Part shown: positions 1-64,000 of the stretch, in pieces | Position numbering within the stretch: the stretch's first letter is position 1 | Layout of the letters: every line of letters begins with the position of its first letter | NCBI GenBank assembly: GCA_036844485.1 | Contig: DAIUFS010000002.1 | Span: 11,085 to 75,084 of the forward strand | DNA length: 64,000 bases | From: Candidatus Dormiibacterota bacterium | Lineage (GTDB): Bacteria > Chloroflexota > Dormibacteria > Aeolococcales > Aeolococcaceae | Direction: 5' to 3' | Position numbers and translations under genes: made by a program | Notes under the pieces: generated by a model | The model's database searches: none | Told to the model about the DNA's origin: nothing | What the model saw: only the letters and a program-made list of their open reading frames with translations

Positions 1-6
1 GACCGG

Positions 7-552
7 ATGCTCGACCTGCTTGCGCGGGCCGAGCCTGAGGGAATCGAGATGCTCTACGACCGGTATTCGGGCCTTGCCTACACGCTGGCATTCCGGATCC
101 TCGAAGACGCCGGCGCTGCCGAGGATGTCGTCCAGGAGGCCTTCCTGAGCGTCTGGCGGCGGGCGTCGACCTACCGCAGCGACCGCGGCAGCCTGCGCAC
201 CTGAGTCTGCTCGATCGTCCACCACCGCGCTCTCGATCGGCTGCGAGGGCGTGCCGGCCGAACGCGGCAGGACGTGGCGCTGGAGCATGCTCCGGCGGCG
301 GTGACCTCGGTCTCGGACACCTGGGACCAGGTCGCGGACGCTCTCGAGCGCGAGGCTGTGCGCACGGCGCTGGATCAGCTGTCCGTCGAGCAGCGGGAGA
401 CGATCGAGCTCGCCTACTTCGGCGGCTACTCCCAAACCGAGATCAGTGACCTCATGAACGTCCCGCTGGGAACGGTGAAGGGCCGCACCCGGTTGGCGCT
501 TCGCAAGCTTCGCGGAGCGCTCGAGTTCCAGGGGGCGGAGGGTATGGCGTGA
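7..552 (+). pseudogene. ECF-type sigma-70 family sigma factor; frame interrupted by an in-frame TGA at 202-204
   Basis: ORFs 7..204 and 274..552 are in the same frame. The N-part has a region-2 motif (AEDVVQEAFLSVWRRASTY). The C-part has a region-4 HTH (SVEQRETIELAYFGGYSQTEISDLMNVPLGTVKGRTRLALRKLR). Reading through gives RGSLRT*VCSIVHHRALDRLRG, where the stop sits at the conserved Trp position. The N-terminus may extend beyond the window edge. Confidence 0.7.
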
Positions 553-1289
553 TCACCTGTCACGACGCCGATGTCCTCGCCGCCGCGCTCTCCGTCGGCT
601 CGATCGATGCGGAGGACCAGTCGACCCTCCAACAGCACCTCAGCACGTGTGCGGACTGCCGGCGTGTTGCCAGCGAATACCTCGCCGCCGCCGCCCGGCT
701 GCCTCTGGCGCTCGAGCCGCGACAGCCGTCGCCGGAGTTGCGGGGCCGGCTGATGCGCGCCGTGTATGCGGAGGCCGAGCAGCTTGACCGGCAGGCAGCG
801 GCAAGCGAGAGAGGGGAGGGGTGGCGGCGCTTGTGGGCGCGCGTGCCGTCGGCGCGCGGGTTCACGGTGCTGGCTGCGGCCGCGATGGTGGCGGTCATCG
901 CCGTCACCGCATGGTCGGTCTCCAACGGGCAGAAAGCAGCTCCCACGCCGGTCGCGGTGACGGTCGCGGGCACCACAACGGCACCCGCGGCACATGGGCA
1001 GGTGGTGTACGACCGGGGTGGCACCACAGCGGTCCTCACCGTGGCCGGGCTCCCCGCGCCGGCGACGATCGCCGGGGGTGATGCCGTCTACGAGGTCTGG
1101 CTGGTGCGAGCCAACGGCACCGTGGTTGCAGCGGCCTTTCTCAACGAGGAACCCGACGGAAGCTGGCGCGCCGCCATGCACGCCGACCTGACGCAGTACA
1201 CGACTGTGGCCGCCACCGTGGAACCGCCGGGCGGGAGCCACTCTCCAACCGGTGCGCGGGTTATCCAGGCAGTGCTCAGCGGTTCCTGA
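549..1289 (+). CDS. anti-sigma factor: zf-HC2 N-terminal domain, one TM segment, RskA-like extracytoplasmic domain
   Basis: GTG start overlaps the sigma-factor stop (GTGA). HxxxCxxC-type motif (QQHLSTCADCRRV). Central hydrophobic segment FTVLAAAAMVAVIAVTAW. C-terminal YEVWLV...TVEPPGGS is typical of anti-sigma-K/RskA. Confidence 0.8.
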   Translation: MITCHDADVLAAALSVGSIDAEDQSTLQQHLSTCADCRRVASEYLAAAARLPLALEPRQPSPELRGRLMRAVYAEAEQLDRQAAASERGEGWRRLWARVPSARGFTVLAAAAMVAVIAVTAWSVSNGQKAAPTPVAVTVAGTTTAPAAHGQVVYDRGGTTAVLTVAGLPAPATIAGGDAVYEVWLVRANGTVVAAAFLNEEPDGSWRAAMHADLTQYTTVAATVEPPGGSHSPTGARVIQAVLSGS

Positions 1290-1461
1290 TCGCCGCGGCG
1301 GCGCGAGGGTGCGACGGAGCCGAGTGATCCATGCGCTCGGCGGCCGCGTACACAACCACAGCGGCACCGCAGCCATCGGGATGCGCGGCCGGCTGAACTG
1401 AATCCGCATTGCGATCGGGACCGGGTCTTCGCCCGCCGATCGCGACACATGGAGGTGCGAC

Positions 1462-1722
1462 ATGCCGTTCGTTGGGACCGGTCACGTGTGGCTCCTGGGC
1501 ATCCTGCTGGTGGTCGTCTTGATCATCTGGGGGCCGGGCAAGCTCCCCGACGTCGGATCCGGCCTGGGCCGCGCCATCCGTGAGTTCCGCAAGGCGTCCA
1601 GCGAGACCCGCGAGCAGTTCGCCGTCGCCGGTCGCGCGGACACCGGAGCACCGACCTCCACCGCGACCGACGCAGTCGCTCAGCCGGCCAGCACACCGCC
1701 GAGCCACCCCGGCACCGCCTGA
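1462..1722 (+). CDS. tatA: twin-arginine translocase subunit TatA/E
   Basis: N-terminal TM followed by an amphipathic helix ([36 protein letters not shown]). GGAGG precedes the ATG. tatC follows. Confidence 0.85.
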
Positions 1723-1754
1723 TCCTGGACGCCTTCACGCGGAGGCGATGAGAG

Positions 1755-2498
1755 ATGCAGGGAGTGGCCGGCGACGCACGCCGGATGACAGTCGTCGAGC
1801 ACCTCGAGGAGTTGCGCCGCGTCCTGCTCATCTCCGCGGTTGCCTGGCTGGTGGCGACGGTCGTCGCCTTCATCTTCCATGGCGCGATCTTCGAGTTCCT
1901 GCTCCGCCCGCTGACGATCGTGCTCGGCAAGACCAATCACATCACCTCGGCCGCGATCTTCACGACGCCCACCGAGGGGCTCACCATCCCCATCAAGGTC
2001 TCGGCGATCGCGGGGTTGATCGGTGCTCTGCCGGTGATCCTCTGGCAGGTATGGGGCTTCGTCGCCCCCGGGCTGCGCCCGGTGGAGAGAAGGTTCGTCG
2101 GACCGTTGGTCGCGTCGGCCTCCCTGCTCTTCGTGGCCGGCGCAGCGTTCGCCTACTTCGTGACGCCAATCGGGCTCAACTTTCTGGCAGCGTTCCTCGG
2201 CAACAGCGCCGTCTACCTGCCCGACGTCAACTCCTACCTCTCCTTTCTCCTGCTCCTGATCGTCGCGTTCGGGGTCACGTTCGAGCTGCCTGTGGTGGTC
2301 GTCCTGCTCGGCATCGCCGGCATCGTCTCGTCGCGCCGGCTGCGCAGGCAGCGAAAGGTCATCTGGGTGGGAATCATCGTCGCCGCTCTCGTCGTCACAC
2401 CCGGCGCCGATCCGTACACTCCAACCGCGCTGTTCGTGCCATTGATCGTCTTCTTCGAAGCTGCCGTCCTCGTCCTCGACAAGGTGTTCAAGCGCTGA
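1755..2498 (+). CDS. tatC: twin-arginine translocase subunit TatC
   Basis: MTVVEHLEELRRVL motif, six predicted TM segments, directly downstream of tatA. The start could instead be the internal ATG at 1785. Confidence 0.9.
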   Translation: MQGVAGDARRMTVVEHLEELRRVLLISAVAWLVATVVAFIFHGAIFEFLLRPLTIVLGKTNHITSAAIFTTPTEGLTIPIKVSAIAGLIGALPVILWQVWGFVAPGLRPVERRFVGPLVASASLLFVAGAAFAYFVTPIGLNFLAAFLGNSAVYLPDVNSYLSFLLLLIVAFGVTFELPVVVVLLGIAGIVSSRRLRRQRKVIWVGIIVAALVVTPGADPYTPTALFVPLIVFFEAAVLVLDKVFKR

Positions 2499-2513
2499 GC
2501 TCCTGACGGATGG

Positions 2514-3806
2514 TCAGGCGTACCAGTCGTCCCTGGTCAGCGGCAGGTGCGCATCACCTTGGTGGTCGGGCTTGACGGCGAGGAATTGGTGCACGGCGGT
2601 GGTGTCACGCCGGAAGCCGATCTCGGCGCCGGTGAGGTAGAGCCGCCATATCCGCAGGCGCTCGGCGCCGACCAGGCGCTCGGCCTCCCGCGAGCGTGCC
2701 TGGAACCGCTCCCGCCAGTGGCGCAGTGTGAGCGCGTAGTGCTCCCGGAGGTTCTCGTCGTCGCGGACCTCGAGCCCGGCGTTCTCGATCTGCAGGCTGA
2801 GAAACCCGGTCTCCTCGAGCTCGCCGTCCGGGAAGATGAACGCGTCGACGAAAGAGCCGCGAGAGATGCCGTGTCCCGGCGGCGCGGTAATGCCGTGGAG
2901 CAGGGCGCGACCCTGCGGCCGCAGCGCTGCACTGACGGCTCGGGCGTAGCGCAGCATTTTGGCACGGCCCACGTGCTCGAGCATCCCGATGCTGGCCACC
3001 GCATCGAAGGTGCGGCCGAGCGGGTCGCGGTAATCGGCGAGGCGCACCTCGACGCGGTCGTCCAGGCCGAGCTCGTGGACGCGCTGGCGAGCCACGGTCG
3101 CCTGCCTGGGGCTCAGCGTGATGCCCACTGCGTTGACGCCGTAGTGCTGTGCGGCGTGGATCACGAAGCTGCCCCAACCGCAGCCGATGTCGAGAACATG
3201 CTCGCCCGGCTGGAGGCGCAGCTTGCGACAGACCAGGTCGAGCTTGTTGCGCTGGGCGGTCTCGAGGTCATCCTGCGGGGTGCGGAAATACGCGCAGGAG
3301 TAGGTCAGGGAGCTGTCGAGCCAGAGGCGATAGAACTCGAGCGGGACGTCGTAGTGGTGCCGGATCGCCTGGGCGTCACGGCGTTGGCTGTGCCGGATGC
3401 CCCGCAGGCGGGCCTCAACGGTACGCGCGGAGGAACGGGCGGGACGGGCCCCCAGCGCCAGCCCGGCGAAGAGAAGCGCCGGCGTGGCACGCAGCAGCTG
3501 GGCGGGCGCGACCTGCGACAGGAGATCGATGAAAGGCTCCAGCGGCTCGACGTCGATGAGCCCCTCCGCATACGCTCGCCCGAACGCCTTCTCCGGGGTC
3601 GCGGTCAGCAGCAGATCCAGCCCCCGCCGGGCATGAAAGGTGAGCTCGAAGCGACTGTCCGCGGCGTCGGGACCGACGGAGCGGCCATCCCACAGCCGCA
3701 GCGTCCAGTCGCGACGGCCGATGGCTGTCCCGATGGCGGTAGCAAGGCGGCCGGCCGCCTCCTGACCGGTCGAGGTCGTCCGCGACCAGGCGCGTGTCCC
3801 GTCCAT
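2514..3806 (-). CDS. cfa: cyclopropane-fatty-acyl-phospholipid synthase family SAM methyltransferase
   Basis: HYDVPLEFYRLWLDSSLTYSCAYF and the SAM motif VLDIGCGWGSF. I moved the start to the ATG at 3806 (MDGTRAW), which is preceded by GGAGGG. The longer ORF (to 3953) has no support. Confidence 0.88.
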   Translation of the reverse strand: MDGTRAWSRTTSTGQEAAGRLATAIGTAIGRRDWTLRLWDGRSVGPDAADSRFELTFHARRGLDLLLTATPEKAFGRAYAEGLIDVEPLEPFIDLLSQVAPAQLLRATPALLFAGLALGARPARSSARTVEARLRGIRHSQRRDAQAIRHHYDVPLEFYRLWLDSSLTYSCAYFRTPQDDLETAQRNKLDLVCRKLRLQPGEHVLDIGCGWGSFVIHAAQHYGVNAVGITLSPRQATVARQRVHELGLDDRVEVRLADYRDPLGRTFDAVASIGMLEHVGRAKMLRYARAVSAALRPQGRALLHGITAPPGHGISRGSFVDAFIFPDGELEETGFLSLQIENAGLEVRDDENLREHYALTLRHWRERFQARSREAERLVGAERLRIWRLYLTGAEIGFRRDTTAVHQFLAVKPDHQGDAHLPLTRDDWYA

Positions 3807-3943
3807 ACGTTTCCCTCCATGCCAGACCCCCCATGGAAGATACACTCCCGAACCGGCGGGGCGGCCGGGGCATCCGGCGACACCTCGGTTCCCACGCTGC
3901 GGTGGCGCGTGCGCCAATGAGTCCCCGGGGGCGTCAATCCAGC

Positions 3944-4180
3944 CGCGGGGCACTGCTGGCCTTCGCGCTCTCGTTCGACGAGATCGTGGTGACGACGTTC
4001 ACCGCGGGCTCTCACGAGACGTTGCCGATCTGGATCTTCGCCAACCTCTCGCGGCCCAACCAACCGCCCATCGTGAACGCGGTTGCGTTCGGCGTCATCA
4101 TCCTCTCCGCGATCCCGGTGTACATCGCGCAGCGGCTGGCCGGTGACGCGGTGAGCATTGGAGAGGCGGCGCGGCCGTGA
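3944..4180 (+). pseudogene. C-terminal remnant (about 78 aa) of an ABC transporter inner-membrane permease (PotC/binding-protein-dependent type)
   Basis: GALLAFALSFDEIVVTTFTAG...TLPIWIFANLSRPNQPPIVNAVAFGVIILSAIPVYIAQRL matches only the last two helices of such permeases. The space upstream is occupied by the cfa start on the other strand. Confidence 0.6.
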
Positions 4181-4279
4181 GGATCGGCTAGCCAGGCAAC
4201 CACCTCGCCGGACAGCGTGACGTGAGCGTGACCGGGTATCTCTGGTCTGCGACTTGCCGCGCGTAGGCTGGGCTCCGAC

Positions 4280-5110
4280 ATGTCCGGCCTCCTGCTCGAA
4301 CCCATCGCGGTCCGGCCATCTGGAGCCGCTTCGTGGTCCGGACCTTCGGCGATCAGGCGGGTCACCAGCCGCGCGTCCGACGCCGCCCCCCTGGCCACGC
4401 TCTGCGTGGTGGCGAGCCTCGTCGTGGTTTGGATCCTCGAGCGCGTCCTGTCGGGCCAGGTGCACCGGGGCCTGACCATCGGCTACCTGGCCTTCGGCGG
4501 CCTCCCCAACGCCGGCATCGTCGGCCGCGGTGATCCATCCCAGCTGTGGCGCTGGGTCAGCAGCGGCCTGGTCCACGACCGCAGCACCCCACTGCATGTG
4601 ATCAGCAATTCGCTGGCGCTGATCATGGTGGGATCGGTGATCGAGCGGCTGTACGGGCGAGTGGCGCTGCTCGCCTGCGTGGCTCTCGGCGTGGTTGCCG
4701 GATCGTTCACGTGGCTGGAGGCGTCCGCCCTTGGCCTCGCCGGCGAATCCGAATACACGATCGGCCTGTCGCCCGGGATCTGCGCCCTCATCGGCGTCCT
4801 CCTGGTCTACGGGTATCGCAGGCGCGGCGACCTGTCCCGGGAGCTGTCGCAAGCGATGAGAGCCCAGGCCACAGTGGGCATCGGGTTGATGGCTCTGCTC
4901 GGTCTGGTGGTGCCGAACCTCAACAACCTCGCCCATGCGGGCGGCCTGGTGGCTGGGGTGATGATCGGCGTCTGCCTCCCGGTCACACAACCGGGAAGGC
5001 CACTCACCCTGAGCTGGCGCACCCGGATGGTTTTCTCGGTGGTGCTGGCCGCTTCCGCCGCCGCCATCCTCTTCGCCGGAGAGAACCTCATCTGGCGATT
5101 GAACGGGTGA
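4280..5110 (+). CDS. rhomboid family intramembrane serine protease
   Basis: HVISN (HxxxN), GLSPGICALIG (GxSx catalytic Ser region) and LAHAGGLVAG (catalytic His) motifs in a polytopic membrane protein. Confidence 0.8.
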   Translation: MSGLLLEPIAVRPSGAASWSGPSAIRRVTSRASDAAPLATLCVVASLVVVWILERVLSGQVHRGLTIGYLAFGGLPNAGIVGRGDPSQLWRWVSSGLVHDRSTPLHVISNSLALIMVGSVIERLYGRVALLACVALGVVAGSFTWLEASALGLAGESEYTIGLSPGICALIGVLLVYGYRRRGDLSRELSQAMRAQATVGIGLMALLGLVVPNLNNLAHAGGLVAGVMIGVCLPVTQPGRPLTLSWRTRMVFSVVLAASAAAILFAGENLIWRLNG

Positions 5111-5224
5111 CCTCCCACAGCACATCCGGACCGTCTGACGCGCGGCGCCGCTAGGCTTCGCGCCGGCTGACCGCGCCACCCTCGCGGGCAGAGCCGGCTC
5201 CGGCCATGAACTTGTGGAGGACGT

Positions 5225-5977
5225 GTGATGCTCGATCCCTTGCTGGCTGAGACGGTGACGATCTGGGGCCATGGGGGCGATGCCATCCCAGCCCACCTGG
5301 CGCGGCTCGGTGCCGGGCCGCACCCGGGCATGGTGGTCATTCACCACATGCCGGGGTGGGATGAGAGCACCCGCGAGATCACCCGGCGTTTCGCCGCCCA
5401 CGGGTACATCGCGGTCTGCCCGAACCTGCATCACCGCGATGCGCCGGGGGCCGCTCCTGACGATGGCGCCGCCGCCGCCCGCGCCAACGGGGGCGTGCCC
5501 GACGAGCGCTTTCTCGGCGACTGCGAGGGGGCGCTGCGGTATCTGCGCGCCATGCCGTCGTGCTCGGGGCGAGTGGCGACGATCGGGTACTGCTCCGGCG
5601 GCCGCCAGAGCTTTCTCGCAGCCTGCGAGCTCGATCCCGACGCGGCGGTGGTGTGCTATGGCGCCTTCATCGTGGGCACCCCGCCCGCCGGCATGGCCAC
5701 CAGCGTGGTCCCCGTCATCGCCCGTGCCGCCGGCATCACCTGTCCGGTGCTCGGGCTGTTCGGCGCAGAGGACTCACACCCATCACCCGACGAGGTGGGT
5801 GAGATTGACGCCGAGTTGACCCGCCTCGGCAAGCCCCACGAGTTCCACACGTTCGACGGAGCCGGGCATGGCTTTTTCGCGACCGACCGTCCCTCGTATC
5901 GACCCGAGGCCGCGACGGAGGGCTGGCGCCGGATCTGGGATTTCCTCGACCGCGTGCTCCAGCCGGGGGGTGACTGA
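5225..5977 (+). CDS. dienelactone hydrolase family protein
   Basis: GMVVIHHMPGWDE, nucleophile elbow IGYCSGG, and C-terminal GAGHGF are typical of the DLH fold. Confidence 0.85.
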   Translation: MMLDPLLAETVTIWGHGGDAIPAHLARLGAGPHPGMVVIHHMPGWDESTREITRRFAAHGYIAVCPNLHHRDAPGAAPDDGAAAARANGGVPDERFLGDCEGALRYLRAMPSCSGRVATIGYCSGGRQSFLAACELDPDAAVVCYGAFIVGTPPAGMATSVVPVIARAAGITCPVLGLFGAEDSHPSPDEVGEIDAELTRLGKPHEFHTFDGAGHGFFATDRPSYRPEAATEGWRRIWDFLDRVLQPGGD

Positions 5978-5978
5978 G

Positions 5979-6245
5979 GTGTGCACGTACGCGACCGAGC
6001 GCGTGGCCGTGCGAGGGAGCGCCAAGGCGGCGGGGCGGTGGGCGACGGTGGGGGAGGCCACGGTGTACCTCGACCACCCCTACACGACACCACTCGATCA
6101 CACGCTGAACATCGACTTCTTCACCGACTCCGCCGAGCGGTCGCGCCACATCGCCCTGGAACTGTCGCCTGAGTCCGCTGAGCTGCTGCTCAGGGCCATC
6201 CGCAGGGCCCTACAGACTGATCCGGCCAGCTGCTCGGCGTCGTGA
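5979..6245 (+). CDS. small hypothetical protein (88 aa)
   Basis: In-frame GTG at 5979 lies directly after the DLH stop and a G-rich SD. The sequence (VCTYATERVAVRGSAKAAGRWATVGEATVYLDHPY...) resembles small actinobacterial DUF proteins from memory only. Confidence 0.45.
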   Translation: MCTYATERVAVRGSAKAAGRWATVGEATVYLDHPYTTPLDHTLNIDFFTDSAERSRHIALELSPESAELLLRAIRRALQTDPASCSAS

Positions 6246-6258
6246 AATGTTCGACGGA

Positions 6259-6717
6259 TCAGCAGCACGCGCCCCCCGTCGCAGCGGCGTCCGGTGCGCA
6301 CGCACCCGCGCCGCAGCTGGTCTCGCCACGCAAGGTCGAGGTGTGCGCAGCGTCGCTCTCGGCGAGGACGGTGTACACCTCCCAGGGGGCGCCGTCGGGG
6401 TCGCTGACCCAGACCTTGTCCTGGAGCGCGTAGCAGCATTCGACGCCGGCCTCGGTGGTCGTCTGGAGTCCGGAGTCGGAGAGCCGTCGGGTTGCGGCGA
6501 TCACCTCGTCCGTCGACGAGACCTCGACTCCGAGATGGTTGAGCGTCGCACCGCCACCCTCCGACTCGATGAGCACCAGCTTCAGCGGTGGCTCGTCGAT
6601 GGCGAAGTTGGCGTATCCGGGCCGGCGCTTGGCCGGCTCGGCCGCGAAGAGCTTGGAGTAGAAGGCGACCGCCGCCTCCATGTCGGTGACGTTGAGGGCG
6701 AGTTGGACTCGAGACAC
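6259..6717 (-). CDS. ArsI/CadI family VOC (glyoxalase-fold) protein with a vicinal Cys pair and a Cys-rich tail
   Basis: The family-typical N-terminus MSRVQLALNV starts at the GTG at 6717. Also GVECCYALQDKVWVSDPDGAPWEVY and the C-terminal CGAGACAPDAAATGGACC. Divergent from an ArsR gene. Confidence 0.8.
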   Translation of the reverse strand: MSRVQLALNVTDMEAAVAFYSKLFAAEPAKRRPGYANFAIDEPPLKLVLIESEGGGATLNHLGVEVSSTDEVIAATRRLSDSGLQTTTEAGVECCYALQDKVWVSDPDGAPWEVYTVLAESDAAHTSTLRGETSCGAGACAPDAAATGGACC

Positions 6718-6719
6718 GG

Positions 6720-6767
6720 TCAGACTGTGATTCCGGCCGGGCAGGGACACGGGTAATCGCAGGGCAT
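6720..6767 (-). CDS. 15-codon Cys-rich upstream ORF (MPCDYPCPCPAGITV) coupled to the ArsI/CadI gene
   Basis: AGGAGGA lies 7 nt upstream of the ATG at 6767. Its TGA (6722-6720) is 2 nt from the GTG start of the downstream gene, which has no SD of its own. Too short for the ORF track. Confidence 0.35.
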   Translation of the reverse strand: MPCDYPCPCPAGITV

Positions 6768-6829
6768 GGTTCTCATCCTCCTATCGATGAGCGTCGATTG
6801 ATGTTGCACGATGGTACACAGCTCCATCG

Positions 6830-7198
6830 ATGGCTGTCAATGGGTATGATCGAGGCATGACTGCGCTGCATATGGCGACAACCCGCGTCAAGGGCTGCTG
6901 CCAGGAGCTCGCCGACCCCCTGCCCGCCGGCGTGGTCGATGACGCAGCGGCGCTGCTCCGGGCGCTCGCCGACCCCACCCGGCTGCAGATGCTGGCGATG
7001 CTGGCGAAGAGCACCGAGCCCATCTGCGTGTGCGATTTCACCGCCGCGTTCGACCTCGGACAGCCGACCGTCAGCCACCATCTCGGCAAGCTGCGGGACG
7101 CCGGCCTGGTCACCAGCGCCAAGCACGGCATCTGGGCCTTCTACGCGCTGGCGCCTCGTCTGCCCGCCGTCGCCGAGGCCGTGCTCGCCGCCCTGTAG
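6830..7198 (+). CDS. ArsR/SmtB family metalloregulatory transcription factor
   Basis: LADPTRLQMLAMLA..ICVCDF....LGQPTVSHHLGKLRDAGLV (winged HTH with a CVC metal/metalloid site). Confidence 0.88.
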   Translation: MAVNGYDRGMTALHMATTRVKGCCQELADPLPAGVVDDAAALLRALADPTRLQMLAMLAKSTEPICVCDFTAAFDLGQPTVSHHLGKLRDAGLVTSAKHGIWAFYALAPRLPAVAEAVLAAL

Positions 7199-8590
7199 TC
7201 AGCGTCCCTGCAGGCGCGTGACCCATCGCGCGCGCCGCGAGCGGCGCCCGGTGCGACGTTCGACATCGTCCGCGCTGCGCATCGCGCGCACGCTGAGATT
7301 GACGGCGAGCCATCGCAGCGGTTCAGGCTCCCAGCGGCGCGAGCGATGCTGCACCCACGGCAGGCGGGTCAGGTCCGTCTCGCGCGAGAGAATGAGATCG
7401 GCGAGCGTTCGGCCCGCCACGTTGCTGGCGGTCACGCCGTCGCCCACGTATCCCCCGGCCGAGGCGATGCCGCGCTCCCGGTCGATGGTCACCGATGGCC
7501 ACCAGTCCCTGGCGACCCCGATCGGTCCGCCCCAGCGATGGGTCACGGGCACATCCCGCGACTGCGGTATCAACTCGTGGAGCGCTTGCTCGAGAGCCGC
7601 AAAGACCCCGGGCTCGCGATCGAAACCGTCGGCGACGCGCGACCCGATGTGGTACGGCGCCCCGCGCCCTCCAAAAGCGATCCGACCGTCTGCGGTGCGC
7701 TGCGCGTAGATGATCAGGTGACGTCCGTCGTTGAGCGTCTCTCCCCGGGACCAGCGGATCTCCGCCCACGCCCGGTCCGGCAGCGGCGCGGTGGCGATCA
7801 TCAACGAGTAGAGGGGAAGGACAGAGCGACGCTCGCCCCTCAGGGCGGAGGTGTACGCCTCGGTGGCGCGGACCACGGTCTGGGCGCGGGCGGTTCCCCG
7901 TGTGGTGACAGCCGCGTGCGCCCTCAACTCGGTCACAGTCGTCTGCTCGACGATGCGTCCGCCGAGGCCCTCCACCGCACGTGCCAGGCCGCGCACCAGC
8001 TTGGCGGGATGAAGACGTGCACAGTGCGGTGTGTACTGCGCTCCCCGGCAGCCCGGCACGTGAATCCGCTGAGACACCTGGTCCGCGTCGAGCCAGCGCA
8101 CCCCCAGGTCGGCACCGTCCCGCGCCTGTGAGCTCACCGCCTCCGCACGAAGCTCCGCCTCCTGCAGGGCGGTCATCGCCAGGGTCAGGCAACCGCCTCT
8201 GACCAGGTCGGCGTCAAGGTGCTCGCGCCGAAGCGTGGCGGCGATGTCGTCGATCCCCTCGACGAGGGCATCGTGCATGGCCTGCGCGCTATCCAAGCCC
8301 ACCTCCGCGACCACGCGGTCCCACGACACAGGAAAGAGGTCGCTGCACCACCCGCCGTTGCGTCCGCTCGCGCCGAAGCCGGCTATCTCGCGCTCCAGGA
8401 TCAGAACCCGCAAGGTGGGGTCCTGTCGCAGCAGGGCATACGCCGTCCATAAGCCCGTGTAGCCCGCTCCCACGATGGCCACGTCGACAGTGCAGTCGCC
8501 GTCGAGCGCCGCTCGCGGCGACAGGTCGTCCTCCACTGTGTCGAGCCACAGGCTGAGCCGGCGATACCGCTGTGAGCCGGCGGCGGTCAC
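7199..8590 (-). CDS. FAD-dependent oxidoreductase (DAO family, gamma-glutamylputrescine/amine oxidase-like)
   Basis: VDVAIVGAGYTGLWTA dinucleotide-binding motif, plus FGASGRNGGW. The GTG start overlaps the stop of the upstream aldehyde dehydrogenase (GTGA). Confidence 0.85.
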   Translation of the reverse strand: MTAAGSQRYRRLSLWLDTVEDDLSPRAALDGDCTVDVAIVGAGYTGLWTAYALLRQDPTLRVLILEREIAGFGASGRNGGWCSDLFPVSWDRVVAEVGLDSAQAMHDALVEGIDDIAATLRREHLDADLVRGGCLTLAMTALQEAELRAEAVSSQARDGADLGVRWLDADQVSQRIHVPGCRGAQYTPHCARLHPAKLVRGLARAVEGLGGRIVEQTTVTELRAHAAVTTRGTARAQTVVRATEAYTSALRGERRSVLPLYSLMIATAPLPDRAWAEIRWSRGETLNDGRHLIIYAQRTADGRIAFGGRGAPYHIGSRVADGFDREPGVFAALEQALHELIPQSRDVPVTHRWGGPIGVARDWWPSVTIDRERGIASAGGYVGDGVTASNVAGRTLADLILSRETDLTRLPWVQHRSRRWEPEPLRWLAVNLSVRAMRSADDVERRTGRRSRRARWVTRLQGR

Positions 8591-10032
8591 GCCCCGATGT
8601 TCGACATCACGTGCTTGATGCGGGTGTAGTCGTTGAACCCGTACATGGACAGATCCTTGCCGTACCCGGAATGCTTGAACCCCCCATGCGGCATCTCCGA
8701 AACCAGCGGGATGTGGGTGTTGATCCAGACGCAGCCGAAATCGAGCAGCCGCGACATCCGCATGGCACGGCCGTGGTCACGCGTCCACACACTGGCCGCC
8801 AGCCCGTACTCCACTCCGTTCGCCCAGCGCAGTGCCTCGTCCTCGTCGGCGAAGCGCTGCACGGTGACCACCGGGCCGAAGATCTCCTGCTGGATCATGT
8901 CGTCTTCCTGGCGCAGCCCGGATACGACCGTGGCCTCCTGGAAGAATCCGGGCCCGTGCGCCGCACCGCCACCCGCGGCGAGAGAGGCATGGTCGGGCAT
9001 CCGGTCGAGAAAGCTGCGCACCCGGGCGAGCTGGTCGCGGTTGTTGAGTGGACCGTACGCGGCGTCGACATCCGAAGGCGGTCCCGTGTGGACGGTCTTG
9101 GCCTGCGCCGCCAGCGCGCTGAGAAAGTCGTCGTGCACGCGCGGACCGGCGAGGACGCGCGTGGCCGCTGTGCAATCCTGCCCGGCGTTGAAGTACGCGG
9201 CTCCCGCGATCAGCTCGGCGGCCGCCTCGACGTCGGCGTCGTCGAAGACGATGACGGGCGCCTTGCCGCCAAGCTCGAGATGGACACGCTTGAGGTCAGC
9301 CGCGGCCGCCTGGGCAACCTCGCGACCGGCGCGCACGCTGCCCGTGATCGATACCATCGCCGGGATGGGGTGGGACACGACCGCGGCCCCGGTGCTGCGG
9401 TCACCGCAGACCACGTTGAGGACGCCGGGTGGGAGCGCCTCGCGGGCGAGCTCCGCCATCCGCACGGTGGTCAGGGGCGTGGTCTCTGACGGCTTCAGCA
9501 CCACCGTGTTGCCCGCCGCGATCGCCGGAGCGAACTTCCACGCCGCCATCAGCATCGGGTAGTTCCACGGGGTCACCTGGCCGCAGACACCGACCGGTTC
9601 GCGACGGATCCAGCTGGTATGCCCGGCCATGTATTCGGTCGAGGCCGAGCCTTCCAGACAGCGCGCCGCGCCCGCCATGAATCGGAGCGTGTCGTACAGC
9701 ATGGGCATCTCTTCGCTCTCGGTGAGAGCGATTGGCTTGCCGGTGTTGCGGCACTCCAGCTCCACCAGCTCGCGACCGTGCGCCTCGAGGATCTCCGCGA
9801 AGCGCAGCAGCGCCAGGCTGCGCTCCTTGGGTGTGGCATCGCGCCATGCCGGGAAGGCGCTGTGAGCGGCGCGGTAGGCGGCGTCCACGTCGTCGGCCCC
9901 GGACAGAGGAGAGTGGGCGAAGACCTCGCCGGTGGATGGGTCGACAATCGAGAGCGTGGTTCCACCACGCGGCTCCACCAGCTCGCCGCCCACCACGTTG
10001 CGCACCGTGTCCAACGTCACAGCCATGTCCAA
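8587..10032 (-). CDS. NAD(P)-dependent aldehyde dehydrogenase (aminobutyraldehyde dehydrogenase-like)
   Basis: Full-length ALDH with ELGGKAP, a FNAGQDCTA catalytic-Cys region, and PHGGFKHSGYG. Confidence 0.9.
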   Translation of the reverse strand: MDMAVTLDTVRNVVGGELVEPRGGTTLSIVDPSTGEVFAHSPLSGADDVDAAYRAAHSAFPAWRDATPKERSLALLRFAEILEAHGRELVELECRNTGKPIALTESEEMPMLYDTLRFMAGAARCLEGSASTEYMAGHTSWIRREPVGVCGQVTPWNYPMLMAAWKFAPAIAAGNTVVLKPSETTPLTTVRMAELAREALPPGVLNVVCGDRSTGAAVVSHPIPAMVSITGSVRAGREVAQAAAADLKRVHLELGGKAPVIVFDDADVEAAAELIAGAAYFNAGQDCTAATRVLAGPRVHDDFLSALAAQAKTVHTGPPSDVDAAYGPLNNRDQLARVRSFLDRMPDHASLAAGGGAAHGPGFFQEATVVSGLRQEDDMIQQEIFGPVVTVQRFADEDEALRWANGVEYGLAASVWTRDHGRAMRMSRLLDFGCVWINTHIPLVSEMPHGGFKHSGYGKDLSMYGFNDYTRIKHVMSNIGA

Positions 10033-10053
10033 CCCCCGATGTGAGTGACCGCG

Positions 10054-10914
10054 TCAGAAGCTGCGCGGAGTGTTGATCCAGAGCACCCGGGTGACAACGC
10101 TGCCCGGGTTCCACCAGCGGTGCCGGCGATGCGATTCAAAACACAGCGACATCCCGGCCTCGATATCGAACTGTTCGCGACCGTCCAGTGTGATCGACAG
10201 CGTGCCTTCGACGACGTACAGGAACTCCTCACCGTCGTGAGCGTATTCCTCACCGCTACCATGGCCCGGCTCGACACTGAAGCGTTGCGGCTCGAGAAGC
10301 CGAGCCGTCCCTGAGAGGTCTTCGATGCGCACGCCGGGCACAGGGAGGTCGAGCGGCACCACCTCGCCTCCGAGCACCTGGCAAGCGGGCGCGCGGACGG
10401 CGACGAGCTCGGCAACGCTCGTTCCCAGTGCCGCGCTCAGCTTCTGCAGTGACGCCACTGAAGGCTGCACCGCGCCGCGCTCAACGCCCGAGACCAGCGA
10501 CGGCGAGAGGCCGGCGGCGCCGGCAAGCGCGCGCAGCGAGAGCTCACGCTCGATGCGCTTCTCGCGAAGGCGGGCGCCCAAGTTGGACACGGGGGCGGTC
10601 GCCGCGGTCGCCGCACGAGGGCGTGACCGTCCCCTCGCGCCGTGAAGGCGGCGGCGGATGGCATGGACCGCGAGACCCTCGACCTCGCGAAGGCGGTGCA
10701 CCTCGCGAGCCCGCACCACGTCGCCGGTGTCGTAGGTCCGCCAGCCGGAGGCATTGCGCGATGAGCGCACCAAGCCGTGCTGCTCCCAGGCGCGGAGCGT
10801 GGACGGGCTGATCCCGACCATGCGCGCCACCTCGCTCACCGAGTAGCGACCCACCCCCGAGGTGCTCACGACCCACTCCAACGCCGTGGTGGACCCACTT
10901 GACGAGCGTACCAC
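10054..10914 (-). CDS. three-domain transcriptional regulator: MerR-type HTH + XRE-type HTH + cupin
   Basis: MerR-like YSVSEVARMVGISPSTLRAWEQHGLV. XRE-like LREKRIERELSLRALAGAAGLSPSLVSGVERG. Cupin-like HDGEEFLYVVEGTLSITLDG...ESHRRHRWWN. Confidence 0.75.
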   Translation of the reverse strand: MVRSSSGSTTALEWVVSTSGVGRYSVSEVARMVGISPSTLRAWEQHGLVRSSRNASGWRTYDTGDVVRAREVHRLREVEGLAVHAIRRRLHGARGRSRPRAATAATAPVSNLGARLREKRIERELSLRALAGAAGLSPSLVSGVERGAVQPSVASLQKLSAALGTSVAELVAVRAPACQVLGGEVVPLDLPVPGVRIEDLSGTARLLEPQRFSVEPGHGSGEEYAHDGEEFLYVVEGTLSITLDGREQFDIEAGMSLCFESHRRHRWWNPGSVVTRVLWINTPRSF

Positions 10915-10987
10915 CCGCCGCTAGGGTGTGCACCGCTCCTTGCAGATGTTCTGCAAGATGAGACGGCCACGCCCGGGGGAGGAGACA

Positions 10988-12526
10988 ATGGCTACGGTCG
11001 CAGAACCAGTGGTCCACGGAAAGCCCGTGGTCTCGCAGCTGAAGACGAACACGCTCAACCTCTTCGACACGACAGTCATCGCGACCTCCAGCGTTGCCCC
11101 CGCTTACACGTTGGCGGCTACCGCGGCGATACTGATCGCCGCCGTCGGCCTGCAGTCGCCGGCGGCGCTCCTGGTCGGGTTCTTTCCGGTTCTGTTCATC
11201 GCCATCGCGTACTACTACCTGAACCGGATGGATCCGAACTGCGGCGCGTCCTACTCCTGGGTGAGCCGCACCCTCAACCCGTACATCGGCTGGATATCCG
11301 GGTGGGTCCAGCTCGCGGCCAACGTGCTGTTCTGCGCGGCGGCACCGATCGTGGCAGGCACGTACACGCTGCAGCTGCTCAACAGCCTCTTCCCCGGCCA
11401 GATCAGCTCTACGGCGGCCGGCGACGCCCACCTGATCGCGGTGATCGGCATCGCCTGGCTGCTGTTTGTCACCTTCATGGTGGTGCGCGGCATCCGCGTT
11501 ACCGCAAATTTCCAGTGGATCCTCGTGTTCATCGAATACCTAATCGTCCTCGGCTTCGCCGTGTACGCGATCATCAAGGTGGTGACGGGCAACGCGCCGA
11601 CCGCAAGCCACGTGGCCAGCAACTGGTTCAACCCCTTCTCACTGGGGAGCCTGGACAGCGTCGTGATCGGCGGACTGCTCGCCGTCTTCTTCTTCTGGGG
11701 TTGGGACACAGCCGCGAACGTCAATGAGGAGTCAAAGGACGCCAACACCTCACCAGGCCTCGCCGGCATCTTCAGCATGTTCATCCTGCTCTTCATCTTC
11801 CTGATCGCTGCCACGGCGATTCAGGTCTTCCTCTCTCAAACGGCGATCAACGACCCCAACAACCAGGGTGACATCCTCTACTTTTTCGCGCAGCAGCTCA
11901 CAGGGACACCGATCGCCTACTTCATGATCCTGGCGGTGCTGTCGTCGACTGTCGCAACCACGCAGACGACTCTGCTGCCCTCGAGCAGGCTCTCGTTCTC
12001 CATGGCGCGCGACGGCGTGTTTCCCAAGTGGTTTGGCCTCGTCCACCCTTCGTGGAAGACGCCCTGGCTGGGAACGATCATCTCCTCGGCACTCGCCATC
12101 GCGATCATCGTCGTGACCCTCCTGGTCAGCTCAGTCAACACCGTGTTCAGTAACCTCATCCTGGACATCGGAGTGCTGGTCGCCGTGTACTACGGCATCA
12201 CCGGGTTCGCTTCCGCGTGGGCCTTCCGCAAGGTGCTCCTCACGAGCTTCAGCAGGTTCGTCTTCGCTGGACTCCTGCCTGTCGTCGGGGGCCTGGCACT
12301 CTTCTTCTTCGCCTACTCGGACCTCGTTCCATCCGGGGTGCTCCCCTTCGCCAACGCGACGGACTGGGGAACGGGCCTGCCCATCCTCATCACCATCGGC
12401 CTCGGCGTACCGCTCGTGCTCATCGCGAAGGTCGCCGACCGCTCGGGCTTCTTCCGCGAGAAGACGGTGTCGTATGTCACGGTGGACGGCAGGCTGACGG
12501 CGTCGCCGGCGGCCCCGATCAGCTAG
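10988..12526 (+). CDS. APC superfamily amino acid/polyamine permease
   Basis: About 12 TM segments with the APC-style N-terminus LNLFDTTVIATSSVAPAYTLA. Start set at the ATG at 10988, which follows GGAGGAG. Confidence 0.85.
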   Translation: MATVAEPVVHGKPVVSQLKTNTLNLFDTTVIATSSVAPAYTLAATAAILIAAVGLQSPAALLVGFFPVLFIAIAYYYLNRMDPNCGASYSWVSRTLNPYIGWISGWVQLAANVLFCAAAPIVAGTYTLQLLNSLFPGQISSTAAGDAHLIAVIGIAWLLFVTFMVVRGIRVTANFQWILVFIEYLIVLGFAVYAIIKVVTGNAPTASHVASNWFNPFSLGSLDSVVIGGLLAVFFFWGWDTAANVNEESKDANTSPGLAGIFSMFILLFIFLIAATAIQVFLSQTAINDPNNQGDILYFFAQQLTGTPIAYFMILAVLSSTVATTQTTLLPSSRLSFSMARDGVFPKWFGLVHPSWKTPWLGTIISSALAIAIIVVTLLVSSVNTVFSNLILDIGVLVAVYYGITGFASAWAFRKVLLTSFSRFVFAGLLPVVGGLALFFFAYSDLVPSGVLPFANATDWGTGLPILITIGLGVPLVLIAKVADRSGFFREKTVSYVTVDGRLTASPAAPIS

Positions 12527-12531
12527 CCCCC

Positions 12532-13860
12532 ATGCCCAACGCTGAGCTTCAGCAGCAGAGGGAGAGCTCGGTGGCCCGCGGCATGGGTTCCACCATGGCC
12601 GGGTTCGCGCACTCCGCCGAGGGTGCGACGCTGGTCGATGCGGACGGTCGGCGCTATCTCGACTTCGCCAGCGGTATCAGCGTGACCAACCTCGGCCACG
12701 GGCACCCCGACGTGCTCGCGGCCATCCACGCGCAGGTGGACCTCCTCATCAACTCGGGCGGCCCGGTGATGCTGCCGGACGTGTACGTCCAGCTCTGTGC
12801 GCGCCTCTGCGCCCTCGCCCCGGTTCGCGCGCCGGCGCGAGCTCTGCTCGTCAACAGCGGCGCGGAAGCTGTCGAGAATGCTGTGAAGATCGTGCGCCAG
12901 GCAACGGGGCGGCCGGCCATCATCAGCTTCCACAACAGCTTCCACGGCCGCACGCTGATGGCGATGAGCCTCACCGGCAAGGTGCACCCCTACAAGCAGA
13001 ACTTCGGACCCTACGCAGCCGAGGTGTACCAGGCGCCGTATCCGTACTCGTACCACGACCAGACGGCCGACGAGAGCCTGGACGCGCTCCAGACGCTGTT
13101 CGCTTCGCAGGTCCCTCCCGACCGCGTGGCGGGGGTGATCGTCGAGCCGATCCAGGGCGAGGGCGGATTCGTCGTGCCCCCGCCGGACTTTCTGCCCCGG
13201 CTGGCGGGGCTGCTCGGCGAGCTCGACATCCCGCTCATCGCCGATGAGATCCAGACCGGCATCGGCCGCACCGGCGAGCTCTTCGCGGTGACTCATTTCG
13301 GCGTGGAGCCGGACCTGGTGCTGCTCGCCAAATCGCTGGGCGGGGGCCTGCCCCTGGCGGCGGTGGTGGGTCGCGCCGAGTTGATGGACGCAACCGCGCC
13401 GGGCGGGCTCGGCGGGACGTTCGGCGGCAATCCCGTCGCCTGTGCCGCGGCGCTGGCAGTGCTCGAGGTGATCGAGCGGGACGGCATCTGCGCACGCGCG
13501 CGTGACATCGGTGCCATCGCGATCCGGCGTATGCAGGCCATGCAGGAGCGGTATACGTGCATCGGCGACGTGCGCGGGATCGGCGCCATGACTGCCATGG
13601 AGCTGGTCAACAACGGCTCCAGCCGTGAGCCGGCGCCTGCTCTCACCGCCGCCGTGCTGCGCGAGGCGCACGCCCGCGGCCTGGTATTGCTCCGTGCCGG
13701 GCTGTATGACAATGTCATCCGACTGCTGATGCCGCTGACGATCGGCGATACGGAGCTGGCAGCCGGGTTGGACATCATCGAGCAGGCACTCGAGGCCGCC
13801 CTCGCCGCCACCACAGCCGCCGAGGTGGCGGCCACCACGAGGAGTGACCATGGCAACTGA
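12532..13860 (+). CDS. gabT: class-III PLP aminotransferase, 4-aminobutyrate aminotransferase-like
   Basis: YLDFASGISVTNLGHGHPDV, FHGRT, ADEIQTGIGRTG and LAKSLGGGLP motifs. ATG at 12532 lies just after the permease stop. Confidence 0.8.
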   Translation: MPNAELQQQRESSVARGMGSTMAGFAHSAEGATLVDADGRRYLDFASGISVTNLGHGHPDVLAAIHAQVDLLINSGGPVMLPDVYVQLCARLCALAPVRAPARALLVNSGAEAVENAVKIVRQATGRPAIISFHNSFHGRTLMAMSLTGKVHPYKQNFGPYAAEVYQAPYPYSYHDQTADESLDALQTLFASQVPPDRVAGVIVEPIQGEGGFVVPPPDFLPRLAGLLGELDIPLIADEIQTGIGRTGELFAVTHFGVEPDLVLLAKSLGGGLPLAAVVGRAELMDATAPGGLGGTFGGNPVACAAALAVLEVIERDGICARARDIGAIAIRRMQAMQERYTCIGDVRGIGAMTAMELVNNGSSREPAPALTAAVLREAHARGLVLLRAGLYDNVIRLLMPLTIGDTELAAGLDIIEQALEAALAATTAAEVAATTRSDHGN

Positions 13861-15226
13861 CGTGCACGTCGCCGCCATCGACCCGAAGCGAATCGCTGAG
13901 CTCACTGAGCACGAGGAGCGCGAGTTCATCTCCAAGCGGCAGAGGTCGCGCGAGCTCTGGGAGCGTGCGTCAAAGGCGATGCCGCGGGGGGTCCCGTCGT
14001 CGTTCCAGGACACCCCGCCGCAGCCGGTGTTCATCGACCGCGGCCAGGGCAGCCGCGCCTGGGACGTCGACGGCAACGAGTACATCGACTTCCACAACGG
14101 GTTCGGCGTCATGGTGGTGGGACACGCTCACCCCGCCGTGGTGGCGGCGGTCACCGACCGCATCGCGCGCGGATCCCATTTCGCCCAACCCGTCGCCGAG
14201 GACATCGCTGTCGCCGAGGAGCTGTCGCGCCGGTTCTCTCTGCCGCAATGGAGGTTCACCAACAGCGGCACGGAATCGACACTCGATGCGGTGCGGCTGG
14301 CGCGCGGCTTCACCGGCCGCGAACGCCTGGTGAAGATCGAGGCGTCGTATCACGGCCACCACGATTCGCTTCTGGTCAGCGTCGAGCCGCCTCGCGAGCT
14401 CATGGGCCCGGCCGACATGCCCAACTCCGTGCGCTATTGCGAGGGCATTCCCCAGGCCAGTGTGGATCTGGTCACGGTTGTCCCCTTCAATGATCTCGAT
14501 GCGATGGAGCGCGCGTTCGCCGCCCACGACGACATCGCGGCGGTCGTCGTCGAGCCGGTGATGATGAACATCGGTATCGTCATGCCCGACGACGGCTACC
14601 TCGCCGCGATCCGCGATATCGCCCACCGCCACGGCGCGCTTCTGATCTTCGACGAGGTGAAGACGGGGGTGACCATCTCGGCGGGCGGAGCCACCGAGCG
14701 GTTCGGGGTGGTGCCGGACATCGTCTGCCTGGCCAAGGCGATCGGCGGAGGCCTTCCCTGTGGTGCCATCGGCGGTCGTGAGGATGTGATGGCCGTGATC
14801 ACCGATGGCCGGGTGGCCCAGATGGGCACCTTCAACGGCAACCCTCTGACCATTGCCGCGGCCCACGCTACGCTCTTCGAGGTGCTGACGCCGGCGGCGT
14901 ACTCGCACTTCGACGCTCTGGCCGAGGAGTTGCAGGGTGGACTCGAGGGTGTCATCGCGGAGCACGGGCTGCCCTTCCACGCTCTCACCCTGGCGGCGCG
15001 CGGCTGTGTCACGTACCGCAAGGACCGGGTGCGCAATTACCGCGACTACCTCGACATCGACAAGGCGGTGCCGTACCTCTCCTGGCTCTACCAGAGCAAC
15101 CGTGGCGTGCTCATGGCTCCGGGGGCGGAAGAGAACTGGACGCTCTCAGTCCAGCACAGTGACGGCGATGTGCGCCGCTACGTCGACAACTTCGCGGAAT
15201 TCGCCAGGGACCTGGTCGGATCCTGA
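13844..15226 (+). CDS. class-III PLP aminotransferase (glutamate-1-semialdehyde aminomutase-like subfamily)
   Basis: YIDFHNGFGVMVVGHAHP, NSGTESTLDAVRLAR, FDEVKTG and CLAKAIGGGLP. Overlaps the end of gabT. Confidence 0.8.
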   Translation: MTMATDVHVAAIDPKRIAELTEHEEREFISKRQRSRELWERASKAMPRGVPSSFQDTPPQPVFIDRGQGSRAWDVDGNEYIDFHNGFGVMVVGHAHPAVVAAVTDRIARGSHFAQPVAEDIAVAEELSRRFSLPQWRFTNSGTESTLDAVRLARGFTGRERLVKIEASYHGHHDSLLVSVEPPRELMGPADMPNSVRYCEGIPQASVDLVTVVPFNDLDAMERAFAAHDDIAAVVVEPVMMNIGIVMPDDGYLAAIRDIAHRHGALLIFDEVKTGVTISAGGATERFGVVPDIVCLAKAIGGGLPCGAIGGREDVMAVITDGRVAQMGTFNGNPLTIAAAHATLFEVLTPAAYSHFDALAEELQGGLEGVIAEHGLPFHALTLAARGCVTYRKDRVRNYRDYLDIDKAVPYLSWLYQSNRGVLMAPGAEENWTLSVQHSDGDVRRYVDNFAEFARDLVGS

Positions 15227-15240
15227 CTGGCAGGGAGGTG

Positions 15241-15279
15241 GCGGGGGAGGAGAGCGGGAGTGCATGCTCCCCTCCCCCT
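15241..15279. terminator. GC-rich hairpin between convergent genes (possible bidirectional terminator)
   Basis: GGGGGAGG-AGAGC-GGGAG-TGCATG-CTCCC-CTCCCCC, nested in a longer imperfect repeat (CCTGAC..CAGGGAGG / CCTCCCCCTGTCAGG). No T-tract. Confidence 0.45.
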
Positions 15280-15300
15280 GTCAGGACTGGCTGAGGATGG

Positions 15301-15492
15301 TTACGCGGCGTGCCAGCCGAGCGCTGGACCTGCCCGTTCCGCTGCGGCTGCTCGTTCCACCGATTCGATGATCTCCGCATCGCACCACAGGGCAACATCG
15401 CCGGCGCAGGCGGTGTCTCGGTCTACGAGTCCTCCATATGACACCGACACGTCGCTGCGGTCGAGTGGTGTCACGTTCGTCAGTGACTTCAT
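15301..15492 (-). CDS. possible small hypothetical protein (63 aa)
   Basis: MKSLTNVTPLDRSD... fills the gap downstream of phzF. Weak SD and no recognisable family. Confidence 0.25.
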   Translation of the reverse strand: MKSLTNVTPLDRSDVSVSYGGLVDRDTACAGDVALWCDAEIIESVERAAAAERAGPALGWHAA

Positions 15493-15608
15493 CTCTTGTG
15501 CTCCCAGCGTGTTGCGGTTGCTGAGTGCATCATGAGCCGAGCCGGTGCGCGAATCATCGTGCGCCGTACACCAACTTCTGCGCGGCCAGGTTGGGCGTGG
15601 GTACGGGC

Positions 15609-16481
15609 TCAGAGCGGAAGCGGGACGGCGGTTCCCGAGACCCGGATCCCTCCCCGACCGGGATCGATCGCCACCGTCAGCAGGCTGGGGCGGCCCATGT
15701 CGTCGCCCTGGTGGATGGTCACCGTCGCAGGCGGTCTGACCAGCCCCAACTCGCGCAGGTACGCACCCAGGGCGGCGGCGGCGGCTCCCGTGGCGGGGTC
15801 CTCGACCACCCCGCCCACCGGAAACGGCACGCGGGCGTGGAACTTCGTCGGATCCTCGCGCCAGACCAGCTGTACGGTCGTCCAGCCCTCGCTGGTCATG
15901 AGCGCCCGCAGCCGTTCGAAGTCGTAGGCGAGACCGGCGAGCACGGCGCGCGAACGGACGCCGAAGACGAGGTGATGGGCTCCGGCGAAGCTGTCGCGCG
16001 GCGGCAGGTGGGGGTCGATGTCGGCACCCGTCCACCCCAGCGCCGCGAGCGCTTCGGTGACGACCGGCTCGGACACGTCGGTGACCGCCGGCGTGACACT
16101 GGTCAGGGTGGCAGTCGTCCGTCCCTGATGGTCGGCGCTGACGCTGACTGCGACCTCTCCGCTCTGCGTCTGGAAACGCAGGTCGCCGCCGCGGTCGTGG
16201 TCGGCGAGCGCCACCGCAGAGGCAATGGTGGCGTGCCCGCAGAACGGCACCTCGGCAGCGGGGCTGAAGTAGCGGATCCGGTAGTCGCCCGGGCGCTCGA
16301 GCGGCCACAGGAACGCGGTCTCGCTGTACCCAACCTCGCGCGCGATGTCGAGCATGGTGGTCTCATCGAGGCCCTCGGCGTCCAGCACAATGCCCGCGGG
16401 GTTTCCCCCGGCGGGGTCATCGGAGAAGGCCGTGTAGCGGAGCACGTCGACGCCGTGAATCGGGCTGGTGACCGCGGTCAT
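15609..16481 (-). CDS. PhzF family isomerase/epimerase-fold protein
   Basis: FSDDPAGGNPAGIVLDAEGL...EVGYSETAFL and a C-terminal repeat of the DAP-epimerase-like fold. Start set at the ATG at 16481. Confidence 0.85.
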   Translation of the reverse strand: MTAVTSPIHGVDVLRYTAFSDDPAGGNPAGIVLDAEGLDETTMLDIAREVGYSETAFLWPLERPGDYRIRYFSPAAEVPFCGHATIASAVALADHDRGGDLRFQTQSGEVAVSVSADHQGRTTATLTSVTPAVTDVSEPVVTEALAALGWTGADIDPHLPPRDSFAGAHHLVFGVRSRAVLAGLAYDFERLRALMTSEGWTTVQLVWREDPTKFHARVPFPVGGVVEDPATGAAAAALGAYLRELGLVRPPATVTIHQGDDMGRPSLLTVAIDPGRGGIRVSGTAVPLPL

Positions 16482-16518
16482 CCGGCAATGATGCGCCGCG
16501 CCCCGCGGCGCGCGACCG

Positions 16519-17577
16519 TCAGGGAAGGAAGAGCATCGAGTCACCGAACTCGTGCCAGAGGTAGCCGGCCTCGATGGCCGCGGCGTACGCGGAGCAGACC
16601 AGGCTGGGGCCGGCGACGGCCTCGAGGAGCAGGAGGTGACTCGATTCCGGCAGATGCAAGCCCGTGACGAGGCCAGTCACGACGCGCGCCGGACGCCCTG
16701 GTCCGAGCACCAGGTCCGTCCAGCCGCTCGCCCCGCGGATGTCGCCGTCAACGCCGGCGACCGTCTCCAGCGCGCGCACCACCGTGGTGCCGACGGCGAC
16801 CACACGCCCGCCCGCGTCGCGAGTCGCGGCCACGAGACGGGCGGTATGCGCGGGGACGGAGTACCGCTCCGGAGCGGGGGGCTCATGGAACTCCGGGCTG
16901 GATACCCCGGCATGCAGGGTTATGGGAGCAACCGTGACCCCGGCTGAGGTGAGCCGTCTCAGCACGTTGGTGGTGAAGGGCCTGCCCGCGCTCGCCATCT
17001 CGGCGCTTCCCGGCTGCTCCGCATACACGGTCTGGTAATCGCTCAGTGGCGTAGCGCTGAAGGAGTGCCTGTAGACGATGGGATGGCCGTGCTCACTCAG
17101 GTAGGCCACCAGCTCGGTTGGCGGGCTCACACTCACCCGCCAGAGACGTGACACCACCGCCGTCGGATCGGGGTAAGCGCTCGCCACGGTGAGGGTTATT
17201 CCGGCGGGGAGATGAAACGCGTCAGCGCGGCGAACGCCGAGATCGGGGCCGCCGTTGCCGGCGCGTCGCACCTCGACCATCCACGTCGTGTCGTCAAGCC
17301 AGCCGGACACGTGGACACCGATACGCCGTCCGTTGGCGTCGCCTGCCGTCAGGGCGGCCGGTAGGGTGGCCGAGGTGTTGACCACGACCAGGTCGCCTGG
17401 CTTGAGCAATTGCGGCAGGTCGGAGAAACGATGGTGGGACAGGCCGGTGGGGCTGGCCACGAGGAGGCGCACCCCGTCGCGGGACAGACCGCGGCGCTCA
17501 GGCGGGAGCGCGGCCTCGAGCCCTGCGGGGAGCTCGAATTTCGCGTGCGGCCGCGGCGACGCGGGGGGCGCGATCAT
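16519..17577 (-). CDS. queA: S-adenosylmethionine:tRNA ribosyltransferase-isomerase (QueA) family protein
   Basis: GDLVVVNTSATLPAAL, YQTVYA, VAVGTTVVRALE and LVTGLHLPESSHLLLL...YLWHEFGDSMLF. The ATG overlaps the SDR stop (ATGA). Confidence 0.78.
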   Translation of the reverse strand: MIAPPASPRPHAKFELPAGLEAALPPERRGLSRDGVRLLVASPTGLSHHRFSDLPQLLKPGDLVVVNTSATLPAALTAGDANGRRIGVHVSGWLDDTTWMVEVRRAGNGGPDLGVRRADAFHLPAGITLTVASAYPDPTAVVSRLWRVSVSPPTELVAYLSEHGHPIVYRHSFSATPLSDYQTVYAEQPGSAEMASAGRPFTTNVLRRLTSAGVTVAPITLHAGVSSPEFHEPPAPERYSVPAHTARLVAATRDAGGRVVAVGTTVVRALETVAGVDGDIRGASGWTDLVLGPGRPARVVTGLVTGLHLPESSHLLLLEAVAGPSLVCSAYAAAIEAGYLWHEFGDSMLFLP

Positions 17578-18305
17578 GCGGAGACGGCCGCACCGGTCAG
17601 GTCGCCGACCCGGTAGCGACCACTGGGATGTCGAGCGCTGATCAGCTCAAGCAGCGCGGGCACGACGCTCTCCGGGGCGGGACGGTCGCTGATGTCTTCA
17701 CCGGGAAACGCCTCCTGCTGCAGCGCGGTACGCATGTCACCGGGGTCGAATGCGTAGACCAGGAGCTGTGGGTGCTCGGCCGCGAGGATCGAGGTGATGT
17801 GGTCGAGGGCGGCCTTGGAGGAGCCGTATCCGCCCCAGCCCTCGTACGCCTCGACGGCAGCGTCCGAGGAGACATTGATGATCCGCCCTTTGCGGCGGAT
17901 GAGGTGGGGGAGGAGGAGCTGGAGGAGCGCCAGAGGCGCGAAGGTGTTGACCGCGTACACCTGCTCGAGCATGTCGAGCGGATAGTCGGCGAGGCGTGGC
18001 TGCGGGCTGGGGCCGAGGATGCTGGCGTTGTTGACGGCGACGTCCAGACCGCCGGACGACGCCACCGCCTCTGCGATGTGGCGCCGGTGCTCCGGGTCGG
18101 CGACGTCGCCGGGAATGGCCGTCACCGTGCCGGAGATGTCAAGCCGCGCGACACTGGCGGTGAGGGCTTTGGCGTCGCGACCGTCGACGATGACGTGCCA
18201 GCCGCGGCGCGCAAGCTCGGCGGTGAGTGCCTGGCCGAGGCCCCGGGAACCACCGGTGACGAGCGCTGTTGGAGGAGAGGATGCAGAGTCTTGATGTGTT
18301 GCCAT
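17574..18305 (-). CDS. short-chain dehydrogenase/reductase (SDR)
   Basis: ALVTGGSRGLG cofactor motif, NNAS, and YGSSK active-site region. Confidence 0.85.
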   Translation of the reverse strand: MATHQDSASSPPTALVTGGSRGLGQALTAELARRGWHVIVDGRDAKALTASVARLDISGTVTAIPGDVADPEHRRHIAEAVASSGGLDVAVNNASILGPSPQPRLADYPLDMLEQVYAVNTFAPLALLQLLLPHLIRRKGRIINVSSDAAVEAYEGWGGYGSSKAALDHITSILAAEHPQLLVYAFDPGDMRTALQQEAFPGEDISDRPAPESVVPALLELISARHPSGRYRVGDLTGAAVSA

Positions 18306-18342
18306 GAAGTCATCCTAGAAGCTAAAGTGAACTTCATGTCAA
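18306..18342 (-). promoter_or_regulatory. candidate SoxR-controlled promoter of the SDR-queA-phzF operon
   Basis: On the minus strand: TTGACA (18342-18337), a 19-nt spacer containing the near-palindrome AAGTTCACTT (similar to the SoxR-box core AAGTTAACTT), then TAGGAT (18317-18312) only 6 nt from the ATG. Confidence 0.45.
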
Positions 18343-18809
18343 GTGGAGCTTCCGCACGGACCACCGACCTGCTCCCCATCGGCGAGGTGGCACGCCGCGC
18401 CGGTTTCGCGGCATCGGCTCTGCGCTACTACGAGAAGGAGGGGCTGATCAGCGGAGGGCGCACCGATGGGGGACAGCGGCGATACCCGAGGAGCGTGCTC
18501 CGCCGGCTCGCCTTCGTTCGGGCGGCGCAGAACGTCGGACTCTCCCTGGAGGAGGTGCGGGCTGCGCTTGCCACCCTGCCCGATTCGCGGGTGCCCACCA
18601 AGTCCGACTGGGCGCGGCTCTCCACCGTGTGGAAAGGACGGCTCGACGAGCAGATCGCCGGGCTGATCGCCCTCCGTGACGGGCTCACCACCTGCATCGG
18701 CTGCGGTTGCCTATCTCTGCGGCGCTGCGCCCTGTCCAACCCCGGCGATGTCGCCGCCGGGGCTGGAGCTGGGGCGCGATACCTTCCCCCTTCCCTCCGT
18801 CGCCGCTAG
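18336..18809 (+). CDS. soxR: redox-sensitive MerR-family regulator SoxR
   Basis: MerR HTH (IGEVARRAGFAASALRYYEKEGLI) and the diagnostic [2Fe-2S] motif CIGCGCLSLRRCAL. Confidence 0.9.
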   Translation: MSSGASARTTDLLPIGEVARRAGFAASALRYYEKEGLISGGRTDGGQRRYPRSVLRRLAFVRAAQNVGLSLEEVRAALATLPDSRVPTKSDWARLSTVWKGRLDEQIAGLIALRDGLTTCIGCGCLSLRRCALSNPGDVAAGAGAGARYLPPSLRRR

Positions 18810-18815
18810 GACATC

Positions 18816-18839
18816 GAGCAACCGCTGATGCGGTTGCTC
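18816..18839 (+). terminator. perfect 10-bp stem / 4-nt loop hairpin after soxR
   Basis: GAGCAACCGC-tgat-GCGGTTGCTC begins 7 nt after the soxR stop. No T-tract. Confidence 0.5.
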
Positions 18840-18960
18840 CACTCCTGTTGAACGATGTAGGGATGGCCGTTGGCGTAGAGGTCGCCGCCGGCGGCGTCGG
18901 TGGGCCCGAAGGTGAAGTTGCACGGGCGCGCCGGCCTAGGCCCGAAGCCGGGCCAAGCGC

Positions 18961-19092
18961 TTAGGCTGCCGGGGTTTGCCCGCTCTGGTGAGCCTTGCGC
19001 GCCGCCTCACGCCGTGCGGCCTTGCCGGTCGAGGGGGCCTTTGGTTTCTTCTGCTGCTTTTTGGGAGCGCCCCGAGTCTTCTCGCTGGCCAT
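18961..19092 (-). CDS. small lysine-rich basic protein (43 aa), not in the ORF track
   Basis: GGAGG lies 8 nt upstream of the ATG at 19092. Product MASEKTRGAPKKQQKKPKAPSTGKAARREAARKAHQSGQTPAA. Followed by the hairpin GGCCCG-gctt-CGGGCC (18939-18954). Confidence 0.4.
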   Translation of the reverse strand: MASEKTRGAPKKQQKKPKAPSTGKAARREAARKAHQSGQTPAA

Positions 19093-19167
19093 GGTCGTCT
19101 GCCTCCGTCCGGGGTGGTGATCGTAGGGTGCACCAGCAACGCTACAACACCGAAGGACGGCGCGACC

Positions 19168-19575
19168 TCACTCGGCTGGACGTACCACCCTTGCGATTGC
19201 TGCCGACCTGATGGCCCGAATCACCGCGTCCGGTGCCGAGTCCTTGGTGAGGTAACTGACCGCGCCGGCGGCCAGCGCCTGGGTGATCTTCTCGCGCTCC
19301 GAGTAGGAGGTGAGCATCACCACCCGCACCGCCGAGTCCATCTCCACCAGCTTCTCGGTTGCCTCGATGCCGTCCATTCCCGGCATTGAGATGTCCATCA
19401 GCACAATGTCCGGCTTCACCGCGTAGGCGAGCGCCACCGCCGCGGCGCCGTCCTCGGCCGCTCCCACCACCTCGATCCCCTCGACGTCCTGGAGAATGTC
19501 AGTGAGGCCCTTGCGCATCAGCGGATGGTCGTCGGCGATGAGCACCCGGATCACGGCCTCGTCGGGTTTCAGCAT
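19168..19575 (-). CDS. stand-alone response-regulator receiver domain (NarL-type REC, no output domain)
   Basis: VLIADDHPLMRKGL...DIVLMDISMPGMDG...VVMLTSY...GAVSYLTKD. Ends after 135 aa, and only 75 nt remain before the next gene. Confidence 0.85.
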   Translation of the reverse strand: MLKPDEAVIRVLIADDHPLMRKGLTDILQDVEGIEVVGAAEDGAAAVALAYAVKPDIVLMDISMPGMDGIEATEKLVEMDSAVRVVMLTSYSEREKITQALAAGAVSYLTKDSAPDAVIRAIRSAAIARVVRPAE

Positions 19576-20978
19576 GGCAGGGTCAGCATAAGCGAGGTCC
19601 CGTGGCCTGGCTCGCTCTCCAGAGACAGGTGCCCGCTCGACGCCTCCACCGCGTTGTTCAGCAGATGCAATCCCACATGACCTTCGTCGCGTCGGCGCGT
19701 GCGGTCTGCTGACGAGAAACCGCGGCCGTTGTCGTTGACCTGGAGTGTCAGCATGCCGTCCACGAAGCGCAGCTTGGCGATGACCTTGGTGGCCTGACTG
19801 TGGTTGACAACGTTGCGGATGGCCTCCTGGGCAACGCGGAACACCAGCGACGTCTTGTCGGCCGGAAGGTCCATGGCCGCGCCGGCCTCAAAGTCGACTT
19901 CGATGCCGTGGGAAGGCAGCGGCTCCAGCAGCTTGCGCAGAGCGCTGTCCATGCCGGTCTCGGCGAGGTCGGGCGGCGCGATCTCGATCATGAGGGTGCG
20001 CAGGTCGGTCACTGATGAGCGCAGGGTGCCGGCCGCTTCGAGGAGGAGCGGATCCGCCGTCGCGTCGGAGCCGCGCGCTGCTAGGGAGAATGCAAGACCG
20101 GCCAGGGTCTGAACGACTCCGTCGTGGAGGTCGCTGGCGATCCGCTTGCGTTCGACATCACTGGCAACGATGGCCTGCTGCAGAAGGGCCTCACGCTCCT
20201 TGGTGTGCTCAGCGCGCTCTAACTCTTGGCCTCGGATCCTCCGTGCGAGGAGAACCATATACCCCTGCAATACGATGACCGGCAGCAGCGTGGTGGTGAA
20301 TCCGACCGTGCCCCCGAAGCGGTTGAGCAGCACCGCGCCGAAGGCCGCCCACCCGTAGCCAATGTAATACAGGACGGACGTCGACGTCATACGTAGATAG
20401 GTGTTCCAGAACTTCGCCTGCCGATGCGATGCCAGATTTATGACGCCAGCCAGAAGTGCCTGGTTGACCATTCCCTGTACGGCTCCGGCGACTGTGGCGG
20501 CCACCGCACCTGCTGTGAGGCCGGGCCACAACCGTGTCAATTCCGAGAAGACGAACCACGCGCAGAGATCGCTGATGAAGTAGTTGGAGAGATTGAACAC
20601 TGCGCGGAACCACCCTGTGTGGGTCCTGGCGGCTACTGCGACAGCCTGAGGGACGGACGCTGCAGCCGCCCCAAGTGGCCCAAACGTAAAAGCCAGCGCG
20701 AGGTGAACAAAGACGCCGGCCGACCAGACGCTGTCCACTCCTTCGGCGATCCGAACGCTGCAATAGGAGCCGGCGAAAACAACTAAGGCGCCAATTGCGA
20801 CGGTTGGTGGATTCGACACGCCGCGAACCGTCAACCCGGCAAGAACGGCCGCAACAGCAGCCATCGCCAATACATACGCCACAAGCGAGGTGGTGTATTG
20901 CACCGGGGCGGCTCGGGTAACCTGGGGCAGCAAGCCGCGGAGCTTTCGAGTTGGTGCGAAGACGTCCGCCAAAGCCAT
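19569..20978 (-). CDS. sensor histidine kinase (HisKA_3/NarX-DesK type) with a polytopic N-terminal membrane domain
   Basis: H-box DLHDGVVQTLAGL and HATPase_c (VNDNGRGF...GHVGL). Start uncertain; I prefer the ATG at 20978 (MALADVF) over 21131. Confidence 0.8.
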   Translation of the reverse strand: MALADVFAPTRKLRGLLPQVTRAAPVQYTTSLVAYVLAMAAVAAVLAGLTVRGVSNPPTVAIGALVVFAGSYCSVRIAEGVDSVWSAGVFVHLALAFTFGPLGAAAASVPQAVAVAARTHTGWFRAVFNLSNYFISDLCAWFVFSELTRLWPGLTAGAVAATVAGAVQGMVNQALLAGVINLASHRQAKFWNTYLRMTSTSVLYYIGYGWAAFGAVLLNRFGGTVGFTTTLLPVIVLQGYMVLLARRIRGQELERAEHTKEREALLQQAIVASDVERKRIASDLHDGVVQTLAGLAFSLAARGSDATADPLLLEAAGTLRSSVTDLRTLMIEIAPPDLAETGMDSALRKLLEPLPSHGIEVDFEAGAAMDLPADKTSLVFRVAQEAIRNVVNHSQATKVIAKLRFVDGMLTLQVNDNGRGFSSADRTRRRDEGHVGLHLLNNAVEASSGHLSLESEPGHGTSLMLTLPC

Positions 20979-21381
20979 CTGCCCGATATGGTGCGGAGAG
21001 TTCACCAAGACGGGTCGATTGCGACACGATCGACACGGGACCGTGGAGCGACGTTCCAGCGGAGTGTGAAGAATAGTGAACGAAATCACAGATGTGTTAC
21101 GGATCTGTGTCGAACGCAGCGGCCACTCCAATCGCGCCCACCAGAACTCTGCGTTGCCGCACAGTCAGGGACGACACCAGGCGTGGCCCTGGTCGGACGG
21201 AGGGTAATGCCGTGGGCACCTGGGACACCCAGTGCAGCTGCTGGTCTTGGGGCTGAGCTGAGTCTTGGTCGATGCAGGGCCCAAGATAGACCGTGTATGT
21301 GACGGTTCCTTGGACACTGTCGTGACGGACCGGTAACGGTCGACGTCACACAGGGGGGCGCCCCTCTGCGAACCTTGCCGC

Positions 21382-22683
21382 GTGGCAATCGATGCAGAGC
21401 CGGGTAGTCCCGTTGAGGGGGTTTCGGGGTTGCCGGTTCTTGCCGGATCGGAAACCCCTGTTTGCACGCAGGCATCTCCGCCGCGAGGTCCCGCGGCGCG
21501 TTTTTTTGTGGCGGTATTCCTGTCGTTGTACGGGGACTGGCTGACCACCGTCGCTCTCCTCGTGGTTCTTTTTGAGGCGACGCACAATCCAGCCGCACCG
21601 GCCGGCTACATGCTCGTAAGGGTTGCACCCCGGGTAATGGGCCCATGGCTGGGGGGCCACCTCTCCGACCACAGATCTCCGCGCGTCGTCATGGTGGTCA
21701 CGTCGGCGCTCCAGGCCATCTTCACCTTGTCGCTCATTGGTTCACATCGGGCGAGTTTGATCTGGGGCATCTACCTCGCCGTGGCGATGGCGCAGTTCAC
21801 CGGAGCTCTTGGGCGGCCTAGCCAGGGAGCCTTGATCCCCAGCCTTGTCGGTGCACGCGGGTTGCCTCGCGCGAATGCCACATATGGCCTCCTTTTCAGC
21901 ACCAGCATGTTCGTCGCGCCGGCCGTCGGCGCTGTCCTGTTGAGTCGCGTGGGGCCAGATCCCCTCTTCGCGATCGACGCCGCAAGTTTTGCCATCTGCG
22001 CTCTCCTGGTCGTAACCCTCCCGACCCCTAGGGCCACCCGGGGGCGCACCGCCGCAGACTGGCGACCGAGGATGCGAAGGACCCGAGCAGTGATGCTCGC
22101 CTTGCGGAACCCGGCGATTCGGATGGTTGCGACAGCGAACTTCGCAGGCGGCCTGACAATTACCGTCACGCAGGCCTTCCTGGTTGTGGCGGCGCACGAG
22201 CGATTTGGCGGTGACGCTGCAGTGGGCTACTTGTACTCCAGCGTCGGAGTGGGTGGGGTGCTCGGCGGTCTGTTCGCTCTTCGATGGATCCCGCCGCGCA
22301 CGTGGACGCGTTTTGCCGTCTTCTTTGTGATCACCAGCCAGGTCGTCGCTACGGCCGCCTTTAGCGCATCGATGGCACTACTCTTCGCGCTGCTCCTACT
22401 GGCCGTCAGCGCGGTAGCGGGAACCTCAATGGACACCTGGGGGATCACCGAGATTCAGCGGTTGGCCCCACCGGGATTCATGGGGCGCTACAACTCGATC
22501 ATCTTCATCTCGTTGTATGCCGGCATGCTCGTCGGAGCAGCCTGGGCGCTCGCGACCGCGCCCCTGCTGCACTGGGACGTGGCCATCCAGATCTCATGCG
22601 CTGCCATGCTCGTCCTCGTCGGCGGTGTGTGGATTGTTCGGGGCGGCTCAAGGGCTATGACGGCAGAACAAGAAGAACCCTGA
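21382..22683 (+). CDS. MFS transporter (MFS_3/EntS-like)
   Basis: FLSLYGDWLTTVAL signature and 12 predicted TM segments. Start uncertain (GTG at 21382 or GTG at 21508). Confidence 0.75.
   Translation: MAIDAEPGSPVEGVSGLPVLAGSETPVCTQASPPRGPAARFFVAVFLSLYGDWLTTVALLVVLFEATHNPAAPAGYMLVRVAPRVMGPWLGGHLSDHRSPRVVMVVTSALQAIFTLSLIGSHRASLIWGIYLAVAMAQFTGALGRPSQGALIPSLVGARGLPRANATYGLLFSTSMFVAPAVGAVLLSRVGPDPLFAIDAASFAICALLVVTLPTPRATRGRTAADWRPRMRRTRAVMLALRNPAIRMVATANFAGGLTITVTQAFLVVAAHERFGGDAAVGYLYSSVGVGGVLGGLFALRWIPPRTWTRFAVFFVITSQVVATAAFSASMALLFALLLLAVSAVAGTSMDTWGITEIQRLAPPGFMGRYNSIIFISLYAGMLVGAAWALATAPLLHWDVAIQISCAAMLVLVGGVWIVRGGSRAMTAEQEEP
21479..21507 (+). terminator. intrinsic-terminator-like element (7-bp all-GC stem, 6-nt loop, T7 run) at the 5' end of the MFS gene
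   Basis: CGCCGCG-aggtcc-CGCGGCG-cg-TTTTTTT. By eye, the longest T run in this GC-rich window. An in-frame GTG follows at 21508. Confidence 0.45.
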
Positions 22684-22855
22684 GGAGGCGATGCCCCCTC
22701 AGGGCGGGGTATCGGGGCGTCAGTTACCTGTCACCTCGATACACGGTCAGCGTCGGATCTACCAAGAGAACCATCGCTGCTCCTCCATGGTCGATCGTCG
22801 TCGACGGTGTCCACATTAGTGCGCTGCACCGCCGCGCGCAACGGGGCGTCCGGCC

Positions 22856-23227
22856 TCAGTCATCCTCTGTCAGGGCGTAGGTCAGGAGGCCACCGATCAG
22901 GCCGACATTCTTGTTGAAATGGACCTGGTGATTGCGCTTCATCGCCGGGTCTGACTGCTCCCAATACCGGTGTGCGACGTACGTGGTCGGCACCAGGGCC
23001 GCTGCCAGCCCCAGGGCAGCAAGACGCGGCTTGATGCCCAGTGCCAGCGCAGTACCCCCCAGGACCATGGAGGCGCCATTCAGGCGCACCAAGAGCTCGG
23101 GTTGGGGGAGGGGCAGGCTCTTGGCCACCAGGTCAACGCGAGCGCCCGGCTTGGTCAGAACGCCGTAGCCCGCGGTGATGAAGATCCAAGCAAAGGCCCC
23201 ACGCGCGATGAATCGTAGAAAGCTCAT
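22856..23227 (-). CDS. DoxX family membrane protein
   Basis: About 123 aa with four TM segments, plus RLNGASMVLGGTALALG and HFNKNVGLIGGLL motifs. Confidence 0.8.
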   Translation of the reverse strand: MSFLRFIARGAFAWIFITAGYGVLTKPGARVDLVAKSLPLPQPELLVRLNGASMVLGGTALALGIKPRLAALGLAAALVPTTYVAHRYWEQSDPAMKRNHQVHFNKNVGLIGGLLTYALTEDD

Positions 23228-23350
23228 GCAGTTCCATCTCCTGTCCATATCATCGAGCCCATCGTAGCCAGCGGGAGCCGACGCCCCATGGTTGGAGGTC
23301 CGGCTGCGCGAGAATGCGAGACCTTGTCAGACCTGTGGAGGAACGTCTGG

Positions 23351-23572
23351 ATGGCCGATTCCGTCTATCGCGTCACCGAGCTCGTCGGGGTCAGCACCGA
23401 GTCCTGGGAGGACGCCGCCCGCCGCGCCGTCGAGACCGCGTCGCAGACCCTGCGCGACCTCCGGGTCGCCGAGGTGGTCAAGCTCGACATGACTGTCGAG
23501 GAGGGCAAGGTCGCGCGTTTCCGGACGCGCGTCGCCCTCTCCTTCAAGTACGAGCCCGGCGCGGAGGGCTAG
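23351..23572 (+). CDS. dodecin family flavin-binding protein
   Basis: MADSVYRVTELVGVSTESWEDAARRAVETASQTLRDLRVAEVVKLD...; 73 aa. GGAGGA precedes the ATG at 23351. Confidence 0.85.
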   Translation: MADSVYRVTELVGVSTESWEDAARRAVETASQTLRDLRVAEVVKLDMTVEEGKVARFRTRVALSFKYEPGAEG

Positions 23573-24666
23573 GCCACCCGCGGTAGCCCGGCGTCGGCGA
23601 GCACGCGGGCCATGGTGTCGAGGCCGAACGCCTCGATCGGCCCGCGCGCACCGGCACCAGGTGCGCTGCCGTCGCGCAGCCGCAGCGCTCCCCAGGCAAG
23701 CAGCCGCGCGGTGAGCGTGTAGCCGTCCACGCCATGAAGGCGGGCGCTGGCCAGTTCCCGTCCGCGGGCGCCGCGAGCCACCGCGACGAAGGTGGAGCGC
23801 GTCTTCCCCCGTGCCTCGGCATCGGGGCCGCCCGACGACCCTGGAGCCAAGCGGGCGGCGGCGCGGTCGATCAGCCCGCCGGCGCCGGGCACCTGCTCGA
23901 GCAGTGCCTGTCCGGCACCGACGGCCCGCACCCCCTTGCTCAGAGGTCCGAACCACCCGAGGTAGGTCCCGACCGTGCGCAGGTGTGGGTAGCTGCGCGG
24001 CAGACCGAAGTGCTCGGATCCCCCGAAGGACAGCCCGTCGGCATGGCGGTCGCCAAGATCAAAGGTGGCGGTGCGGATCCCGCTGCGCTCGGTGACCAGG
24101 ACGCCGTCGCGCCACGAGAAGCTCGGTGCGCGCGCGGCGCCCACCAGCGACGCGAGCGTCCCGCCGCTCCACCGCCCGCCCTCGCTGAAGTAGCCGACAT
24201 CCACCTGGACCGCGCTGGGGCCCGCATCCTCCAGCGCCAGGCCGGCGACGACGTGGCCCGGCACGCAGTCGTAGCCGAATGCGGGCAGCAGGAGGACGCC
24301 GGCCCGGGCGGCGAGGGGCCCGAAGTCCTCGAACACGGTGCGCACGAAGCTCGGCTCGCCGGTGGAGTCGATGTAGCCGACACGCCGTTCGACCGCCGCC
24401 CGTACGGCCGGCTCCCCGTACCTCGCGAACGGACCGACGGTGCTGACCAGGACGTCACCGGGTTCGACGAGCGCTGCCACCGTCGCCGGATCGCCCACGT
24501 CGGCCGTGGCCACTGAGAAGTCTCCGTCCAGACGCGAGGCCAGGTCCTCCAGCCGCCGGCGATCGCGGCCGGCGAGGACCGCGGCGACGCCCTCGGTCGC
24601 CAGTCGCTCGGCCGTCAAGGCTCCGGTGTAGCCGGTCGCCCCGAACAGCACAATCCGCCCGGACAT
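23569..24666 (-). CDS. saccharopine dehydrogenase NADP-binding domain family oxidoreductase
   Basis: IVLFGATGYTGALTAERL Rossmann motif. Start set at the ATG at 24666. Confidence 0.78.
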   Translation of the reverse strand: MSGRIVLFGATGYTGALTAERLATEGVAAVLAGRDRRRLEDLASRLDGDFSVATADVGDPATVAALVEPGDVLVSTVGPFARYGEPAVRAAVERRVGYIDSTGEPSFVRTVFEDFGPLAARAGVLLLPAFGYDCVPGHVVAGLALEDAGPSAVQVDVGYFSEGGRWSGGTLASLVGAARAPSFSWRDGVLVTERSGIRTATFDLGDRHADGLSFGGSEHFGLPRSYPHLRTVGTYLGWFGPLSKGVRAVGAGQALLEQVPGAGGLIDRAAARLAPGSSGGPDAEARGKTRSTFVAVARGARGRELASARLHGVDGYTLTARLLAWGALRLRDGSAPGAGARGPIEAFGLDTMARVLADAGLPRVA

Positions 24667-24769
24667 GGCGGGCAGTCTACGGAGGCGAGCGGCCCCCGAT
24701 ACGCGCGCAATCGGTACAAGCGACGCAAAATCCCCGCTAGCGCTTTCGTCCAACACGGGAGACGAGCAC

Positions 24770-25699
24770 ATGACGCAGACCATTCGCCGCGGCAGCTTCC
24801 GCAGCCGCGGTCAGCGGCTCGCCTACACCATTCACGGCAGCGGAGATCGCCCGTTCGTCCTCCTGCCCGGCCTTCTGCTCCCGGCTCGGATGAACACGCC
24901 GCTGGCTGCGCACCTCGCCGAGCGCGGGCACCGCGTGATCCTGCTCGATCCGCTCGGCCAGGGGGGCTCTGCCCGCCCGATGGACATGTGGCGGTACTCG
25001 ATGACCCAGTTCGCGCGCGACGTGGTCGCCCTGCTCGACCATCTGAAACTCGACCAGGCGGTGGTGGGCGGAACCTCGCTCGGCGCCAACGTCACCCTGG
25101 AGGTCGCCTCGCTGGCCCCCGAACGGCTCCGCGCCATGGTGGTCGAGATGCCCGTCCTCGACAACGGGTTGGTGGCCAGCGCCATCACCTTTGCGCCGCT
25201 GCTCGTCTGGGTCACTCTGGGATGGCGGCTGATGCAGGTGGTGTCCAGATTGGCGCGGTTGATCCCATCGTCGCGGACGCCCTTCAACATCGACGTCCTT
25301 CTCGACGGGGTGCGGCAGGATCCGGGACCGAGCGGGGCGCTTCTCCAGGGGGTCTTCTTCGGTCGCACCGCCCCGCATCGGGATGAGCGGCGCACCTTCA
25401 CCGCCCCGGCCCTGGTGATCGGCCACCACCGTGACCCGGTTCACCCGTTCTCCGACGCCGGCATGCTGTCCCGGGAGCTCCCCAACGGCCGGCTCATCGA
25501 GGCCAGCTCGATCCTGGAGATGCGGATGCGCCCGGATCGCCTCTATGCCGAGATCGACGCCTTCCTCGACGAGGTGTGGGGTCCGCGGATGCGCGTGGTG
25601 CAGCGCCGGCGGCCCCGCGCCACGACCGCGCGCTCGGCGCGGCGGAGCACACGCCGGCCCGCGGTCGCCACGGCGAGGGCTCGGCGACCGACGTCCTGA
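24770..25699 (+). CDS. alpha/beta hydrolase fold protein with an Arg-rich C-terminal tail
   Basis: RPFVLLPGLL, nucleophile elbow VVGGTSLGA, HRDPVHPF. Start at the ATG at 24770. Confidence 0.8.
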   Translation: MTQTIRRGSFRSRGQRLAYTIHGSGDRPFVLLPGLLLPARMNTPLAAHLAERGHRVILLDPLGQGGSARPMDMWRYSMTQFARDVVALLDHLKLDQAVVGGTSLGANVTLEVASLAPERLRAMVVEMPVLDNGLVASAITFAPLLVWVTLGWRLMQVVSRLARLIPSSRTPFNIDVLLDGVRQDPGPSGALLQGVFFGRTAPHRDERRTFTAPALVIGHHRDPVHPFSDAGMLSRELPNGRLIEASSILEMRMRPDRLYAEIDAFLDEVWGPRMRVVQRRRPRATTARSARRSTRRPAVATARARRPTS

Positions 25700-25743
25700 G
25701 CAACCGTGTTGGGCTGGAACCGGGCCGGTATCCTTCGGCGGTC

Positions 25744-26778
25744 GTGTCCACCCGCGCGCCCGCCGACACCATACCGCCGCGCGGAGAGCGTCCCCGCGTG
25801 CTGAGTGGGATCCAGCCCACCTTCCAGCTCCACCTCGGCAACTACCTCGGCGCGCTGCGCCACTGGGCCCGCGAGCAGGACAGCTACGACAATTTCTTCT
25901 GCATCGTCGACCTCCACGCGCTCACCGTGGTGCCGGACCCCGAGCTGGTGCGGAGCAGCGTGCTCGAATTGGCAGCTCTCTATCTGGCGTGCGGGCTGAA
26001 CCCGGAGAAGAGCGTCATCTTCGTGCAGTCCCACGTCGCCGCGCACACTCAGCTGTGCTGGATCCTCGAGTGCCACACCCCGCTCGGGTGGCTGGAGCGG
26101 ATGACGCAGTTTCGAGCCAAGGCGGGAACCGGACGGGAGCGGGAGCGCGTTGCTGCCGGGCTGCTGACCTATCCGGACCTGATGGCGGCGGACATCCTCC
26201 TCTACGACGCCGACCTGGTTCCGGTCGGTGACGACCAGCGCCAGCACGTCGAGATCTGCCGCGACATCGCCCAGCGGATCAACAGCCTGCGCGGCGAGGT
26301 GTTCCGGCTCCCGCAACCCCTGATTCGCAGCACCGGGGCGCGGGTCATGGGCCTCGACGACCCCACCGCCAAGATGAGCAAGAGCACGGCGCTGGTCAAG
26401 CCGGGCCACGCCATCCTCCTGCTCGACCCGCCGGACACCGTCCGCCGCAAGATCGCCCGCGCTACGACGGACAACAATCCCGCCGTGGCCGAGCCGGTCG
26501 GCGCCGGGGTTGGCAACCTGCTCGACATCCATGCCGCCATCAGCGGCAAGACCAGGGCCGAGACGGTCGCGAACTTCAAGGGTGCGAGTTATGGTGCGCT
26601 TAAGGCCGCCGTGGCGGACGCGATCAACGAGGTGCTTGAACCCGTGCAGCGTCGATATCGCGATGTGCGCGCTGACGAAGCAGCCCTGCGCAGCGTCCTC
26701 GAGCGCGGCGCGGAGCATGCGGCCGCAGTCGCCGGCCCCACCCTGCTGCGCGTGCAGCGTGCGGTGGGACTCCGCTGA
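25744..26778 (+). CDS. trpS: tryptophan--tRNA ligase
   Basis: SGIQPTFQLHLGNYLGAL (HIGH-class motif), GDDQRQHVE, KMSKS. Start uncertain (GTG at 25744 chosen). Confidence 0.9.
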   Translation: MSTRAPADTIPPRGERPRVLSGIQPTFQLHLGNYLGALRHWAREQDSYDNFFCIVDLHALTVVPDPELVRSSVLELAALYLACGLNPEKSVIFVQSHVAAHTQLCWILECHTPLGWLERMTQFRAKAGTGRERERVAAGLLTYPDLMAADILLYDADLVPVGDDQRQHVEICRDIAQRINSLRGEVFRLPQPLIRSTGARVMGLDDPTAKMSKSTALVKPGHAILLLDPPDTVRRKIARATTDNNPAVAEPVGAGVGNLLDIHAAISGKTRAETVANFKGASYGALKAAVADAINEVLEPVQRRYRDVRADEAALRSVLERGAEHAAAVAGPTLLRVQRAVGLR

Positions 26779-26819
26779 GCTTCACCATCGCGACCCCGAT
26801 CCCTCATCAGCGCCCACCG

Positions 26820-27311
26820 CTGATCGGCGTCTGTGGAACGTCGCGCGACGACTCCACCACCGATGCGCTGGCAGAGCGCGTGGGGCACCTGATCGCGTCG
26901 CGTGGCGGCATCGTGGTCTGCGGCGGCCTCGGCGGGGTGATGGCGGCGGCGGCACGCGGAGCCGCCCGGGCCGGCGGGTTCAGCATCGGCCTGCTCCCCG
27001 GCGACCGTGCCGAGGATGCCGCCGCGGATGTTTCGCTGGCGATCCCCACCGGGATGGGGGAGATGCGCAATGCTCTGATCGTGCGCGCGTGCCCGGTGAT
27101 CATCGCCATCGGAGGCGCCTACGGCACCATCAGCGAGATCGGGTTGGCGCTGCGCAACCGGCGGCCGGTGATCGGGCTCGACACCTGGGAGATCCGCCCG
27201 CCCCGCGGCCGCGGCCCCGACCCCGGAATTCGGCGCGCGAGCAGCCCTGATGAGGCGGTGACCATGGCGTTCGCGGCGGTCGACAGAGCCGCGGCGAGCG
27301 CGCGCCGCTGA
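26820..27311 (+). CDS. TIGR00725/LOG-like Rossmann-fold protein (DprA/SLOG-related)
   Basis: IGVCGTS...GGIVVCGGLGGVMAAAARGA..GG.SIGLLPG...PTGMGEMRNALIV...IAIGGAYGTISEIGLAL. The conserved N-terminus lies upstream of the first ATG/GTG/TTG (26880), so the true start is unresolved. Confidence 0.65.
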   Translation: MIGVCGTSRDDSTTDALAERVGHLIASRGGIVVCGGLGGVMAAAARGAARAGGFSIGLLPGDRAEDAAADVSLAIPTGMGEMRNALIVRACPVIIAIGGAYGTISEIGLALRNRRPVIGLDTWEIRPPRGRGPDPGIRRASSPDEAVTMAFAAVDRAAASARR

Positions 27312-27320
27312 GCGGGGCGA

Positions 27321-28457
27321 TCAGCGCCGAGGGGCCAGGGCGGCGTCCACCTCCTCGAGCATGGCGGCCACCTCCGGCCTGGCAAAGTGGGCGCGGGCCG
27401 GCTCGAGGCGGTCGATGAGTCGCGCCGCCAGCGCATTCTTGGCGTCCACCGGGTGCAGCTTGCCGCGACCGTAGGCATCGACGAGCTCCGCGTACGTTTC
27501 GAAGGTGATCGGGCCGCCGTTGGCCGCGCTGCGCTCGACGCGCACCGGGGCGTCGTCGAGGGCGAACACGAGCTGCTCGAACCAGTTGAGCACGGGGTTG
27601 AAGCGCGTTTCGTCAGGGGGGCAGAAGGCCTTGGCGACCCGCCGCCTGATGGTGTCTGGATCATCGTGGATGAACACCGCGGAGGAGGGGTCGGATTTGC
27701 TCATCTTCAATGTCGACGTGTCGACGTCGTCGGGGAGCGGCCACACCGGGGGCTTGCGGAGGCCGAGCAACAGGGGATGGTGCACCGCAGCCGGCTTGAT
27801 GGTGCGTCCCTCGCTGTCGGTCAGCCGGTTGGTTCGGATCTTGGTGGCCACGTCGCGGGCGATGACGTGCGCCTTGCGCTGCTCCGTGCCGGCGTGGGCG
27901 AGGTTGATGCCCTGGGCAAAGATGTCAGCCGCCTGCATCGCCGGATAGATGAGCTTGGCGAAGTCCACCGAGTCGCTCTGATCGCGGCCCAGGATGCTGA
28001 TGCTGCGCAGCATCCGTGCCAGCGTGGTGTGGCGGCTCACCTCGATGACCGTGGCCCAGTAATCGGGGTTGGTCCGGTAGAGGTCGGTGCCGAGCACGAA
28101 GTGCACGCGGGAAGGGTCGGCACCGACCGCCAGCAGCGACGCTCGCATCGCCTCGGTGAAGTAGCCGGTGGCGATGCGCCGGATCACCTCCCGGTCGCCG
28201 CCGAGCTTGTCGTTGATCCAGGTGTGCCAGTCGGCGAGCAGGATATGGCAGTCGATGTCCGCTTCCAGGAAGTCCCGAACCTTGCCCATCGACACCAGCC
28301 CGGTGCCGAGGTGGACCTTGCCGGAGATCTCGAAGCCGATGTAGTGGCGGATGGGTGTCGGAGTGCCGAGCAGCTCGAGCAGCTCGGTGCGTCCCATCAC
28401 CTCAGCGGTGTTGCGCTCGATGAGCGCCATGCGATCGGCGGGACTGAGAGTGGACAT
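27321..28457 (-). CDS. tyrS: tyrosine--tRNA ligase, archaeal/eukaryotic type
   Basis: Collinear with my memory of M. jannaschii TyrRS: LIERNTAEV, HYIGFEISGKVHLGTG, LLADWHTW, IYPAMQAADI, EQRKAHVIARD, KMSKS...FIHDDPDTIRRRVAKAFCPP, LHPVDAKNALA. No bacterial S4-like C-domain. Confidence 0.85.
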   Translation of the reverse strand: MSTLSPADRMALIERNTAEVMGRTELLELLGTPTPIRHYIGFEISGKVHLGTGLVSMGKVRDFLEADIDCHILLADWHTWINDKLGGDREVIRRIATGYFTEAMRASLLAVGADPSRVHFVLGTDLYRTNPDYWATVIEVSRHTTLARMLRSISILGRDQSDSVDFAKLIYPAMQAADIFAQGINLAHAGTEQRKAHVIARDVATKIRTNRLTDSEGRTIKPAAVHHPLLLGLRKPPVWPLPDDVDTSTLKMSKSDPSSAVFIHDDPDTIRRRVAKAFCPPDETRFNPVLNWFEQLVFALDDAPVRVERSAANGGPITFETYAELVDAYGRGKLHPVDAKNALAARLIDRLEPARAHFARPEVAAMLEEVDAALAPRR

Positions 28458-28469
28458 GGGCGACGGAGT

Positions 28470-29825
28470 CTAGAGATTGCCCGGCTCTGCCCGATCGGCC
28501 GGCCTCTCTGCGCGGAAGCTCCAGAAGCGCGGCAGCAGCGCGCTGAGAGCGAGCGTTCCCAGCACACACAGCACGCCACCGCTGACCACCGAGGCGCGCA
28601 CGCCGGCGAGCGCGCCGACAACACCGGCCTCGAGATTGCCGAGCGCGGGTCCGGACGAGTAGCTGATCATCTCGATGCCCGCCAGCCGGCCGCGCATGGC
28701 ATCGGGAATCGTCTGGTTCCACAGGGTCATGCGGAACAGCCCGCTGATCATGTCCGCTGCGCCCGCGGCGGCCAGCGCGATGAGCGCCAGCCAGAGGGAC
28801 GGTGCCAGCCCGAAGCCGACGATCGCGACGCCCCAGGCCCCGGCAGCGCAGGCGATGGCGCGCCCGTGATGGCGCACCGCCCTCGTCCAGCCGCTTGTGA
28901 GAGTGGCGAGCAACGACCCCACCGACGGCGCCGTGTAGAGCAGCCCGAGCACCGCGGGGCCGCCGAAAGCCACTGCGATCTGCGGGAAGAGCGCCATCGG
29001 CATGCCGAAGAACATGGCGTTCATGTCGATGAGATAGGAACCGAGCAGGTCCTGGCGGCGCGACGCATAGCGCAGCCCGCTGAGCACGGCCCGAACGCTC
29101 ACACCCTCCGCGTTGGGCGCCGGAGGAACGGCGCGCATCAGGCTGAGAACCACCAGGGAGATGACGAACGTGGCCGCGTCGACGCCGAATGCGGCGGGCA
29201 GTCCGGCGGTGGCGATGATGATCCCGGCGAGCGGCGGCCCCACCACCTGGCCGAGGTTGCCGCGCAGCGACTCGAGCGCAGCAGCCGCGGAGAGTCTGTC
29301 GCGCGCAACCAAGCGAGGCACCAAGGCATCCAGCGACGGTCGCTGCAACGCGTCGAGGCCCGCCGCCACCGCGACGGCGGCGAACAGCACCCACAGCCGG
29401 GGGTGGGGCAGCAGCGCGTTGACGACGAGAGCACCGACCACGGCGCAGAGACCGAGCTCGGTCAGCCGGACCATGCGACGGCGGTCGACCGCGTCGGCGA
29501 GCGCACCACCCACGAACGACATCAGCAGGATTGGCGCCAGCTCCGTGAGGCTGACGAGCCCGACCACGAGCGATGAACGGCTCAACGCGTAGGCCTGAAA
29601 GGGGATGGCGACGTACGTGATCATGCTGCCGGCAAAGGACACCGCCTGTCCGATGAAGAGCAACCGGAAGTCGCGCGACTCGCGCAGCGGCGATGTGTCG
29701 ACCGCAACCCTGGAGACCGCGCGTCGCAGTGCGGACCCGGGGGCTCGGATCGTCGAAGCGCTGGATGCCGGTTCGCCGAGCGGATCCGGGGTCGCGCGCG
29801 TGCGCGGCGGAATGGGCTCAGGCAC
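28470..29825 (-). CDS. MFS transporter (MFS_3/EntS-like)
   Basis: RDFRLLFIGQAVSFAGSMITYVAIPFQ and 12 TM segments. The start is inferred at the GTG at 29825, overlapping the S51 gene end; the longer 604-aa ORF overlaps the upstream gene. Confidence 0.72.
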   Translation of the reverse strand: MPEPIPPRTRATPDPLGEPASSASTIRAPGSALRRAVSRVAVDTSPLRESRDFRLLFIGQAVSFAGSMITYVAIPFQAYALSRSSLVVGLVSLTELAPILLMSFVGGALADAVDRRRMVRLTELGLCAVVGALVVNALLPHPRLWVLFAAVAVAAGLDALQRPSLDALVPRLVARDRLSAAAALESLRGNLGQVVGPPLAGIIIATAGLPAAFGVDAATFVISLVVLSLMRAVPPAPNAEGVSVRAVLSGLRYASRRQDLLGSYLIDMNAMFFGMPMALFPQIAVAFGGPAVLGLLYTAPSVGSLLATLTSGWTRAVRHHGRAIACAAGAWGVAIVGFGLAPSLWLALIALAAAGAADMISGLFRMTLWNQTIPDAMRGRLAGIEMISYSSGPALGNLEAGVVGALAGVRASVVSGGVLCVLGTLALSALLPRFWSFRAERPADRAEPGNL

Positions 29826-30525
29826 CGGGCGCAGGGATCCCGGCGATTGACTCGCCGGAGGCGAAGCGGCTGTGCCCTTTCCCAATGACCACGGTGACGA
29901 CGCCCGGCCCGGCCGCCCACCAGTGGCCGGCGCGCCAGACCGCGGCAGTGCGCTCGTCCACCCCGACCAAGGTGGTGCCACCTCCAAGTGCCTGCTGCGC
30001 TGATGGAATCCAGCGCTCGCCGAACGTGTCGAAGTGGGGGAGAAGGGCGCAGTCCGGCACCACAGCGAGCGCGTCGGCAGCCCGGCGGGTGGTGTGGTCC
30101 GGCGAGCGGTCGCGCACCAGGGTCCAGCGACACAGCGCCATGGCGCCGGCGGACGAGCCCGCCAGCGCGGCACCAGCCTTCCAGGCGCTGACGATGGCCT
30201 CCCAGACTGGCGTACCGGACAGAAGCTGGACGGTGCGTCCCGGGTCGCCCCCGGCCAGGTACACGAGGCCGGCGGTGTGCGCAACCTCGACCGTGGCCGG
30301 CGCGGCGGCGTCCGACCGGGAGCGCACGCGCAGCTCGGTCACGTCCACGCCGAGCGTGGCGAACCATCGGCGCGCCGTCTCCGCCGCCTGCTCCGGGTGG
30401 GTGCGCACCGCGGCACACACCACGAACGCCGGCCGGCCGCCGGCGGCCTCGGCGAGCACGCGGTCCTGCTCGTCGTTGCCCGGTCCGAACTCGGCGCCGC
30501 CCACGAGCGCAAGAGGTCCGGACAT
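29818..30525 (-). CDS. peptidase S51 (dipeptidase E/cyanophycinase-like) family protein
   Basis: LALVGGAEF...LVYLAGGDP...AGSSAGAMAL (nucleophile Ser context). Confidence 0.72.
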   Translation of the reverse strand: MSGPLALVGGAEFGPGNDEQDRVLAEAAGGRPAFVVCAAVRTHPEQAAETARRWFATLGVDVTELRVRSRSDAAAPATVEVAHTAGLVYLAGGDPGRTVQLLSGTPVWEAIVSAWKAGAALAGSSAGAMALCRWTLVRDRSPDHTTRRAADALAVVPDCALLPHFDTFGERWIPSAQQALGGGTTLVGVDERTAAVWRAGHWWAAGPGVVTVVIGKGHSRFASGESIAGIPAPGA

Positions 30526-30584
30526 GACCGGGAGGATACGGCTCAGTCGGTCGGTCGCCTCCCGCTCCCTACACTGACGCGCGC

Positions 30585-31340
30585 ATGATCGACAGAGACA
30601 AGTACGCGGCGGCGGCCATCGTGTCGCGCCGCGACCTCGCCCCCGACCTCTGGGTGGTGCGGATCCGACCGGACTGCGAGCTGCCGTTCCGCCCCGGCCA
30701 GTACGTGACCCTGGGGCTGGAGCTGGACGGCCACATCGTCGAGCGGCCGTACTCGATCGCCTCCGATCCCGCTGAGGATGAGATCGAGCTCTTCATCGAG
30801 CGCGTCCCCGACGGGGAGCTGTCGGCTCCGCTCCACGACGTTCCCATCGGGGACACCACCCTGGTGCGCAAGCGGTGCAAGGGGCTGTTCCTCAAGGATG
30901 CCCCGGTGCTCGACCAGGCGCACGTGTTCGTGGCGACGGTCACGGGCATCGCGCCCTTCGTCAGCATCCTGCGCAGCCTGGCCCGGCGCCAGGCCAGCGG
31001 CGAGTGGGTCGCTGACCAGCCGGTGGTGGCCCTCCAGGGCGCCAGCCGCTCCGAAGAGCTCGGCTACGAGGAGGAGTTGCGCGCGCTGGACGACGCCTGC
31101 GACTGGTTCACGTACGTGCCCACCATCAGTCGCCCCTGGGACGATCCCGAGTGGTCGGGCGAGACCGGCCGCGTCGAGGATGTCCTGCGCAAGCACGCCG
31201 ACCTGGCTGGGCTGCGCCCCGGCCATGGTGCCATCTATCTGTGCGGGAATCCCGAGATGATCGGCAAGGCCCACGGCATCATGCGGCGCCGCGGGTTTGG
31301 CGACAAGGAGATCCGCGAAGAGCAGTACTGGCCGGACTGA
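30585..31340 (+). CDS. ferredoxin--NADP(+) reductase (Fpr-type FAD/NAD(P)-binding oxidoreductase)
   Basis: RPGQYVTLGL, RPYSIAS (FAD motif), TGIAPF, and LCGNPEMI near a C-terminal aromatic residue. Confidence 0.85.
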   Translation: MIDRDKYAAAAIVSRRDLAPDLWVVRIRPDCELPFRPGQYVTLGLELDGHIVERPYSIASDPAEDEIELFIERVPDGELSAPLHDVPIGDTTLVRKRCKGLFLKDAPVLDQAHVFVATVTGIAPFVSILRSLARRQASGEWVADQPVVALQGASRSEELGYEEELRALDDACDWFTYVPTISRPWDDPEWSGETGRVEDVLRKHADLAGLRPGHGAIYLCGNPEMIGKAHGIMRRRGFGDKEIREEQYWPD

Positions 31341-31366
31341 AAATCTGAGCACGCCCGGTCGGTCGC

Positions 31367-32074
31367 CTATTTGAACCCGTAGCGGCCCTCGTGGAAGTCG
31401 CCGGTCTCGACCCACTGGTCGATGACAAGGTCGACCACCGCGTCGTTGACCTCGGAGAGGCCGAGCGTGCGAGCGTTGCCCTCGACCGCTTCGAGCACCT
31501 GCCCGCGAACGAAGTCGGGGATGCGCTCGAAGCGGCTCCGCGCCGAGTCCGTCCACGGCAGCGCGTCGCGGTCACGCTCTTCGATGGCGTGCGACACCCG
31601 GCCCCAGAGCTCGTACTTGACCTCCATCTCGACCGGGGTGATGGTGGTGCCCAGCCCCAGCTTGCGAGCCGTCCATTCGACTCGCCATCGGGTCAGGTCA
31701 CGGCAGAACTCGGGCACCTCCGCCAACCTCGCCTCTGCCTCCGGCGTCCAGCTGAACACCACCTCGGTGCCGGTGCGGTCACTGAGTGGGTGGCCATAGC
31801 CGAGCTTCTTGCCGAGCGTCCGGACGAAGAGGTCGGTGATCTCTTCGACGCGATCGCGCTGGGCACGGGCTTCCACCACCCGTTCGGCCATGCCCGCGGC
31901 GCGCTCCGGGTCGATCCGGCTCACTGCCGCGCGATCGCGTCCCGTCTCAGCCGCGCGGTGGGCGTCCGCGGTCCAGGTGAGGGGCGGGTGGGCGGCGCCG
32001 ACGTGCACCGGACAGCCGGCCTGGTCGGCGTCGTGCACCACCGGGCAGCCAGGCTCGTCTCGCGTTTCGGACAT
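31367..32074 (-). CDS. PCP_red-domain protein (two protochlorophyllide-reductase-B C-terminal-like domains) with an N-terminal double GCPV motif
   Basis: FSWTPEAEARLAEVPEFCRDLTRW... and LPWTDSARSRFERIPDFVRGQVLEAVEGNARTLGL match the W-T-x-E-A...IP-x-F-V-R pattern. The N-terminus has GCPVVH and GCPVHV. Confidence 0.7.
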   Translation of the reverse strand: MSETRDEPGCPVVHDADQAGCPVHVGAAHPPLTWTADAHRAAETGRDRAAVSRIDPERAAGMAERVVEARAQRDRVEEITDLFVRTLGKKLGYGHPLSDRTGTEVVFSWTPEAEARLAEVPEFCRDLTRWRVEWTARKLGLGTTITPVEMEVKYELWGRVSHAIEERDRDALPWTDSARSRFERIPDFVRGQVLEAVEGNARTLGLSEVNDAVVDLVIDQWVETGDFHEGRYGFK

Positions 32075-32255
32075 CGGTCAACCCTCCCACGTGTCGCCGC
32101 GCTCGAGGTGATTCTACGCTGAGGTCGGCGGCGTCCCGACGCGGGCGCTCAGGCCCATGACCCCGCTCGCTATCATCGGACGACGCGGTTGCGAGTGGCG
32201 CTCCGGACCGGTCGCGCGCGGCGGTCGACGTTGCATCTGCCTGGCAGGGGAGCGG

Positions 32256-34325
32256 ATGTACTCCACCCTCTACGTCGCCCTCGACAACTCCGAGCACTCG
32301 GACGCCGCCAGCACGGTCGCCCTGGAGCTCGCCTCCGCCTTCGATGCCCGCGTCATCGGCATGCACGTGTACGCGGCGCGGATGCACGACTACCGGTTCA
32401 AGCAGATGGAGTACACGCTCCCCGAGGAGTACCAGGACGAGGCCGAGCTGCTCCGCCAGCGGCGCATCCACGACAGCCTGATCAGCACCGGCCTGGAGCT
32501 GATCAGCGACAGCTACACCGACGTGCTCCGCTACCGCTGTCTGGAGCGCGACGTGCGCTTCGAGGCGCGCATGCGCGACGGGCGCAACTGGGAGGAGCTG
32601 GTCGCCGACGTCGACGAGAGCAGCGACGTCGACCTGGTGATCATGGGCGCGCTCGGCACCGGCGCGGTCAAGGAGTCGCAGCTGGGCAGCGTCACCGACA
32701 GGGTGGCGCGACGCATCCGGCGCGATCTGCTCATCATCCGCAGCACCGGCGACGCCGCCATGGAGGGCGGCATCCTGGTGGCCGTCGACGGCTCACCGCA
32801 GTCGTTCGCCGGCCTGCGCACCGCCCTCGTCCTCGGCAAAGCGCTCGGCAAGCGCGTCGAGGCGGTGGCCGTCTACGACCCCTACCTGCACTACGCCGTC
32901 TTCAACGGCATCGTCGACGTGCTCTCGGAGAAGGCCTCGAAGATCTTCCGGTTCAAGGAGCAGGAGGCGCTCCACGAGGAGATCATCGACACCGGGCTCG
33001 CCAAGATCTACGAGTCCCACCTCCGCGTGGCCCGTGCCACCGCCGCCGAGGAGGGGGTCGACCTGCCCATCACCCTTCTCGACGGCAAGGCGTTCGAGAG
33101 GATCCTGCGCCACGCTCGCGAGACCCGCCCCTGGCTGCTGGTGCTCGGCCGCATCGGCGTCCACTCGGACGCCGCGATGGACATGGGCAGCAACACCGAG
33201 CAGCTGCTCCGGCTCGCTCCCTGCAACGTTCTGGTCAGCAGTGGCACGTTCACCCCACCCATCGACGTCCGCGCCGACGCCTCGGTGGTGTGGACACCGG
33301 AGGCCGAGGAGCGGATGGCAGCGGTGCCGGGCGGGGCGAGGGGCCTGGCACGGACCGCCGTGCTGCGCTGGGCGATGGAGCGAGGCCACAGCGTGGTCTC
33401 GTCCGGCGACGTGGCCACCGCGCTCGACGAGCTGATGCCGTTCGCACGCACCATGCGCCGCATCGCCGAGACCGCGGCCACCGTCGACTCCGCTCAGCGG
33501 GCCATGGTCGACGAGCCGCAGATCCAGGATGCACGCGCCGTCTGTCGCACCTGCGGGTACGCGGCGAGGAGCGACACCCCGCATCGCTGCCCGGTGTGCG
33601 ACAGCGACGCCGGGGCGTTCGAGCGCCTCGACAGCGACGCGCTCCGGGCCACGGCGGCCGGGGAGGGGGACGCGGCGCAGATCGCTTTTGACGGCGCCAA
33701 GCTGGGCTGGACAGTCGAGGCGCGCCGGCTGCTGCAGCAGCTCCCCGCCGGCTACCTGCGCCGCCGCGTCAAGGCGATCGTCGAGAAGCATGCGCGGACG
33801 CGGCGGCTGCCGGCGATCACCGCCGAGGTGGCCGAGCCGTTCGTGGCGCCCGAGCTCGACGCTCTCGACGTGAATGCCGGGCCGCATCGAGCCCCCTTGG
33901 GCGTCGAGGGGCACACCGGACCGCACGTCGACCAGCGCCGGCGCCTTCCCTGGACCGATGAGGCAGACGACCGCATCGAGCGCATTCCCGCGGGCTTCCT
34001 GCGCAACCTCGCCACCGAGCAGATCGAGCGCCTCGCCGTTGCCCTGGGCGCTCCGGAAGTGGGCGTGCTGCACGTCGAGGCCGGCATCGCTGAGGCGCGC
34101 GCCCGGATGCAGCGCGACGGTGTCGGGGCCGATCCCGCGGCGACCTGTCCCGTCGGGGCCGAGGGGGCGCAGGCTGCACCTGGGTGTCCGGTCCATCACC
34201 AGGCGGAGGGCACGGGGCGTTCCGGCGGTGCGGCGGCACCCCGAGGTGGCTCTCTCAACGAGATAACCGCCCCGGTCATCGACGACCTCGGCAGACGCAC
34301 GACCACGGCGCTGCCAGACGCCTGA
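32256..34325 (+). CDS. multidomain protein: 2 x universal stress protein domain + 3 x PCP_red-like domain + rubredoxin-like zinc ribbon + C-terminal double CPV motif
   Basis: USP motifs: LYVALDNSEHS...VIMGALGTG; ILVAVDGSPQS...LLVLGRIGVHS. PCP_red-like: VVWTPEAEERMAAVP, LGWTVEARRLLQQLPAGYLRRRV, LPWTDEADDRIERIPAGFLRN. Zinc ribbon: CRTCGY..x10..CPVCDS. Start set at the ATG at 32256. Confidence 0.75.
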   Translation: MYSTLYVALDNSEHSDAASTVALELASAFDARVIGMHVYAARMHDYRFKQMEYTLPEEYQDEAELLRQRRIHDSLISTGLELISDSYTDVLRYRCLERDVRFEARMRDGRNWEELVADVDESSDVDLVIMGALGTGAVKESQLGSVTDRVARRIRRDLLIIRSTGDAAMEGGILVAVDGSPQSFAGLRTALVLGKALGKRVEAVAVYDPYLHYAVFNGIVDVLSEKASKIFRFKEQEALHEEIIDTGLAKIYESHLRVARATAAEEGVDLPITLLDGKAFERILRHARETRPWLLVLGRIGVHSDAAMDMGSNTEQLLRLAPCNVLVSSGTFTPPIDVRADASVVWTPEAEERMAAVPGGARGLARTAVLRWAMERGHSVVSSGDVATALDELMPFARTMRRIAETAATVDSAQRAMVDEPQIQDARAVCRTCGYAARSDTPHRCPVCDSDAGAFERLDSDALRATAAGEGDAAQIAFDGAKLGWTVEARRLLQQLPAGYLRRRVKAIVEKHARTRRLPAITAEVAEPFVAPELDALDVNAGPHRAPLGVEGHTGPHVDQRRRLPWTDEADDRIERIPAGFLRNLATEQIERLAVALGAPEVGVLHVEAGIAEARARMQRDGVGADPAATCPVGAEGAQAAPGCPVHHQAEGTGRSGGAAAPRGGSLNEITAPVIDDLGRRTTTALPDA

Positions 34326-34326
34326 C

Positions 34327-35580
34327 ATGCTCGGCCTCCAGGTCACCACGCCCGATTTCCCCGGCATCGGCAACAACGCGTCGGTGGGAATCGTCTTCCT
34401 GGTCCACATTCTCATCGCCGAGTTCAGCCTCGGGGCCATCACTCTGGCGGTGGCGGCGGAGTGGCACCACGTGCGCACCGGCGACGAGCGCACCGCCCGA
34501 TACGCGCGCAGTCTGGCCAACACCTATTACCTGGTCTTCAGCCTGGGTGCCACCTTCGCGGTGTTCGCCGTCGTGCTGCTCACCGGCCTGTGGGCCAACG
34601 AGTTCGGACAGCTGGTCAACAAGTTCGTCTGGCTGGTGGCGTTCGCCTTCAGCCTGTTCTTCGTGCTGGTGCCGCTCCTGGTCTGGTATCGCAATACCTT
34701 CACATCCATGGCTCCGCGCCGTCACGTCCTCCTCGGGACGGCGGTGGGCGTTCTCCAGAGCATGTTCATGGTGCTCATCGTTGGCATCGACGCGTACCTC
34801 ATCAATCCCGTCAACGCCGGGCTCACGGAACCGGCGTTCAACCCGGTGTACTGGCCGCTGCTCATCCACCGTCTCATCGGCAACGTGAGCTGGACCGCGC
34901 TGTTCTGCGCGGCGTACGCGGCTGTCCGGCTGCGCGGAGGTCGCGGTGACGCCCCAGAGCGCGCGTTCCAATCCTGGGCGGCCCGGGTCAACCTGCGCAT
35001 CGGCCTGCTCACCGGCCTGCTCATGCCGATCGTGGGCTTTGCGCTCATCGAGGTGATCCGCCAGAGCGAGCCGGGCTACTTCGACAACCTTCTCAGCGGC
35101 GGGACCGCCGCGTTCATGGTGGCCCAGGAGTGCCTGGTGGGGGTCATGTTCATCGGCGGCAACATCGCCCTGGCCAGCGAGGACGGCGGCCCGCGCGAGT
35201 GGTCGATGGCCAGCCGGGCAGCGATCGCCGTGTCGGTCGCCGGGATGACGCTGGCCGCCCTTCCCAGCGCGGTGCTCGGTGGCGACCTCAACGTGCTGCG
35301 CTACTGGGGGCTGGGCGCCGCCACCGTGGTGACCGCCGCGCACACGCTCTCACGTCTGCGCGGCCGCCGCCGGCGCCAGGACGACTCGCTGCGCGTCACC
35401 GGCTCGGTGTCGCGGATCGGGCGCAACGCGGTGCTCGCCGTCGGCACCGTTGCGGTGGTCACGTCCCTGCTGATGGGCTACATCAAGGAGCACGCCCGCG
35501 GCGACTACGCGGTGTATGGCGAGCTGCGCCAGGTCGACGCTCATCAGCCCTATCAACCCCCGCAGAGCCTCTACCCGTGA
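34327..35580 (+). CDS. cytochrome bd subunit I (CydA)-like membrane protein, paralogue 1, short Q-loop
   Basis: LVHILIAEF (TM1 His), LIHRLIGNV (TM5 His) and C-terminal GYIKEHARGDYAVYGEL (compare the CydA E-GRQPW-x-V-x-G motif). 417 aa, about 9 TM segments. Confidence 0.7.
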   Translation: MLGLQVTTPDFPGIGNNASVGIVFLVHILIAEFSLGAITLAVAAEWHHVRTGDERTARYARSLANTYYLVFSLGATFAVFAVVLLTGLWANEFGQLVNKFVWLVAFAFSLFFVLVPLLVWYRNTFTSMAPRRHVLLGTAVGVLQSMFMVLIVGIDAYLINPVNAGLTEPAFNPVYWPLLIHRLIGNVSWTALFCAAYAAVRLRGGRGDAPERAFQSWAARVNLRIGLLTGLLMPIVGFALIEVIRQSEPGYFDNLLSGGTAAFMVAQECLVGVMFIGGNIALASEDGGPREWSMASRAAIAVSVAGMTLAALPSAVLGGDLNVLRYWGLGAATVVTAAHTLSRLRGRRRRQDDSLRVTGSVSRIGRNAVLAVGTVAVVTSLLMGYIKEHARGDYAVYGELRQVDAHQPYQPPQSLYP

Positions 35581-35834
35581 CCCCGCTGCTGGTCGTCCGA
35601 GCCGCGGAATTCCAGGGCGCCTTGTACTACTCGCTGCTGCTGTTCGTCATCCTCTTTCTCGTCCTGCTGGGCATCGGCTACGCCCTGGTCGGAGTTCGCG
35701 GGCTCTGGCGCAGCGGCGAACGAGGTCCGGCCACAGTTCTCGGCGGAGCCCTCACCGTCGCCTTTCTCGCTCTCGTCGGGATGTACGTCGTCGCCGTCGG
35801 CGGGCTGTTCGCGGCTCCCGGGCTCGGGACGTGA
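35577..35834 (+). CDS. small two/three-TM membrane protein (85 aa), unknown function
   Basis: GTGA overlaps on both ends. Hydrophobic stretches LYYSLLLFVILFLVLLGIGYALV and ALTVAFLALVGMYVVAVGGLF. Confidence 0.5.
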   Translation: MTPLLVVRAAEFQGALYYSLLLFVILFLVLLGIGYALVGVRGLWRSGERGPATVLGGALTVAFLALVGMYVVAVGGLFAAPGLGT

Positions 35835-36328
35835 AGCAGCTCACCCGTCGCGAGATGCTGATCCGGGGCACCGGACTGGGCATGGGGCTGGTCGGGGTGA
35901 TGCTCAGCGTTCCCGCGGTGGGCTTCCTGCTCAGCCCCCTCTTCACCAAGCAGAAGGTTGTGTGGGTGACGGTCGGACCGATCGACAACGTGCCGGTCAA
36001 TCAGCCGACCCCCCTGATCGCGGAGGTCCCGGTTGGAACCGGGTACCCGACGCCGCCCGTCAAGCGAATTGTGTACGTGGTCAAGACCCCGGACGGGCAG
36101 ACCCGCGCGCTCAGCAACATCTGCACGCACATGCAGTGCGACGTGCACTGGGACCCTGCCCTGGGCAATTTTCTCTGCCCGTGCCACGGAGGCCTGTACG
36201 ACATCGAGGGCAGGAACGTTGGTGGGCCTCCCCCGCAACCACTTCCGCAGTGGGTGCACCGAATCCACACCGACGCCGAGGGCCGCACCATCCTCGAGAT
36301 CGAGAACAAGCTCGACGAGTCGATCTGA
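35831..36328 (+). CDS. Rieske [2Fe-2S] subunit with Tat signal
   Basis: Twin-arginine motif TRREMLIRG followed by a TM segment. Cluster ligands CTHMQC and CPCHGG. Confidence 0.88.
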   Translation: MKQLTRREMLIRGTGLGMGLVGVMLSVPAVGFLLSPLFTKQKVVWVTVGPIDNVPVNQPTPLIAEVPVGTGYPTPPVKRIVYVVKTPDGQTRALSNICTHMQCDVHWDPALGNFLCPCHGGLYDIEGRNVGGPPPQPLPQWVHRIHTDAEGRTILEIENKLDESI

Positions 36329-36339
36329 ATGCACCGCTC

Positions 36340-37536
36340 ATGATTGTCAGCCGCTGGCTCACACGACCACTGAAGGCGCGACTGCGCGCGGGGATGGAGT
36401 GGTTCGACGACCGCACCGGAGCCACCGAGCTTCTCCACAAGGGGCTCTATGAGGCAGTCCCCAAGAAGGGTGGCTGGGCGTATGCGCTGGGCAGCGCCAC
36501 CCTGGCGCTGATCCTGCTCCAGCTCTTCAGCGGGATCTTCCTGCTGCTCGACTACGTGCCCTCGGTCACCGACGCCTTCAACAGCCTGGATTACCTGCGC
36601 AGTGGCGACGCCTTCGGCGCCTGGGTGCGCGGGCTCCACCTCTGGGGCTCGTACATGCTCATCTTCGTGATCGGGCTGCACATGCTGCGCACCTTCCTCT
36701 CGGCGAGCTACAAGCGGCCGCGTGAGCTCAACTGGGTGACGGGAGCGCTCCTCTTCTTCCTGGTGCTTGGGCTGGCCATCACCGGCGCGATGCTGCCCTG
36801 GGACGAGGCGGCGTACTGGACGACCACGGTGGTGACCAACATCCCCCACTACCTCCCGGTGATCGGGGACGGCATCCGGACGCTCTGGCGCGGGGGGGAC
36901 TTCGTCGGACCGATCACCCTGACGCGCACCTTCGCCATCCATGTCTGGGTGCTGCCCTTCCTGCTGTTCACCCTCATCGGCGGTCACCTCTACCTTCTCC
37001 GTCGCCACGGCGAGTTCGGTGCCTGGGTCAACTACGACAGCGCTCCCGGCGAGGAAGGGGAGAGGCAGATCGCCGAGCGGATTCGCCGCGCCGAGCCCCC
37101 CTACCCGACCAAGCGGATCTCACGCCGCTACGCGGCGCCGAGCGAGACGGTGCCGTTCTTTCCCGACCAGATCTTCAAGGACGTGGTGTTGAGCACCGCC
37201 CTGGTCGCGGTCATCTTCGTCATGGGACTGATCTCCGGAGCGCCGCTCGACCAGGCCGCCAATCCGGCGACGTTCAGCTACGTGCCCACGCCGGAGTGGT
37301 TCTTCCTCCCCCTCGACCAGTTCATGGTCGTGGCACCGGCCAACCCGCTCATCGCCATTGGGGTCTTCGGCGTTCTCGGCCTGGGCGCAGCCCTGATGGT
37401 GCTCCTGCCGTTCATCGATCGCTCCCCGGAGCGCCGTCCACTGCGCCGCCCTGAGGTGATCGTGCCCGCCCTCTTCATGGCCTTCACGGTGATCTTCTTC
37501 GCTGTTCTCGGCATCAACCGGCTGTACAACCTGTGA
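36340..37536 (+). CDS. cytochrome b (fused b6 + subunit-IV-like) of a Rieske/cyt b complex
   Basis: Two bis-His pairs (HLWGSYMLIFVIGLH; HVWVLPFLLFTLIGGH) and a Qo-site PEWF (PEWY-type) motif. Confidence 0.9.
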   Translation: MIVSRWLTRPLKARLRAGMEWFDDRTGATELLHKGLYEAVPKKGGWAYALGSATLALILLQLFSGIFLLLDYVPSVTDAFNSLDYLRSGDAFGAWVRGLHLWGSYMLIFVIGLHMLRTFLSASYKRPRELNWVTGALLFFLVLGLAITGAMLPWDEAAYWTTTVVTNIPHYLPVIGDGIRTLWRGGDFVGPITLTRTFAIHVWVLPFLLFTLIGGHLYLLRRHGEFGAWVNYDSAPGEEGERQIAERIRRAEPPYPTKRISRRYAAPSETVPFFPDQIFKDVVLSTALVAVIFVMGLISGAPLDQAANPATFSYVPTPEWFFLPLDQFMVVAPANPLIAIGVFGVLGLGAALMVLLPFIDRSPERRPLRRPEVIVPALFMAFTVIFFAVLGINRLYNL

Positions 37537-38978
37537 GCCCGCGCATCCTTCTCTCATCCCTGTCGCCGGTGAGCGGCAACATCGTCACCAACGGCGTCCT
37601 GGTCGCCGTGGTGGCGCTTCTGCACATCCAGATCGCCGCCTTTCTCACCGGATCATCGACGCTGGCGCTGGTCTCCGAAGCGGTTTCGATGGCCCGCGGC
37701 GACGAGCGCCACGGCCGCGTCGCCCACATGCTGGTGAAGGGGCAGGTCTACGTCTTCAGCTTCGGCTCGGCGGTGGCCATCTTCTTCATGATCTTCGTGC
37801 TCCTCGGCCTGTGGGGCATCTTCTGGACCGCCTTGCAGCAGATCGCCTTCTGGGTGCTGGTCTTCGAGGCGGCCATGTTTCTCACCGAGATCGTGCTGCT
37901 GTACAGCCTGTACGCCAACTGGGATCGGCTGCAGGCGCATCGCCGTGCCCGCCTCGCCATGCTGCTCCTGCTCAACATCTCGCTGTGGTGGCAGATGTTC
38001 CTCATCGACGTGGTGGCGTCCTTCATGCTCACGCCCAACGGCGGCGACGTCAGCATCCTCAATCAGATCCTCAACCCCACCAACCTGCCGCTGACCATCC
38101 ATCGCACCATCGGCAACGTCGCCTGGGCGGGCGCGGTGGTCGCCTTCATCGGTGGCTTCAACTACCTGCGTCTCACCAGGCGGCAGCGTGAGCCCACACC
38201 CGACGCTCCGCAGTCGATGCGACCGCTGCGGTCGATCGGCGCCATGGCCGCCGGCCACCTGGAATGGGAGGCACAGCGCACGGAGATTCTCCACTGGGAG
38301 TGGGTGGCGCACTGGGGAGTGATCTGGGCGGTGGCGATGACACTGCTCCAACCATGGGTCGGCTACTCCTACGCCAAGGAGGTCCAGCTCCACGCCTACG
38401 GAGCCTGGTACACGATGATGTTCGGCGACCTCTCCAACGTGTTTCTGCTGCAGATCTTCCTGCTCGGCTCGATCTTCACACTCGGAGCGCTGTACTTCTG
38501 GCGTCGCATGGTGCGCTCCGGTGCCGCGCATGCCCGCCGTCAGCTGATCCTGGCGGTGGCCCTCATCCTCATGACCGTGCTGGCGGTGCAGCCGGCGTGG
38601 TTCGCTCCGACCTACGCGGATGCCATCGCCGCCGCGGGTAACCGGGCATGGTGGGATGGGGGCCTGCTCAACCCCATCGGCGACTTCATCCCCTTCAAGG
38701 CGGCGGCCCTGATCGGCATGGTGCTGTTCGGCCTCTGGTCGGTGACCAGCTATCTGGCGGCGGTGTCGCGCGGCCGGGTCAAGCCCGGCGGCAGCGGCCG
38801 GGGTGCGCAGCGAGCCGCGCTGGTGATCGGCGTGGCGGTGAGCATGATGATGCTGGTCATGGGCGTGATCCGTGAGCATTCACGCCAGCCCTACCTTGTT
38901 TACGGCGAGATCACGCTGCACCAGCAGATCACCAACCACGCGCCGTCGCCGACCTCTCTCCAACAGAGCCAACCGTGA
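37533..38978 (+). CDS. cytochrome bd subunit I (CydA)-like membrane protein, paralogue 2
   Basis: LLHIQIAAF, VFEAAMFLTE, TIHRTIGNV and C-terminal GVIREHSRQPYLVYGEI. Aligns without gaps to paralogue 1 over TM1-TM5. Confidence 0.7.
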   Translation: MSPRILLSSLSPVSGNIVTNGVLVAVVALLHIQIAAFLTGSSTLALVSEAVSMARGDERHGRVAHMLVKGQVYVFSFGSAVAIFFMIFVLLGLWGIFWTALQQIAFWVLVFEAAMFLTEIVLLYSLYANWDRLQAHRRARLAMLLLLNISLWWQMFLIDVVASFMLTPNGGDVSILNQILNPTNLPLTIHRTIGNVAWAGAVVAFIGGFNYLRLTRRQREPTPDAPQSMRPLRSIGAMAAGHLEWEAQRTEILHWEWVAHWGVIWAVAMTLLQPWVGYSYAKEVQLHAYGAWYTMMFGDLSNVFLLQIFLLGSIFTLGALYFWRRMVRSGAAHARRQLILAVALILMTVLAVQPAWFAPTYADAIAAAGNRAWWDGGLLNPIGDFIPFKAAALIGMVLFGLWSVTSYLAAVSRGRVKPGGSGRGAQRAALVIGVAVSMMMLVMGVIREHSRQPYLVYGEITLHQQITNHAPSPTSLQQSQP

Positions 38979-39403
38979 GGATCCCGCTGGGCGCAGTCGC
39001 GCTACGCATTCCCATCTTCCTCTCCGCGCATGAGGAGTTGCGCACAGCCATCGAGCCGCCCTGGCCGCGATGGATGCGTGACCTCTACCAGCTCGAGCAG
39101 GCGCAGGACGAGGGCATCGACGTCGACGCCGAGGAGACCACCGTTCCGGCAGCGCTCGGCGCGCTGTCGTCACGGCTGCGCCAGCGGCTGGAGCTGATCT
39201 CCTCGGTTGCCAGTGGACTGCGGCGCGACGGATGGGCTCTTGACATCGACGGCGACTGTCTGGTGGCCAGCAGGGTGAGCAACCCGCGGCACGCGCTGGA
39301 GATGCTCGAGGACGCGGGACTGGCGGGACCGCTGTGCGCCGTAGCCGACCTCGACGAGTCCGGGTGGCCGCGGCTGTACATCGGTCTGGCGAGCACGGCA
39401 TGA
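38975..39403 (+). CDS. hypothetical protein (142 aa)
   Basis: GTGA overlap upstream and ATGA overlap downstream. No family recognised. Confidence 0.5.
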   Translation: MRIPLGAVALRIPIFLSAHEELRTAIEPPWPRWMRDLYQLEQAQDEGIDVDAEETTVPAALGALSSRLRQRLELISSVASGLRRDGWALDIDGDCLVASRVSNPRHALEMLEDAGLAGPLCAVADLDESGWPRLYIGLASTA

Positions 39404-39771
39404 GCGCCACTGTCCTCATTGCCGAGGACGAACCGATGATCGGGCGGATCCTCGCCGAGAAGCTGACCCGCGAGGGCTATAAGGTGTTGCGGACCGCCAC
39501 CATCGAGGGCTTGATGTCCGCGCTGGCAATCTCTGACGTCGCGCTCGTCGATGCCACTCTCGACGGCGACGGCATCGACGCCATGCAGGGTCTCGCGGCC
39601 GCGGCGATCCATCCCCGCGCCGGCTGGTTCGCCATGGTGGAGAGCCGCGCCGCCGACCAGGGCATCCGTGCGGTTCGCGCCGGCGCCGCGGGGGTGATCA
39701 TCAAGCCGTTCAAGCCGACGGCGGTGGCGGCCAAGGTGGCCACCCTGCTCGCCACGGTGGCGGTGCCGTGA
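39400..39771 (+). CDS. stand-alone response-regulator receiver domain
   Basis: VLIAEDEP (acidic pair), ALVDATLDGDG (acceptor Asp context), VIIKPF (conserved Lys). Confidence 0.8.
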   Translation: MSATVLIAEDEPMIGRILAEKLTREGYKVLRTATIEGLMSALAISDVALVDATLDGDGIDAMQGLAAAAIHPRAGWFAMVESRAADQGIRAVRAGAAGVIIKPFKPTAVAAKVATLLATVAVP

Positions 39772-40742
39772 CCCTGCTCGCCGGCGCCGTCGCGGACGAT
39801 CCCACGGACGAGCACCTGGCCACCGAGGTCGTGCGCGCCCGAGGTGTGCTGCGTCGTTACCGCAATGGCCGTGGGGTGGGCCCGGTGGACCTCTGTCTGC
39901 GGGCCGGCGAGGCGTTCGCTCTGATGGGCCGCAACGGCTCCGGCAAGACCACGCTGCTCCGCCTGCTCGCCACCGTGACGCGTCCGCACAGCGGCGAGCT
40001 GCGCTGGTTCGGCGGCGACGCGACGCGGGCCCGGGCACATCTCGGGCTGGCTCTCGACGCGGCCATGGAGGACGCCGGGCTGACGGGACGGCAGGCGACC
40101 CACTTCTGGTGCGCGCAGTGGATCGCCGATGCGGCGGAGGTGTCGTCCCGCACCGATCTGGTGTTGCGGAGGCTGGGACTGGCCGGGGCCGCCGATGAGC
40201 CCGTCGGCTCGTACTCGTACGGGATGCGCCGCCGCCTCGCCCTTGCCGCCGCCGTTGTCCACGAGCCCGCTCTGGCGCTGCTCGACGAACCCACCGCCGG
40301 GCTCGACCCCGACGGGTGCACCGAGCTGGGCGAGGTGATCGCCGAGCGATCACGGCACGGCCTCAGCACGGTGATCGCCAGCAACGATCCCGGCTTCGTC
40401 GAGGCGGTCGCCGACCGCGTCGCGTTCCTCGAGGAGGGGGCTGTGGTGCGCTGCGCGTCGCCGCGTGACCTGCTCGCCGGCCTCCCCCAGGGACGTGTCG
40501 CGGAGCTTGTCATCGAGGAAGGTTGCTCTTTGGCGGCGCTGCGCGCGGTGCCGGGTGTCGTGGATGTGACCGACGACGGCGGCGCAGCCAGGGTTCGCTT
40601 CGACGGCGACCACACCATCGCCGCCCTGGTTGCGGCGGCCGACGCGCCGGGCGGCCGCCTCCGCGAGCTGCGCCTGCGCCGCCCCGACCTCGCCGACTGC
40701 TTCCATGACCTCACCGGTCGCGCCCTGCGGGAACAGACGTGA
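39768..40742 (+). CDS. ABC transporter ATP-binding protein (ABC-2/DrrA-like)
   Basis: Walker A GRNGSGKTT, signature YSYGMRRRL, Walker B LALLDEPTAGLD. Confidence 0.85.
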   Translation: MTLLAGAVADDPTDEHLATEVVRARGVLRRYRNGRGVGPVDLCLRAGEAFALMGRNGSGKTTLLRLLATVTRPHSGELRWFGGDATRARAHLGLALDAAMEDAGLTGRQATHFWCAQWIADAAEVSSRTDLVLRRLGLAGAADEPVGSYSYGMRRRLALAAAVVHEPALALLDEPTAGLDPDGCTELGEVIAERSRHGLSTVIASNDPGFVEAVADRVAFLEEGAVVRCASPRDLLAGLPQGRVAELVIEEGCSLAALRAVPGVVDVTDDGGAARVRFDGDHTIAALVAAADAPGGRLRELRLRRPDLADCFHDLTGRALREQT

Positions 40743-41497
40743 TCGGAGATGCCGCCGCCCTGCGGGCGACCGCCTGGCGCTCGCGCAGGATGCCGCGCAG
40801 CGTGGCCGCGCGCGAGCTCGCCATCGTGCTCAGCCGGCCACGTGCGCTGGCCATCAAGGCGGGGCTGCCCCTTGCCCTGGCGGTCGTGCTGGTCGCGGGT
40901 CATGCACCGACCTTCTGGGCGGGGATGCTGCTCACCGTCCTGGTCGCCATGGTCGGTGCGGTGGGCACGGCGGTGACGGTGAGCCGGGCCAGGGACGCCG
41001 GTTTTCTGACACGACTGGCAGCAACTCCCGGGTCTCGGCCGCGGTTGCTGGTCGGGTGGGTCCTGGCCGCCGCCGCGGTGGACGTGGTCCAGCTGCTACC
41101 GGTGGCGCTGGCTGCCTGGATCGACGGAGGCGGAGGCGCCACCGAGCTCGTGGTGCTGGTCACCGTTCTCGCCGCCACACTGGTGGTCACCAATGTGCTG
41201 GGCAGTCTCATCACCCTGGCCGCGGCGAGCGCCGCCGAGGTGCTGCTCGATGTCGTCGTCGTGCTCGCGCCCCTTCTCTACCTGGGCGGCCTGTTCACCG
41301 GTGTCCCGGCAGCCGGATGGCGAGCCTGGGTAGCCGCGGTCGACCCGTTCAGCCATCTCCACTCCGCATTCATCGGCGTGCTCGGGGGATCGGCGACGTA
41401 TCCCGGTGGCGTCGATGTGGTCGCGGCGCTGGGAGCGGCAGCGGCGGCGACCGCCGTCCTCGCCGGTCTCAGCCGGCGCATCCTGGAACGTGATTGA
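40739..41497 (+). CDS. ABC-2 type transporter permease
   Basis: Six hydrophobic segments. GTGA overlap with the ATPase gene. Confidence 0.62.
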   Translation: MIGDAAALRATAWRSRRMPRSVAARELAIVLSRPRALAIKAGLPLALAVVLVAGHAPTFWAGMLLTVLVAMVGAVGTAVTVSRARDAGFLTRLAATPGSRPRLLVGWVLAAAAVDVVQLLPVALAAWIDGGGGATELVVLVTVLAATLVVTNVLGSLITLAAASAAEVLLDVVVVLAPLLYLGGLFTGVPAAGWRAWVAAVDPFSHLHSAFIGVLGGSATYPGGVDVVAALGAAAAATAVLAGLSRRILERD

Positions 41498-41498
41498 T

Positions 41499-42161
41499 GT
41501 GCCGCGGCGCGTCCGCCGGGGCGCCGCGCTGCTGGTTGCCATGACCGCGCTGTCCGGTTGTGGGTCTGTGTCCTCCGTCCTCGATGCCGGCGCGCTGGGC
41601 CTGCCGTCGCGCAGCTCACCCGCCGCCCTGGCCACCGCCACCGTGTCGACCAGTCCAGACGGCGGCATCTACCGCAACCCCGACCACCTCGAGGTCATGC
41701 TGGTGGCGCGACACAACGTCGACTCCATCGCCGGCCAGCTCGGATCAGCGTCCTCGACGTGGACGCAGCTGCGCAGCTTCGGCGACTTCACCGTGATCGC
41801 CCTGCGTCTTCGCGATGACGGCAAGGTGAGCTCGGATCCGCAGCTCGCCGACCTGCAGATGGCCAGCGACTACGCCCCCACAGGCACCGCCAGCGGACCG
41901 CTGCGCCACTTCTACCACCCCACCTTTCCGCTGGCGCTGGTCGCCGACTCGAACCCCGGCGACGGCTGCAGCATCCATCTCGATCCCGGCCACAGCGGCG
42001 TCGCCATCCTCATCTACCCGCCGGTCAACCTGCCCAGCACGCTGGTGTGGGGCCGCTTCGGGGACTTCGTGCTCAGCGTGCCCACCGGCGGAGCGCTGCC
42101 GCCGCTGTCGGGCGGGCTGCACGCCGAGGCCTGCACCCGGCCCGCGGCGTCGCCGACGTGA
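41499..42161 (+). CDS. predicted lipoprotein, unknown function
   Basis: Signal peptide with lipobox (RRGAALLVAMTALSGCG). The start could be the GTG at 41490 or at 41499. Confidence 0.6.
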   Translation: MPRRVRRGAALLVAMTALSGCGSVSSVLDAGALGLPSRSSPAALATATVSTSPDGGIYRNPDHLEVMLVARHNVDSIAGQLGSASSTWTQLRSFGDFTVIALRLRDDGKVSSDPQLADLQMASDYAPTGTASGPLRHFYHPTFPLALVADSNPGDGCSIHLDPGHSGVAILIYPPVNLPSTLVWGRFGDFVLSVPTGGALPPLSGGLHAEACTRPAASPT

Positions 42162-42727
42162 GCTCGCGCTCGCGAGCGCGCCGCCGTCAGCGCGTCGAGC
42201 TGCCCAGCGCCGGCCAGACGGTGGTCTCGCTGGTGCTCCACCGCGTGGAGGAGGGTGGCCCCTGGCCGCTGACCCGGGTCCTCACCGCGCTGGGCGGGGA
42301 CGCGGTCGAGCGCATCGGTGTGGCTCGGGCCCTCGGGGATCGCCGCGGTGTGCCGCTGGTGCACTCCCAGGAGGTGCGCTGGCGCGAGCACGCGCTCTTC
42401 CTCGAGGCCCGGCACGGGCGTGACGGTGTCGATGAGCTCAGCCTGGAGATGCCTCCGTGGGACGACCTCGTGGCCACGGTCGCCGATGACGAGGTCTGGC
42501 GGCTCATCGACACCGTCGCGGTCGCCGCCGACGCGCAGTTCGGGTCGATCGGAGACGGCGAGCCGCCTGAGACGGTGCTGCCGGACGACGCCTCGACCCT
42601 CCGCGCCCAGCTGCGACGCCATCTCGCCCTGCTCCTGCCGGAGTGGACGGGGGAGGATGTCGCCGCGGCCGGGGCCACCCCGGCGCGCGTGCTCGACAGC
42701 AGCGGCCTGGTGGTGGTGACCGGGTGA
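42158..42727 (+). CDS. hypothetical protein (189 aa)
   Basis: GTGA overlaps at both ends. Acidic, soluble-looking. No family recognised. Confidence 0.5.
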   Translation: MSSRSRARRRQRVELPSAGQTVVSLVLHRVEEGGPWPLTRVLTALGGDAVERIGVARALGDRRGVPLVHSQEVRWREHALFLEARHGRDGVDELSLEMPPWDDLVATVADDEVWRLIDTVAVAADAQFGSIGDGEPPETVLPDDASTLRAQLRRHLALLLPEWTGEDVAAAGATPARVLDSSGLVVVTG

Positions 42728-43080
42728 GCCTCCACGCCCGCCTGGGGGTTGCGGTGTTGCTTGTGGCAGCGGTGGGAGCCCTCCTCGCTCTGCTCGCGCG
42801 CAACCGTCCGGGTGCCGTTCCCACCGTGCGTGTCTTCGTCAGGCTCTGCGCCGCCGCCGCCGCCGTGGAGGCGTTCATCGGGCTGGCCATGGTGGTCGCC
42901 GGCCAGCGCCCCGCCGAGGCCATCCACTTCTTCTACGGCGCGGCGACCGCCATCCCCATCCCCGCCGCCGACCTGCTGGCACGCCGCGTCCACCCGCAGT
43001 CGGAGATGCTCTACCTGCTCGCCGGGGCAGTCGCCACCGTGCTGTTCGGTCTTCGCGCCGTGGCCACAGGCAGCTCGTAA
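42724..43080 (+). CDS. small four-TM membrane protein (118 aa)
   Basis: The GTGA overlap makes it the last gene of the chain. Hydrophobic profile. Confidence 0.5.
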   Translation: MSLHARLGVAVLLVAAVGALLALLARNRPGAVPTVRVFVRLCAAAAAVEAFIGLAMVVAGQRPAEAIHFFYGAATAIPIPAADLLARRVHPQSEMLYLLAGAVATVLFGLRAVATGSS

Positions 43081-43086
43081 CTCCGC

Positions 43087-43842
43087 TCACGCGGCGACCG
43101 CACCGGGCTCCTCGATGACCACCGTGTGGCGCCGGCGCAGTCGCACCAGGGCACCGAGAACCGGCGCGGCGAGGAGCGCGACCAGGATGGCGTTGCCGGC
43201 CGCACGGAAGCTGTCGTACACCAGCGATGTGGCCGCGTAGAACCGCCCGAAGCGCAGGGCCGTGTCTGCGGCATTGAGGCCGGGCACCCACCCGAAGTCG
43301 GCGGCCCCGCGGAAGAAGGTCCAGTCCCACACGTCCATGACCGCCCCGTATGCGAAGCCGGTGGCGACGCCGACGATGGCGAGGATGACGACGTCACGGG
43401 GCTGCGGGGTGCGGCCGCGCCGGGCGCTGCCGGCGAGGCCAGCGGCCGCACCCACCCAGCCGGCGGCGATCATCTCGTACGGCAACCACGGCCCCACCCC
43501 AGCGGTCACCAGCGCCGACACCAGAAGGGCGGTGGCACCGCAGAGGAACCCGTACTCCGCACCCATCGCGTAGCCGGCGCAGAGGATGAGCAGGAACATC
43601 GGTGAGAAACCACCGATTCCGCTCACCAGCGCCAGTCGCAGCGCGGAGTCGAGCGCGGCGATGACCGCGATCAGCGCCAGGCCGCGGGTGTCGAGGCGGC
43701 GGCTCATGATCTCGATCGCCAGCAGCACCACCACACAGCCGATGCTCACCGCCGCCGCTGCCGCGGTGCCGGGCGGTCCCGGACCAAAGAGCGGCCACAG
43801 GAAGAGCGCGACCCCAGCAGCGCTGATCGCGGCCAGTCTCAC
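43087..43842 (-). CDS. ECF transporter substrate-specific (S) component
   Basis: About 6 TM segments. Last gene of the ECF operon; its start overlaps the ATPase stop. Confidence 0.6.
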   Translation of the reverse strand: MRLAAISAAGVALFLWPLFGPGPPGTAAAAAVSIGCVVVLLAIEIMSRRLDTRGLALIAVIAALDSALRLALVSGIGGFSPMFLLILCAGYAMGAEYGFLCGATALLVSALVTAGVGPWLPYEMIAAGWVGAAAGLAGSARRGRTPQPRDVVILAIVGVATGFAYGAVMDVWDWTFFRGAADFGWVPGLNAADTALRFGRFYAATSLVYDSFRAAGNAILVALLAAPVLGALVRLRRRHTVVIEEPGAVAA

Positions 43843-45434
43843 GGTGCCGTCACCGCCCGGGCGCGCGCCGCCGAGAGCACAGTGGCGACCGCCTCGACCG
43901 TGACCGGACCCGGACTGCTGAAGAGCGCGCCCAACTGTGTGGCGTGGTCGTTTGCCGATCCGCTGAGAGCCATCTCCGGCGGGCCGCTGTCGTGCACCAG
44001 TCCCCCGGCGACGACGAGCACGCGATCGGCGAGGGCGGCGGTGAGGTCGCTGTCGTGAGTGGCCACGATCACCGACGTACCCCGAGCGGCGAGCATGCGA
44101 ACGGCGGCCACCAGGCCGTCGCGCGCCGGGCCGTCCATCCCCCGGGTCGGCTCGTCGAGTAGGGCGATCACCGGCGACCCGCAGAGGATCGCGGCGACCG
44201 CGGCTCGCTGGCGCTCGCCGCTGCTGAGGTCGCGCGGATCGCGGGGGCCGAGCGCGTCGACGCCGAGGGCGCGGAGCAGGCTGGGCAGTGCCTCCTCCTC
44301 GATAGGGCCAGAGCTGCGTCGGTCTGCTCGCATGGTCCAGGCGATCTCCGCAGCGACGGTCTCGCGATGGAGGAGCGCCGCGGGATTCTGCGGCAGGTAG
44401 GCGACGCGGCCCGGCTCACGCCACACGGTCCCCGATCGCGGCGAGGCGAGCCCGGCGATGACGCGGAGCAGGGTGGTCTTGCCGGCGCCGTTGCGTCCCA
44501 TCACAGCCACGACCTCGCCGGCGTGGCCGGCGGCGCCGACCCCGCGGAGCAGGTCGTCGTGGCCTGCGACCACCTCGTCGAGACGCCAGGCCGGAACCCC
44601 CGGCCGGCCCGCGGCGCGCGGCATGACCGGCGGCACTGCATTGGAAAGGTGCGATCGCAGCGAGGCGGGCTCGAGGAGAGGGGGGGTCCATCCCATTGCC
44701 GCGGACAGGCGCACCACCTGGGGAGCACTCTCCAACGAGGCGGCGGCGGCCCGGGCGTCGGCTGGTCCGGTGAGGCGGCCGCCGGCGATGCGCAGCACGG
44801 AATCCGCCACCGGGAGGAGATGGTCGAGGCGGTGCTCGGACACGGCGAGGGCCGTCCCCGCGTCGCGCAGCTCGCGGCAGAGCTCCAGCAGTGCCCGAGC
44901 GCCCGGGGAATCCAGCTGGGAGAACGGTTCGTCGAGCACCAGCAGCCGCGGGCGCAGCACCAGTGCGCCAGCGACGGCGACACGCTGGCGCTCGCCGCCG
45001 CTGAGGCTGGCGATGGTGCGGTCGCGGAGATGGCCGATGCCGAGCCGGTCCATGACCTCGCCGACGCGCCGGCGCATCTCGGCCGGCGACGTCCCCAGGT
45101 TCTCGAGGCCGAAGGCGATGTCTCGTTCGACCGTGGCATGGACCGCGTGGCGCTCGGCGTCCTGGAAGACGAAGCCCACCGAGGTGGCCAGCCGCCGCGG
45201 GGCGGTGCGCAGAACGTCGTGGCCGTCGACCGCCGCGCGCCCGCTGATGCGGCCGCCGTGCAGGTGCGGGACCAGCCCGTTGAGCAGGCGAAGGAGCGTC
45301 GATTTACCGCCCCCCGACGGGCCGGCGACCAGGCAGATGCCGCTGTCGAGGGCGAGGTCGACGCAGTCCAGAGCCGGCCCGGCCATCTCCGGGTAGCTGT
45401 AGCGCAGCGTGGCGATGTCTACGAGCGGTGCCAT
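43839..45434 (-). CDS. ECF transporter fused double ATPase (EcfA1-EcfA2)
   Basis: Two Walker A motifs (GPSGGGKST; GRNGAGKTT), two signatures (LSGGERQRV; LSSGERQRA), two Walker B motifs. The start is the ATG at 45434 or at 45464. Confidence 0.9.
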   Translation of the reverse strand: MAPLVDIATLRYSYPEMAGPALDCVDLALDSGICLVAGPSGGGKSTLLRLLNGLVPHLHGGRISGRAAVDGHDVLRTAPRRLATSVGFVFQDAERHAVHATVERDIAFGLENLGTSPAEMRRRVGEVMDRLGIGHLRDRTIASLSGGERQRVAVAGALVLRPRLLVLDEPFSQLDSPGARALLELCRELRDAGTALAVSEHRLDHLLPVADSVLRIAGGRLTGPADARAAAASLESAPQVVRLSAAMGWTPPLLEPASLRSHLSNAVPPVMPRAAGRPGVPAWRLDEVVAGHDDLLRGVGAAGHAGEVVAVMGRNGAGKTTLLRVIAGLASPRSGTVWREPGRVAYLPQNPAALLHRETVAAEIAWTMRADRRSSGPIEEEALPSLLRALGVDALGPRDPRDLSSGERQRAAVAAILCGSPVIALLDEPTRGMDGPARDGLVAAVRMLAARGTSVIVATHDSDLTAALADRVLVVAGGLVHDSGPPEMALSGSANDHATQLGALFSSPGPVTVEAVATVLSAARARAVTAP

Positions 45435-46246
45435 GCGACCACGGGAACGGCGAGGAGCAGGCACGCCACCACCCCGACGGTGGTGACGGGGGGGACGGTG
45501 GCGACGGGGAACGGGTACCAGTCGGGCAGGGCCCCGGCGACGCGGGCCGCGATGGTGAGCACCACGGCGGCGAGTGCGCTGGTGATCACCGCTGCGCCCG
45601 ACAGCCCGACCCGTGATGCGAGGTAGTGCGTGCGCGGGCCGCTTCCGAACCCGCGAGCGTCCATCGCCTCGGCAAGCTGGAGCGAGTCGTCGAGGGCGGA
45701 GAGAACCACCGGCGCGGCGACCGCGTGCCAGTCGCGCAGGCGGGCCCCGCTGGACCCGCGCATGCGCTGAGCCTCGTTGATGGCGACCGCGTTGCGAGCC
45801 ATCGCTGGAACGAGGTTGAGCGCCGCCCCGGTCAGCGCGGCGGTGCGCTGCAACGATGCGGGGAAGGCGTCGACCAGGTCGTGGGGATGGAGGACACGGC
45901 TGAGCGGTGCGATCGCCAGCACCGCTGCGGCGATGCCGAGCGCGACGTCGGCGCCGTACAGCGCCGCCTCAACGGTGACGGGTCCGCCGATTCCGGGAAG
46001 CTGCTCGGGCACTGTGAACAGGACGTGCTGGCCGGTATGGCTGAGCGCGGCGTTGAGAAGGGCGGCGAGGACGGCGGCCACACCCACCGCGATGAACATC
46101 GGACGCAGGCGCGCATCCGGCCTGCGGAGCGCGACCAGCACGTTGAGGGCGACGAGCAGGACCAGACCGCGATAGACGGGGTTGGTGCTGGTGAGCACGA
46201 CGACCAGCGCCGCGGCGGACCAGGTGGCGAAGGCGCGTGAGCTCAT
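45419..46246 (-). CDS. ECF transporter transmembrane component EcfT/CbiQ
   Basis: Polytopic protein with the coupling-helix region AINEAQRMRG...SLQLAEAMDARGF. Confidence 0.8.
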   Translation of the reverse strand: MSSRAFATWSAAALVVVLTSTNPVYRGLVLLVALNVLVALRRPDARLRPMFIAVGVAAVLAALLNAALSHTGQHVLFTVPEQLPGIGGPVTVEAALYGADVALGIAAAVLAIAPLSRVLHPHDLVDAFPASLQRTAALTGAALNLVPAMARNAVAINEAQRMRGSSGARLRDWHAVAAPVVLSALDDSLQLAEAMDARGFGSGPRTHYLASRVGLSGAAVITSALAAVVLTIAARVAGALPDWYPFPVATVPPVTTVGVVACLLLAVPVVAWHRS

Positions 46247-46249
46247 CCG

Positions 46250-46921
46250 TCAGCCCAGCAGGAGGTCGGCGAAGACGAAGCCGTCCCGCGCCACGACCTC
46301 GCCGGCGGTGACCGGGACAGGACGTTCAAAGCCGGGCCCGTGCCAGGCAAATGTGTGGAACTCGCCGCGCTCCCCGCACGGATCGCAGCTCGGCGGGAGA
46401 CGATCGAGGAGGGTGCTGTCAAAGCTCTGCCCGGCGAAGCCGGCGTCGAGCTGGGCAGGATCGACGCAGGTGAGCACCGCGCGCACGCCGGCGCCCACCA
46501 TCTCGCGAGCAAGCGCGCCGGTGTCGCGTCCCCACAGGGGAAACAGGGGTGAGATCCCGCTACCGGCGAGGCGCTCCTCACGGTACGCACGGATGTCGGC
46601 GAGGAACAGGTCACCGTACGCCAGGTGCGTGATCCCCTCGCGGCGAGCGCGCTCCATCACCTCTGCCATGGCAGCTTCGTACTCCGCGTTCGAGCAGGGC
46701 GAGGGAATGGCGACCTTCCAGACCGGCAGTCCAACCGCTGACGCCTGCAGATCGAGCAACTGCTCGCGCACCGCGTGCATGGCAACACGGCCTGCGGCGG
46801 CGTTCACAGTGGTGACCAGACCGACGACCTCCACCTCATCCGCGTCACGCAGCACCGAGAGCGCGTAGGCGCTGTCCTTGCCACTGCTCCAGGACAGCAG
46901 AGCGCGGGGCCGGCCGCTCAC
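46250..46921 (-). CDS. Dph6/MJ0570-related adenine-nucleotide alpha-hydrolase (ATP pyrophosphatase) family protein
   Basis: PP-loop-like SWSSGKDS, AYGDLFLADIRAYRE, PLFPLWG, GERGEFHTF. The GTG at 46921 overlaps the upstream stop (GTGA). Confidence 0.75.
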   Translation of the reverse strand: MSGRPRALLSWSSGKDSAYALSVLRDADEVEVVGLVTTVNAAAGRVAMHAVREQLLDLQASAVGLPVWKVAIPSPCSNAEYEAAMAEVMERARREGITHLAYGDLFLADIRAYREERLAGSGISPLFPLWGRDTGALAREMVGAGVRAVLTCVDPAQLDAGFAGQSFDSTLLDRLPPSCDPCGERGEFHTFAWHGPGFERPVPVTAGEVVARDGFVFADLLLG

Positions 46922-47793
46922 GGCTGCCACCGCGGGGGCGACCGGCGACGGCGTGGTCGGATCACCTGGACGGCGAGCATGACCAGAAGGACGGCGGCGA
47001 GTCCGGACGCGGCCCATGCTCCGGTGCTGAAGGAGCTCGGCCCGGTGGGGGGAGCCGTGCGGCTGGTGGCGATGCTCGCGCGAGCCGAGGCGCTCGCGGT
47101 TGCCGCGCCGCCGCTGGGACTGCCGGGCGCGGGCTGAACCGCGGAAGGTGGCGAAGCGGAGGTGGCCGCTGTCGCAAGCGAGTGCGATGGCGGGATCACT
47201 GTCGATCGAGACGCACTCGTGGACGTGGCTCTCGGGATCGGCGTGGGCGTTCTCACCGGTACGGGTGTGGGCGAGATGGGGAGCGGACAGACCCCGGCGG
47301 GCAACGGGGGAACGGAGGAAGCGCTCTGGCTTTCGTATCGGAAGCCCTCGGCATCGCCGTCACGGAACGTCTGCGACGAGATGCCGAGGCTGGAGGTCAG
47401 CCAGGATCCACCCGCGCGACTGACGAGCATCGCCCAGTAGGGACTGCTGGCCGTCCAGCAACCGGGGGGGTACGAGGACGGTTCGTAGTCGATCTGGCAG
47501 ACCGCCTTCCCTGTTGAGCCGTAGTCGGCGGTGGCGTACTGGACCCCGCTGCTGGCGAGCAACTGATCGCCGGTGATGGAATCTGCCGTGAACGACACGC
47601 ACACCTTGAGGGTCGCTCCATCACTGTGCTCAACGACCAGCGCTGCGTGGTGCACCGTCGCCGCCTGTGCGCAGCCGGAGACCGCCGGCCCCACCTTGGT
47701 CGCCGCCCCGACCACCGTGACGGCGGCCAGCGCGGGAGCGACCGCGAGGATGCGGGCAAGGACTCGGAATGGCGGACGACCGCTGGTCATCAT
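46918..47793 (-). CDS. secreted DUF4430-like (transcobalamin beta-domain-like) protein with a Pro/Ser/Thr linker and a sortase-type C-terminal anchor
   Basis: Signal peptide, then ITGDQLLASSGVQY...GKAVCQIDY...YWAMLV..GGSWLTS..G.S...RDGDAEGFRY. C-terminus: APPTG + hydrophobic segment + RPRRRR. Confidence 0.6.
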   Translation of the reverse strand: MMTSGRPPFRVLARILAVAPALAAVTVVGAATKVGPAVSGCAQAATVHHAALVVEHSDGATLKVCVSFTADSITGDQLLASSGVQYATADYGSTGKAVCQIDYEPSSYPPGCWTASSPYWAMLVSRAGGSWLTSSLGISSQTFRDGDAEGFRYESQSASSVPPLPAGVCPLPISPTPVPVRTPTPIPRATSTSASRSTVIPPSHSLATAATSASPPSAVQPAPGSPSGGAATASASARASIATSRTAPPTGPSSFSTGAWAASGLAAVLLVMLAVQVIRPRRRRSPPRWQP

Positions 47794-49034
47794 GGAGCGG
47801 ACGAAGGTCGCCTCCCGAGCCGGGCGGCGGCCAGCGCGAGAGCGCCCAGACCGATCAGCGCGAGCGACAGACCGACTCCGGGGCCGGATCCAACCGACGC
47901 CCCCGTCGACGGCACGGTTATCGCAGCAGAACCCCGGGCTGCGGCCGTGGCTGTGGGTGACGGTGACGGTGACGGTGTCGTCGTGACCGCAGGAGGTGGC
48001 GACGTTCCCGCCGCGACGACGGTGGCGGCGACGTACGGCTTGAGCGCGAGCGCCTGCGGAATCCCGCTGGTGGTGAAGGCATCAGGGCCGCTGTTCTCCG
48101 GGAACACGTAGCCACCGCTGCCCTGCGCATCCGCGAACGACTCCATGTCCTTCAACGGGTTTCCTCCACCTGCTGTGGTCCACGCGGTCCCCGTGGGGTC
48201 CTGGCTAACGGCGACCAGCGCCTGGATGACGCCGGCGTCGCTGTCGGGATCGGTGGGACCTGCGCTGAAGCCGAAGCCGCCGCTGGTCTGCTGGATGGAG
48301 CGCAGGTACGTCTCGGCGGCGCTGTCGGCGCTGGTGATCCCGGCCGCACCGAGCGCCTCCAGGATGATCGCCGTGTCGTTGCTGTCGCTGGAGGTGTCAC
48401 CGCATGGCGCCGGCAGGGTGACCGTGTCGTTGATGGCGTATCCGAAACCGCCGCCGGATCGCTGCGCGCAGGTGAGCCATCGCGTGGCATTGGCGGGCAG
48501 GGGCAAGTGCCCGGCGGCGACATCGGCGAGCACCGCCAGCGATTGCGAGAACGCGTTGGCCGTTTCCACCGTCGGGTTGGCGTTGTGGAAGGCACCGTTG
48601 GGCTCCAGGTACCCACCCGCGCCGGTCGCTGTGTTGAGCTTGCTCAGCAGCGCGGTGCCGTCGATGGCGGCCGGTTTGCCCGCCGCCACCCACGCGAGAA
48701 TGTACTTTGCCGCGCCACCCGCGGTGGTGATCGTGGACACGTGCGCGCTCAGGTAGTCATACGCCGAGGTTCCCGAGGAGGAATTCTTCAGCGTCGCCGG
48801 ATCGTACCCGTTGTCTGCGTCGCTGATCACCGTGTCCTCGGTGGCGCCCATCGACCCCGCGATGCTGCCGTCGGTGCCCTCCTGGGCGTACAGGTAGCGC
48901 AGCGCCGCGTTCGCCTGCGATGTCTGGGGTGTCGCCGCCGAGGCCACCAGGCCGGCAGTTCCGAAGATGAGGCCACAGGCGGTCAGAGTCGCGCCGACCG
49001 CTGTCATCTGGCGTCGCATCGAGGTTCTCCTCAC
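47790..49034 (-). CDS. secreted alpha/alpha-toroid (prenyltransferase/terpene-cyclase-repeat-like) protein with a sortase-type C-terminal anchor
   Basis: Signal peptide and repeated xxGGF/GGY motifs (SGGGFGY, TSGGFGF, GSGGYVF, GAGGYLEPNG). C-terminus: VPSTG + hydrophobic segment + RLGRR. Confidence 0.55.
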   Translation of the reverse strand: MRRTSMRRQMTAVGATLTACGLIFGTAGLVASAATPQTSQANAALRYLYAQEGTDGSIAGSMGATEDTVISDADNGYDPATLKNSSSGTSAYDYLSAHVSTITTAGGAAKYILAWVAAGKPAAIDGTALLSKLNTATGAGGYLEPNGAFHNANPTVETANAFSQSLAVLADVAAGHLPLPANATRWLTCAQRSGGGFGYAINDTVTLPAPCGDTSSDSNDTAIILEALGAAGITSADSAAETYLRSIQQTSGGFGFSAGPTDPDSDAGVIQALVAVSQDPTGTAWTTAGGGNPLKDMESFADAQGSGGYVFPENSGPDAFTTSGIPQALALKPYVAATVVAAGTSPPPAVTTTPSPSPSPTATAAARGSAAITVPSTGASVGSGPGVGLSLALIGLGALALAAARLGRRPSSAP

Positions 49035-49111
49035 GGCGCGGGAGTCCCGCGACGATGAGGCCCTCGCCGCGTGAGGGACCCACCTCCCGTTTCGCGCGGG
49101 CTTGCAGTGGT

Positions 49112-49262
49112 TCCGCTCCGACGGAGGTCTCCTGGCTCACGGATCAGTGCAGCTCGGCCGTCTTCCCAGGACGCGCGTCCCAGTGACCGGTGGCCGGCTG
49201 CTCCCCGTTGACAGTTGCGCGACAGCTCCGGATTTCCACCGGATTCCCTGTCGCCAGAGCGC
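49112..49262 (-). promoter_or_regulatory. cobalamin (B12) riboswitch aptamer
   Basis: Minus strand reads ...ACAGGGAATCCGGTGGAAATCCGGAGCTGTCGCGCAACTGTCAACGGGGAG...GCCACCGGTCACTGGGA...CCTGGGAAGACGG...GATCCGTGAGCCAGGAGACCTCCGTCGGAGC. This matches the conserved core and the B12 box. An expression platform (49035-49111) leads to a GAGGAG SD. Confidence 0.85.
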
Positions 49263-49329
49263 GGTTCGGGAAGTGTGCCACACGGCCGTCAGCGCCGGTG
49301 AGGCGTGCGACGTCCCTGCCCCGGTAGGG

Positions 49330-49515
49330 TCAGGCGGCGCGGCGGACCCGGGTCGCCCAGTAGCGGAGGGTCGCAGCCTGCTCAGCCTGCTGTGCCTGCG
49401 CCAGCCAGGTGCGCCACTCGACCTGGTGCTCCGCTGGCGGAGCAAAGAGTGCGACCCATTTCCAGTCGGGGGGCAACTCCTCGGCGTGACGGGTGAGGGG
49501 GGTGGTCGGTTCCAT
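49330..49515 (-). CDS. possible small hypothetical protein (61 aa)
   Basis: Only an ORF with a weak SD between DUF-like gene 49634..50416 and the riboswitch. No family recognised. Confidence 0.2.
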   Translation of the reverse strand: MEPTTPLTRHAEELPPDWKWVALFAPPAEHQVEWRTWLAQAQQAEQAATLRYWATRVRRAA

Positions 49516-49633
49516 GATCCAGTGTCCTGTGGGTGCCGGAGGGGCACAGAGGTATGGTGCCGCGTCGCGGCGATTTCAAAACCACACCTGAGTGGAACCC
49601 GGTATGCGCCGGCGATGCGGCCGCGGTGGAGGG

Positions 49634-50416
49634 CTAGCGGTGCTCGATGGTGATGGTCAGAGGACTCCATTCCCCGGTGAGCCCCTGGCCGTGCAGGCTG
49701 ATGCTGCGATCGTCGTCGACGGGCTTCTCGGTCATCAGTCCGAGCGCCACCAGGAACGACTCCATCTTGAACGGGACCTCGCGATGGTGGTCCACCTCCT
49801 CGCCGTCGATGAACCACCGGAGCTCGTCCCTGGACTTGTCGTAGGTGATTCTGTACAGGTGCGTCTGGCCCGGTGTGGTGGCCACGGGCAGCTCGTTGAA
49901 GATGCAGAAATAGGTGGGGCGGTTGAGGTCGGCGGGCGGCTCCGCGACGACGCCCGGGAAGAGCACGCGACCATACACGGTGGCGAGCTTGTCGTTGCTG
50001 GCGAAGAAGTCGACGGCGGCGCCGGTGTCGAAGTCGAGCAGATTGACGGTGGCCATGCCGTCGTACAGATCGCCGGGGCGGCCGTTGTGACGGCGGCCGG
50101 CGATGCTCAGCTCAACGCTGATGGTGCCGTCGTCGGGAGGGGTGAACCTGGCCGTCGAAAAGTACATGTGCTTGGCGTTGTCGAGCACCTGGATGCGGTC
50201 GTGCGAGCGAGACAGGGGGTTGGCTCTCACCCGCAGCCTCTGATGCTCCACGATCACAGTGGCGTTGGGCTCGCGGTACTTCCACTCGCTGCCATCAGGA
50301 AGTTTGAAGCCACCGATCTGCCACGCCGGATCCTCGCCGGTGATGATGGAGCGGAAGTTGCCATAGGTGCTGGTCTCGATTCGCGCCTTGCTCGGCGCGC
50401 TGGTCGCCTGGGTCAT
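49634..50416 (-). CDS. hypothetical protein (260 aa; possibly the actinobacterial DUF6081 family)
   Basis: GGAGG precedes the ATG at 50416. The family assignment is from memory only. Confidence 0.6.
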   Translation of the reverse strand: MTQATSAPSKARIETSTYGNFRSIITGEDPAWQIGGFKLPDGSEWKYREPNATVIVEHQRLRVRANPLSRSHDRIQVLDNAKHMYFSTARFTPPDDGTISVELSIAGRRHNGRPGDLYDGMATVNLLDFDTGAAVDFFASNDKLATVYGRVLFPGVVAEPPADLNRPTYFCIFNELPVATTPGQTHLYRITYDKSRDELRWFIDGEEVDHHREVPFKMESFLVALGLMTEKPVDDDRSISLHGQGLTGEWSPLTITIEHR

Positions 50417-50489
50417 GAGGGTCCTCCGGTGGGCGAGTAAACCGTAGCAGCCGGGTTCGGACTGCAGGCGTCCGGGTAGACTGGTTGAG

Positions 50490-51782
50490 ATGACACGCAA
50501 CATCTCGGGTCCGGTTGCGGTGATCAGCATGCATGCGTCGCCCCTGGGGGCCCTCGGTCGCGGGGAGAACGGAGGTGGCAACCTCGCCGTCCGCCGCCTG
50601 TGCGAGGGATTGGCGGAGGCGGGCATCCCCACCGATGTGTTCGTCAGGCGCGACGACGCTCAGGCTCCGGCCGAGGAGATGATCGCGCCCATGAGCCGGC
50701 TGGTCCGGCTCCCCGTCGGGCCTCCCCGCGCCCTGCCCAAGCAGGACCTGGTCGGGTATATCGACGCATTCAGCCGTGCGGTGGCCGCCCACGCGACCAG
50801 CGAGGGGCGCCGCTACGTGGTGGTGCATGGCCACTACTGGCTCGGTGGCCTGGTGGCGCAGCAGCTGCGCGAGGTGTGGGGCATCCCCTGGGTCCAGTCC
50901 TTTCACACCCTGGCGCGGGCCAAGGCCCGGGTCGGGCTACCCCTGGACGCGCGACGCTCGGCCGCCGAGGCCCGCCTGGTGGCCGCCGCCGACAGGCTGG
51001 TGAGCGGGAGCGTGGCCGAGGCGCGGGACCTGATGCGGCTCTACGGGGCGTCGCGCAATCGCATCTGCGTTGCCCAGCCCGGCGTCGACCTGCGCGTGCT
51101 CCACCCCCGAGACACCGGGGCGCTCCGTGACGAGCTCGCCCTCGACTGCCATCGCGTCCTGCTGTTCGCCGGCCGCTTGGAACCGCTCAAGGGGGCCGAC
51201 ACGCTCCTGGGGGCGGTGGCGCAGCTGTGCGAGGAGGAGCGGTTCGACGACGTCATCACCCTGGTCATCGGCGAGGACAGCGGGGACGGCTCCCTCGACG
51301 GCGGAGAGCGTCGCCGCCTGGAGGCGGTGGCGGGTGGTCACGGACTGCAGGCGCGGGTGCGCTTCCTCGGCGCCATCGAGCACGAGAACCTGGCCGACTA
51401 CTACGCGCTCGCCGACATCTGCGTGGTGCCGTCGCGCACCGAGACCTTCGGACTGGTCGCGCTCGAGGCACAGGCCCTCGGCACTCCCGTCGTCGCCAGC
51501 GCGGTGGGCGGCCTGACCGAGATCATCGCCGACGGAGAGACGGGCATCCTGGTGGCCGATCGACACCCCCAGGCATTCGCTGAAGCGATCGCGTCACTGC
51601 TCGACGACGCTTCCCTGCGGGAGCGCATGGGCGAGGCGGCACGTGTGCGTGCAGCGACCTTCACCTGGGCTCGAGCGGTGGAACGGATCGCGGCGATCTA
51701 CTCACGCGTCACCCGGCCGGAGATGATCACCGCCACTCCGTGCGGGTACAGCGACAACGAGGTCATGGCCATCGCCGGCTGA
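50490..51782 (+). CDS. GT4 family glycosyltransferase, MshA-like
   Basis: VAVISMHASPLG...GGGN N-terminal motif and the C-terminal GT-B motif PSRTETFGLVALEAQALGTPVVAS.VGGL.E. Confidence 0.85.
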   Translation: MTRNISGPVAVISMHASPLGALGRGENGGGNLAVRRLCEGLAEAGIPTDVFVRRDDAQAPAEEMIAPMSRLVRLPVGPPRALPKQDLVGYIDAFSRAVAAHATSEGRRYVVVHGHYWLGGLVAQQLREVWGIPWVQSFHTLARAKARVGLPLDARRSAAEARLVAAADRLVSGSVAEARDLMRLYGASRNRICVAQPGVDLRVLHPRDTGALRDELALDCHRVLLFAGRLEPLKGADTLLGAVAQLCEEERFDDVITLVIGEDSGDGSLDGGERRRLEAVAGGHGLQARVRFLGAIEHENLADYYALADICVVPSRTETFGLVALEAQALGTPVVASAVGGLTEIIADGETGILVADRHPQAFAEAIASLLDDASLRERMGEAARVRAATFTWARAVERIAAIYSRVTRPEMITATPCGYSDNEVMAIAG

Positions 51783-51864
51783 GCGTGCGGGCGGTCGATG
51801 CGCGCGGCCCAGGTGATCAAGCCGATCGGCGGCACAGCCGGAGGGGCGACGTAGTATTCGGCGG

Positions 51865-52923
51865 GTGACCTGTTCGCACTGCGGCGCTGAGGTACCCGAG
51901 GGCGAGTTCTGCACGCGCTGCGGGGCGCATCGGGTGAGAGGACGTCTGCGCCTGCACCACTATGCGTTGCGCCCCGGCGAGCATGTGGCGACGCCCAGCG
52001 TGATCTCCACCCTCCTGCCGCGGCTCGCCCACGAGCGGATCCACGCCTTCCGCTGGGGGCTGATCGGGGGCGTCGCGGTGGTCGCGCTGCTCGCCGCCAC
52101 CGGGCTGATCATCCCCGCGATCTGGGTGGCCGCTCTGCTGGTGCCGGCGCTGTACATCTCCTACCTCCGCGTGGCGGACGTCTTCGCCGACGCGCCGCTG
52201 CCCGTGCTCTTCGGGACCATCGGCGCCGGCGCCGTCATCGGCGCGGCCGTCACCGCTGTGGCCGACGCTCTCGGCAAGGGGCTCGGGGCCGGCGGGGTGA
52301 TCCTCCTCGCCGTCGGGGTCGCCGTCGTCGCCGAACTGCTCAAGCCGGTGGTCCCGCTGCTGGTGCTCCGTCCACGGTTTCCCAACACCCTGGACGGGCT
52401 CGTGTTCGGCGTCGCCGCGGGCACCGGGTACGCGCTGGCTCAAACGCTGGTCAATCTCACCGGCGCGCTCGGCGGGGTGGCGCTCCGCGTGGACCCGGCC
52501 AACTGGGTGTTCACGCTCTTCAGCGCCGCCCTGCTCATTCCTCTGCTGCACGGGTCGTGCACCGGGCTTGTGGCGGCAGCGCTGTGGCGGCCGCGGGGAG
52601 GTCATGCGGCCGCGTTGCGGGCGGCGGGGCTGCCGCTCGCCGTGATCGCGGACATCTGCTTTGCGGGCGGCAGCGAGGTGCTCGACGACGCCGGTCTCAG
52701 CCCCCTGTTCGTGCTCCTCTGGCAGGCGGTGGTGGTGGCGGCTGTCCTCATCGCCGTGCGCATCCTCATCCACGCCGCCGTGCTCGACGAGGGCGCCACT
52801 CTGGGATTGCGCCAGGTCCGCTGCCAGCACTGCGGCCGGCGCCTCGAGGCCGCCAGGTTCTGCCCGCATTGCGGTGCGCTGCTCGCGGAGTCGAGACCCC
52901 CGCAGGCGGCCTTCAGCCGCTGA
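51865..52923 (+). CDS. PrsW-like intramembrane protease-fold membrane protein flanked by N- and C-terminal zinc ribbons
   Basis: CSHCGAEVPEGEFCTRCG and CQHCGRRLEAARFCPHCG. Membrane core with AELLKP, GVAAGTGYALAQT and LLHGSCTG motifs resembling PrsW. Confidence 0.6.
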   Translation: MTCSHCGAEVPEGEFCTRCGAHRVRGRLRLHHYALRPGEHVATPSVISTLLPRLAHERIHAFRWGLIGGVAVVALLAATGLIIPAIWVAALLVPALYISYLRVADVFADAPLPVLFGTIGAGAVIGAAVTAVADALGKGLGAGGVILLAVGVAVVAELLKPVVPLLVLRPRFPNTLDGLVFGVAAGTGYALAQTLVNLTGALGGVALRVDPANWVFTLFSAALLIPLLHGSCTGLVAAALWRPRGGHAAALRAAGLPLAVIADICFAGGSEVLDDAGLSPLFVLLWQAVVVAAVLIAVRILIHAAVLDEGATLGLRQVRCQHCGRRLEAARFCPHCGALLAESRPPQAAFSR

Positions 52924-53407
52924 CGGTCGCCGCCTCCACCGCCGGCGCACATGCCGGGCCGCCGAGGGCGTCACGAACACGTTCGAGGGTGTCGCGCAGA
53001 GACGCCGCCTCGCTGTCATCGAGATGGCGACCGAAATGGTCCTGGACACCGCGGAGGTGGAGCGCCGCCGCTCGCCGAAATGCCGTCTGTCCTTCGGGGG
53101 TCAGCACCGCGTAGGCTCCCCGGCGGTCGGACGGGCAGCGCTCCGTGCCCAGCAGTCCGTCCCGTTGCAGGCGTTCGACCAGACGGGTGACCCCGCTCTT
53201 GGTCATGCGGGCGTGAGAGGTGAGCTGATTGAGGCGCAGCCGATGTCCGGGCGAGGCGCTGAGGCGGTAGAGCACCTCGTATTCGGCAAGGCTGAGGCCG
53301 TGACTGCGCTCCAGCTCCGCCTCCAGGCGGCCGGTCAGCCGGCTGTGGGCGTCGAGCAGCGCCATCCAGGCGGCCATCCGGCAGGCGTCGGGTCGATCGG
53401 TCTTCAC
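52913..53407 (-). CDS. MarR family transcriptional regulator
   Basis: LSLAEYEVLYRLS....LRLNQLTSHARMTKSGVTRLVERLQRDGLL.....SDRRGAYAVLTPEG. Start is the GTG at 53407 or the ATG at 53377. Confidence 0.82.
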   Translation of the reverse strand: MKTDRPDACRMAAWMALLDAHSRLTGRLEAELERSHGLSLAEYEVLYRLSASPGHRLRLNQLTSHARMTKSGVTRLVERLQRDGLLGTERCPSDRRGAYAVLTPEGQTAFRRAAALHLRGVQDHFGRHLDDSEAASLRDTLERVRDALGGPACAPAVEAATVSG

Positions 53408-53467
53408 TGGGGTTCCTAGCGTCGCGGGGTGGTTGGCTGCCCGCCGCCTCGCCATGATACCGAATCA

Positions 53468-53502
53468 AGTAGTTGACAGCGCAACTACTGGGCGAGTAGG
53501 GT
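53468..53502 (+). promoter_or_regulatory. candidate yceI promoter with overlapping palindromic MarR operator
   Basis: Perfect inverted repeat AGTAGTTG-acagcg-CAACTACT (53468-53489) containing TTGACA (53473-53478). TAGGGT lies 18 nt downstream (53497-53502). Confidence 0.4.
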
Positions 53503-53549
53503 GGGAGGCAGGAAGCGCGACAGCATCCGCGTCGCAGCAGGAGGCAGCC

Positions 53550-54128
53550 ATGACCGATACCACCGTCCAGACCGGCCTGCGGAGTGGGGTGTGGGACCTC
53601 GATCCCGCCCACAGCAGCCTGGAGTTCGTCGCGCGCTACCTCATGGCCACAAAGGTTCGCGGCCGCTTCAACGAGTGGACCGCGACGCTCACGACAGGGG
53701 ACAGCCCGGCCGACGCCCACGTCGAGGCCACCATCCAGGCGGCCAGCATCACGACCCACAACGAGACCCGCGACAACCACCTCCGCACCGCCGACTTCTT
53801 CGAGGTCGAGAAGCACCCCACCATCGACTTCCGCAGCACCTCCGTCGGCGATCTCGACCACGACAACCACTTTCAGGTCACCGGCGACCTGACTGCTCTT
53901 GGGGTGACCAAGCCGGTGACTCTGGACGCGGAGTTTGTGGGGACCGTGACCGACCCGTACGACCGCACCAAGGCCACCTTCAGTGTCACCACCGAGCTGA
54001 AGCGCGACGACTGGGGAGTGAGCTGGAATCAGGCCCTGGTCAACGGAGGGGTCCTGGTCAGCAAGACGATCAAGGTCGAGATCGAGGTGCAGTTCGTGCT
54101 CCGCGAGGAGAAGCCGGACCAGCAGTAA
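53550..54128 (+). CDS. YceI family polyisoprenoid-binding protein
   Basis: WDLDPAHSSLEF..RYLMATKVRGRF, HNETRDNHLRTADFFEVEKHPTIDFRST, DWGVSWN. AGGAGG precedes the ATG at 53550. Confidence 0.85.
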   Translation: MTDTTVQTGLRSGVWDLDPAHSSLEFVARYLMATKVRGRFNEWTATLTTGDSPADAHVEATIQAASITTHNETRDNHLRTADFFEVEKHPTIDFRSTSVGDLDHDNHFQVTGDLTALGVTKPVTLDAEFVGTVTDPYDRTKATFSVTTELKRDDWGVSWNQALVNGGVLVSKTIKVEIEVQFVLREEKPDQQ

Positions 54129-54249
54129 GCACGGGCGATCGTGCCCCGCGCGCCCGAAGCGGGGTACGCGCGGGGCACAATCACAGCGATGACTGGGGGC
54201 GGCCTCAGCAACGCCGGCGCCGCGACGCCCGGAGGTTCATCGGACACAC

Positions 54250-55104
54250 ATGGGCATCCGTGACCTGATGCGACCGCTGCAGGGCTGGGAGGTGCTCGAC
54301 CCTGCCGGCGAGTGGCTGAGCGGCAAGGTCAACCAGATCGTCGGAGCCGGATCTCTCAAGAGCCTGCTCAGCGGCACCTGGCTCGGTCATCCCCTCCATC
54401 CGCTGCTCACCGACGTGCCCATCGGGGCTCTGACCGCGGCCACCGTCATCGACGTCCTCGGCGGTGATGACGCCGCCGCCGCCAGCAATGCGCTGACCGT
54501 CATGGGGCTGCTGGCGGTCGCTCCCACGGCGCTCGCCGGGCTGTCGGACTGGTCCGACACCGTCGGGGCCGAACGACGGCTGGGCATGATCCACGCTCTC
54601 GCCAACGTCGGATCGTCGACGCTATACCTCGCGGCCCTGCTCAGCCGAGCCAGCGGCAATCGCACGGGGGCACGGCTCTTCAGCGCGGCCGGTCTGGGAA
54701 TGCTCGGCGCCGGCGGGTACATCGGCGGCCATCTGGTCTTCGCCCGTGGCATCGGCGTCGACCACACGGTGTTCGACGAGCCACCGGCGGACTGGACGCG
54801 GGTGGCCCGCGAGGGGGATGTGCCGCCCGACGCACCCCTGCTGGTTCATGCCGGCGCCTACGGCGTGCTCCTCTACAGCCATGCCGGCACCGTCCACGCC
54901 ATCGCCGGACGGTGCACTCACGCGGGCGGCCCGCTGGATGAGGGCGAGGTGGATGCCGACCTGTGCGTCACCTGCCCGTGGCACGGCAGCCGGTTTCGGC
55001 TCACCGACGGCGCCGTGGTCGGTGGCCCGGCCACCTCCCCGGAGCCGTCCTTCGAGGTCCGGATCACCGAGGGCAACGTCGAGGTGCGGGTTCGCGCGAG
55101 CTGA
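54250..55104 (+). CDS. membrane DUF2231-like domain fused to a C-terminal Rieske [2Fe-2S] domain
   Basis: N-terminal HPLHPLLTDVPIG membrane domain. C-terminal CTHAGGPL...CPWHGSRF. Confidence 0.75.
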   Translation: MGIRDLMRPLQGWEVLDPAGEWLSGKVNQIVGAGSLKSLLSGTWLGHPLHPLLTDVPIGALTAATVIDVLGGDDAAAASNALTVMGLLAVAPTALAGLSDWSDTVGAERRLGMIHALANVGSSTLYLAALLSRASGNRTGARLFSAAGLGMLGAGGYIGGHLVFARGIGVDHTVFDEPPADWTRVAREGDVPPDAPLLVHAGAYGVLLYSHAGTVHAIAGRCTHAGGPLDEGEVDADLCVTCPWHGSRFRLTDGAVVGGPATSPEPSFEVRITEGNVEVRVRAS

Positions 55105-55225
55105 GGTCGCGGGCTGGCCGGGGCGTTTCGCGCACCGCCGTGGACGCCGTACACTCGGCCGACCACGACAGCGCAGGGGTGTCGGCGGGGTCACAGACGG
55201 CCGCCGAGAGGGAAACGAGCACGCC

Positions 55226-55540
55226 ATGACCGACGAGCGCGCGGAGGAGGCGGCGGAGAAGGTCGCCGACGACGACCGGCTGCTGGAGGGTGAGAACCCG
55301 GAGACGCCCTACCTCGAGGACGCCACCCATTGGGTGACCGTGTACAGCGAGCTGCTGGGGGTCAAGCGCGACCTCGTCGGCGCTTCCGAATCGAGGCTGC
55401 CCGAGCTCTCTGCCGACGCACGCCATGAGGTGGCATCCACAGACCTCGTGGTGCTCGACGAGGAGATGAAGCGGTTCTCGCGCCGCCTCGCGTACTGGCG
55501 AGAGCGGTGCGTTGAGCTCGGGGGATCGTCCCGGGACTGA
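55226..55540 (+). CDS. hypothetical acidic protein (104 aa)
   Basis: ATG at 55226 after GAGAGGGA. No family recognised. Confidence 0.45.
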
Positions 55541-55556
55541 CGCGGACTCGCCCCGA

Positions 55557-56339
55557 TCAGCGGGTGAAGATCGGCGCGATGATCCGGCGCAGCGCCGAGC
55601 GAGGCACCAGGCGTGGAGCCTGGGCGAGGATGAGGTTGTGGGCGCCGGGCACGCAGATCGCGTGGCCGCGGTCGAGAGCATGCAGCCCGCTGCTCACCAC
55701 CGCCTGCACGCTCATCGTCAGGGCCTTGTCAAAGAGCGCCTGCGCCTCGGCCACCTCGGCGAACTCGGTGCGGGTGGGGCCGGGGCACAGGGCCAGAGCA
55801 CGCACCCCGGTCCCATGCAGCTCCTGGGCGAGGGCCTCGGTGAGATGGAGGACGAACGCCTTGGTGGCGGCGTAGGTGGCCATATAGGGGATGGGTTGGT
55901 AGGCGGCTGTGCTGGCCAGGTTGACGATCGCTCCGGCGCCCGCCGCCACATTGCCGTGGACGGCGGCGACCGTGAGCGTGTGCAGCGCCACCACGTTGAG
56001 CTCCACCTCCGCGATCTCACGCTCGGGGTCGAGGTCGGCGAAGCGGCCCCGGCTGCCAGAGCCGGCGTTGTTGACCAGCAGCCACGGGCCCCTGGTGCGC
56101 AGCATGGTCTCCAGCGGGCGGCGCCCGGCAGCCGTGCCGAGATCGGCCCGATGCACCGTTACCTTGACCGAGTGGTCACGCCGCAGCGTCCTGGCAAGGC
56201 TCTGAAGGCGGTCGGAGCGGCGTGCCACCAGGGTCAGATCGTGTCCGCGCGCCGCCAGCTGCCGGGCAAACTCCTCACCGATGCCGCTCGACGCTCCGGT
56301 CACCAGCGCGGGCACCGAGGGTGGCACCGGTCCGCTCAT
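55557..56339 (-). CDS. short-chain dehydrogenase/reductase (SDR)
   Basis: [21 protein letters not shown]. Confidence 0.85.
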
Positions 56340-56484
56340 GTCCTCTCCTCACCGATTCGCGGGAACGCTCGCCACAAGCCTACGGGGTGCGTACTGCGGC
56401 ATCGCGACGCGATTGGCAGACGTGCTGCGGGCGTTCGCGCCGCCGGGAGGCGCCGCGAGGCGGCTTTGTTACGATCACGACACG

Positions 56485-56841
56485 ATGCTCTCGGACTTTG
56501 CGCCGATCCTCGTCTTCCTTGCCGTCTGCGTCGCATTCGGTGCCGGCGTGCAGGCATTGAGCTCCTGGCTCGGCCCGCGCCGGTCCAATCCCGCCAAGGA
56601 TCTGCCGTACGAATGCGGCATCGTGCCGGTGGAGACCGCGCGCCGCCGCTTCTCGGTGAGCTTCTACGTCACCGCGATGCTGTTCATCATCTTCGACGTC
56701 GAGTCCATCTTCCTGCTTCCGTGGGCGACGATCGTGCGCCAGCTGAAGATCTTCGGCATCGTGGAGATGGGCATCTTCATCGCCACGCTGCTGATCGGAC
56801 TGGTCTACATCTGGCGCAAGGGAGCGCTGCGATGGGACTGA
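56485..56841 (+). CDS. nuoA: NADH-quinone oxidoreductase subunit A
   Basis: YECGI...[18 protein letters not shown]. Confidence 0.9.
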
Positions 56842-57401
56842 CCTTCGACAGCGCCAGCGGCGTGCCCCTCCTCAGGGCACAGGGCGACGCTGGGGCCCTG
56901 CCGCTCCCGCGCGTCGGCGACCTCGAGCGAACCGCCGCCAAAGCCGGCGCCATCACCACCAGCATCGAAAAGGTCATCCAGTGGGGCCGCTACAGCTCGT
57001 TGTGGCCGGCGCTCTTCGGCCTGGCCTGCTGCGCCATCGAGATGATGGCGACCGGGGCGGCGCGGTACGACATGTCGCGCTTCGGGTGCGAGGTGTTCCG
57101 TGCGTCGCCTCGCCAGGCGGACCTGATGATCGTCGCCGGTCGCGTCTCCCAGAAGATGGGCCCGGTGCTGCGCCAGATCTACGACCAGATGCCCGAGCCC
57201 AAATGGGTGATCAGCATGGGCGCCTGCGCCTCGAGCGGCGGCATGTTCAACAACTACGCGATCATCCAGGGCGTCGACAAGGTGGTGCCGGTGGACGTCT
57301 ATCTGCCCGGCTGCCCGCCTCGTCCCGAGGGCCTTCTCGACGCAGTTCTCAAGCTGCAGACGAAGATCGCCGCCGAGCGGCCCAGCTCGCTTCGGGGATA
57401 G
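56832..57401 (+). CDS. nuoB: NADH-quinone oxidoreductase subunit B
   Basis: [33 protein letters not shown] (N2 cluster ligands). Confidence 0.93.
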
Positions 57402-57405
57402 AGCC

Positions 57406-57990
57406 GTGACCACGACCCCCGCCCCTGTCGCTTCGGCACGTCCGCCGCGCGGACGCCGCGCCGCCGATCTCCTCGCCAGAGAGCTTCCCGATGCGGTGGT
57501 CCGCACCGAGGAGCATGTGGACGAGGTCACTGTGTACGTGCATGTGGAACACCTGCTGGGCGCGTTGCTCCTGCTCCGTGACCACGACGACGGGTTGTAT
57601 CGCCTGCCGCTCTTCGTGACCGCTGTCGACTGGCCCGATCGCGAGCCGGGGGCGCCACGCTTCGACGTCGTCTACCAGCTGCGCTCGCTGCACCACAACG
57701 ACGAGTGCCGTCTGATCGTCCAGGTGTCCGAGGATGCGCCGCGCGTGCCCAGTGCAGAGCGCATCTTCGCGGGCATGGACTGGCACGAGCGCGAGACCTT
57801 CGACTTCTTCGGCATCGAGTTCGATGGACATCACGACCTCCACCGCATCCTGCTTCCCGAGGATTGGGTTGGTCACCCGCTTCGCAAGGATTACGTCAGC
57901 TTCGGCGAGCCGGTCGCCTTCACCCACAACCTGGAGTGGGCGCTGCCCGCCGCGGAACGCCCTCGCGACATGCCTGGAGAGTCGCGCTGA
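57406..57990 (+). CDS. nuoC: NADH-quinone oxidoreductase subunit C
   Basis: [41 protein letters not shown]. Confidence 0.9.
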
Positions 57991-59285
57991 TGGCGGTGCT
58001 GCCGCCGCCGGGCGCCCCGGGACTGCCCACGCGCGACCCCGAGTCGGACGCCTTCGACCGCGGCCGGGTCCTTCTCGGTGTCGACCCCGCCAACGACGCC
58101 ATCGACATGGTCCAGCTCGATGACCAGACGATGGAGCTGAACATGGGGCCACAGCACCCCAGCACGCACGGCGTTCTCCGGCTGGTGCTGGAGCTCGATG
58201 GGGAGGTGGTGCGCGAATGCCGCCCCGACATCGGCTTCCTGCACACCGGCTTCGAGAAGTCATTCGAGTCGCACACGTGGCAGCAGTGCATCCCCTTCAC
58301 GGATCGTATGGACTACCTTGCCCCCCTGTTCAACAACCTCGGCTTCTCGCTCGCCGCGGAGCGGCTGCTGGGAATCGAGGTGCCCCTGCGCGCCCAGTAC
58401 CTGCGCGTCATCATGTGCGAGCTGACCCGCGTGGCCAGCCATTTTCTGTGGTACGGAACCAGCGCGCTCGACCTCGGCGCCACCACGCCGTTCGTGTATG
58501 CGTGGCGGGAGCGCGAGAAGCTGCTGGACATCAACGAGCTGGTGAGCGGCGTGCGCATGCACACCTCGTTCATTCGCGTCGGCGGTCTGCTCGCCGATGT
58601 CCCGGACGAGTTCTACTCCCTCGTCAACGATGTGGTGCGCACCTTCCCAGCCTTCATCGATCAGTACGAGCTGCTCATCACCAAGAATCCCATCTGGCTG
58701 GAGCGCACCCGGGGGCTCGGTGTGCTCAGCCCCGACGACGCCCTGGCGTACGGCGCCACCGGACCCACCCTGCGCGGCAGCGGCGTTGCCTACGACCTGC
58801 GCAAGGCTCAGCCGTACAGCGCCTACGACCACTTCGATTTCGACATCCCCATCGGCAGCCACGGCGACGTCTATGACCGCTACCTGGTGCGCATGCGCGA
58901 GGCCCGCGAGTCGCTGAAGATCATCGGCCAGGCGATGGACAAGCTTCCGGGGGGCCCGGTCAACACCTCGGATCGCAAGGTAGCGCTGCCTCCGCGCAAC
59001 GAGATCAACACCTCGATGGAGTCGCTCATCCACCATTTCAAGCTGGTGACCGAGGGATTCCACGTGCCCCACGGCCAGGTCTACCAGGCGATCGAATCGC
59101 CACGGGGAGAGCTCGGCTTCTACATCGTGAGCACCGGCAGCAACCGCCCCTACCGTTGCAAGGTCCGCGCGCCCTCGTTCAGCAACCTCTCCGCTCTGCC
59201 GCACATGGTCCGCAACGAGCTGATCGCTGACGTGGTCGCGGTCATCGGGTCGATCGACATCACGCTCGGAGATGTGGACAGGTGA
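57990..59285 (+). CDS. nuoD: NADH-quinone oxidoreductase subunit D
   Basis: MELNMGPQHPSTHGVLRL, HTGFEK, ESPRGELG. ATGA overlap with nuoC. Confidence 0.93.
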   Translation: MAVLPPPGAPGLPTRDPESDAFDRGRVLLGVDPANDAIDMVQLDDQTMELNMGPQHPSTHGVLRLVLELDGEVVRECRPDIGFLHTGFEKSFESHTWQQCIPFTDRMDYLAPLFNNLGFSLAAERLLGIEVPLRAQYLRVIMCELTRVASHFLWYGTSALDLGATTPFVYAWREREKLLDINELVSGVRMHTSFIRVGGLLADVPDEFYSLVNDVVRTFPAFIDQYELLITKNPIWLERTRGLGVLSPDDALAYGATGPTLRGSGVAYDLRKAQPYSAYDHFDFDIPIGSHGDVYDRYLVRMREARESLKIIGQAMDKLPGGPVNTSDRKVALPPRNEINTSMESLIHHFKLVTEGFHVPHGQVYQAIESPRGELGFYIVSTGSNRPYRCKVRAPSFSNLSALPHMVRNELIADVVAVIGSIDITLGDVDR

Positions 59286-60022
59286 CTGCCGTGCTGGCCG
59301 CTGCCACACGCCAGGAGATCGTGGCGCTTCGAGATCGGTACCCGCATCCGCGGAGCGCAATCCTGCCGTGCCTGTGGGCGGTGCAGAACGAGCAGGGGCA
59401 TCTGTCCGTCGAGGGCATGGCGGAGGTGGCCGAGATCCTCGACCTGGCGCCCAGCGAGGTGCAGGCGGTGAGCACCTTCTATTCCATGTACTTCAACAGG
59501 CCGGCCGGCGATCATCACGTGCTCATCTGCGTCAACGTGAGCTGCGCCCTGCGTGGCGCTGACGAGATCGTCAGCCATGTCGAGCGACGGCTGGCATGCC
59601 CGTCCGGGGGCACCACGGCGGACCGGACATTCACGTGGGAGAGCACGATCGAGTGCCTGGGGGCATGCGGTGGGGCTCCCGCGATGCAGGTCGACCACCA
59701 TTTCCACGAGAACCTCACACCCGAGCGCGTCGACGGGATCCTCGAGCGCGTCCGGTCCCAGCCAGGGCCGCACGCCGGCGCCGCCCCGTCAGCGGACGCG
59801 CCTGCCACCGGGCCGCACCCGCCCACGGCGGAAACCCCCCCGGTGGCCACGGCGGAGGGTCCGCCCGCGGACGACGGGCTGGGCGCAGAGCCACCGGCCG
59901 AGGCCGCTCCGATCGCTGAGCACACCGAGATGCCCGGGTCGCGGACCAGTCCCAGCGCCAATCCGCGCGGCAGCCGGAGCCGACCTCGACGGCGACCGCG
60001 TCCCAACGCGGACGATCTGTAG
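59282..60022 (+). CDS. nuoE: NADH-quinone oxidoreductase subunit E with a Pro/Ala-rich C-terminal extension
   Basis: YPHPRSAILPCLW, ICVNVSCALRGADE, ECLGACGGAPAM (2Fe-2S ligands). Confidence 0.9.
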   Translation: MTAVLAAATRQEIVALRDRYPHPRSAILPCLWAVQNEQGHLSVEGMAEVAEILDLAPSEVQAVSTFYSMYFNRPAGDHHVLICVNVSCALRGADEIVSHVERRLACPSGGTTADRTFTWESTIECLGACGGAPAMQVDHHFHENLTPERVDGILERVRSQPGPHAGAAPSADAPATGPHPPTAETPPVATAEGPPADDGLGAEPPAEAAPIAEHTEMPGSRTSPSANPRGSRSRPRRRPRPNADDL

Positions 60023-60034
60023 GATCGCCCGGTC

Positions 60035-61327
60035 ATGGCCGAACACAAGCTGCTCACCAAGGACTTCGGGACCGAGGGAGTGCAGACCCTCGCCGTCTAC
60101 GAGCGTCTTGGTGGGTACCAGGGTTTGCGCGAGGCTTTCCGCCGCTTCACCCCGCAGACCCTGATCGACGAGGTCAAGGCCAGTGGCCTGCGCGGCCGCG
60201 GAGGAGCTGGGTTTCCAACGGGGACGAAGTGGGGATTTCTGCCCAAGGACATCTTCCCACGCTATCTCTGCTGCAACGCCGACGAGTCCGAGCCAGGGTG
60301 CTTCAAGGATCGGGCGCTGATCGACGAGAACCCCCACCAGCTCATCGAGGGACTGCTCATCGCCGCGTACGCGCTCCAGGTCAATGTCGCCTTCATCTAC
60401 ATCCGCGGCGAGTACCTCGACCAGCGGCTGCTGCTGGAGCGCTGTGTCGCCGAGGCGCAGGCCGCCGGTCACATCGGCAATGACATCCACGGGAGCGGGT
60501 TCAGCTGCGACGTCATCGTTCACGGCGGTGCCGGCGCGTACATCTGTGGCGAGGAGACGGCGCTCATCGAGTCACTGGAGGGCCGCCGCGGCGAGCCGCG
60601 GCTGAAGCCGCCGTTTCCCGCGCTCAAAGGGCTCTACGGCAAGCCCACGGTGGTCAACAACGTGGAGACCCTGTCCAACCTGCCCCACATCGTGCAGCGC
60701 GGCGGAGCCTGGTTCAAGGCGCTCGGAACCGAGAAGAGCGCGGGAACACGACTGTTCTGCTGCAGCGGCCACATCAACCGGCCCGGAACCTACGAGATGG
60801 CCATGGGCACACCGATCCGCGAGCTGCTCGAGGAGGAGTGCGGAGGCATGTGGAAGGACCGCACCCTGAAGGCATTCCAGCCCGGTGGCGGCTCCATGCA
60901 GGTGCTCCTTCCCAGCCACATCGATCTGCCACTCGACATGGATGCGGTGGCGCAGGCGGGCTCCTCCCTGGGAGCCGGGGCGATGGTGTTCATGGACGAG
61001 ACCACGTGCTTGGTCAACGTGTCGATGCGCCTTGTCGACTTCTATCACCACGAGTCCTGCGGCAAGTGCGCGCCATGCCGGGAGGGGACGTACTTCGAGT
61101 CCGACCTGATGCATCGTCTCGAGGCCGGACAGTGCGCTCCTGAAGAGCTGAACACCCTGGCCGACATCTGCGACAACATGAATGGCAAGTGCTTCTGCCC
61201 GCTCGGTGACACAGCGACGTGGTTCGTGATGTCGGCGTACCAGGCGTTCCGCGACGAGTTCGAGGCCCACTGCGGGGCAGGGTCCTGCCCGGTGCGCAGC
61301 GCGCGAGCTCAGCTGGTGACGGCGTAG
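60035..61327 (+). CDS. nuoF: NADH-quinone oxidoreductase subunit F
   Basis: GLRGRGGAGFPTG.KW, NADESEPG, ESCGKC.PCREG (N3 cluster). Confidence 0.95.
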   Translation: MAEHKLLTKDFGTEGVQTLAVYERLGGYQGLREAFRRFTPQTLIDEVKASGLRGRGGAGFPTGTKWGFLPKDIFPRYLCCNADESEPGCFKDRALIDENPHQLIEGLLIAAYALQVNVAFIYIRGEYLDQRLLLERCVAEAQAAGHIGNDIHGSGFSCDVIVHGGAGAYICGEETALIESLEGRRGEPRLKPPFPALKGLYGKPTVVNNVETLSNLPHIVQRGGAWFKALGTEKSAGTRLFCCSGHINRPGTYEMAMGTPIRELLEEECGGMWKDRTLKAFQPGGGSMQVLLPSHIDLPLDMDAVAQAGSSLGAGAMVFMDETTCLVNVSMRLVDFYHHESCGKCAPCREGTYFESDLMHRLEAGQCAPEELNTLADICDNMNGKCFCPLGDTATWFVMSAYQAFRDEFEAHCGAGSCPVRSARAQLVTA

Positions 61328-63256
61328 ATGGCCGCCGACACATCGCCGCCGTCGGGTCCCGACGACGGCCTCGTCGGCATATCGATCGACGGCCGGTCGG
61401 CCCGCTTCCCCAAGGGCACCCTGCTCACCGACGCGGCAACCGAGATGGGGGTCCACATCCCCATCTACTGCTCTCACCCCAAGATGGACCCGGTGGCGGT
61501 GTGCCGCATGTGCCTCGTGCACGTCGAGAAGATGCCCAAGCTGCAGCCTGCCTGCGCGACCTACGTGGCCGATGGGATGGTGGTCGACACCACGCGCCCG
61601 GACGTCGCCAAGACCCGTGAGGGCGTGCTCGAGTTCCTCCTCCTCAACCATCCCCTCGACTGTCCCGTCTGTGACCGCGGCGGCGAATGCGATCTCCAGG
61701 ACTTCGCCTTCCGCTACGGGCCGCCGGCCTCGCGATTTCCCATCACCGAGAAGGTTCACTTCAACAAGGCGGTGGTGCTGAGCGACAGGATCGAGCTCGA
61801 TCAGGAGCGCTGCATCCTCTGCTGGCGCTGCACTCGCTACTACGACGAGATCACCGGCGAGAAGGAGCTGGTGCTCCAGGAACGGGGTGTGCACACCCTC
61901 GTCAACACATTCGACGGCGGGCCCTTGCGGTCCGACTTCCAGGGGAACCTCCCCGAGATCTGCCCGGTGGGCGCGCTCACCCATCGCCAGTACCGCTTCA
62001 AGGCGCGGCCGTGGGACCTGCAGCGCACCAGGAGTGTCTGCCCGGAGTGCTCGTACGGGTGCAACATCAACGTCGACACCCGCGATTTCGAGGTGCGTCG
62101 CTTCGCCTCGCGCGACAACCCCCTGGTCGACGACATGTGGCTGTGTGATCGTGGCCGCTACAGCGCCGAGACCTGGAACGACGTCGACCGCATCCGCCGC
62201 CCCGCGGTGCGAAGCAACGGCACCGTCCGCGATGTCTCCGTCAGCGAAGCCATCGCCGCCGCCGCTCGGGCGCTTCGTGAGGTGCGCGCGTTCGGCGGCG
62301 GCGGCTCGATCGCATTCCTCGGGTCCGCCCAGAACACCAATGAGGAGCTCTGGCTGCTCCAGCGCCTTGCCCGCGAGGTTCTCGAGACGCCGCACATCGA
62401 TCACCAGTTGGAGTCCTTCGCCGGCATCAGCCCGGACGAGCACGCGCTGGCGATCGCGGAGATCGAGGAGTGCGCGGCGGTCATCGTGCTCGGCGACGAG
62501 CCCGAGCGGGAGGCGCCGGTGCTGACGCTGCGCCTCCACAAGGCGGCGACCAAGCGCGGCGTCTCCGTGCGGCGCGTCGAGCACACCACCGACGTCAGCG
62601 GGATCGGTGAGCTGCCGGAGCACGGGGTCGTCGGCGTTATCGCCGACGAGATCCACCGCGAGGAGGCGGCGCGGTTGTGCGCCGCCCTGGCCGGAGCACA
62701 TGAGGTGCGCCGGCTCACCATCACACGCGGCGTCAACGGCCGCGGCGCCAAGGATGTCGGTGCGCTGCCCAACAGCGGACCGGGCTACACGGCGGCCGCC
62801 TCCGGGGGAAAGTCAGGCCGCGAGATCCTCGAGGCTGCCGCTGCGGGGGCGGTCAAGGCGCTGGTGGTGATGGGCGGCAGCCTCTGGGCCGATGACGCCG
62901 GCGATCTGCTGGAGCGGGCGCTGACCGGGGTGGAGGTGCTTGTCGTCATCGACACCCGCCCCGGACCACTGAGCCGGGCCGCCACAGTGCTCATCCCCGG
63001 CCACGCATTCTTCGAGAAGGCGGGCACCGTCACCAATGTCGAGGGGCGCCTGCAGCGCATCCGCCCGGCGCTGCCGCCGGCAACTCAGACCCCGACCGAG
63101 ACGCGCATCCTCAGCGCCCTGGCGGCGGAGCTGGGGGCCGGGGGATGGCCCGGTGATCCGCTCCGCGTGCACCGCGAGCTGGCTGCGGCCATTCCGGCGT
63201 ACGGGGTGGCTGCCAACGGCGGTCGCGCCACCTTTCCGTCAACGGTGAGGGCATGA
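61328..63256 (+). CDS. nuoG: NADH-quinone oxidoreductase subunit G (642 aa, comparatively short)
   Basis: IPIYC.HPK....CRMCLV, HPLDCPVCD.GGEC.LQ, C..C.RC.RY, CP.GALT. Confidence 0.92.
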   Translation: MAADTSPPSGPDDGLVGISIDGRSARFPKGTLLTDAATEMGVHIPIYCSHPKMDPVAVCRMCLVHVEKMPKLQPACATYVADGMVVDTTRPDVAKTREGVLEFLLLNHPLDCPVCDRGGECDLQDFAFRYGPPASRFPITEKVHFNKAVVLSDRIELDQERCILCWRCTRYYDEITGEKELVLQERGVHTLVNTFDGGPLRSDFQGNLPEICPVGALTHRQYRFKARPWDLQRTRSVCPECSYGCNINVDTRDFEVRRFASRDNPLVDDMWLCDRGRYSAETWNDVDRIRRPAVRSNGTVRDVSVSEAIAAAARALREVRAFGGGGSIAFLGSAQNTNEELWLLQRLAREVLETPHIDHQLESFAGISPDEHALAIAEIEECAAVIVLGDEPEREAPVLTLRLHKAATKRGVSVRRVEHTTDVSGIGELPEHGVVGVIADEIHREEAARLCAALAGAHEVRRLTITRGVNGRGAKDVGALPNSGPGYTAAASGGKSGREILEAAAAGAVKALVVMGGSLWADDAGDLLERALTGVEVLVVIDTRPGPLSRAATVLIPGHAFFEKAGTVTNVEGRLQRIRPALPPATQTPTETRILSALAAELGAGGWPGDPLRVHRELAAAIPAYGVAANGGRATFPSTVRA

Positions 63257-64000
63257 TCGCCAACTTCTCCGACATCTTCAGCGCCGGCCGCGTCGGCGAG
63301 GACGGGATCATTGTGATTTTGGTCAAGGCGGTGGTCGTGCTCCTCGCCCTGGCGACGGCGGCCGCCTACCTCACGTTCGCGGAGCGCAAGGTGGCAGCCC
63401 GAATTCAGCTGCGCATCGGCCCCAACCGGGTGGGCCCGCAGGGGCTGCTCCAGCCCGCCGCGGACGCGGTCAAGCTGCTCTTCAAGGAGAATGCGGCGCC
63501 GGCGGGACGCGACAAGCTCCTCTATCTGGTGGGCCCCGCGCTCGCCGGTGGTGCTGCCATCTTCGCCTTCGCCGCCATCCCCATCAGCGGCCTCACCTGC
63601 GTGGGCGGGACGATGGTGGGGCAGGGATGTGACGGCGGCTACGCCTTTCATTGGGATCTCATCCACGTCAATGTCAGCCTGCTCTTCGTGCTGGCGGTGA
63701 CCTCGCTGGGGGTGTATTCCCTGTTCCTCGGCGGCTGGTCGGCGAACAGCAAATACTCGCTGCTCGGCGGACTGCGGTCGTCCGCGCAGCTGATCTCCTA
63801 CGAGATGGCGGTCGCGTTCGCGCTGGTCGGAGCCGTGATCCTGGCCGGCTCGCTCGACCTCGAGAAGATCGTGCTCGCCCAGCAGGGGGTGTGGTTCGTG
63901 GTTCTCCAACCGCTCGCCTTCCTCCTCTATTTCACCGCCGCGCTGGCGGAGACCAACCGGCTCCCGTTCGACCTTCCGGAGGCGGAAACCGAGCTGGTGG
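63253..64000 (+). CDS. nuoH: NADH-quinone oxidoreductase subunit H (3' end beyond the window)
   Basis: ATGA overlap with nuoG. Translation reads TFAERKVAARIQLRIGPNRVGPQGLLQP.ADAVKL, GWSANSKYSLLGGLRSSAQLISYE, ETNRLPFDLPEAE. Not in the ORF track because there is no stop in the window. Confidence 0.9.
   Translation, partial: MIANFSDIFSAGRVGEDGIIVILVKAVVVLLALATAAAYLTFAERKVAARIQLRIGPNRVGPQGLLQPAADAVKLLFKENAAPAGRDKLLYLVGPALAGGAAIFAFAAIPISGLTCVGGTMVGQGCDGGYAFHWDLIHVNVSLLFVLAVTSLGVYSLFLGGWSANSKYSLLGGLRSSAQLISYEMAVAFALVGAVILAGSLDLEKIVLAQQGVWFVVLQPLAFLLYFTAALAETNRLPFDLPEAETELV

Follow-up and report, generated by a model that had tools for sequence, protein, structure and literature searches.

Research on arsenic-resistance operons goes back decades; among their products, ArsI is, to our knowledge, the only known C–As lyase. 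Closely related to the question raised here are several kinds of small or thiol-rich element. The metallochaperone ArsD has a vicinal arsenic site formed by Cys12, Cys13 and Cys18. Metallothioneins, which are small, have a Cys content of about 15 to 30% or more in C-x-C or CC motifs and lack aromatic residues, include bacterial SmtA/BmtA and MymT as well as the Neurospora Cu-metallothionein of 25 to 26 residues, and we know of none as short as 14 to 21 residues. Arrest peptides can act as sensors while still being synthesized; for example, TnaC senses tryptophan and SpeFL senses ornithine. In the repressor ArsR, arsenic is bound by Cys32, Cys34 and Cys37, while As(III), the product of ArsI, does not bind significantly to the enzyme (PMC12607644). 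In mycobacteria, ribosomes that pause at the Cys codons of polycysteine short ORFs regulate the genes that follow (Canestrari et al. 2020, bioRxiv 10.1101/834739). These ORFs are leaderless, contain at least 2 consecutive Cys codons and precede cysteine-metabolism operons, and the stalled ribosome opens an RNA structure that hides the downstream ribosome-binding site (bioRxiv 10.1101/834739). Lastly, stop–start distances of −8 to +10 nt have been linked to termination–reinitiation, and gene pairs of this kind are enriched for interacting partners (PMC10666635).

The window analysed here, a 64-kb stretch of DNA from a Candidatus Dormibacteraeota metagenome-assembled genome, contains a Cys-rich mini-ORF directly upstream of arsI. 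Our preferred reading, to which we attach a probability of roughly 0.5 and which draws on comparison of sequences, is that the mini-ORF would head a two-gene operon repressed by ArsR, would encode an arsenical-binding micropeptide and would hand its ribosomes to arsI by termination–reinitiation. The features on which the argument depends are as follows.

6830–7198, plus strand: arsR, divergent, ArsR/SmtB repressor with a CVC motif (HTH_5 4e-16; NF033788 89 bits).
6835–6840, minus strand: −35 hexamer TTGACA, from a promoter scan; the same TTGACA stands in most homologous loci.
6826–6841, no strand assigned: operator-like box 1, ATTGACAGCCATCGAT as read on the minus strand, a 5-6-5 inverted repeat overlapping the −35 hexamer.
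6811–6816, minus strand: −10 hexamer TACCAT, from the promoter scan; TAnnAT occurs at the same place in relatives.
6783–6798, no strand assigned: operator-like box 2, ATCGACGCTCATCGAT as read on the minus strand, between the putative transcription start and the Shine–Dalgarno (SD) sequence.
6776–6782, minus strand: SD sequence AGGAGGA, 8 nt before the mini-ORF ATG.
6720–6767, minus strand: Cys-rich mini-ORF, 15 codons plus TGA, peptide MPCDYPCPCPAGITV, kept in 18 distinct versions.
6755–6753, minus strand: mini-ORF codon 5, TAC, a one-base Cys-to-Tyr variant of the family consensus.
6718–6719, minus strand: spacer CC between the mini-ORF stop and the arsI start, conserved in length despite indels inside the mini-ORF.
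6259–6717, minus strand: arsI/cadI, 152 codons plus stop, GTG start without a strong SD (NF041414, 197.8 bits).

Along the minus strand, AGGAGGA (6782–6776) is followed by tgagaacc and the ATG (6767–6765), and then by the codons CCC TGC GAT TAC CCG TGT CCC TGC CCG GCC GGA ATC ACA GTC. The mini-ORF ends with TGA (6722–6720), two letters cc (6719–6718) come next, and arsI opens with GTG (6717–6715) TCT CGA GTC CAA. The initial annotation had given the same reading of the DNA and a peptide with three Cys in a C-x3-C-x-C arrangement, and both are correct for the window. The spacing, though present in the window, turned out to be confined to this one copy, the family type being C-x-C-x-C-x-C. In contig L169, which is 99% identical, codon 5 is TGC and not the TAC of the window (A at 6754), so that its peptide shows the C-x-C-x-C-x-C pattern. 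By this comparison the Tyr of the window's peptide is a recent mutation that removed one Cys and left three. No other SD-led ORF of 8 to 45 aa with 3 or more Cys and a Cys content of 20% or above occurs in the 64-kb window, against a mean of 0.17 expected by chance from shuffled windows, and the window contains no further Cys-rich mini-ORF that could form a ‘ribulon’. Across 762 kb of related loci, each such ORF with at least 4 Cys either adjoins arsI or is the C-terminal tail of ArsI itself (L106, L155).

Comparison with relatives, which are uncultured bacteria from soil, argues strongly that the mini-ORF is a gene. The comparison set consisted of 18 distinct DNA versions of the mini-ORF, with ArsI homologues of roughly 70 to 99% identity. 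All carry an MPCDCPCPC... mini-ORF of 14 to 21 codons with 3 to 8 Cys, and TGA, TAG and TAA are all in use as its stop codon. Over codons 2 to 7, minor alleles fall at codon positions 1, 2 and 3 in the numbers 4, 3 and 37, and pairwise differences in the mini-ORF frame are 77% synonymous (378 synonymous versus 112 non-synonymous), compared with 7% and 20% in the other two frames, the latter being the arsI frame. For instance, all four Pro codons are used at Pro6 and GAT and GAC are used 8 times each at Asp4. Purifying selection extends beyond the Cys residues to Pro2, Asp4 and Pro6. The spacer between the SD and the start of the mini-ORF varies freely, unlike the coding part, and the second half of the peptide shows little conservation, varying in both sequence and length. 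The three-periodic variation and the synonymous excess in this frame point to a mini-ORF that is translated and selected as a peptide, and we consider it very probable that it is a real, translated and conserved gene. The ancestral form of the peptide is MPCDCPCPC..., with 3 to 8 thiols in 14 to 21 residues.

The initial annotation had staked its proposal on the same mini-ORF also preceding other arsI homologues, and there it was found: within the ArsI clade of the window, each of the 12 distinct loci has it, as do several outside this clade. In an unbiased set of 160 ArsI loci, a Cys-rich mini-ORF lies upstream at 8. The mini-ORF is absent from the plasmids of cultured actinobacteria (Kitasatospora, Streptomyces, Rhodococcus, Mycolicibacterium, Embleya and M. 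avium), where arsI has its own SD, so that no cultured carrier was found. Five peptides of 20 to 21 aa (three of the mini-ORF family and one from each of two other Cys-rich families) and a 37-aa concatenate gave no Pfam or NCBIfam match at E values up to 10, in scans whose sensitivity is very low at such length. Rfam has nothing at the locus, and literature searches returned no paper on a Cys-rich short ORF with arsI or cadI. The peptide is hitherto undescribed in Pfam, NCBIfam, Rfam or searchable papers.

The downstream gene belongs to the ArsI/CadI family. Its product scores 197.8 bits against NF041414, where the cut-off is 116, and its residues 3 to 152 align with profile positions 1 to 147 of 147. 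The initial annotation had taken the GTG 2 nt beyond the mini-ORF to open a family-typical ArsI/CadI N terminus, and this is borne out by the profile match and by 146 mini-ORF-less homologues that begin at exactly M/V-S-R-V-Q, as the window's ArsI does. The Fe-binding residues Q5, H61 and E113 and the substrate pair C94-C95 occupy invariant columns of the ArsI alignment, the equivalents in T. curvata ArsI being Gln8, His65 and Glu117 and Cys98 and Cys99 (PMC12607644). Of the 152 residues of the window's ArsI, 6 are Cys, and its C-terminal tail is Cys-rich; most ArsI proteins end in a CC...CC tail. Chimeric queries, which have limited power, were also used to look for a peptide fused in frame to ArsI. 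With the peptide joined to full ArsI, none was found among the top 120 homologues, and all matches but one covered at most 91% of the query, essentially its ArsI part. The one exception, P0002 at 98% coverage, was considered as a Cys-rich fusion and rejected, as it is a frame-shifted N-terminal extension. With the peptide joined to the ArsI N terminus, only 4 candidates were returned, with no in-frame fusion among them.

The arrangement of the two genes suggests that they are translated as a unit. The anti-SD duplex is worth −10.2 kcal/mol before the mini-ORF and only −3.5 kcal/mol before arsI, so the initial annotation's statement that the mini-ORF has the only strong SD holds locally. This SD is the positional homologue of the one that serves arsI directly in loci without the mini-ORF. 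Coupled arsI starts have a median SD of −4.7 kcal/mol (n=15) and are GTG in 10 of 15 cases, whereas mini-ORF-less homologues have a median of −9.5 kcal/mol (n=146) and use ATG in 122 of 146; the difference in SD strength is significant (p = 5e-9, Mann-Whitney). In the coupled loci, the median SD of the mini-ORF is −10.6 kcal/mol. The gap between stop and start is 2 nt in 16 of the 18 versions and 1 nt in the other 2, while the length of the mini-ORF ranges from 14 to 21 codons; among these versions the spacer reads cc in 13, ct and ac in one each and a single c in 2. In L065 the gap is +7 nt. These comparisons show an SD transferred from arsI to the mini-ORF and a conserved stop–start geometry. 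The window's own pair is co-directional at +2 nt, inside the −8 to +10 nt range for termination–reinitiation. The coupling claimed in the initial annotation thereby gains strong comparative support, from the constant gap of 1 to 2 nt, the transfer of the SD and the mostly GTG arsI starts. Coupling by reinitiation is likely, and since the mini-ORF carries the only ribosome-binding site, arsI is probably translated only after the peptide. A programmed frameshift that would fuse the peptide to ArsI was rejected because a stop is invariably present and the spacer is 1, 2, 7, 10 or 27 nt depending on the lineage.

Upstream of the mini-ORF, TTGACA and TACCAT, separated by 18 nt, form a sigma-70-like promoter that matches at 10 of 12 positions (0.1 expected in shuffles). 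The −10 hexamer takes the forms TACGAT, TAGCAT, TATGAT and TATGCT in relatives. From the −10 position at 6811–6816, transcription would start near 6804 and leave a leader of about 37 nt, so that the transcript would not be leaderless. The ATCGA/TCGAT boxes are conserved in nearly all ArsR–arsI loci. Box 1 was also picked up in a repeat scan as direct-repeat family D1 and palindrome I1, and the motif of box 2, CAATCGACGnTCATCGATAGGAGG, is nearly invariant in the clade that bears the mini-ORF. The divergent repressor contains ...EPICVCDF..., a CVC motif of the R773 type. Its true start is more likely the ATG at 6857, which gives 113 aa and places the promoter in an intergenic region; the 113-aa form is also that of a protein with an NCBI accession in the same cluster as the window's ArsR. 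ArsR would then be expected to control the mini-ORF–arsI operon through the two boxes. In the window, the leader RNA folds no better than shuffles (z = +0.89), and the leaders of 14 relatives, with z from −2.1 to +1.9 and differing folds, show neither a stable nor a shared structure. An attenuator hairpin model was dropped because no stable or common fold appears in the window and these 14 relatives.

Two further families of Cys-rich mini-ORFs flank arsI in other lineages. In L117 (MNCCAECPPECPPCC) and L077, unrelated Cys-rich mini-ORFs lie upstream of an arsI that keeps its own SD, so they are not needed there as leaders. In L021, L031, L034, L055, L072 and L111, mini-ORFs of the form MDDCC..CC..GCC lie downstream of arsI, which makes a leader role impossible. 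In L052, a peptide of the MDDCC type is fused in frame as the C-terminal tail of ArsI, and this tail and the free mini-ORFs of L055 and L111 are clearly the same sequence. As no homology to the window's peptide can be demonstrated, the support that the downstream and fused families lend to its proposed role is by analogy.

The preferred reading can be set out as a chain of events. A trivalent arsenical would free ArsR from the two ATCGA-N6-TCGAT boxes and so permit transcription with a leader of about 37 nt. The only strong SD would load ribosomes, which would translate the 15 codons of the mini-ORF, terminate at its TGA and reinitiate 2 nt further on at the SD-less GTG of arsI. Through this reinitiation, the amount of ArsI would be tied to, and dependent on, synthesis of the peptide. 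The thiol-rich micropeptide would act like a very small metallothionein or chaperone with trivalent arsenicals as its ligands, either the As(III) that ArsI releases without retaining it or the substrate MAs(III). It would thereby share a role that the Cys-rich C termini of ArsI proteins, and the free Cys-rich mini-ORFs beside arsI in other lineages, seem to have. MPCDCPCPCPAGITV, the window's C5Y variant and MPCDCPCPCECPCVGGCL are candidate arsenical-binding peptides. The initial annotation had offered two roles, a metal-binding peptide and a translational sensor. The first is the better supported of the two, by selection on non-Cys residues and by the independent Cys-rich mini-ORFs, and the second less so, with no RNA structure and no C-terminal arrest motif. 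Binding of arsenicals by the peptide nevertheless stays a tentative proposal, to which we give slightly less than even odds. A peptide of 14 to 21 residues might be unstable in the cell, and the conserved non-Cys residues would also fit regulation by the nascent chain. Tight coupling also leaves ArsI output sensitive to the decoding of Cys codons, so a regulatory role and a peptide role cannot be separated by sequence alone.

The main rival explanation starts from this sensitivity. It holds that the peptide is functionless and that passage through the mini-ORF depends on charged tRNA-Cys, as a variant of the mycobacterial polycysteine attenuators; with arsI reachable only by reinitiation, ArsI synthesis would be adjusted to thiol status, itself disturbed under arsenic stress. 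The Cys codons are indeed the most conserved feature of the mini-ORF, with 4 to 8 of them within 9 to 17 codons, ArsI is itself Cys-rich, tight coupling would pass any pause in the mini-ORF on to arsI, and a precedent exists in the polycysteine short ORFs (bioRxiv 10.1101/834739). We nevertheless regard it as unlikely. The defining traits of the known attenuators are missing (a leaderless transcript, consecutive Cys, cysteine-metabolism genes and an RNA that masks the ribosome-binding site), a stall would cut ArsI output when thiols are scarce, with no obvious benefit, and a pure codon sensor needs no selection on Pro2, Asp4 and Pro6. Nor can the scheme work for the Cys-rich mini-ORFs placed behind arsI or next to an arsI with a separate SD, and usage of TGT versus TGC is not significantly unlike that of neighbouring genes. 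A rare-codon hypothesis, based on enrichment of TGT and GAT, did not reach significance (p about 0.09). Less probable again is a pure coupling or tuning device, in which the mini-ORF would load ribosomes and fix a probably reduced rate of arsI translation, its Cys- and Pro-rich sequence being an accident of history that persists through weak constraint on the region of initiation. The hand-over of the SD and the gap fixed at 1 to 2 nt do indicate selection on coupling itself, the C-terminal half of the peptide is variable, and an unstructured leader is expected of an efficient initiation region. The 77% synonymous changes and the 4/3/37 periodicity over codons 2 to 7 are, however, marks of selection at the amino-acid level, and accidental composition fits poorly with 3 to 8 Cys in every one of the 18 versions, with independent Cys-rich mini-ORF families beside arsI in other lineages and with the lack of such ORFs elsewhere in the 762 kb and 64 kb scanned.

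An arrest peptide that senses arsenite, in which As(III) or MAs(III) would bind the Cys of the nascent chain in the exit tunnel, stall the ribosome and alter arsI expression, is very improbable. The conserved N-terminal MPCDCPC includes non-Cys residues, the peptide is short enough to sit wholly in the tunnel at termination, and a C-x-C-x-C site could plausibly, on chemical grounds, bind such a ligand. The motif, however, lies at distances from the stop that differ by 7 residues between versions, and the part of the peptide next to the peptidyl-transferase centre is unconserved; a ribosome halted on or close to the stop codon would sit over the arsI start 2 nt away and so repress arsI exactly when arsenic is present; and transcription would already be under arsenic control by ArsR. 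Scarcely credible is the idea that the mini-ORF is not a separate gene at all, being either part of an N-terminal extension of ArsI from the GTG at 6750 or a chance ORF in GC-rich DNA. The arsI frame is open back to 6750, and gene callers have added extensions over the mini-ORF region to about 20 of the 27 nearest database entries examined. These extensions have no conserved sequence, however, while the NCBIfam profile and the 146 homologues start at M/V-S-R-V-Q (profile position 1 pairs with ArsI residue 3). The extension was rejected on codon statistics (20% synonymous in the arsI frame versus 77% in the mini-ORF frame), and a chance ORF is disfavoured by the expectation of 0.17 per window.

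If the peptide does bind arsenicals, it would be a new and extremely small player in arsenic detoxification and would suggest a function for the puzzling Cys-rich tails of ArsI. It is conceivable, though we lean somewhat against it, that Cys-rich micropeptides of 14 to 21 residues represent a so far overlooked part of organoarsenical detoxification, the smallest known gene-encoded mini-metallothioneins, which would take up As(III) or MAs(III) at ArsI and would have been recruited at least 3 times independently; in the window's lineage, the dependence of arsI translation on termination at the peptide ORF would enforce co-production. The forms of recruitment would be a coupled upstream MPCDCPC peptide, free C-P-P-E-C and MDDCC peptides upstream or downstream, and a tail on ArsI itself. 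With 18 variants, a simple geometry and an easily assayed phenotype, the locus also offers a natural contrast between a functional micropeptide and a regulatory leader. Gene callers miss the mini-ORF and extend arsI across it, an annotation error that pipelines could correct. We know of no well-studied cultured representative of the Dormibacterota, and the mini-ORF would provide a first regulatory and translational feature for this poorly known phylum.

How the locus relates to described systems can now be summarized. Like the mycobacterial polycysteine ORFs, the mini-ORF is an unannotated, very short, Cys-rich first cistron in a high-GC, Gram-positive-type genome, is conserved mainly through its Cys codons and, by its translation, would set expression of the downstream gene. 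Unlike them, it has a strong SD and a putative leader of about 37 nt, the −10 hexamer ending 43 nt before the ATG; its Cys alternate as C-x-C, with a single CC pair in L166 only; it precedes arsI and no cysteine-metabolism genes; direct stop–start coupling takes the place of an RNA structure and a downstream ribosome-binding site; and non-Cys residues are conserved as well. Unlike the arrest peptides TnaC, SpeFL and ErmCL, it has an N-terminal motif whose distance from the stop varies by 7 residues, and its last 4 to 6 residues are variable. With metallothioneins the peptide shares a small size, C-x-C motifs, a Cys content of 20% in the window and 27 to 43% in relatives, a predicted ArsR/SmtB-controlled, metal(loid)-responsive promoter and a family free of aromatics, apart from the one Tyr of the window's copy; thiolate coordination seems plausible from its composition. 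It differs from them in being coupled in translation to an enzyme gene and in matching no described family. As with ArsI tails, ArsD and ArsR, thiols in tight clusters form part of an arsenic-handling protein or are co-expressed with one. Homology to ArsI tails is not detectable, and unlike these tails the window's peptide is a separate upstream gene, has C-x-C in place of CC and exists besides a normal ArsI tail. With regard to coupling, the nearest likeness is to the gene pairs of Huber et al. 2019, 2023 (PMC6728339, PMC10666635). The upstream partner here has only 14 to 21 codons, and the gap is +2 where an overlap of −4 or −1 nt is the commonest natural geometry. As in the termination–reinitiation pairs, the genes are co-directional, with a gap of +1 or +2 nt here, and the second gene starts without a strong SD; proteins that act together are over-represented among such pairs.

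Between 6782 and 6715 the minus strand of the window runs from AGGAGGA through the eight nucleotides tgagaacc into a Cys-rich mini-ORF of 15 codons (ATG CCC TGC GAT TAC at its start, TGA at its end), and from there across a cc spacer into the GTG of arsI, in exact agreement with the initial annotation. The features of the locus are the following.

6841-6826: first copy of a 16-nt box, overlapping the -35, kept in relatives
6840-6835, minus strand: -35 element, TTGACA
6816-6811, minus strand: -10 element, TACCAT
6798-6783: second copy of the 16-nt box, just before the SD, kept in relatives
6767-6720, minus strand: mini-ORF, peptide MPCDYPCPCPAGITV
6830/6857-7198, plus strand: arsR, divergently transcribed, for an ArsR/SmtB-type repressor carrying a CVC motif (profile and domain matches)
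7199-8590, just past arsR: FAD-dependent oxidoreductase (DAO family), identical to HEY8756112.1 of a Candidatus Dormibacteraeota MAG

The claim that the mini-ORF has the only strong Shine-Dalgarno sequence (SD) is right at the locus, where the anti-SD duplex reaches -10.2 kcal/mol ahead of the mini-ORF and -3.5 ahead of arsI; across the window, AGGAGG is present 56 times. Searching the window for SD-led ORFs of 8 to 45 aa with at least three Cys and at least 20% Cys returns the mini-ORF alone, against a shuffle mean of 0.17. The C-x3-C-x-C pattern described initially is present in the window copy, which has three thiols left, but the underlying peptide is C-x-C-x-C-x-C. Codon 5 is TAC (Tyr; minus strand, 6753-6755, with the A at 6754), either a recent one-base Cys-to-Tyr change or a sequencing error, because L169, a metagenome-derived contig with 99% identity to window 4725-6847, has TGC there (product MPCDCPCPCPAGITV). 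Among the other 17 DNA versions of the mini-ORF, codon 5 encodes Cys in 16 and Gly in one (L081). The ArsI of L169 (P0006, 180 aa) has a C-terminus frame-shifted relative to the window (equivalent to ~6259-6350) and has lost the Cys-rich tail, through an indel that is either genuine or a fault of the assembly.

The ORF from the GTG at 6717 (152 aa) matches the NCBIfam model NF041414, 'ArsI/CadI family heavy metal resistance metalloenzyme', with 197.8 bits (cut-off 116) and profile position 1 on residue 3; it also matches Pfam Glyoxalase at 2e-16. An alignment of 20 homologues shows no variation at Q5, H61, E113 and C94-C95, and the equivalent residues of characterised ArsI bind Fe(II) and the organoarsenical substrate (PMC6138428, PMC12607644). 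One sigma-70-like promoter is predicted before the mini-ORF (18-nt spacer, 10/12 matches against 0.1 expected). From the layout of promoter and boxes, together with knowledge of the family, we infer that the leader is ~37 nt long and that the repressor is the divergent ArsR, whose CVC motif would be of the As(III)-binding R773 type. The start of arsR is ambiguous: a 122-aa form from ATG 6830 puts the -35 inside arsR, and a start at ATG 6857, which keeps the promoter intergenic, is suggested by a 113-aa cluster-mate bearing an NCBI accession. The 3' end of arsI faces a convergent DUF6295 gene (window 5868-6245, plus strand; L169 606-881), and neither arsC nor an aquaporin gene lies behind arsI in the window operon. 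In four relatives (L162, L163, L168, L178), arsI is followed by genes for a MIP channel and a low-molecular-weight phosphatase family protein, possibly an arsenate reductase.

To place the mini-ORF among relatives, 160 ArsI loci were taken regardless of upstream content (80 from species-representative genomes and 80 from metagenomes), to which contigs encoding the closest database homologues were added. A common layout with no upstream ORF is seen at most loci (Acidimicrobiia, Frankia, Streptomyces, cyanobacteria and others): a TTGACA promoter, two ATCGA...TCGAT boxes, GGAGG and, after 5-9 nt, ATG/GTG-S-R-V-Q-L-A. All 12 distinct loci of the window's ArsI clade in a neighbour-joining tree, including Ca. 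Aeolococcus and other Dormibacterota, have a Cys-rich mini-ORF between that same SD and arsI, so the conservation that the initial annotation proposed to look for is found. A survey of plasmids from cultured organisms gave no carrier. In all, 18 distinct DNA versions are known, with products such as MPCDCPCPCPAGITV, MTCDCPCPCVAGSTV, MPCDCPCPCECPCVGGCL, MSCDCPCPCPCPFPCACGGAV, MPCDCPCGTCPCGSGV and MPCGCPCGCGFPCVCCATSTG.

At the level of sequence, this comparative evidence is decisive for the mini-ORF being more than chance. Across codons 2-7 of the 18 versions (an earlier codon analysis took in 13 sequences), minor alleles number 4/3/37 at codon positions 1/2/3. Pairwise differences in the mini-ORF frame are 378 synonymous and 112 non-synonymous (77% synonymous), compared with 7% synonymous in the +1 frame and 20% in the +2 frame, which is that of arsI; shared ancestry inflates the pairwise counts and leaves the between-frame contrast and the site-wise periodicity unaffected. 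The contrast and the periodicity rule out both a chance ORF and an N-terminal extension of ArsI, and point to a mini-ORF that is translated and selected as a peptide. Pro6 is invariant with all four Pro codons in use, Asp4 is written 8 GAT / 8 GAC and Pro2 is retained in 15/18, so selection extends beyond the Cys codons; the spacer of 8-10 nt from SD to start changes freely. Gene callers ran arsI upstream over the mini-ORF in ~20/27 of the closest homologues examined (window 6718-6750; P0002-P0038). The called extensions (MSLPGRNHSLT, LPVPVPVPLP etc.) are non-conserved, frame-shifted readings of Cys-Pro repeats, and these calls are a systematic annotation error.

The mini-ORF varies from 14 to 21 codons through in-frame indels in its middle and ends in TGA, TAG or TAA. 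Despite these changes, the gap to arsI is 2 nt (cc, ct or ac) in 16 versions and 1 nt in two. Coupled arsI genes have a weak SD (median -4.7 kcal/mol, range -6.9 to -1.7, n=15) and a GTG start in 10/15, versus a median of -9.5 and ATG in 122/146 for homologues lacking the mini-ORF (n=146; Mann-Whitney p = 5e-9). At the SD of the mini-ORF itself the median is -10.6 kcal/mol. The SD that ancestrally belonged to arsI has therefore passed to the mini-ORF, and arsI appears to have lost independent signals. In E. coli and Haloferax experiments, efficient post-termination reinitiation was confined to overlapping genes and pairs with a very short gap; a gap of -8 to +10 nt is taken as predictive, ~20 nt abolishes it, and closely spaced pairs of this kind are enriched for subunits acting together (PMC10666635). 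Reinitiation at arsI after the mini-ORF stop, as initially proposed, is thus well supported, if still indirectly, by the fixed gap, the weak arsI SD and the published range.

Coupling could be all that the mini-ORF provides, though we consider this improbable. Somewhat less improbable, but still doubtful, is a cysteine-supply gate in which the Cys codons set arsI translation: given stop-start coupling, a stall on these codons would lower ArsI synthesis, not raise it. A classical arrest peptide is unlikely because the conserved motif is N-terminal, with a spread of 7 residues in its distance to the stop, and because the final residues are unconserved. The window leader folds no better than shuffled sequence (z = +0.89), the leaders of 14 relatives give z from -2.1 to +1.9 with no common fold, and an Rfam search at the locus gives no match. 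Elsewhere in the window, a cobalamin riboswitch (RF00174, 98.5 bits, 49106-49305, minus strand) is the sole Rfam family above its gathering score.

A scan for SD-led, Cys-dense mini-ORFs covered all 762 kb of collected loci. Unexpectedly, each match adjoins arsI or is an ArsI C-terminal tail (L106, L155), and the matches form three unrelated sequence families.

Family 1, MPCDCPC type: between SD and arsI, the form of the window's clade
Family 2, C-P-P-E-C type: upstream of arsI, at L117 418-465 (MNCCAECPPECPPCC) and L077 2902-2964 (MDRDPACPEPCCPECPPGCC)
Family 3, MDDCC...CC...GCC type, 15-17 aa with its own GGAGG SD: 33-52 nt past the end of arsI, in a different ArsI clade belonging to Actinomycetota, at L031 3508-3555, L034 3499-3549, L055 3482-3535, L111 877-930, L072 3548-3601 and L021 2245-2298

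Families 2 and 3 cannot be leaders, since they lie downstream of arsI or before an arsI with its own SD; in family 2 that SD is strong (-12.6 kcal/mol in L117, -9.8 in L077) and lies 10 and 27 nt further on, the mini-ORF being uncoupled. At L052 (3391-3441) the family 3 sequence itself forms the ArsI C-terminal tail through an in-frame fusion, and gene fusion is the usual sign of partnership between proteins. CC...CC tails end most ArsI proteins, those of cultured actinobacteria included. In the family 3 clade, at L031, L034 and L052, a co-directional upstream gene ending ...CCA* abuts or overlaps the arsI start; it may encode an ArsR that ends in a Cys pair. As(III), the ArsI product, does not bind ArsI appreciably (PMC12607644), and the classical As(III) site, in ArsR, consists of three thiols. 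Because of these non-leader mini-ORFs, the fusion, the Cys tails and this chemistry, the most economical reading, drawn by analogy and at a probability of roughly 0.45, is that the peptides are micropeptides rich in thiols that bind arsenicals and work together with ArsI. In the window's lineage, translational coupling would then enforce co-production of peptide and ArsI.

The nearest precedent comes from mycobacteria, whose leaderless polycysteine short ORFs precede cysteine-metabolism operons; a ribosome pausing on consecutive Cys codons there opens RNA structure that otherwise hides the downstream ribosome-binding site (RBS) (bioRxiv 10.1101/834739; PMC9094748). In contrast, the window transcript would carry both a leader and an SD, its Cys codons are interspersed one by one among others, and the downstream gene is arsI with no RBS of its own; none of the defining features of a mycobacterial-type attenuator is found at the locus. 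The peptides match no family in Pfam or NCBIfam, a literature search on Cys-rich small ORFs with arsI/cadI, ars operons or arsenic found nothing relevant, and a homology search for in-frame fusions of the window's upstream peptide type to ArsI found none. Taken singly, Cys-rich short ORFs, termination-reinitiation and metallothionein-like chemistry are all known. Their combination, the link with ArsI and the recurrence in three forms appear to be undescribed.

Follow-up and report, generated by a model that had tools for sequence, protein, structure and literature searches.

A split USP-PCP_red protein encoded at the head of an OR-N5-like oxidase operon in a Candidatus Dormibacterota genome

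Gene content of the locus

The window analysed here, a stretch of 64,000 nucleotides from a Candidatus Dormibacterota genome, contains a divergent pair of genes whose products, here called the small and the large protein, are both predicted to be soluble.

30585-31340 (+): Fpr-like FAD/NAD(P) reductase (Pfam FAD_binding_6 and NAD_binding_1)
31367-32074 (-): small-protein gene, 235 aa, product without hydrophobic segments
32075-32255: divergent intergenic region of 181 bp, separating the two halves
32256-34325 (+): large-protein gene, 689 aa

The start of the large-protein gene was set at 32256, which gives an N-terminus (MYSTLYV) as in the homologues; the longest open reading frame would begin at 32157. 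Neither a sigma-70-like promoter nor a terminator-like site was detected in the intergenic region, and 26 nt lie between the reductase gene and the small-protein gene. The following features were identified within the two genes:

32256-32741 (+): USP domain 1 (Pfam, residues 1-162), with a highly conserved helical insert
32646-32690 (+): predicted ATP-binding motif of USP domain 1, G131-x2-G134-x9-G144-S145
32763-33248 (+): USP domain 2 (Pfam)
33147-33191 (+): predicted ATP-binding motif of USP domain 2, G298-x2-G301-x9-G311-S312
33282-33449 (+): PCP_red module 1, residues 343-398 (Pfam and family HMM)
33543-33599 (+): four-Cys ribbon CxxC-x11-CxxC, rubredoxin-like (C430, C433, C445, C448)
33699-33872 (+): PCP_red module 2, residues 482-539 (Pfam and family HMM)
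33945-34112 (+): PCP_red module 3, residues 564-619 (Pfam and family HMM)
34143-34199 (+): Cys-Pro (CP) pair TCPVGA-x7-GCPVHH, residues 630-648, linker/tail
34254-34298 (+): tail peptide LNEITAPVIDDLGRR, alignment columns 770-800
32000-32050 (-): CP pair GCPVVH-x5-GCPVHV, residues 9-25, low-confidence N-terminal tail
31802-31981 (-): cryptic, degenerate PCP_red-like module, residues 32-91, followed by a near-invariant LGKKLGYGHP segment
31580-31756 (-): PCP_red module 4, residues 107-165, with an invariant FCRxxxRWRVEW motif (Pfam and family HMM)
31385-31564 (-): PCP_red module 5, residues 171-230, with a near-invariant GDFHEGxYGF at its end

The large protein thus has the layout USP-USP, PCP_red, four-Cys ribbon, two PCP_red, CP linker and short tail. 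It scored 130.1 bits in two stretches against Pfam Usp (PF00582, gathering score 24) and 79.7 bits in three stretches against Pfam PCP_red (PF08369, gathering score 32.5), and the small protein scored 57 bits in two stretches against the latter, which bears out the domain content proposed in an earlier sequence-only reading of this DNA: two PCP_red copies on the minus strand, and three together with two USP domains on the plus strand. Both G-x2-G-x9-G-S motifs of the USP domains and all four Cys of the ribbon are invariant in 18 aligned sequences from several phyla. The ribbon had also been recognised in that reading, although its spacer is x11 and not x13.

Two halves of one conserved protein

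In other phyla, one polypeptide of 840-890 aa covers both window proteins, with the layout USP-USP, PCP_red, ribbon, two PCP_red, CP linker, cryptic module and two PCP_red. The adjacent window genes encode halves that align collinearly to this one polypeptide without domain overlap, and the 235-aa protein can be aligned over its whole length to the C-terminal part of fused homologues carrying five PCP_red domains. In BLASTP comparisons, residues 9-235 of the small protein matched residues 655-893 of the 893-aa homologue P0110 (49% identity, E 9e-70), and identity to P0051 was 48%. By alignment, the small protein is the counterpart of the last third of the fused polypeptide, and the window pair is a split, inverted version of one conserved cytoplasmic protein. 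The direction of the change, fission or fusion, can be inferred from the distribution of the two forms only.

In the alignment, the tail LNEITAPVIDDLGRR of the large protein and VEEITDLFVRTLGKK of the small protein fall on one and the same piece of the linker, which has therefore been retained on either side of the break. Likewise, the CP motif is common to both proteins because they are halves of one protein. Across homologues, the number of PCP_red copies ranges from two to six. In the AF2 model of the small protein (pLDDT 88.5, pTM 0.80), the cryptic module at residues 32-91 shows the strand-helix-helix-strand-helix order of the other modules, and it gave a weak match to a family-specific PCP_red HMM (i-E 4.5e-4, 8.4 bits). 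With the small protein as query, Foldseek returned PCP_red itself as the sole match (E 0.06).

The PCP_red domain and its tetrapyrrole link

The only characterised home of PCP_red is the C-terminus of BchB/ChlB, and the domain is involved in pigment binding in crystal structures of protochlorophyllide reductase. Sequence matches were obtained to 2ynm_D, 2kru and 2l09, and PCP_red was the top Foldseek match. It is nevertheless hardly credible that the window proteins are left over from, or related to, light-independent protochlorophyllide reductase and point to chlorophyll metabolism. Scores above the Pfam gathering score and weak local matches to BchB models are as such an origin would predict, but the BchB equivalog models (TIGR01278 / NF002789) gave 39-49 bits, confined to their final ~50-70 positions, against cut-offs of 490-509 for these models and 490-912 across BchB models. 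Moreover, the nitrogenase-like catalytic domain was absent in a Pfam scan, none of BchL, BchN and the BchB core was found among the window genes examined, and many of the MAGs with a family member belong to phyla that are not known to be phototrophic.

Fusions of PCP_red to AhbD/NirJ-like radical SAM/SPASM proteins occur in Poribacteria (TIGR04545, 332 bits over the whole model) and Brocadiales. Furthermore, in loci from Poribacteria, TA06, Methylomirabilota and an unclassified MAG, a three-PCP_red homologue of the large protein (USP-USP, PCP_red, ribbon, two PCP_red) precedes an AhbD/NirJ-like cassette, or at least its first two genes, which encode an Mrp-type ATPase and a small PCP_red protein ahead of the AhbD/NirJ-like enzyme. 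The fusion to these radical-SAM enzymes lends indirect support to a tetrapyrrole link for PCP_red.

Cys-Pro motifs

The paired CP motifs noticed in the sequence-only reading are present in both proteins, with spacers of x5 and x7 instead of x8. They are not, as had been stated, an element in which both proteins end: in the small protein the pair is N-terminal, and in the large one it lies some 40 residues short of the C-terminus. The reading had not recognised the two as halves of one protein. Two of the three Cys of the small protein are within CP motifs.

Conservation of the double motif, which had been named as a point to check, holds for most stand-alone homologues: 96 out of 120 have two CP motifs within an N-terminal stretch that is variable elsewhere, and C10 and P11 reach at least 90% conservation across 89 aligned sequences. 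It does not hold for many orthologues in the same type of operon: the motifs are missing, for example, in the fused forms of L042, L047, L050, L052, L054, L064 and L065, as they are in the Poribacteria homologues, and the copy number in the large-protein linker varies from 0 to 2 across homologues. The CP motifs are therefore not part of the core function of the family, and haem sensing through them can only be a lineage-specific add-on at most.

By sequence, a haem-regulatory motif is defined by a Cys-Pro core with a hydrophobic residue after it, a basic residue before the Cys being usual and not obligatory (PMC4127239, PMC9491583, PMC11442138); the Hap1 motif is K/R-C-P-V/I (PMC9491583), and that of Irr, G-C-P-W-H-D, has a G before the Cys (PMC11442138). 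CP motif 1 of the family, compiled from 103 sequences, reads R (61%) or G (26%), then C-P, then V, F or Y (102 of the 103 copies), then P or A, and finally His (84%); R or K together precede the Cys in 65%. All four window motifs are C-P-V, preceded by G, G, T and G, none of which is basic. Going by their sequence, the family CP motifs are in agreement with the published definition, and the suggested likeness to haem-regulatory motifs was upheld by the consensus, which matches Hap1 and Irr, and by the predicted disorder of the segments concerned: in AF2 models, linker residues 646-686 of a fused homologue had pLDDT <50 and residues 1-30 of the small protein had block-mean pLDDT of 55-68. In addition, an unrelated small protein has, in at least four lineages, a conserved (K/G)-C-P-F ahead of its PCP_red domain; a CP motif was looked for near the domain in the radical-SAM/PCP_red proteins and was absent.

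Operon context and synteny

The stop of the large-protein gene and the start of the first CydA-like gene are 1 nt apart, and the genes that follow are:

34327-35580 (+): CydA-like membrane protein, OR-N5a-like, 417 aa (PF01654, 40.6 bits; ~9 hydrophobic segments)
35577-35834 (+): small two-helix membrane protein, 85 aa (78-90-aa counterparts in L001 and L003)
35831-36328 (+): Rieske [2Fe-2S] protein (PF00355)
36340-37536 (+): cytochrome b (PF00033 and PF13631)
37533-38978 (+): second CydA-like membrane protein, OR-N5b-like, 481 aa (tblastn synteny)
38975-43080 (+): conserved operon tail of a 142-aa protein, receiver domain, ABC ATPase, ABC-2 permease and three unknown proteins, one lipoprotein-like and one membrane

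For the second CydA-like protein, Pfam gave no match in the window, and PF01654 is present in the L001 and L003 orthologues. In a crude hydropathy scan the window CydA-like proteins had ~9-10 hydrophobic segments (the OR-N5 type has ~10 helices and no Q-loop), and conserved His residues were seen in the CydA-like alignment. In the OR-N5a/b operons of cytochrome bd-like oxygen reductases, two CydA-like genes flank a petA-like Rieske gene and petB/petD-like cytochrome b genes (Murali, Gennis and Hemp, bioRxiv 10.1101/2021.01.16.426971). The window likewise has two CydA-like genes flanking Rieske and cytochrome b genes, and its operon matches an OR-N5-like type, a subfamily call made from gene order and protein size, not phylogeny. 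Neither "universal stress" nor "protochlorophyllide" occurs in the main text or supplements of the OR-N study (bioRxiv 10.1101/2021.01.16.426971).

The same gene order (USP-PCP, CydA-like, small membrane protein, Rieske, cytochrome b, CydA-like, 142-aa protein, receiver, ABC, ABC-2) is found with the split form in Dormibacterota and with the fused form in an "Angelobacter" Acidobacteriota MAG; the order of the operon tail is the same in the Acidobacteriota locus L003 and the Dormibacterota loci. Other Chloroflexota, Eisenbacteria and Binatus MAGs have the same genes with the fused form, but with the two ABC genes placed between USP-PCP and the first CydA-like gene; at a Ktedonobacterales locus these two are an ABC ATPase and an ABC-2 permease. 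When the search was made from the CydA-like side, a USP-PCP gene was found in all 35 metagenome loci with sufficient upstream DNA. At a Latescibacterota locus, a fused homologue comes last in an operon whose other genes encode cytochrome c', CydA-like, cytochrome c and EB_dh proteins, which fits the OR-N2 type of Murali et al. Three-PCP_red paralogues without respiratory neighbours were also observed, beside arginine-biosynthesis genes (L085) and aminotransferase genes (L086). Synteny over several phyla supports the functional tie to the adjacent respiratory module that had been proposed from the window alone.

The sequence-only reading had also pointed to the adjacent Fpr-type reductase. The gene for this reductase was found upstream in only four of ~22 split-type loci (L005, L008, L019, L030) and was absent from all non-Dormibacterota loci compared; it is a neighbour outside the conserved unit. 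This distribution bears on a role of the protein as a cytoplasmic electron carrier, in which the ribbon, binding iron as in rubrerythrin, would pass electrons from NAD(P)H via the Fpr-like reductase to the cytochrome b/bd-like complex on its cytoplasmic side. The invariant CxxCG...CPxC knuckles, the 26-nt spacing of the two genes and RUBY_RBDX scores of 27-38 bits in P0075, P0101, P0080, P0104 (32.8 bits), P0412 (38.1 bits) and P0379, above the cut-off of 26.5, would agree with such a carrier. We nonetheless judge it very unlikely: the reductase is confined to four close relatives, no ribbon match was found in P0119 and P0391, the large protein of the window reaches 21.5 bits against RUBY_RBDX (PF21349), below the Pfam cut-off, zinc and iron sites look alike at the sequence level, and an electron carrier of 689 aa with a single one-electron centre beside two predicted ATP-binding domains would be odd.

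Proposed role

To the proposal that the USP-PCP_red protein is a dedicated accessory of OR-N oxidases, coupling haem availability and energy state through putative binding to assembly or activity, we assign a roughly even chance. The two USP domains would bind ATP and report the energy state, the PCP_red repeats would transiently bind haem or another tetrapyrrole, and in some lineages the CP motifs, acting as haem-regulatory motifs, may aid haem binding by PCP_red. The protein would in this way link haem availability and energy state to the haem loading or activity of the multi-haem membrane complex, and the co-encoded ABC transporter might be coupled likewise.

Conservation within the protein is highest in the tandem-USP fold and the two predicted ATP motifs, as would also suit a pure energy or stress regulator without haem, in which an ATP-sensing tandem USP of the Rv2623/TeaD kind throttles the oxidase or the ABC transporter, the PCP_red domains are docking modules, and the CP Cys form a thiol switch or a Zn/Cu site. 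USPs encoded beside transporters are known regulators, TeaD (3hgm) is among the fold matches, and Rv2623, which reportedly interacts with the Rv1747 ABC transporter, counts in the same direction. Fused-type operons have an ABC ATPase directly after USP-PCP and then, where identifiable, an ABC-2 permease; the CP motifs are dispensable in many orthologues; and a variable PCP_red number is as expected of a scaffold. Such a regulator is possible but on the unlikely side, since it leaves unexplained why the other homes of PCP_red are only two tetrapyrrole enzymes, BchB and AhbD/NirJ-like, why the match to the haem-regulatory consensus includes the hydrophobic residue and the His, and why an unrelated small protein likewise has a CP motif immediately ahead of PCP_red.

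The oxidase accessory with a haem input can be extended to a broader, doubtful reading, in which PCP_red is a general tetrapyrrole module and USP-PCP_red a cytoplasmic, ATP-controlled haem chaperone or sensor that would deliver or gate haem for OR-N oxidases, in some phyla jointly with the AhbD/NirJ-like enzyme that likewise has PCP_red. If true, this would to our knowledge be the first function assigned to PCP_red outside chlorophyll synthesis; moreover, we know of no dedicated haem-loading or haem-sensing subunit of a bd-type oxidase, so that a chaperone or sensor would be the first. A conserved, unstudied protein heading an uncharacterised oxidase operon thus becomes a candidate haem sensor or haem-handling factor.

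Comparison with known systems

The window proteins carry the same small helical domain as BchB/ChlB and the stand-alone structures 2kru and 2l09. In contrast to BchB/ChlB, the family has no nitrogenase-like core and combines two to six PCP_red repeats with USP domains in a respiratory context. The ribbon resembles the rubredoxin-like domain of rubrerythrin (PF21349) in its CxxCG...CPxC(G) knuckles and short spacer, with homologues above the cut-off, but the di-iron domain is absent and the window protein itself scores below that cut-off. With Irr and Hap1 the CP motifs share the Cys-Pro core, the hydrophobic residue after Pro, a nearby His and often an R before the Cys, as well as their occurrence in several copies in flexible segments; unlike these, USP-PCP_red is not a transcription factor, and many orthologues have lost the motifs, whose haem-regulatory role is putative.

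The N-terminal part resembles Rv2623 of M. tuberculosis and TTHA0350 of T. thermophilus, two universal stress proteins (USPs) with tandem USP domains that both have the G-x2-G-x9-G-S/T nucleotide motif. With the tandem USP of a fused homologue as query, Foldseek matched Rv2623 (3cis) at E 1e-14 and TTHA0350 (3ab7, and 3ab8 with ATP bound) with a TM of 0.82-0.84 (normalised to target length), and phmmer matched 2jax and 3cis. Here, however, each USP domain has a long, almost invariant helical insert, and 350-550 further residues of PCP_red repeats, ribbon and CP linker are present. Finally, TeaD (3hgm) is a USP whose gene lies with those of the TeaABC TRAP transporter, which it regulates. It is a single-domain protein without extra modules and works with a transporter instead of an oxidase, yet the single-domain structural similarity and the position of a USP gene within a membrane-complex operon are shared, and TeaD may serve as a provisional parallel for ATP-dependent control of a membrane machine.

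A divergent gene pair encodes soluble PCP_red and universal stress proteins

The two genes are transcribed divergently, both show a strong third-position GC bias, and each product carries paired Cys-Pro (CP) motifs:

31367-32074 (-), small-protein gene, 235 aa
32256-34325 (+), large-protein gene, 689 aa
32050-32000 (-), small-protein CP pair, GCPVVH-x5-GCPVHV
33543-33599 (+), large-protein four-Cys ribbon, CxxC-x11-CxxC
34143-34199 (+), large-protein CP pair, TCPVGA-x7-GCPVHH

The longest plus-strand ORF opens at 32157; all homologues begin with MYSTLYV, which corresponds to position 32256. Pfam searches bore out the domain content proposed by the sequence-only reading, with two PCP_red stretches in the small protein (57 bits; gathering score 32.5), and in the large one Usp twice (130 bits) and PCP_red three times (79.7 bits). 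The rubredoxin-like ribbon of the large protein scored 21.5 bits, under the 26.5 cut-off. The CP motifs lie where that reading had put them, while its spacers needed small corrections, to five and seven residues for the CP pairs and to eleven for the ribbon. Neither protein has a hydrophobic segment, and both are therefore probably cytoplasmic. No promoter or terminator site was found when the region between the two genes was scanned.

Homologues are named 'universal stress protein' or 'PCP reductase family protein' in databases. A remnant of a chlorophyll or protochlorophyllide reductase was considered and rejected, as only the terminal domain is matched by the NCBIfam models; a chlorophyll-related role is excluded.

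The pair is the split form of a conserved protein

The nearest relatives of the large protein are found in Candidatus Dormibacteria MAGs, and remoter ones, at 50-55% identity, in Ktedonobacterales, Limnocylindrales, Planctomycetota and an 'Angelobacter' Acidobacteriota MAG. A length of 820-900 aa was seen in 27 of the 120 listed homologues, and all six of the scanned proteins of this size contain five PCP_red domains. Residues 9-235 of the small protein align with the last 239 residues of one such fused homologue, P0110 (893 aa), at 49% identity (E 9e-70), and both CP motifs of the one fall on those of the other; the small protein is 48% identical to a second, P0051. In the alignment of large-protein homologues, one and the same piece of linker appears as the tail of the large protein, with its CP motifs and LNEITAPVIDDLGRR, and in the small protein, with the CP motifs and VEEITDLFVRTLGKK. 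It follows that the shared CP element is the linker of what was probably once a single continuous protein, retained on both sides of the break, and the small and large proteins together are the split form of a conserved soluble protein.

The fused form occurs in MAGs labelled Ktedonobacterales, other Chloroflexota, Acidobacteriota, Eisenbacteria, Binatus and Latescibacterota, and in a few labelled Dormibacterota or Actinomycetes. Split, divergent pairs are found in MAGs labelled Dormibacterota, Chloroflexi/Chloroflexia and uncultured Actinomycetes, with identities to the window protein of at least 67%. The distribution of the two forms favours a fission accompanied by inversion, a direction of change that we infer. 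The split/fused relationship also indicates that the two window proteins probably work together.

Structure models and conserved features

The AlphaFold2 model of P0110 (mean pLDDT 85, pTM 0.53) has a body of tandem USP domains, a small sheet where the ribbon lies and six strand-helix-helix-strand-helix repeats, of which five are the Pfam PCP_red domains and the sixth is cryptic, lying just past the linker. The CP linker itself (residues 646-686) is disordered in the model. In the small-protein model (pLDDT 88.5, pTM 0.80) confidence is low over residues 1-30, where the CP motifs lie, and three PCP_red-like units follow at residues 32-91, 107-165 and 171-230, the first of them weakly supported by a family-specific HMM (i-E 4.5e-4). 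Foldseek matched the USP body with Rv2623 (3cis, E 1e-14) and with TTHA0350 in its ATP-bound form (3ab8). For the small protein it returned only PCP_red structures from the PDB, histone-fold and RuvBL matches at E of 0.24 or above being taken as noise.

In alignments across phyla, little or no variation was seen in the two G-x2-G-x9-G-S nucleotide motifs, the four ribbon Cys and the long helical insert of each USP domain, nor in LGKKLGYGHP, FCRxxxRWRVEW and the C-terminal GDFHEGxYGF of the small half.

The helical inserts, at large-protein residues ~37-95 and 206-256 (within 32256-33250; HVYAARMHDYRFKQMEYTLPEEYQDE... and VYDPYLHYAVFN...FKEQEALHEEIIDTGLAKIY), are the most conserved parts of the large protein.

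Gene order links the USP-PCP_red protein to bd-like oxidase operons of OR-N-like type

A single nucleotide separates the stop of the large gene from a CydA-like gene. In the genes that follow, whose ends overlap or abut, the order of products is two-helix protein, Rieske protein, cytochrome b, second CydA-like protein, 142-aa protein, receiver, ABC ATPase, ABC-2 permease and three unknowns. Rieske and cytochrome b genes between two CydA-like genes constitute the OR-N5a/b arrangement of bd-like oxidases as described by Murali, Gennis and Hemp (bioRxiv 10.1101/2021.01.16.426971), and the operon in the window matches this description; their text and supplements make no mention of a USP or PCP_red gene. 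NCBIfam holds no specific model for the small, large or CydA-like proteins or for the unknown operon genes.

The gene order of the operon is repeated in an Acidobacteriota MAG (locus L003) and in more than 20 Dormibacterota loci. Fused-form MAGs labelled Chloroflexota, Eisenbacteria, Binatus, Dormibacterota or Actinomycetes instead have the two ABC genes directly after the USP-PCP gene, and in Ktedonobacterales loci an ABC ATPase occupies this place. A metagenome search started from the CydA-like side yielded 35 loci with upstream DNA of 4.5 kb or more, and in all of them the fused gene was present in fixed order. These loci belong to one clade (best-matching segment 56-100% identical to the query), and the result applies to that clade rather than to distant OR-N5 operons.

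The Fpr-like reductase encoded upstream (30585-31340, +), which the sequence-only reading had noted next to the pair, lies upstream in only four close relatives, as does an S51 peptidase, and synteny rules it out as a conserved member of the unit. A reading in which the ribbon, with its four near-invariant Cys, carries electrons together with this reductase is therefore weak.

Several further loci were observed in the window. The operon tail is shared by Dormibacterota and the Acidobacteriota MAG. Just past its end begins an operon that is headed by a cobalamin riboswitch and looks like a B12-controlled ECF uptake system. Elsewhere, two class-I Trp/Tyr-type tRNA synthetase paralogues lie on opposite strands less than 600 bp apart.

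38975-43080 (+), operon tail: 142-aa protein, stand-alone receiver, DrrA-like ABC ATPase, ABC-2 permease, lipoprotein-like protein, soluble unknown, four-helix membrane protein
43087-49034 (-), operon: two unknowns, Diphthami_syn_2-like protein, CbiQ, double ABC ATPase, ECF S-component
49106-49305 (-), cobalamin riboswitch RF00174, 98.5 bits
25576-26778 (+) and 27321-28457 (-), tRNA synthetase paralogues (PF00579, 237 and 135 bits)

Cys-Pro motifs resemble haem-regulatory motifs and vary in number

The CP motifs are conserved, predicted to be disordered and similar to haem-regulatory motifs. In stand-alone small proteins the first motif reads R (61%) or G (26%), then C-P-(V/F/Y)-(P/A)-H (84%), and the second G-C-P-V, with a Cys-to-Cys spacing of mostly 11 (range 10-32); the linker motif of large proteins is mostly G-C-P-V-H. 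Haem-regulatory motifs have a Cys-Pro core, often with a basic residue before and a hydrophobic residue after it (PMC4127239), as in the Hap1 consensus K/R-C-P-V/I (PMC9491583) and the Irr motif G-C-P-W-H-D (PMC11442138). The family consensus fits all three, in agreement with the likeness first noticed from the window alone.

A Cys-Pro motif beside PCP_red is also an independent recurrence: (K/G)-C-P-F-(T/S) is conserved about 20 residues before the PCP_red domain of an unrelated small ribbon protein (L055 16730-17290; homologues in loci L033, L063, L072 and L083) from at least four lineages: Poribacteria, Methylomirabilota, TA06 and another MAG. No CP motif was found in radical-SAM/PCP_red fusions. 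Among orthologues the number of CP motifs is zero, one or two; many fused forms from operons of the same type lack them, as do the Poribacteria homologues, which argues against a core role.

Other settings of the family, some of them with AhbD/NirJ-like genes

At least 594 matched stretches in a one-genome-per-species collection encode a relative, and the ten long matches scanned from the full-library search all have tandem USP domains and two to six PCP_red domains. Three-PCP_red paralogues of 630-680 aa stand partly in unrelated neighbourhoods.

A second such paralogue of Dormibacterota MAGs (about 640 aa), whose tail often carries one R/K-C-P-V-x-H motif, lies beside arginine-biosynthesis genes and away from respiratory genes. 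A Planctomycetota homologue is likewise isolated. The loci concerned are L085 10001-11926, next to arginine-biosynthesis genes, and L086 877-2853, next to aminotransferase genes.

In a Latescibacterota MAG (L046 4700-12643) a fused five-PCP_red gene is the last of an operon encoding a cytochrome c', a 690-aa CydA-like protein, a cytochrome c and a cytochrome c with an EB_dh domain, a gene content that fits the published OR-N2 type and not OR-N5. A radical-SAM/PCP_red homologue is encoded 3.5 kb downstream.

A PCP_red-rich cassette lies 3' of a three-PCP_red USP gene in at least 14 Poribacteria loci and in one unclassified MAG, in the order Mrp/NUBPL-type (Fe-S) ATPase, small ribbon-plus-PCP_red protein, CopD-like membrane protein and radical SAM/SPASM protein with a C-terminal PCP_red domain; at least the first two are present at a TA06 locus and two Methylomirabilota loci.

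L055 13948-20843; L033 12219-15713; L060-L084, L063, L072 and L083, tandem-USP/PCP_red cassette

Among curated models, the cassette radical-SAM enzyme best matches AhbD haem b synthase (TIGR04545; 332 bits along the full model, under its cut-off of 500), followed by NirJ2. The radical-SAM/PCP_red fusion is also common in Brocadiales. The cassette also includes a tandem USP and, in some cases, a HEAT/phycobilin-lyase-like protein.

Proposed function and relation to known systems

In decreasing order of confidence, the USP domains would bind ATP, the two halves would cooperate with each other and with either the membrane complex or its ABC transporter, the PCP_red repeats may handle a tetrapyrrole, and the CP motifs might bind haem and so provide some lineages with an additional level of haem sensing. 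The chief alternative is an ATP-sensing regulator, in which the PCP_red repeats are mere docking modules and the cysteines a redox or metal switch; the Foldseek neighbours and near-invariant nucleotide motifs suit it as well, and the AhbD- and NirJ-like neighbourhoods speak indirectly for tetrapyrrole handling.

To our knowledge, haem delivery to bd-type oxidases is poorly understood. The OR-N enzymes are listed among the bd-family diversity lacking biochemical characterisation (bioRxiv 10.1101/2021.01.16.426971). A soluble, conserved partner offers a clonable handle on both, combining a candidate ATP-binding USP, a domain common to two tetrapyrrole enzymes and haem-regulatory-like motifs. PCP_red, whose assigned function has so far been only in protochlorophyllide reductase, gains a testable role. 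Members of the family are frequent in uncultured phyla from soil and sponges, among them Dormibacterota, Chloroflexota, Poribacteria and Methylomirabilota, whose respiration has mostly been deduced from genomes.

A search of a literature library on PF08369/PCP_red and on combinations of bd-like, Rieske and universal stress protein returned nothing relevant to USP-PCP_red proteins. USP accessory proteins and haem-regulatory motifs are already known kinds; new are the constant association of USP-PCP_red with OR-N-like oxidases, the repeated occurrence of PCP_red and AhbD/NirJ-like proteins in one neighbourhood and, as far as motif likeness goes, the apparent combination of USP domains and haem-regulatory-like motifs with PCP_red repeats.

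Follow-up and report, generated by a model that had tools for sequence, protein, structure and literature searches.

Locus layout and gene junctions

We analysed a window of 64,000 nucleotides from an uncultured soil Candidatus Dormibacterota (a metagenome-assembled genome), which carries on its plus strand a tightly packed operon of 13 genes (g01-g13). The original prediction had described these genes as chained by start-stop overlaps, and both its coordinates and all junction strings are confirmed by the window sequence, i.e., GTGA at 35577, 35831, 37533, 38975, 39768, 40739, 42158 and 42724, ATGA at 39400, TGAcATG at 34323 and TGAtGTG at 41495. The largest intergenic gap along g01-g13 is 11 nt (36329-36339). 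Independent callers agree: the same 13 genes are found in gene calls on ENA ERZ27248627 (k119_808281) and NCBI GCA_036564445.1 (DATCPB010000164.1), with disagreement limited to the starts of g10 and g11. Third-position GC (0.82-0.92) backs each of the 13 plus-strand frames. For g12 alone, composition does not decide between the gene and an antisense ORF; its frame is settled by homology in 42 loci. A 14th member missed by the first reading, u1 (31367-32074, minus strand), lies upstream of g01 and is divergently oriented.

Nine of the 12 junctions are 4-nt overlaps, which is more than expected by chance: among the other same-strand neighbour pairs of the window, as called by a crude ORF caller, about 3/20 overlap in this way. 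Still, 4-nt overlaps are generally frequent in the host genome (3/6 same-strand pairs among the genes called just downstream in locus L080) and are a sign of a tight operon, not of an unusual mechanism. In related loci, a 4-nt start/stop overlap is available for g06/g07 (50/53), g08/g09 (40/50), g09/g10 (41/50), g11/g12 (38/44), g05/g06 (37/76) and g07/g08 (32/53).

The divergent intergenic region between u1 and g01 (32075-32255, 181 nt) holds conserved -10-like hexamers, namely TATCAT on the plus strand toward g01 (32171-32176) and ATTCTA (TAGAAT on the minus strand) toward u1 (32111-32116). TATCAT, TACAAT or TAGCAT is found at similar distance in nearly all loci of clade 1, while the ATTCTA of the u1 side is kept in close relatives. 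Both hexamers are candidate promoter elements. A GGGGAG Shine-Dalgarno-like site precedes the g01 ATG at 32256, and the fold of the 5' UTR is ordinary (z = 0.32). Scans that are weak for this phylum found no sigma-70-like promoter, and terminator-like sites within 30500-44500 did not exceed the shuffled expectation. At the other end, an ECF-transporter S component is convergent with g13 and ends 6 nt away (43087).

Since no gap exceeds 11 nt and both gene order and overlaps are kept in all 43 assessable clade-1 loci, co-transcription of g01-g13 as a single unit is the most economical reading.

The USP/PCP_red proteins g01 and u1

The first gene, g01 (32256-34325, plus strand), encodes a 689-aa cytoplasmic protein (Pfam Usp 1.2e-37, PCP_red 1.6e-22). 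It combines ATP-type USP domains in tandem with three repeats of PCP_red and a zinc ribbon of rubredoxin type (CRTC...CPVC), and its disordered tail bears two Cys-Pro (CP) motifs, at aa 631 and 644. The G-x2-G-x9-G-S ATP motifs are located at aa 131 and 298. The AF2 model has a mean pLDDT of 82, with about 30 for the segment carrying the CP motifs. Foldseek matches residues 1-330, including both ATP motifs, to Rv2623 of M. tuberculosis (4.5e-15) and to TTHA0350 of T. thermophilus with ATP (TM 0.84 normalised to target). In contrast to these proteins, g01 has, in each USP domain, long helical insertions that contain invariant His residues, and its C-terminal half (PCP_red repeats, zinc ribbon, CP motifs) is missing from both.

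The 235-aa cytoplasmic protein u1 combines two PCP_red repeats with conserved N-terminal CP motifs (GCPVVHD, GCPVHV). It matches BchB C-terminal models (4e-11), and Pfam PCP_red is recorded for it on the source contig. Its upstream position is kept in clade-1 loci; in L029, L030, L052 and L056 it lies on the plus strand between g01 and g02, and it is fused to g01 in L078 (865 aa, five PCP_red stretches) and L083 (856 aa).

Outside the phylum, a g01-type gene adjoins bd-like OR-N genes in 8 lineages. It stands beside an OR-N5/Rieske/cytochrome b core in Ktedonobacterales, a Myxococcales MAG and an unassigned metagenome contig, and it adjoins clusters of bd-like, cytochrome c and EB_dh genes in 4/4 further lineages sampled (L088-L091). 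All four of the latter also carry an AhbD/NirJ2-like radical-SAM-SPASM-PCP_red gene, and L088 and L089 additionally a protoporphyrinogen oxidase homologue above the curated cut-off. Such a USP/PCP_red partner of bd-like modules in several phyla seems unreported, as does u1. What may be new at this locus is the conserved set of helper genes, above all the stress-protein-like partner.

Concerning function, we consider g01 and u1 to be putative nucleotide-binding factors for haem handling or haem/redox sensing, which would serve assembly or control of haem-rich complexes via their CP motifs. The conserved motifs suggest haem handling: CP[VFA]xH is conserved amid otherwise unconserved tails and also present in long forms of other phyla. 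Regulatory CP motifs typically sit in flexible loops, and CPxH agrees with the CP(H) peptides that bind haem (PMC10377097). The PCP_red repeat corresponds to the very C-terminal end of BchB (TIGR01278 positions 454-503 of 512), while protochlorophyllide is contacted by the BchB helix 398-420 (PMC12022308; PMC4071322). Since PCP_red lies outside this helix, its tetrapyrrole link is one of association only.

The two proteins could instead be regulators that respond to general stress or to the energy state, as USP proteins that bind ATP or cAMP like Rv2623, and that tune the expression or activity of the oxidase without any haem role, with the CP motifs forming a thiol redox switch or a metal site. 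The tandem USP fold, its ATP motifs, the position of PCP_red outside the contacting helix and the lack of a CP motif in short USP/PCP_red forms (about 400 aa) all fit such regulators, as does HO-2, whose CP motifs act as a thiol/disulfide switch (PMC2742820). Nevertheless, the only other known context of PCP_red is a tetrapyrrole enzyme, and in the loci analysed it is found fused to AhbD/NirJ-like radical SAM enzymes and next to haem proteins. Together with the protoporphyrinogen oxidase gene in 2/4 loci and the agreement of CPxH with haem-binding peptides, this makes a purely regulatory role rather less likely than one in haem handling.

The respiratory core g02-g07

The core is framed by two paralogous CydA-like membrane proteins (26% identity, E = 1e-22). 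The first, g02 (34327-35580, plus strand; 417 aa; Pfam Cyt_bd_oxida_I 1.6e-10), is of OR-N5b type, retains H27 and H181, and lacks the Glu pair in TM3; it matches Geobacillus CydA (5doq_A) weakly, with H27 aligned to H21. The second, g06 (37533-38978, plus strand; 481 aa), is of OR-N5a type and carries H31, E112/E119, Q154, H190 and, within the motif REHSRQPY, E448, with the respective columns invariant in 18 homologues. Its H31-H190 spacing of 159 equals that of H24-H183 in the OR-N5a reference. Homologues of g06 have precomputed PF01654 assignments, a profile search gave no PDB match, and only 416 relatives are found among 1.84 billion representatives.

Between the two, g03 (35577-35834, plus strand) encodes an 85-aa protein with two hydrophobic (TM) segments, which is probably a small subunit of the core complex. 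In clade 1 as well as in its sister clade (clade 2), the family HMM finds it in the slot that separates the bd-like gene from the Rieske gene, and the same slot is filled by a 73-78-aa gene in Ktedonobacterales and Myxococcales. The Rieske [2Fe-2S] protein g04 (35831-36328, plus strand; Pfam Rieske 2.2e-11) has a twin-arginine signal/anchor (TRREML) and the motifs CTHMQC and CPCHGG. It is followed by g05 (36340-37536, plus strand), a 398-aa fused cytochrome b6/subunit IV-like protein (Pfam Cytochrome_B 6.6e-42; NCBIfam cytochrome b6 1.4e-60, under cut-off) with His pairs 100/114 and 201/216 and the Qo-site motif PEWF at 318. The four His are kept in 52-53 of 53 orthologues. Since g05 is without Cys, it has no haem ci site. 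The cofactor motifs of both Rieske protein and cytochrome b are intact and conserved, while CxxCH is absent from all 14 proteins (g01-g13 and u1).

Directly after g06, in all clade-1 loci and 20/20 clade-2 loci, follows g07 (38975-39403, plus strand), a 142-aa soluble alpha/beta protein (AF2 pLDDT 78.7) without significant PDB fold match (best E = 0.1). Its homologues are found in Dormibacterota only; g07 is a Dormibacterota-specific addition that travels with the core throughout the phylum.

The original prediction regarded the gene combination as not a textbook operon, which overstates the case for the core: g02-g06 is the published arrangement of OR-N5b, small TM protein, Rieske, cytochrome b6-subunit IV and OR-N5a and is not new. 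Murali, Gennis and Hemp (2021) proposed it to be a quinol-oxidising bd-type O2 reductase without c-type cytochromes. They list Dormibacterota among the holders of the OR-N family, which lacks the Met ligand of haem b558 and the Q-loop, and their OR-N5 references are Rubrobacter xylanophilus (WP_143528031/WP_143528035) and 'Chloroflexi bacterium' (TMC48000/TMC47996). As in published OR-N5, a single operon of the window joins petA and petB/petD to a pair of CydA-like paralogues that have about 10 helices and no Q-loop. A Glu pair is present on the 'a' but not the 'b' paralogue, His19 and His186 equivalents are kept without Met393, and the two paralogues lie four genes apart, a distance that the reference accession numbers also suggest for the published pair. 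The signature residues of g02 and g06 agree with the published table. That work makes no mention of the USP/PCP_red partner, g03, g07 or the REC/ABC-2/lipoprotein block.

OR-N1 and OR-N2 (Nitrospira, Nitrospina, Candidatus Manganitrophus) belong to the same OR-N family, and their operons contain alternative modules for electron donation; petABD genes also accompany OR-N1, and the L088-L091 clusters with their adjacent USP/PCP_red genes are OR-N2-like. Both types have 14 helices and are tied to c-type cytochromes or NXR-like modules, in contrast to the window cluster without CxxCH. The actinobacterial bcc-aa3 supercomplex (QcrCAB-CtaCDEF) offers a working analogy, as it wires a menaquinol-oxidising Rieske/cytochrome b unit directly to a terminal oxidase without soluble carrier and shares the Rieske box II CPCHGG, but it uses a haem-copper oxidase and a dihaem cytochrome cc link where the window has a bd-type protein and no cytochrome c. 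The resemblance is one of logic, not of membership.

We thus picture a Rieske/cytochrome b quinol-oxidising unit encoded between the Q-loop-less proteins OR-N5b and OR-N5a. Menaquinol would be oxidised at the Qo site of cytochrome b, with one electron passing to the Tat-exported Rieske cluster and from there, as the cluster has no c-type cytochrome, directly to the haems of the OR-N5a/b pair. O2 would be reduced at the OR-N5a site, which retains His19-, Glu99/Glu107- and Glu445-equivalent residues. The net result would be a supercomplex of complex III and a bd-type oxidase, where O2 reduction is read from the conserved residues.

The core might also be no O2 reductase at all, i.e., OR-N5a/b could act as a membrane module with haem b through which electrons of the Rieske centre reach another acceptor (such as a cupredoxin or an extracellular/periplasmic partner), or it could have a reverse role in a different quinone-linked pathway. 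OR-N relatives in nitrite oxidisers are discussed in the Nitrospira literature as anchors for other enzymes. OR-N proteins lack the Q-loop and the Met ligand, and their O2 reduction is itself putative; a cupredoxin gene is adjacent in clade-2 loci (L087), and in L086 the module comes immediately after a molybdopterin/4Fe-4S/NrfD oxidoreductase. We still regard such a role as doubtful, given that the residues kept in g06 are those of the bd O2-reducing site and proton channel and that the Dormibacterota cluster encodes no alternative terminal reductase.

Downstream genes and modularity of the operon

The domain calls of the original prediction (USP/PCP_red, bd-like, Rieske, cytochrome b, receiver, ABC-2, lipoprotein and unknowns) are right, also for the downstream genes. 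The 123-aa stand-alone receiver (REC) g08 (39400-39771, plus strand; Pfam Response_reg 6.6e-10) is partly degenerate across its 46 orthologues: at the phospho-acceptor position D51, 34 of them have Asp, 10 Glu, one Asn and one Gln; position D10 is Asp in 23 and Gly in 15, and Lys at K102 is retained in 32, with Thr in 11. Invariant are D46, P103, F104 and K105. The phospho-relay input suggested earlier is therefore weak, all the more as the cluster is without kinase.

The DrrA-like ABC ATPase g09 (39768-40742, plus strand; Pfam ABC_tran 3.2e-26) matches NCBIfam drrA (2.4e-45, under cut-off) better than CcmA models (4e-28). Its Walker A/B motifs are intact, the signature is atypical (xS[F/Y]GMRRR), and the H-loop His is replaced by Asn (49 orthologues). 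The partner g10 (40739-41497, plus strand; start at 40739 or, by NCBI, 40802) is an ABC-2 type permease with about six TM segments (Pfam ABC2_membrane 2.3e-08). With no His at the H-loop of g09 and a phospho-acceptor that not all receiver orthologues carry, g08-g13 may function neither as a canonical exporter nor as a canonical phospho-relay.

The predicted lipoprotein g11 (41499-42161, plus strand; alternative starts at 41490 and 41541) has the lipobox LSGC with Cys21; a TSPDGGIY.N motif and two further Cys (157, 212) are invariant in 25 orthologues. None of the 25 members has a Pfam hit, and PDB hits were not found. An assignment to DUF4352 is not demonstrable (hhalign probability 2%). Next come g12 (42158-42727, plus strand), a 189-aa soluble protein conserved in 42 loci without Pfam family or PDB hit, and g13 (42724-43080, plus strand), a 118-aa membrane protein with three to four TM segments that is the last gene of the unit and detected in 36 clade-1 loci. 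For g07, g11, g12 and g13, no informative homologue or fold was found.

ABC systems such as CydDC, CcmAB and NosFY-NosL are needed to mature periplasm-facing redox enzymes, and NosFY is an ABC-2-type pair that acts with a lipoprotein. In the window, too, genes for an ABC ATPase and its permease accompany those of a respiratory enzyme. This is a lead only, as g10 matches no more than the generic ABC2_membrane family, and g11 gave no hit to NosL or another family. Most likely, g08-g13 would form an envelope-side module for export or maturation, expressed together with the oxidase and possibly under control of the receiver.

Loci L001-L056 retain the complete gene order g01-g13. Within clade 1, g01 is present in 38/38 and g08-g12 in 43/43 assessable loci, while both are absent beside the core in clade 2 (0/20 and 0/17, respectively), which retains g02-g07 only, flanked by the housekeeping genes ppk, rpsT and nth. 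Thus, the core does not need g01 and g08-g13 in cis. Locus L078 has the ABC pair relocated upstream, between g01/u1 and g02, and in other phyla the USP/PCP_red gene alone of the accessory genes is kept with the core. The block is modular and not one indivisible machine. The co-occurrence of accessory genes and core, on which the idea of a common system depended, stands, as they sit together in more than 40 species-level genomes.

Could g08-g13 be a functionally unrelated export or resistance operon (a DrrAB-like ABC-2 system with its own small regulator) that was packed here by genome compaction in one lineage? Its absence from clade 2 and other phyla, the best family match of g09 to the daunorubicin-type DrrA subfamily and the lack of a detected link between g11-g13 and respiratory assembly families would fit. 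However, the adjacency by 4-nt overlap persists in 43/43 loci across 47-93% g06 identity, g01 and g08-g13 are gained or lost together, and even the moved ABC pair of L078 stays within the cluster, which makes an unrelated cargo unlikely.

Taking the observed gene models, family assignments, residue conservation, synteny and co-occurrence together, the best explanation is one conserved Candidatus Dormibacterota operon with separable modules around a respiratory core, to which we assign a probability of about two in three. Of the translationally coupled unit with fixed stoichiometry in the original prediction, the operon is retained while the fixed stoichiometry is without backing. That all 13 products form one obligate machine with coupling-fixed stoichiometry and built-in phospho-relay input is highly improbable despite the nine overlaps, the short gaps and the order conserved in clade 1, given the reduced clade-2 loci, the rearrangement in L078, the sparse accessory genes of other phyla, the frequency of 4-nt overlaps elsewhere in the same genome, the variable receiver Asp without a histidine kinase in the cluster, and the low likelihood of soluble regulators and an ABC exporter being built into a respiratory complex as stoichiometric subunits.

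Gene chain and its boundaries

The block consists of 13 consecutive plus-strand ORFs (g01-g13; 32256-43080), whose boundaries are exactly those listed in the original prediction. The junctions were confirmed as well, i.e., eight GTGA overlaps and one ATGA overlap, two one-base spacers (TGAcATG, TGAtGTG) and one 11-nt gap. The G+C content of the window is about 70%, and third-position G+C lies at 0.82-0.92 in each of the 13 frames, with the second position low as expected. Only g12 is compositionally ambiguous versus its antisense ORF; here, homology settles the frame. The gene calls on record for an identical contig (GCA_036564445.1 DATCPB010000164.1; ENA ERZ27248627) provide the same 13 genes, with start disagreements limited to g10 and g11. 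A 14th member had been overlooked, namely u1 (31367-32074, minus strand), with two PCP_red repeats as well as Cys-Pro motifs at its N-terminus. In the window, u1 and g01 diverge; four of the compared loci place u1 between g01 and g02, and fusions of the two occur in L078 and in a Ktedonobacterales locus (L083).

Overlaps of 4 nt are found at 9/12 junctions of the block versus about 3/20 other same-strand junctions of the window (based on a crude ORF caller). Several such overlaps are also present in the operon immediately downstream of the block. The overlaps thus point to tight gene packing in an operon of a compact, GC-rich genome and to no special mechanism.

Consensus scans of the block identified no promoter, and terminator-like sites inside the block do not exceed the shuffled expectation. 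Both are weak negatives, since such patterns may not apply to this phylum. The divergent intergenic region between u1 and g01 spans 181 nt, in which two AT-rich hexamers are conserved despite the 70% G+C background: TATCAT (32171-32176, plus strand) and TAGAAT (32111-32116, minus strand). They are plausible candidates for the -10 boxes of two divergent transcripts (g01 and u1, respectively). A leader or riboswitch was rejected, as Rfam yields no credible match over 29000-47000 and the g01 5' UTR folds no better than shuffles. Overall, we consider it very likely that g01-g13 form an operon.

Concerning the neighborhood, a convergent operon for an ECF-type transporter (43087-46246, minus strand), comprising an S component, a duplicated ATPase and a CbiQ-like T component, has its stop 6 nt (43081-43086) from the 3' end of the block. 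Between the two operons, no terminator-like structure was seen. On the other side, an FNR-like FAD/NAD(P)H oxidoreductase (30585-31340, plus strand) is convergent with u1; this upstream gene is kept only in closer relatives (L004-L006, L012, L021, L023, L055). Two class Ib (Trp/Tyr-type) aminoacyl-tRNA synthetase paralogues are located less than 2 kb apart (25435-26778, plus strand; 27321-28469, minus strand). Other respiratory or quinone-related genes are found at 53304-55104 and 60023-63256, i.e., a YceI-like protein, a membrane-anchored DUF2231-Rieske protein and NuoF/NuoG-like complex I subunits.

An OR-N5 pair around Rieske and cytochrome b

The products of g02 and g06 are distant CydA relatives and paralogous to each other (26% identity, E = 1e-22). 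For the reference pair of type OR-N5 within the cytochrome bd superfamily, Murali, Gennis and Hemp (2021) report a similarity of 28-32%. They describe OR-N5a and OR-N5b as two CydA-like proteins of about 10 helices without quinol site, and suggest quinol as the electron donor, as in bc1 and b6f complexes.

We located the residues of their table within g02 and g06 by spacing and motif. The equivalent of the haem ligand His19 is found in both paralogues: H31 of g06 is invariant, while H27 of g02 aligns with H21 of Geobacillus CydA (5doq_A). Furthermore, g06 provides E112/E119 (spacing 7) for the Glu99/Glu107 pair, Q154 at the S140 position, H190 for His186 and E448 for Glu445. Each of these residues is invariant across 18 sequences, and the H31-H190 distance of g06 of 159 equals the H24-H183 distance of the reference. 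In g02, we find H27, H181 and E388 (at the S/E/T position) but no Glu in TM3, i.e., no Glu pair. That is, the residue pattern of g06 fits the 'a'-type and that of g02 the 'b'-type of the OR-N5 table. The spacing of the two genes agrees with the OR-N5 reference from 'Chloroflexi bacterium' (TMC48000/TMC47996), whose paralogues are four accession numbers apart.

The Pfam CydA match of g02 is restricted to profile positions 6-239, and no PDB relative of g06 was obtained, even at E = 1 with a profile. Both the partial match and the null result of g06 versus PDB CydA would fit a loss of the Q-loop region. Kyte-Doolittle hydropathy, a crude method, counts 11 windows over threshold for g02 and 12 for g06, of which several overlap; about 10 helices would be expected for OR-N5. 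The g06 family is rare: at E <= 1e-3, its profile retrieves only 416 out of 1.84 billion representative proteins.

Between the paralogues, g03 encodes a two-TM peptide, g04 a Rieske protein and g05 a fused cytochrome b6/subunit IV. The cluster boxes of g04 are CTHMQC at 98 and CPCH at 116 (CPCHGG); its export signal is a twin-arginine motif (TRREML) followed by a hydrophobic anchor. In g05, the His pairs H100/H114 and H201/H216 show b6-type spacing and are kept in 52-53/53 orthologues, and the Qo motif PEWF is found at 318. The CxxCH motif is absent from all 14 cluster proteins (g01-g13, u1). Without a CxxCH c-type cytochrome subunit (c1, f or dihaem c), the core differs from canonical bc1, b6f and bcc complexes.

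As mechanism, we favor an inferred three-step path. Menaquinol would be oxidised at the Qo site, the OR-N5 pair would receive electrons straight from the Rieske centre via its P-side haem, and O2 would be reduced at the OR-N5a site. The core adds a new member to a kind that is catalogued but uncharacterised, and the arrangement itself was already known.

To our knowledge, no member of the OR-N branch of the bd superfamily has ever been characterised biochemically. The literature search yielded no purified OR-N5 member, nor did the literature on Dormibacterota respiratory chains provide anything about this cluster. The operon is a candidate, found across the phylum, for a quinol oxidase supercomplex that does without cytochrome c. 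As Dormibacterota are uncultured but abundant in soil and permafrost, their choice of terminal oxidases is of ecological interest.

Conservation and modularity across Dormibacterota

We recovered 79 loci from species-representative genomes via an alignment of g06 homologues and scored their content by tblastn as well as family HMMs built from the orthologues. Nearly all loci are labelled Dormibacterota; the exceptions are a few Chloroflexi/Chloroflexota/Chloroflexia and a few apparently mis-binned records. The arrangement of a paralogue pair enclosing Rieske and cytochrome b is kept in the 79 loci. Loci of clade 1 (L001-L056; g06 identity 47-93%) show the whole g01-g13 order on one strand, with g08-g12 present in 43/43 and g01 in 38/38 loci of sufficient length for an assessment. 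Clade 2 (20 loci among L057-L079; g06 identity about 40%) is restricted to g02-g03-g04-g05-g06-g07; here, g01 is found in 0/20 and g08-g12 in 0/17 loci. The clade-2 core is flanked by the housekeeping genes ppk, rpsT and nth, and in L087 also by a cupredoxin gene. L078 is intermediate, i.e., the g01-u1 fusion and the ABC pair are located upstream of g02, and g07 is found on the opposite strand. At most junctions, most loci offer a start codon that overlaps the preceding stop (e.g., 50/53 for g06/g07). The cluster is therefore real, old and tightly packed, yet modular.

Some loci hint at other electron partners. The L087 cupredoxin (12258-12692, minus strand) directly follows the clade-2 core, and in an unassigned metagenome contig (L086, 1230-6503) a Rieske/cytochrome b/bd-like module follows a molybdopterin/4Fe-4S/NrfD oxidoreductase. 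A metagenome protein of 744 aa with a PF00072 receiver (P0059) matches 65% of g06 with 85% identity. It is about as long as g06, g07 and g08 together and could reflect either a fusion or a gene call that is frameshifted or merged.

Among the add-on genes, g08 (39400-39771) encodes a lone receiver with E9/D10, D51 and K102. Within 46 orthologues, position 51 is D in 34 and E in 10, position 10 is D in 23 and G in 15, and position 102 is K in 32 and T in 11. Judging from these substitutions, g08 may be a pseudo-receiver in some lineages. No cognate kinase for g08 is located within the cluster. The original prediction had gone beyond an operon and proposed a single machine of fixed stoichiometry with phospho-relay input; given the modular synteny and the missing kinase, this part is unsupported.

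The ABC-2 pair is formed by g09 (39768-40742) and the permease g10, which matches ABC2_membrane at 2.3e-08; the DrrA and DrrB NCBIfam scores of the pair are far under the cut-offs. Walker A and B motifs of g09 are invariant in 49 orthologues. Two regions are atypical (aa 149-156 and 203-208): the signature reads xS[F/Y]GMRRR instead of LSGGQ, i.e., with an aromatic residue in the motif, and the His of the H-loop is replaced by Asn in 47/49 orthologues. The g09 protein may be a slow or regulated ATPase.

No Pfam family, PDB relative or informative fold was found for g07, g11 and g12. For the soluble protein g07, a confident AF2 alpha/beta model yielded nothing significant in a Foldseek search versus PDB (best E = 0.1, TM 0.34). 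The lipoprotein g11 shows an invariant TSPDGGIY.N motif and a probable disulfide. Its assignment to DUF4352 was discarded (hhalign probability <=2%; no Pfam match among 25 members); DUF4352 proteins do occur near the core in L083 and L086. The soluble g12 and the membrane protein g13 are both orphans. DUF6415 was likewise rejected for g12, since just 3/25 members match (best 0.002) and no PDB relative is found.

The genes g01 and g08-g13 are gained or lost jointly, and in L078 the ABC pair remains associated with g01, which argues for a functional tie to the oxidase. By analogy to CydDC, CcmAB or NosFY-NosL, our guess is that the add-on genes might serve export or maturation on the outer face. 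If the helpers turn out to be unrelated to the oxidase, a well-delimited operon model remains for the annotation of these genomes.

The USP/PCP_red partner and its possible role in haem supply

The first gene, g01, encodes a tandem ATP-type USP followed by three PCP_red repeats and a zinc ribbon. Pfam Usp matches two stretches (1.2e-37), and G-x2-G-x9-G-S motifs are found at 131 and 298. Foldseek relates the protein to Rv2623 (3cis; 4.5e-15) and to ATP-bound TTHA0350 (3ab8; TM 0.84); the mean pLDDT of its AF2 model is 82. By motifs and model, g01 has the features of an ATP-binding tandem universal stress protein, i.e., nucleotide binding is predicted.

Both g01 and u1 carry one or two CP[V/F/A]xH motifs, namely within the C-terminal tail of g01 (aa 631 and 644; window about 34146-34190), which is disordered in the AF2 model, and at the N-terminus of u1 (aa 10 and 21). 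They are retained in nearly all orthologues of L001-L056 despite unconserved surroundings. The long USP/PCP_red forms of other phyla show CP motifs, too ('AMCPVPE', 'GKCPFAH'), while the short forms (about 400 aa) are without them. Among motifs for transient haem binding, Cys-Pro in a flexible segment, often in cooperation with a His close by, is the best known (PMC10377097). In HO-2, such motifs can also work as a thiol/disulfide switch (PMC2742820). In sequence, the motifs of g01 and u1 resemble haem regulatory motifs, such that haem binding is putative.

Within the window, PCP_red is confined to g01 and u1, and no radical-SAM-PCP_red gene was found. A role of PCP_red as a protochlorophyllide 'lid' was dismissed: the domain aligns to BchB 454-503 of 512, while the protochlorophyllide-contacting helix is located at BchB 398-420 (PMC12022308, PMC4071322). 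Since PCP_red thus aligns to the extreme BchB end, away from the contacting helix, its tetrapyrrole connection is by association only.

Outside Dormibacterota, OR-N5/Rieske/cytochrome b cores adjoined by a USP/PCP_red gene occur in one MAG each of Ktedonobacterales and Myxococcales as well as in an unassigned contig. The USP/PCP_red family is widespread, and we sampled four further contexts from Alphaproteobacteria, Burkholderiales, Dehalococcoidales and Phycisphaerae (L088, 10092-12766; L089, 9452-12205; L090, 9204-11790; L091, 12798-14009). In 4/4 contexts, a bd-like gene with cytochromes c abuts the USP/PCP_red gene, and an EB_dh subunit is found in three of them. All four also hold a radical-SAM/SPASM protein with C-terminal PCP_red, the best matches of which are NirJ2 and the haem b synthase AhbD. 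USP/PCP_red stands between the bd-like/cytochrome c cluster and the AhbD/NirJ2-like gene. A protoporphyrinogen oxidase homologue scores above the curated cut-off in 2/4 contexts (L088, L089).

The USP/PCP_red partner is unmentioned by Murali et al., and the literature on PCP_red (PF08369) provided nothing on this partner or this cluster. As a new variant, the conserved helper set, above all the partnership with USP/PCP_red that is seen across phyla, offers a useful lead for experiments. As a tentative reading, to which we assign a probability of roughly one in four, USP/PCP_red could represent a dedicated, previously unrecognised pathway for the delivery or maturation of haem (possibly modified haem) for the OR-N branch. 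In other phyla, it would act with the AhbD/NirJ-like radical-SAM-PCP_red protein and the protoporphyrinogen oxidase homologue, and in one Dormibacterota clade it would be extended by a receiver-gated ABC-2 exporter, the lipoprotein and two orphans acting on the outer face of the membrane.

Both the conserved cytoplasmic USP/PCP_red partner with its Cys-Pro motifs and the recurrent AhbD/NirJ-like (in two loci also HemY-like) association lead to testable hypotheses on haem supply to OR-N enzymes, and bear on the wider question of how haem cofactors reach bd-type oxidases. Among the sampled contexts, L090 additionally holds an Mrp/ApbC-like ATPase and a stand-alone PCP_red protein.
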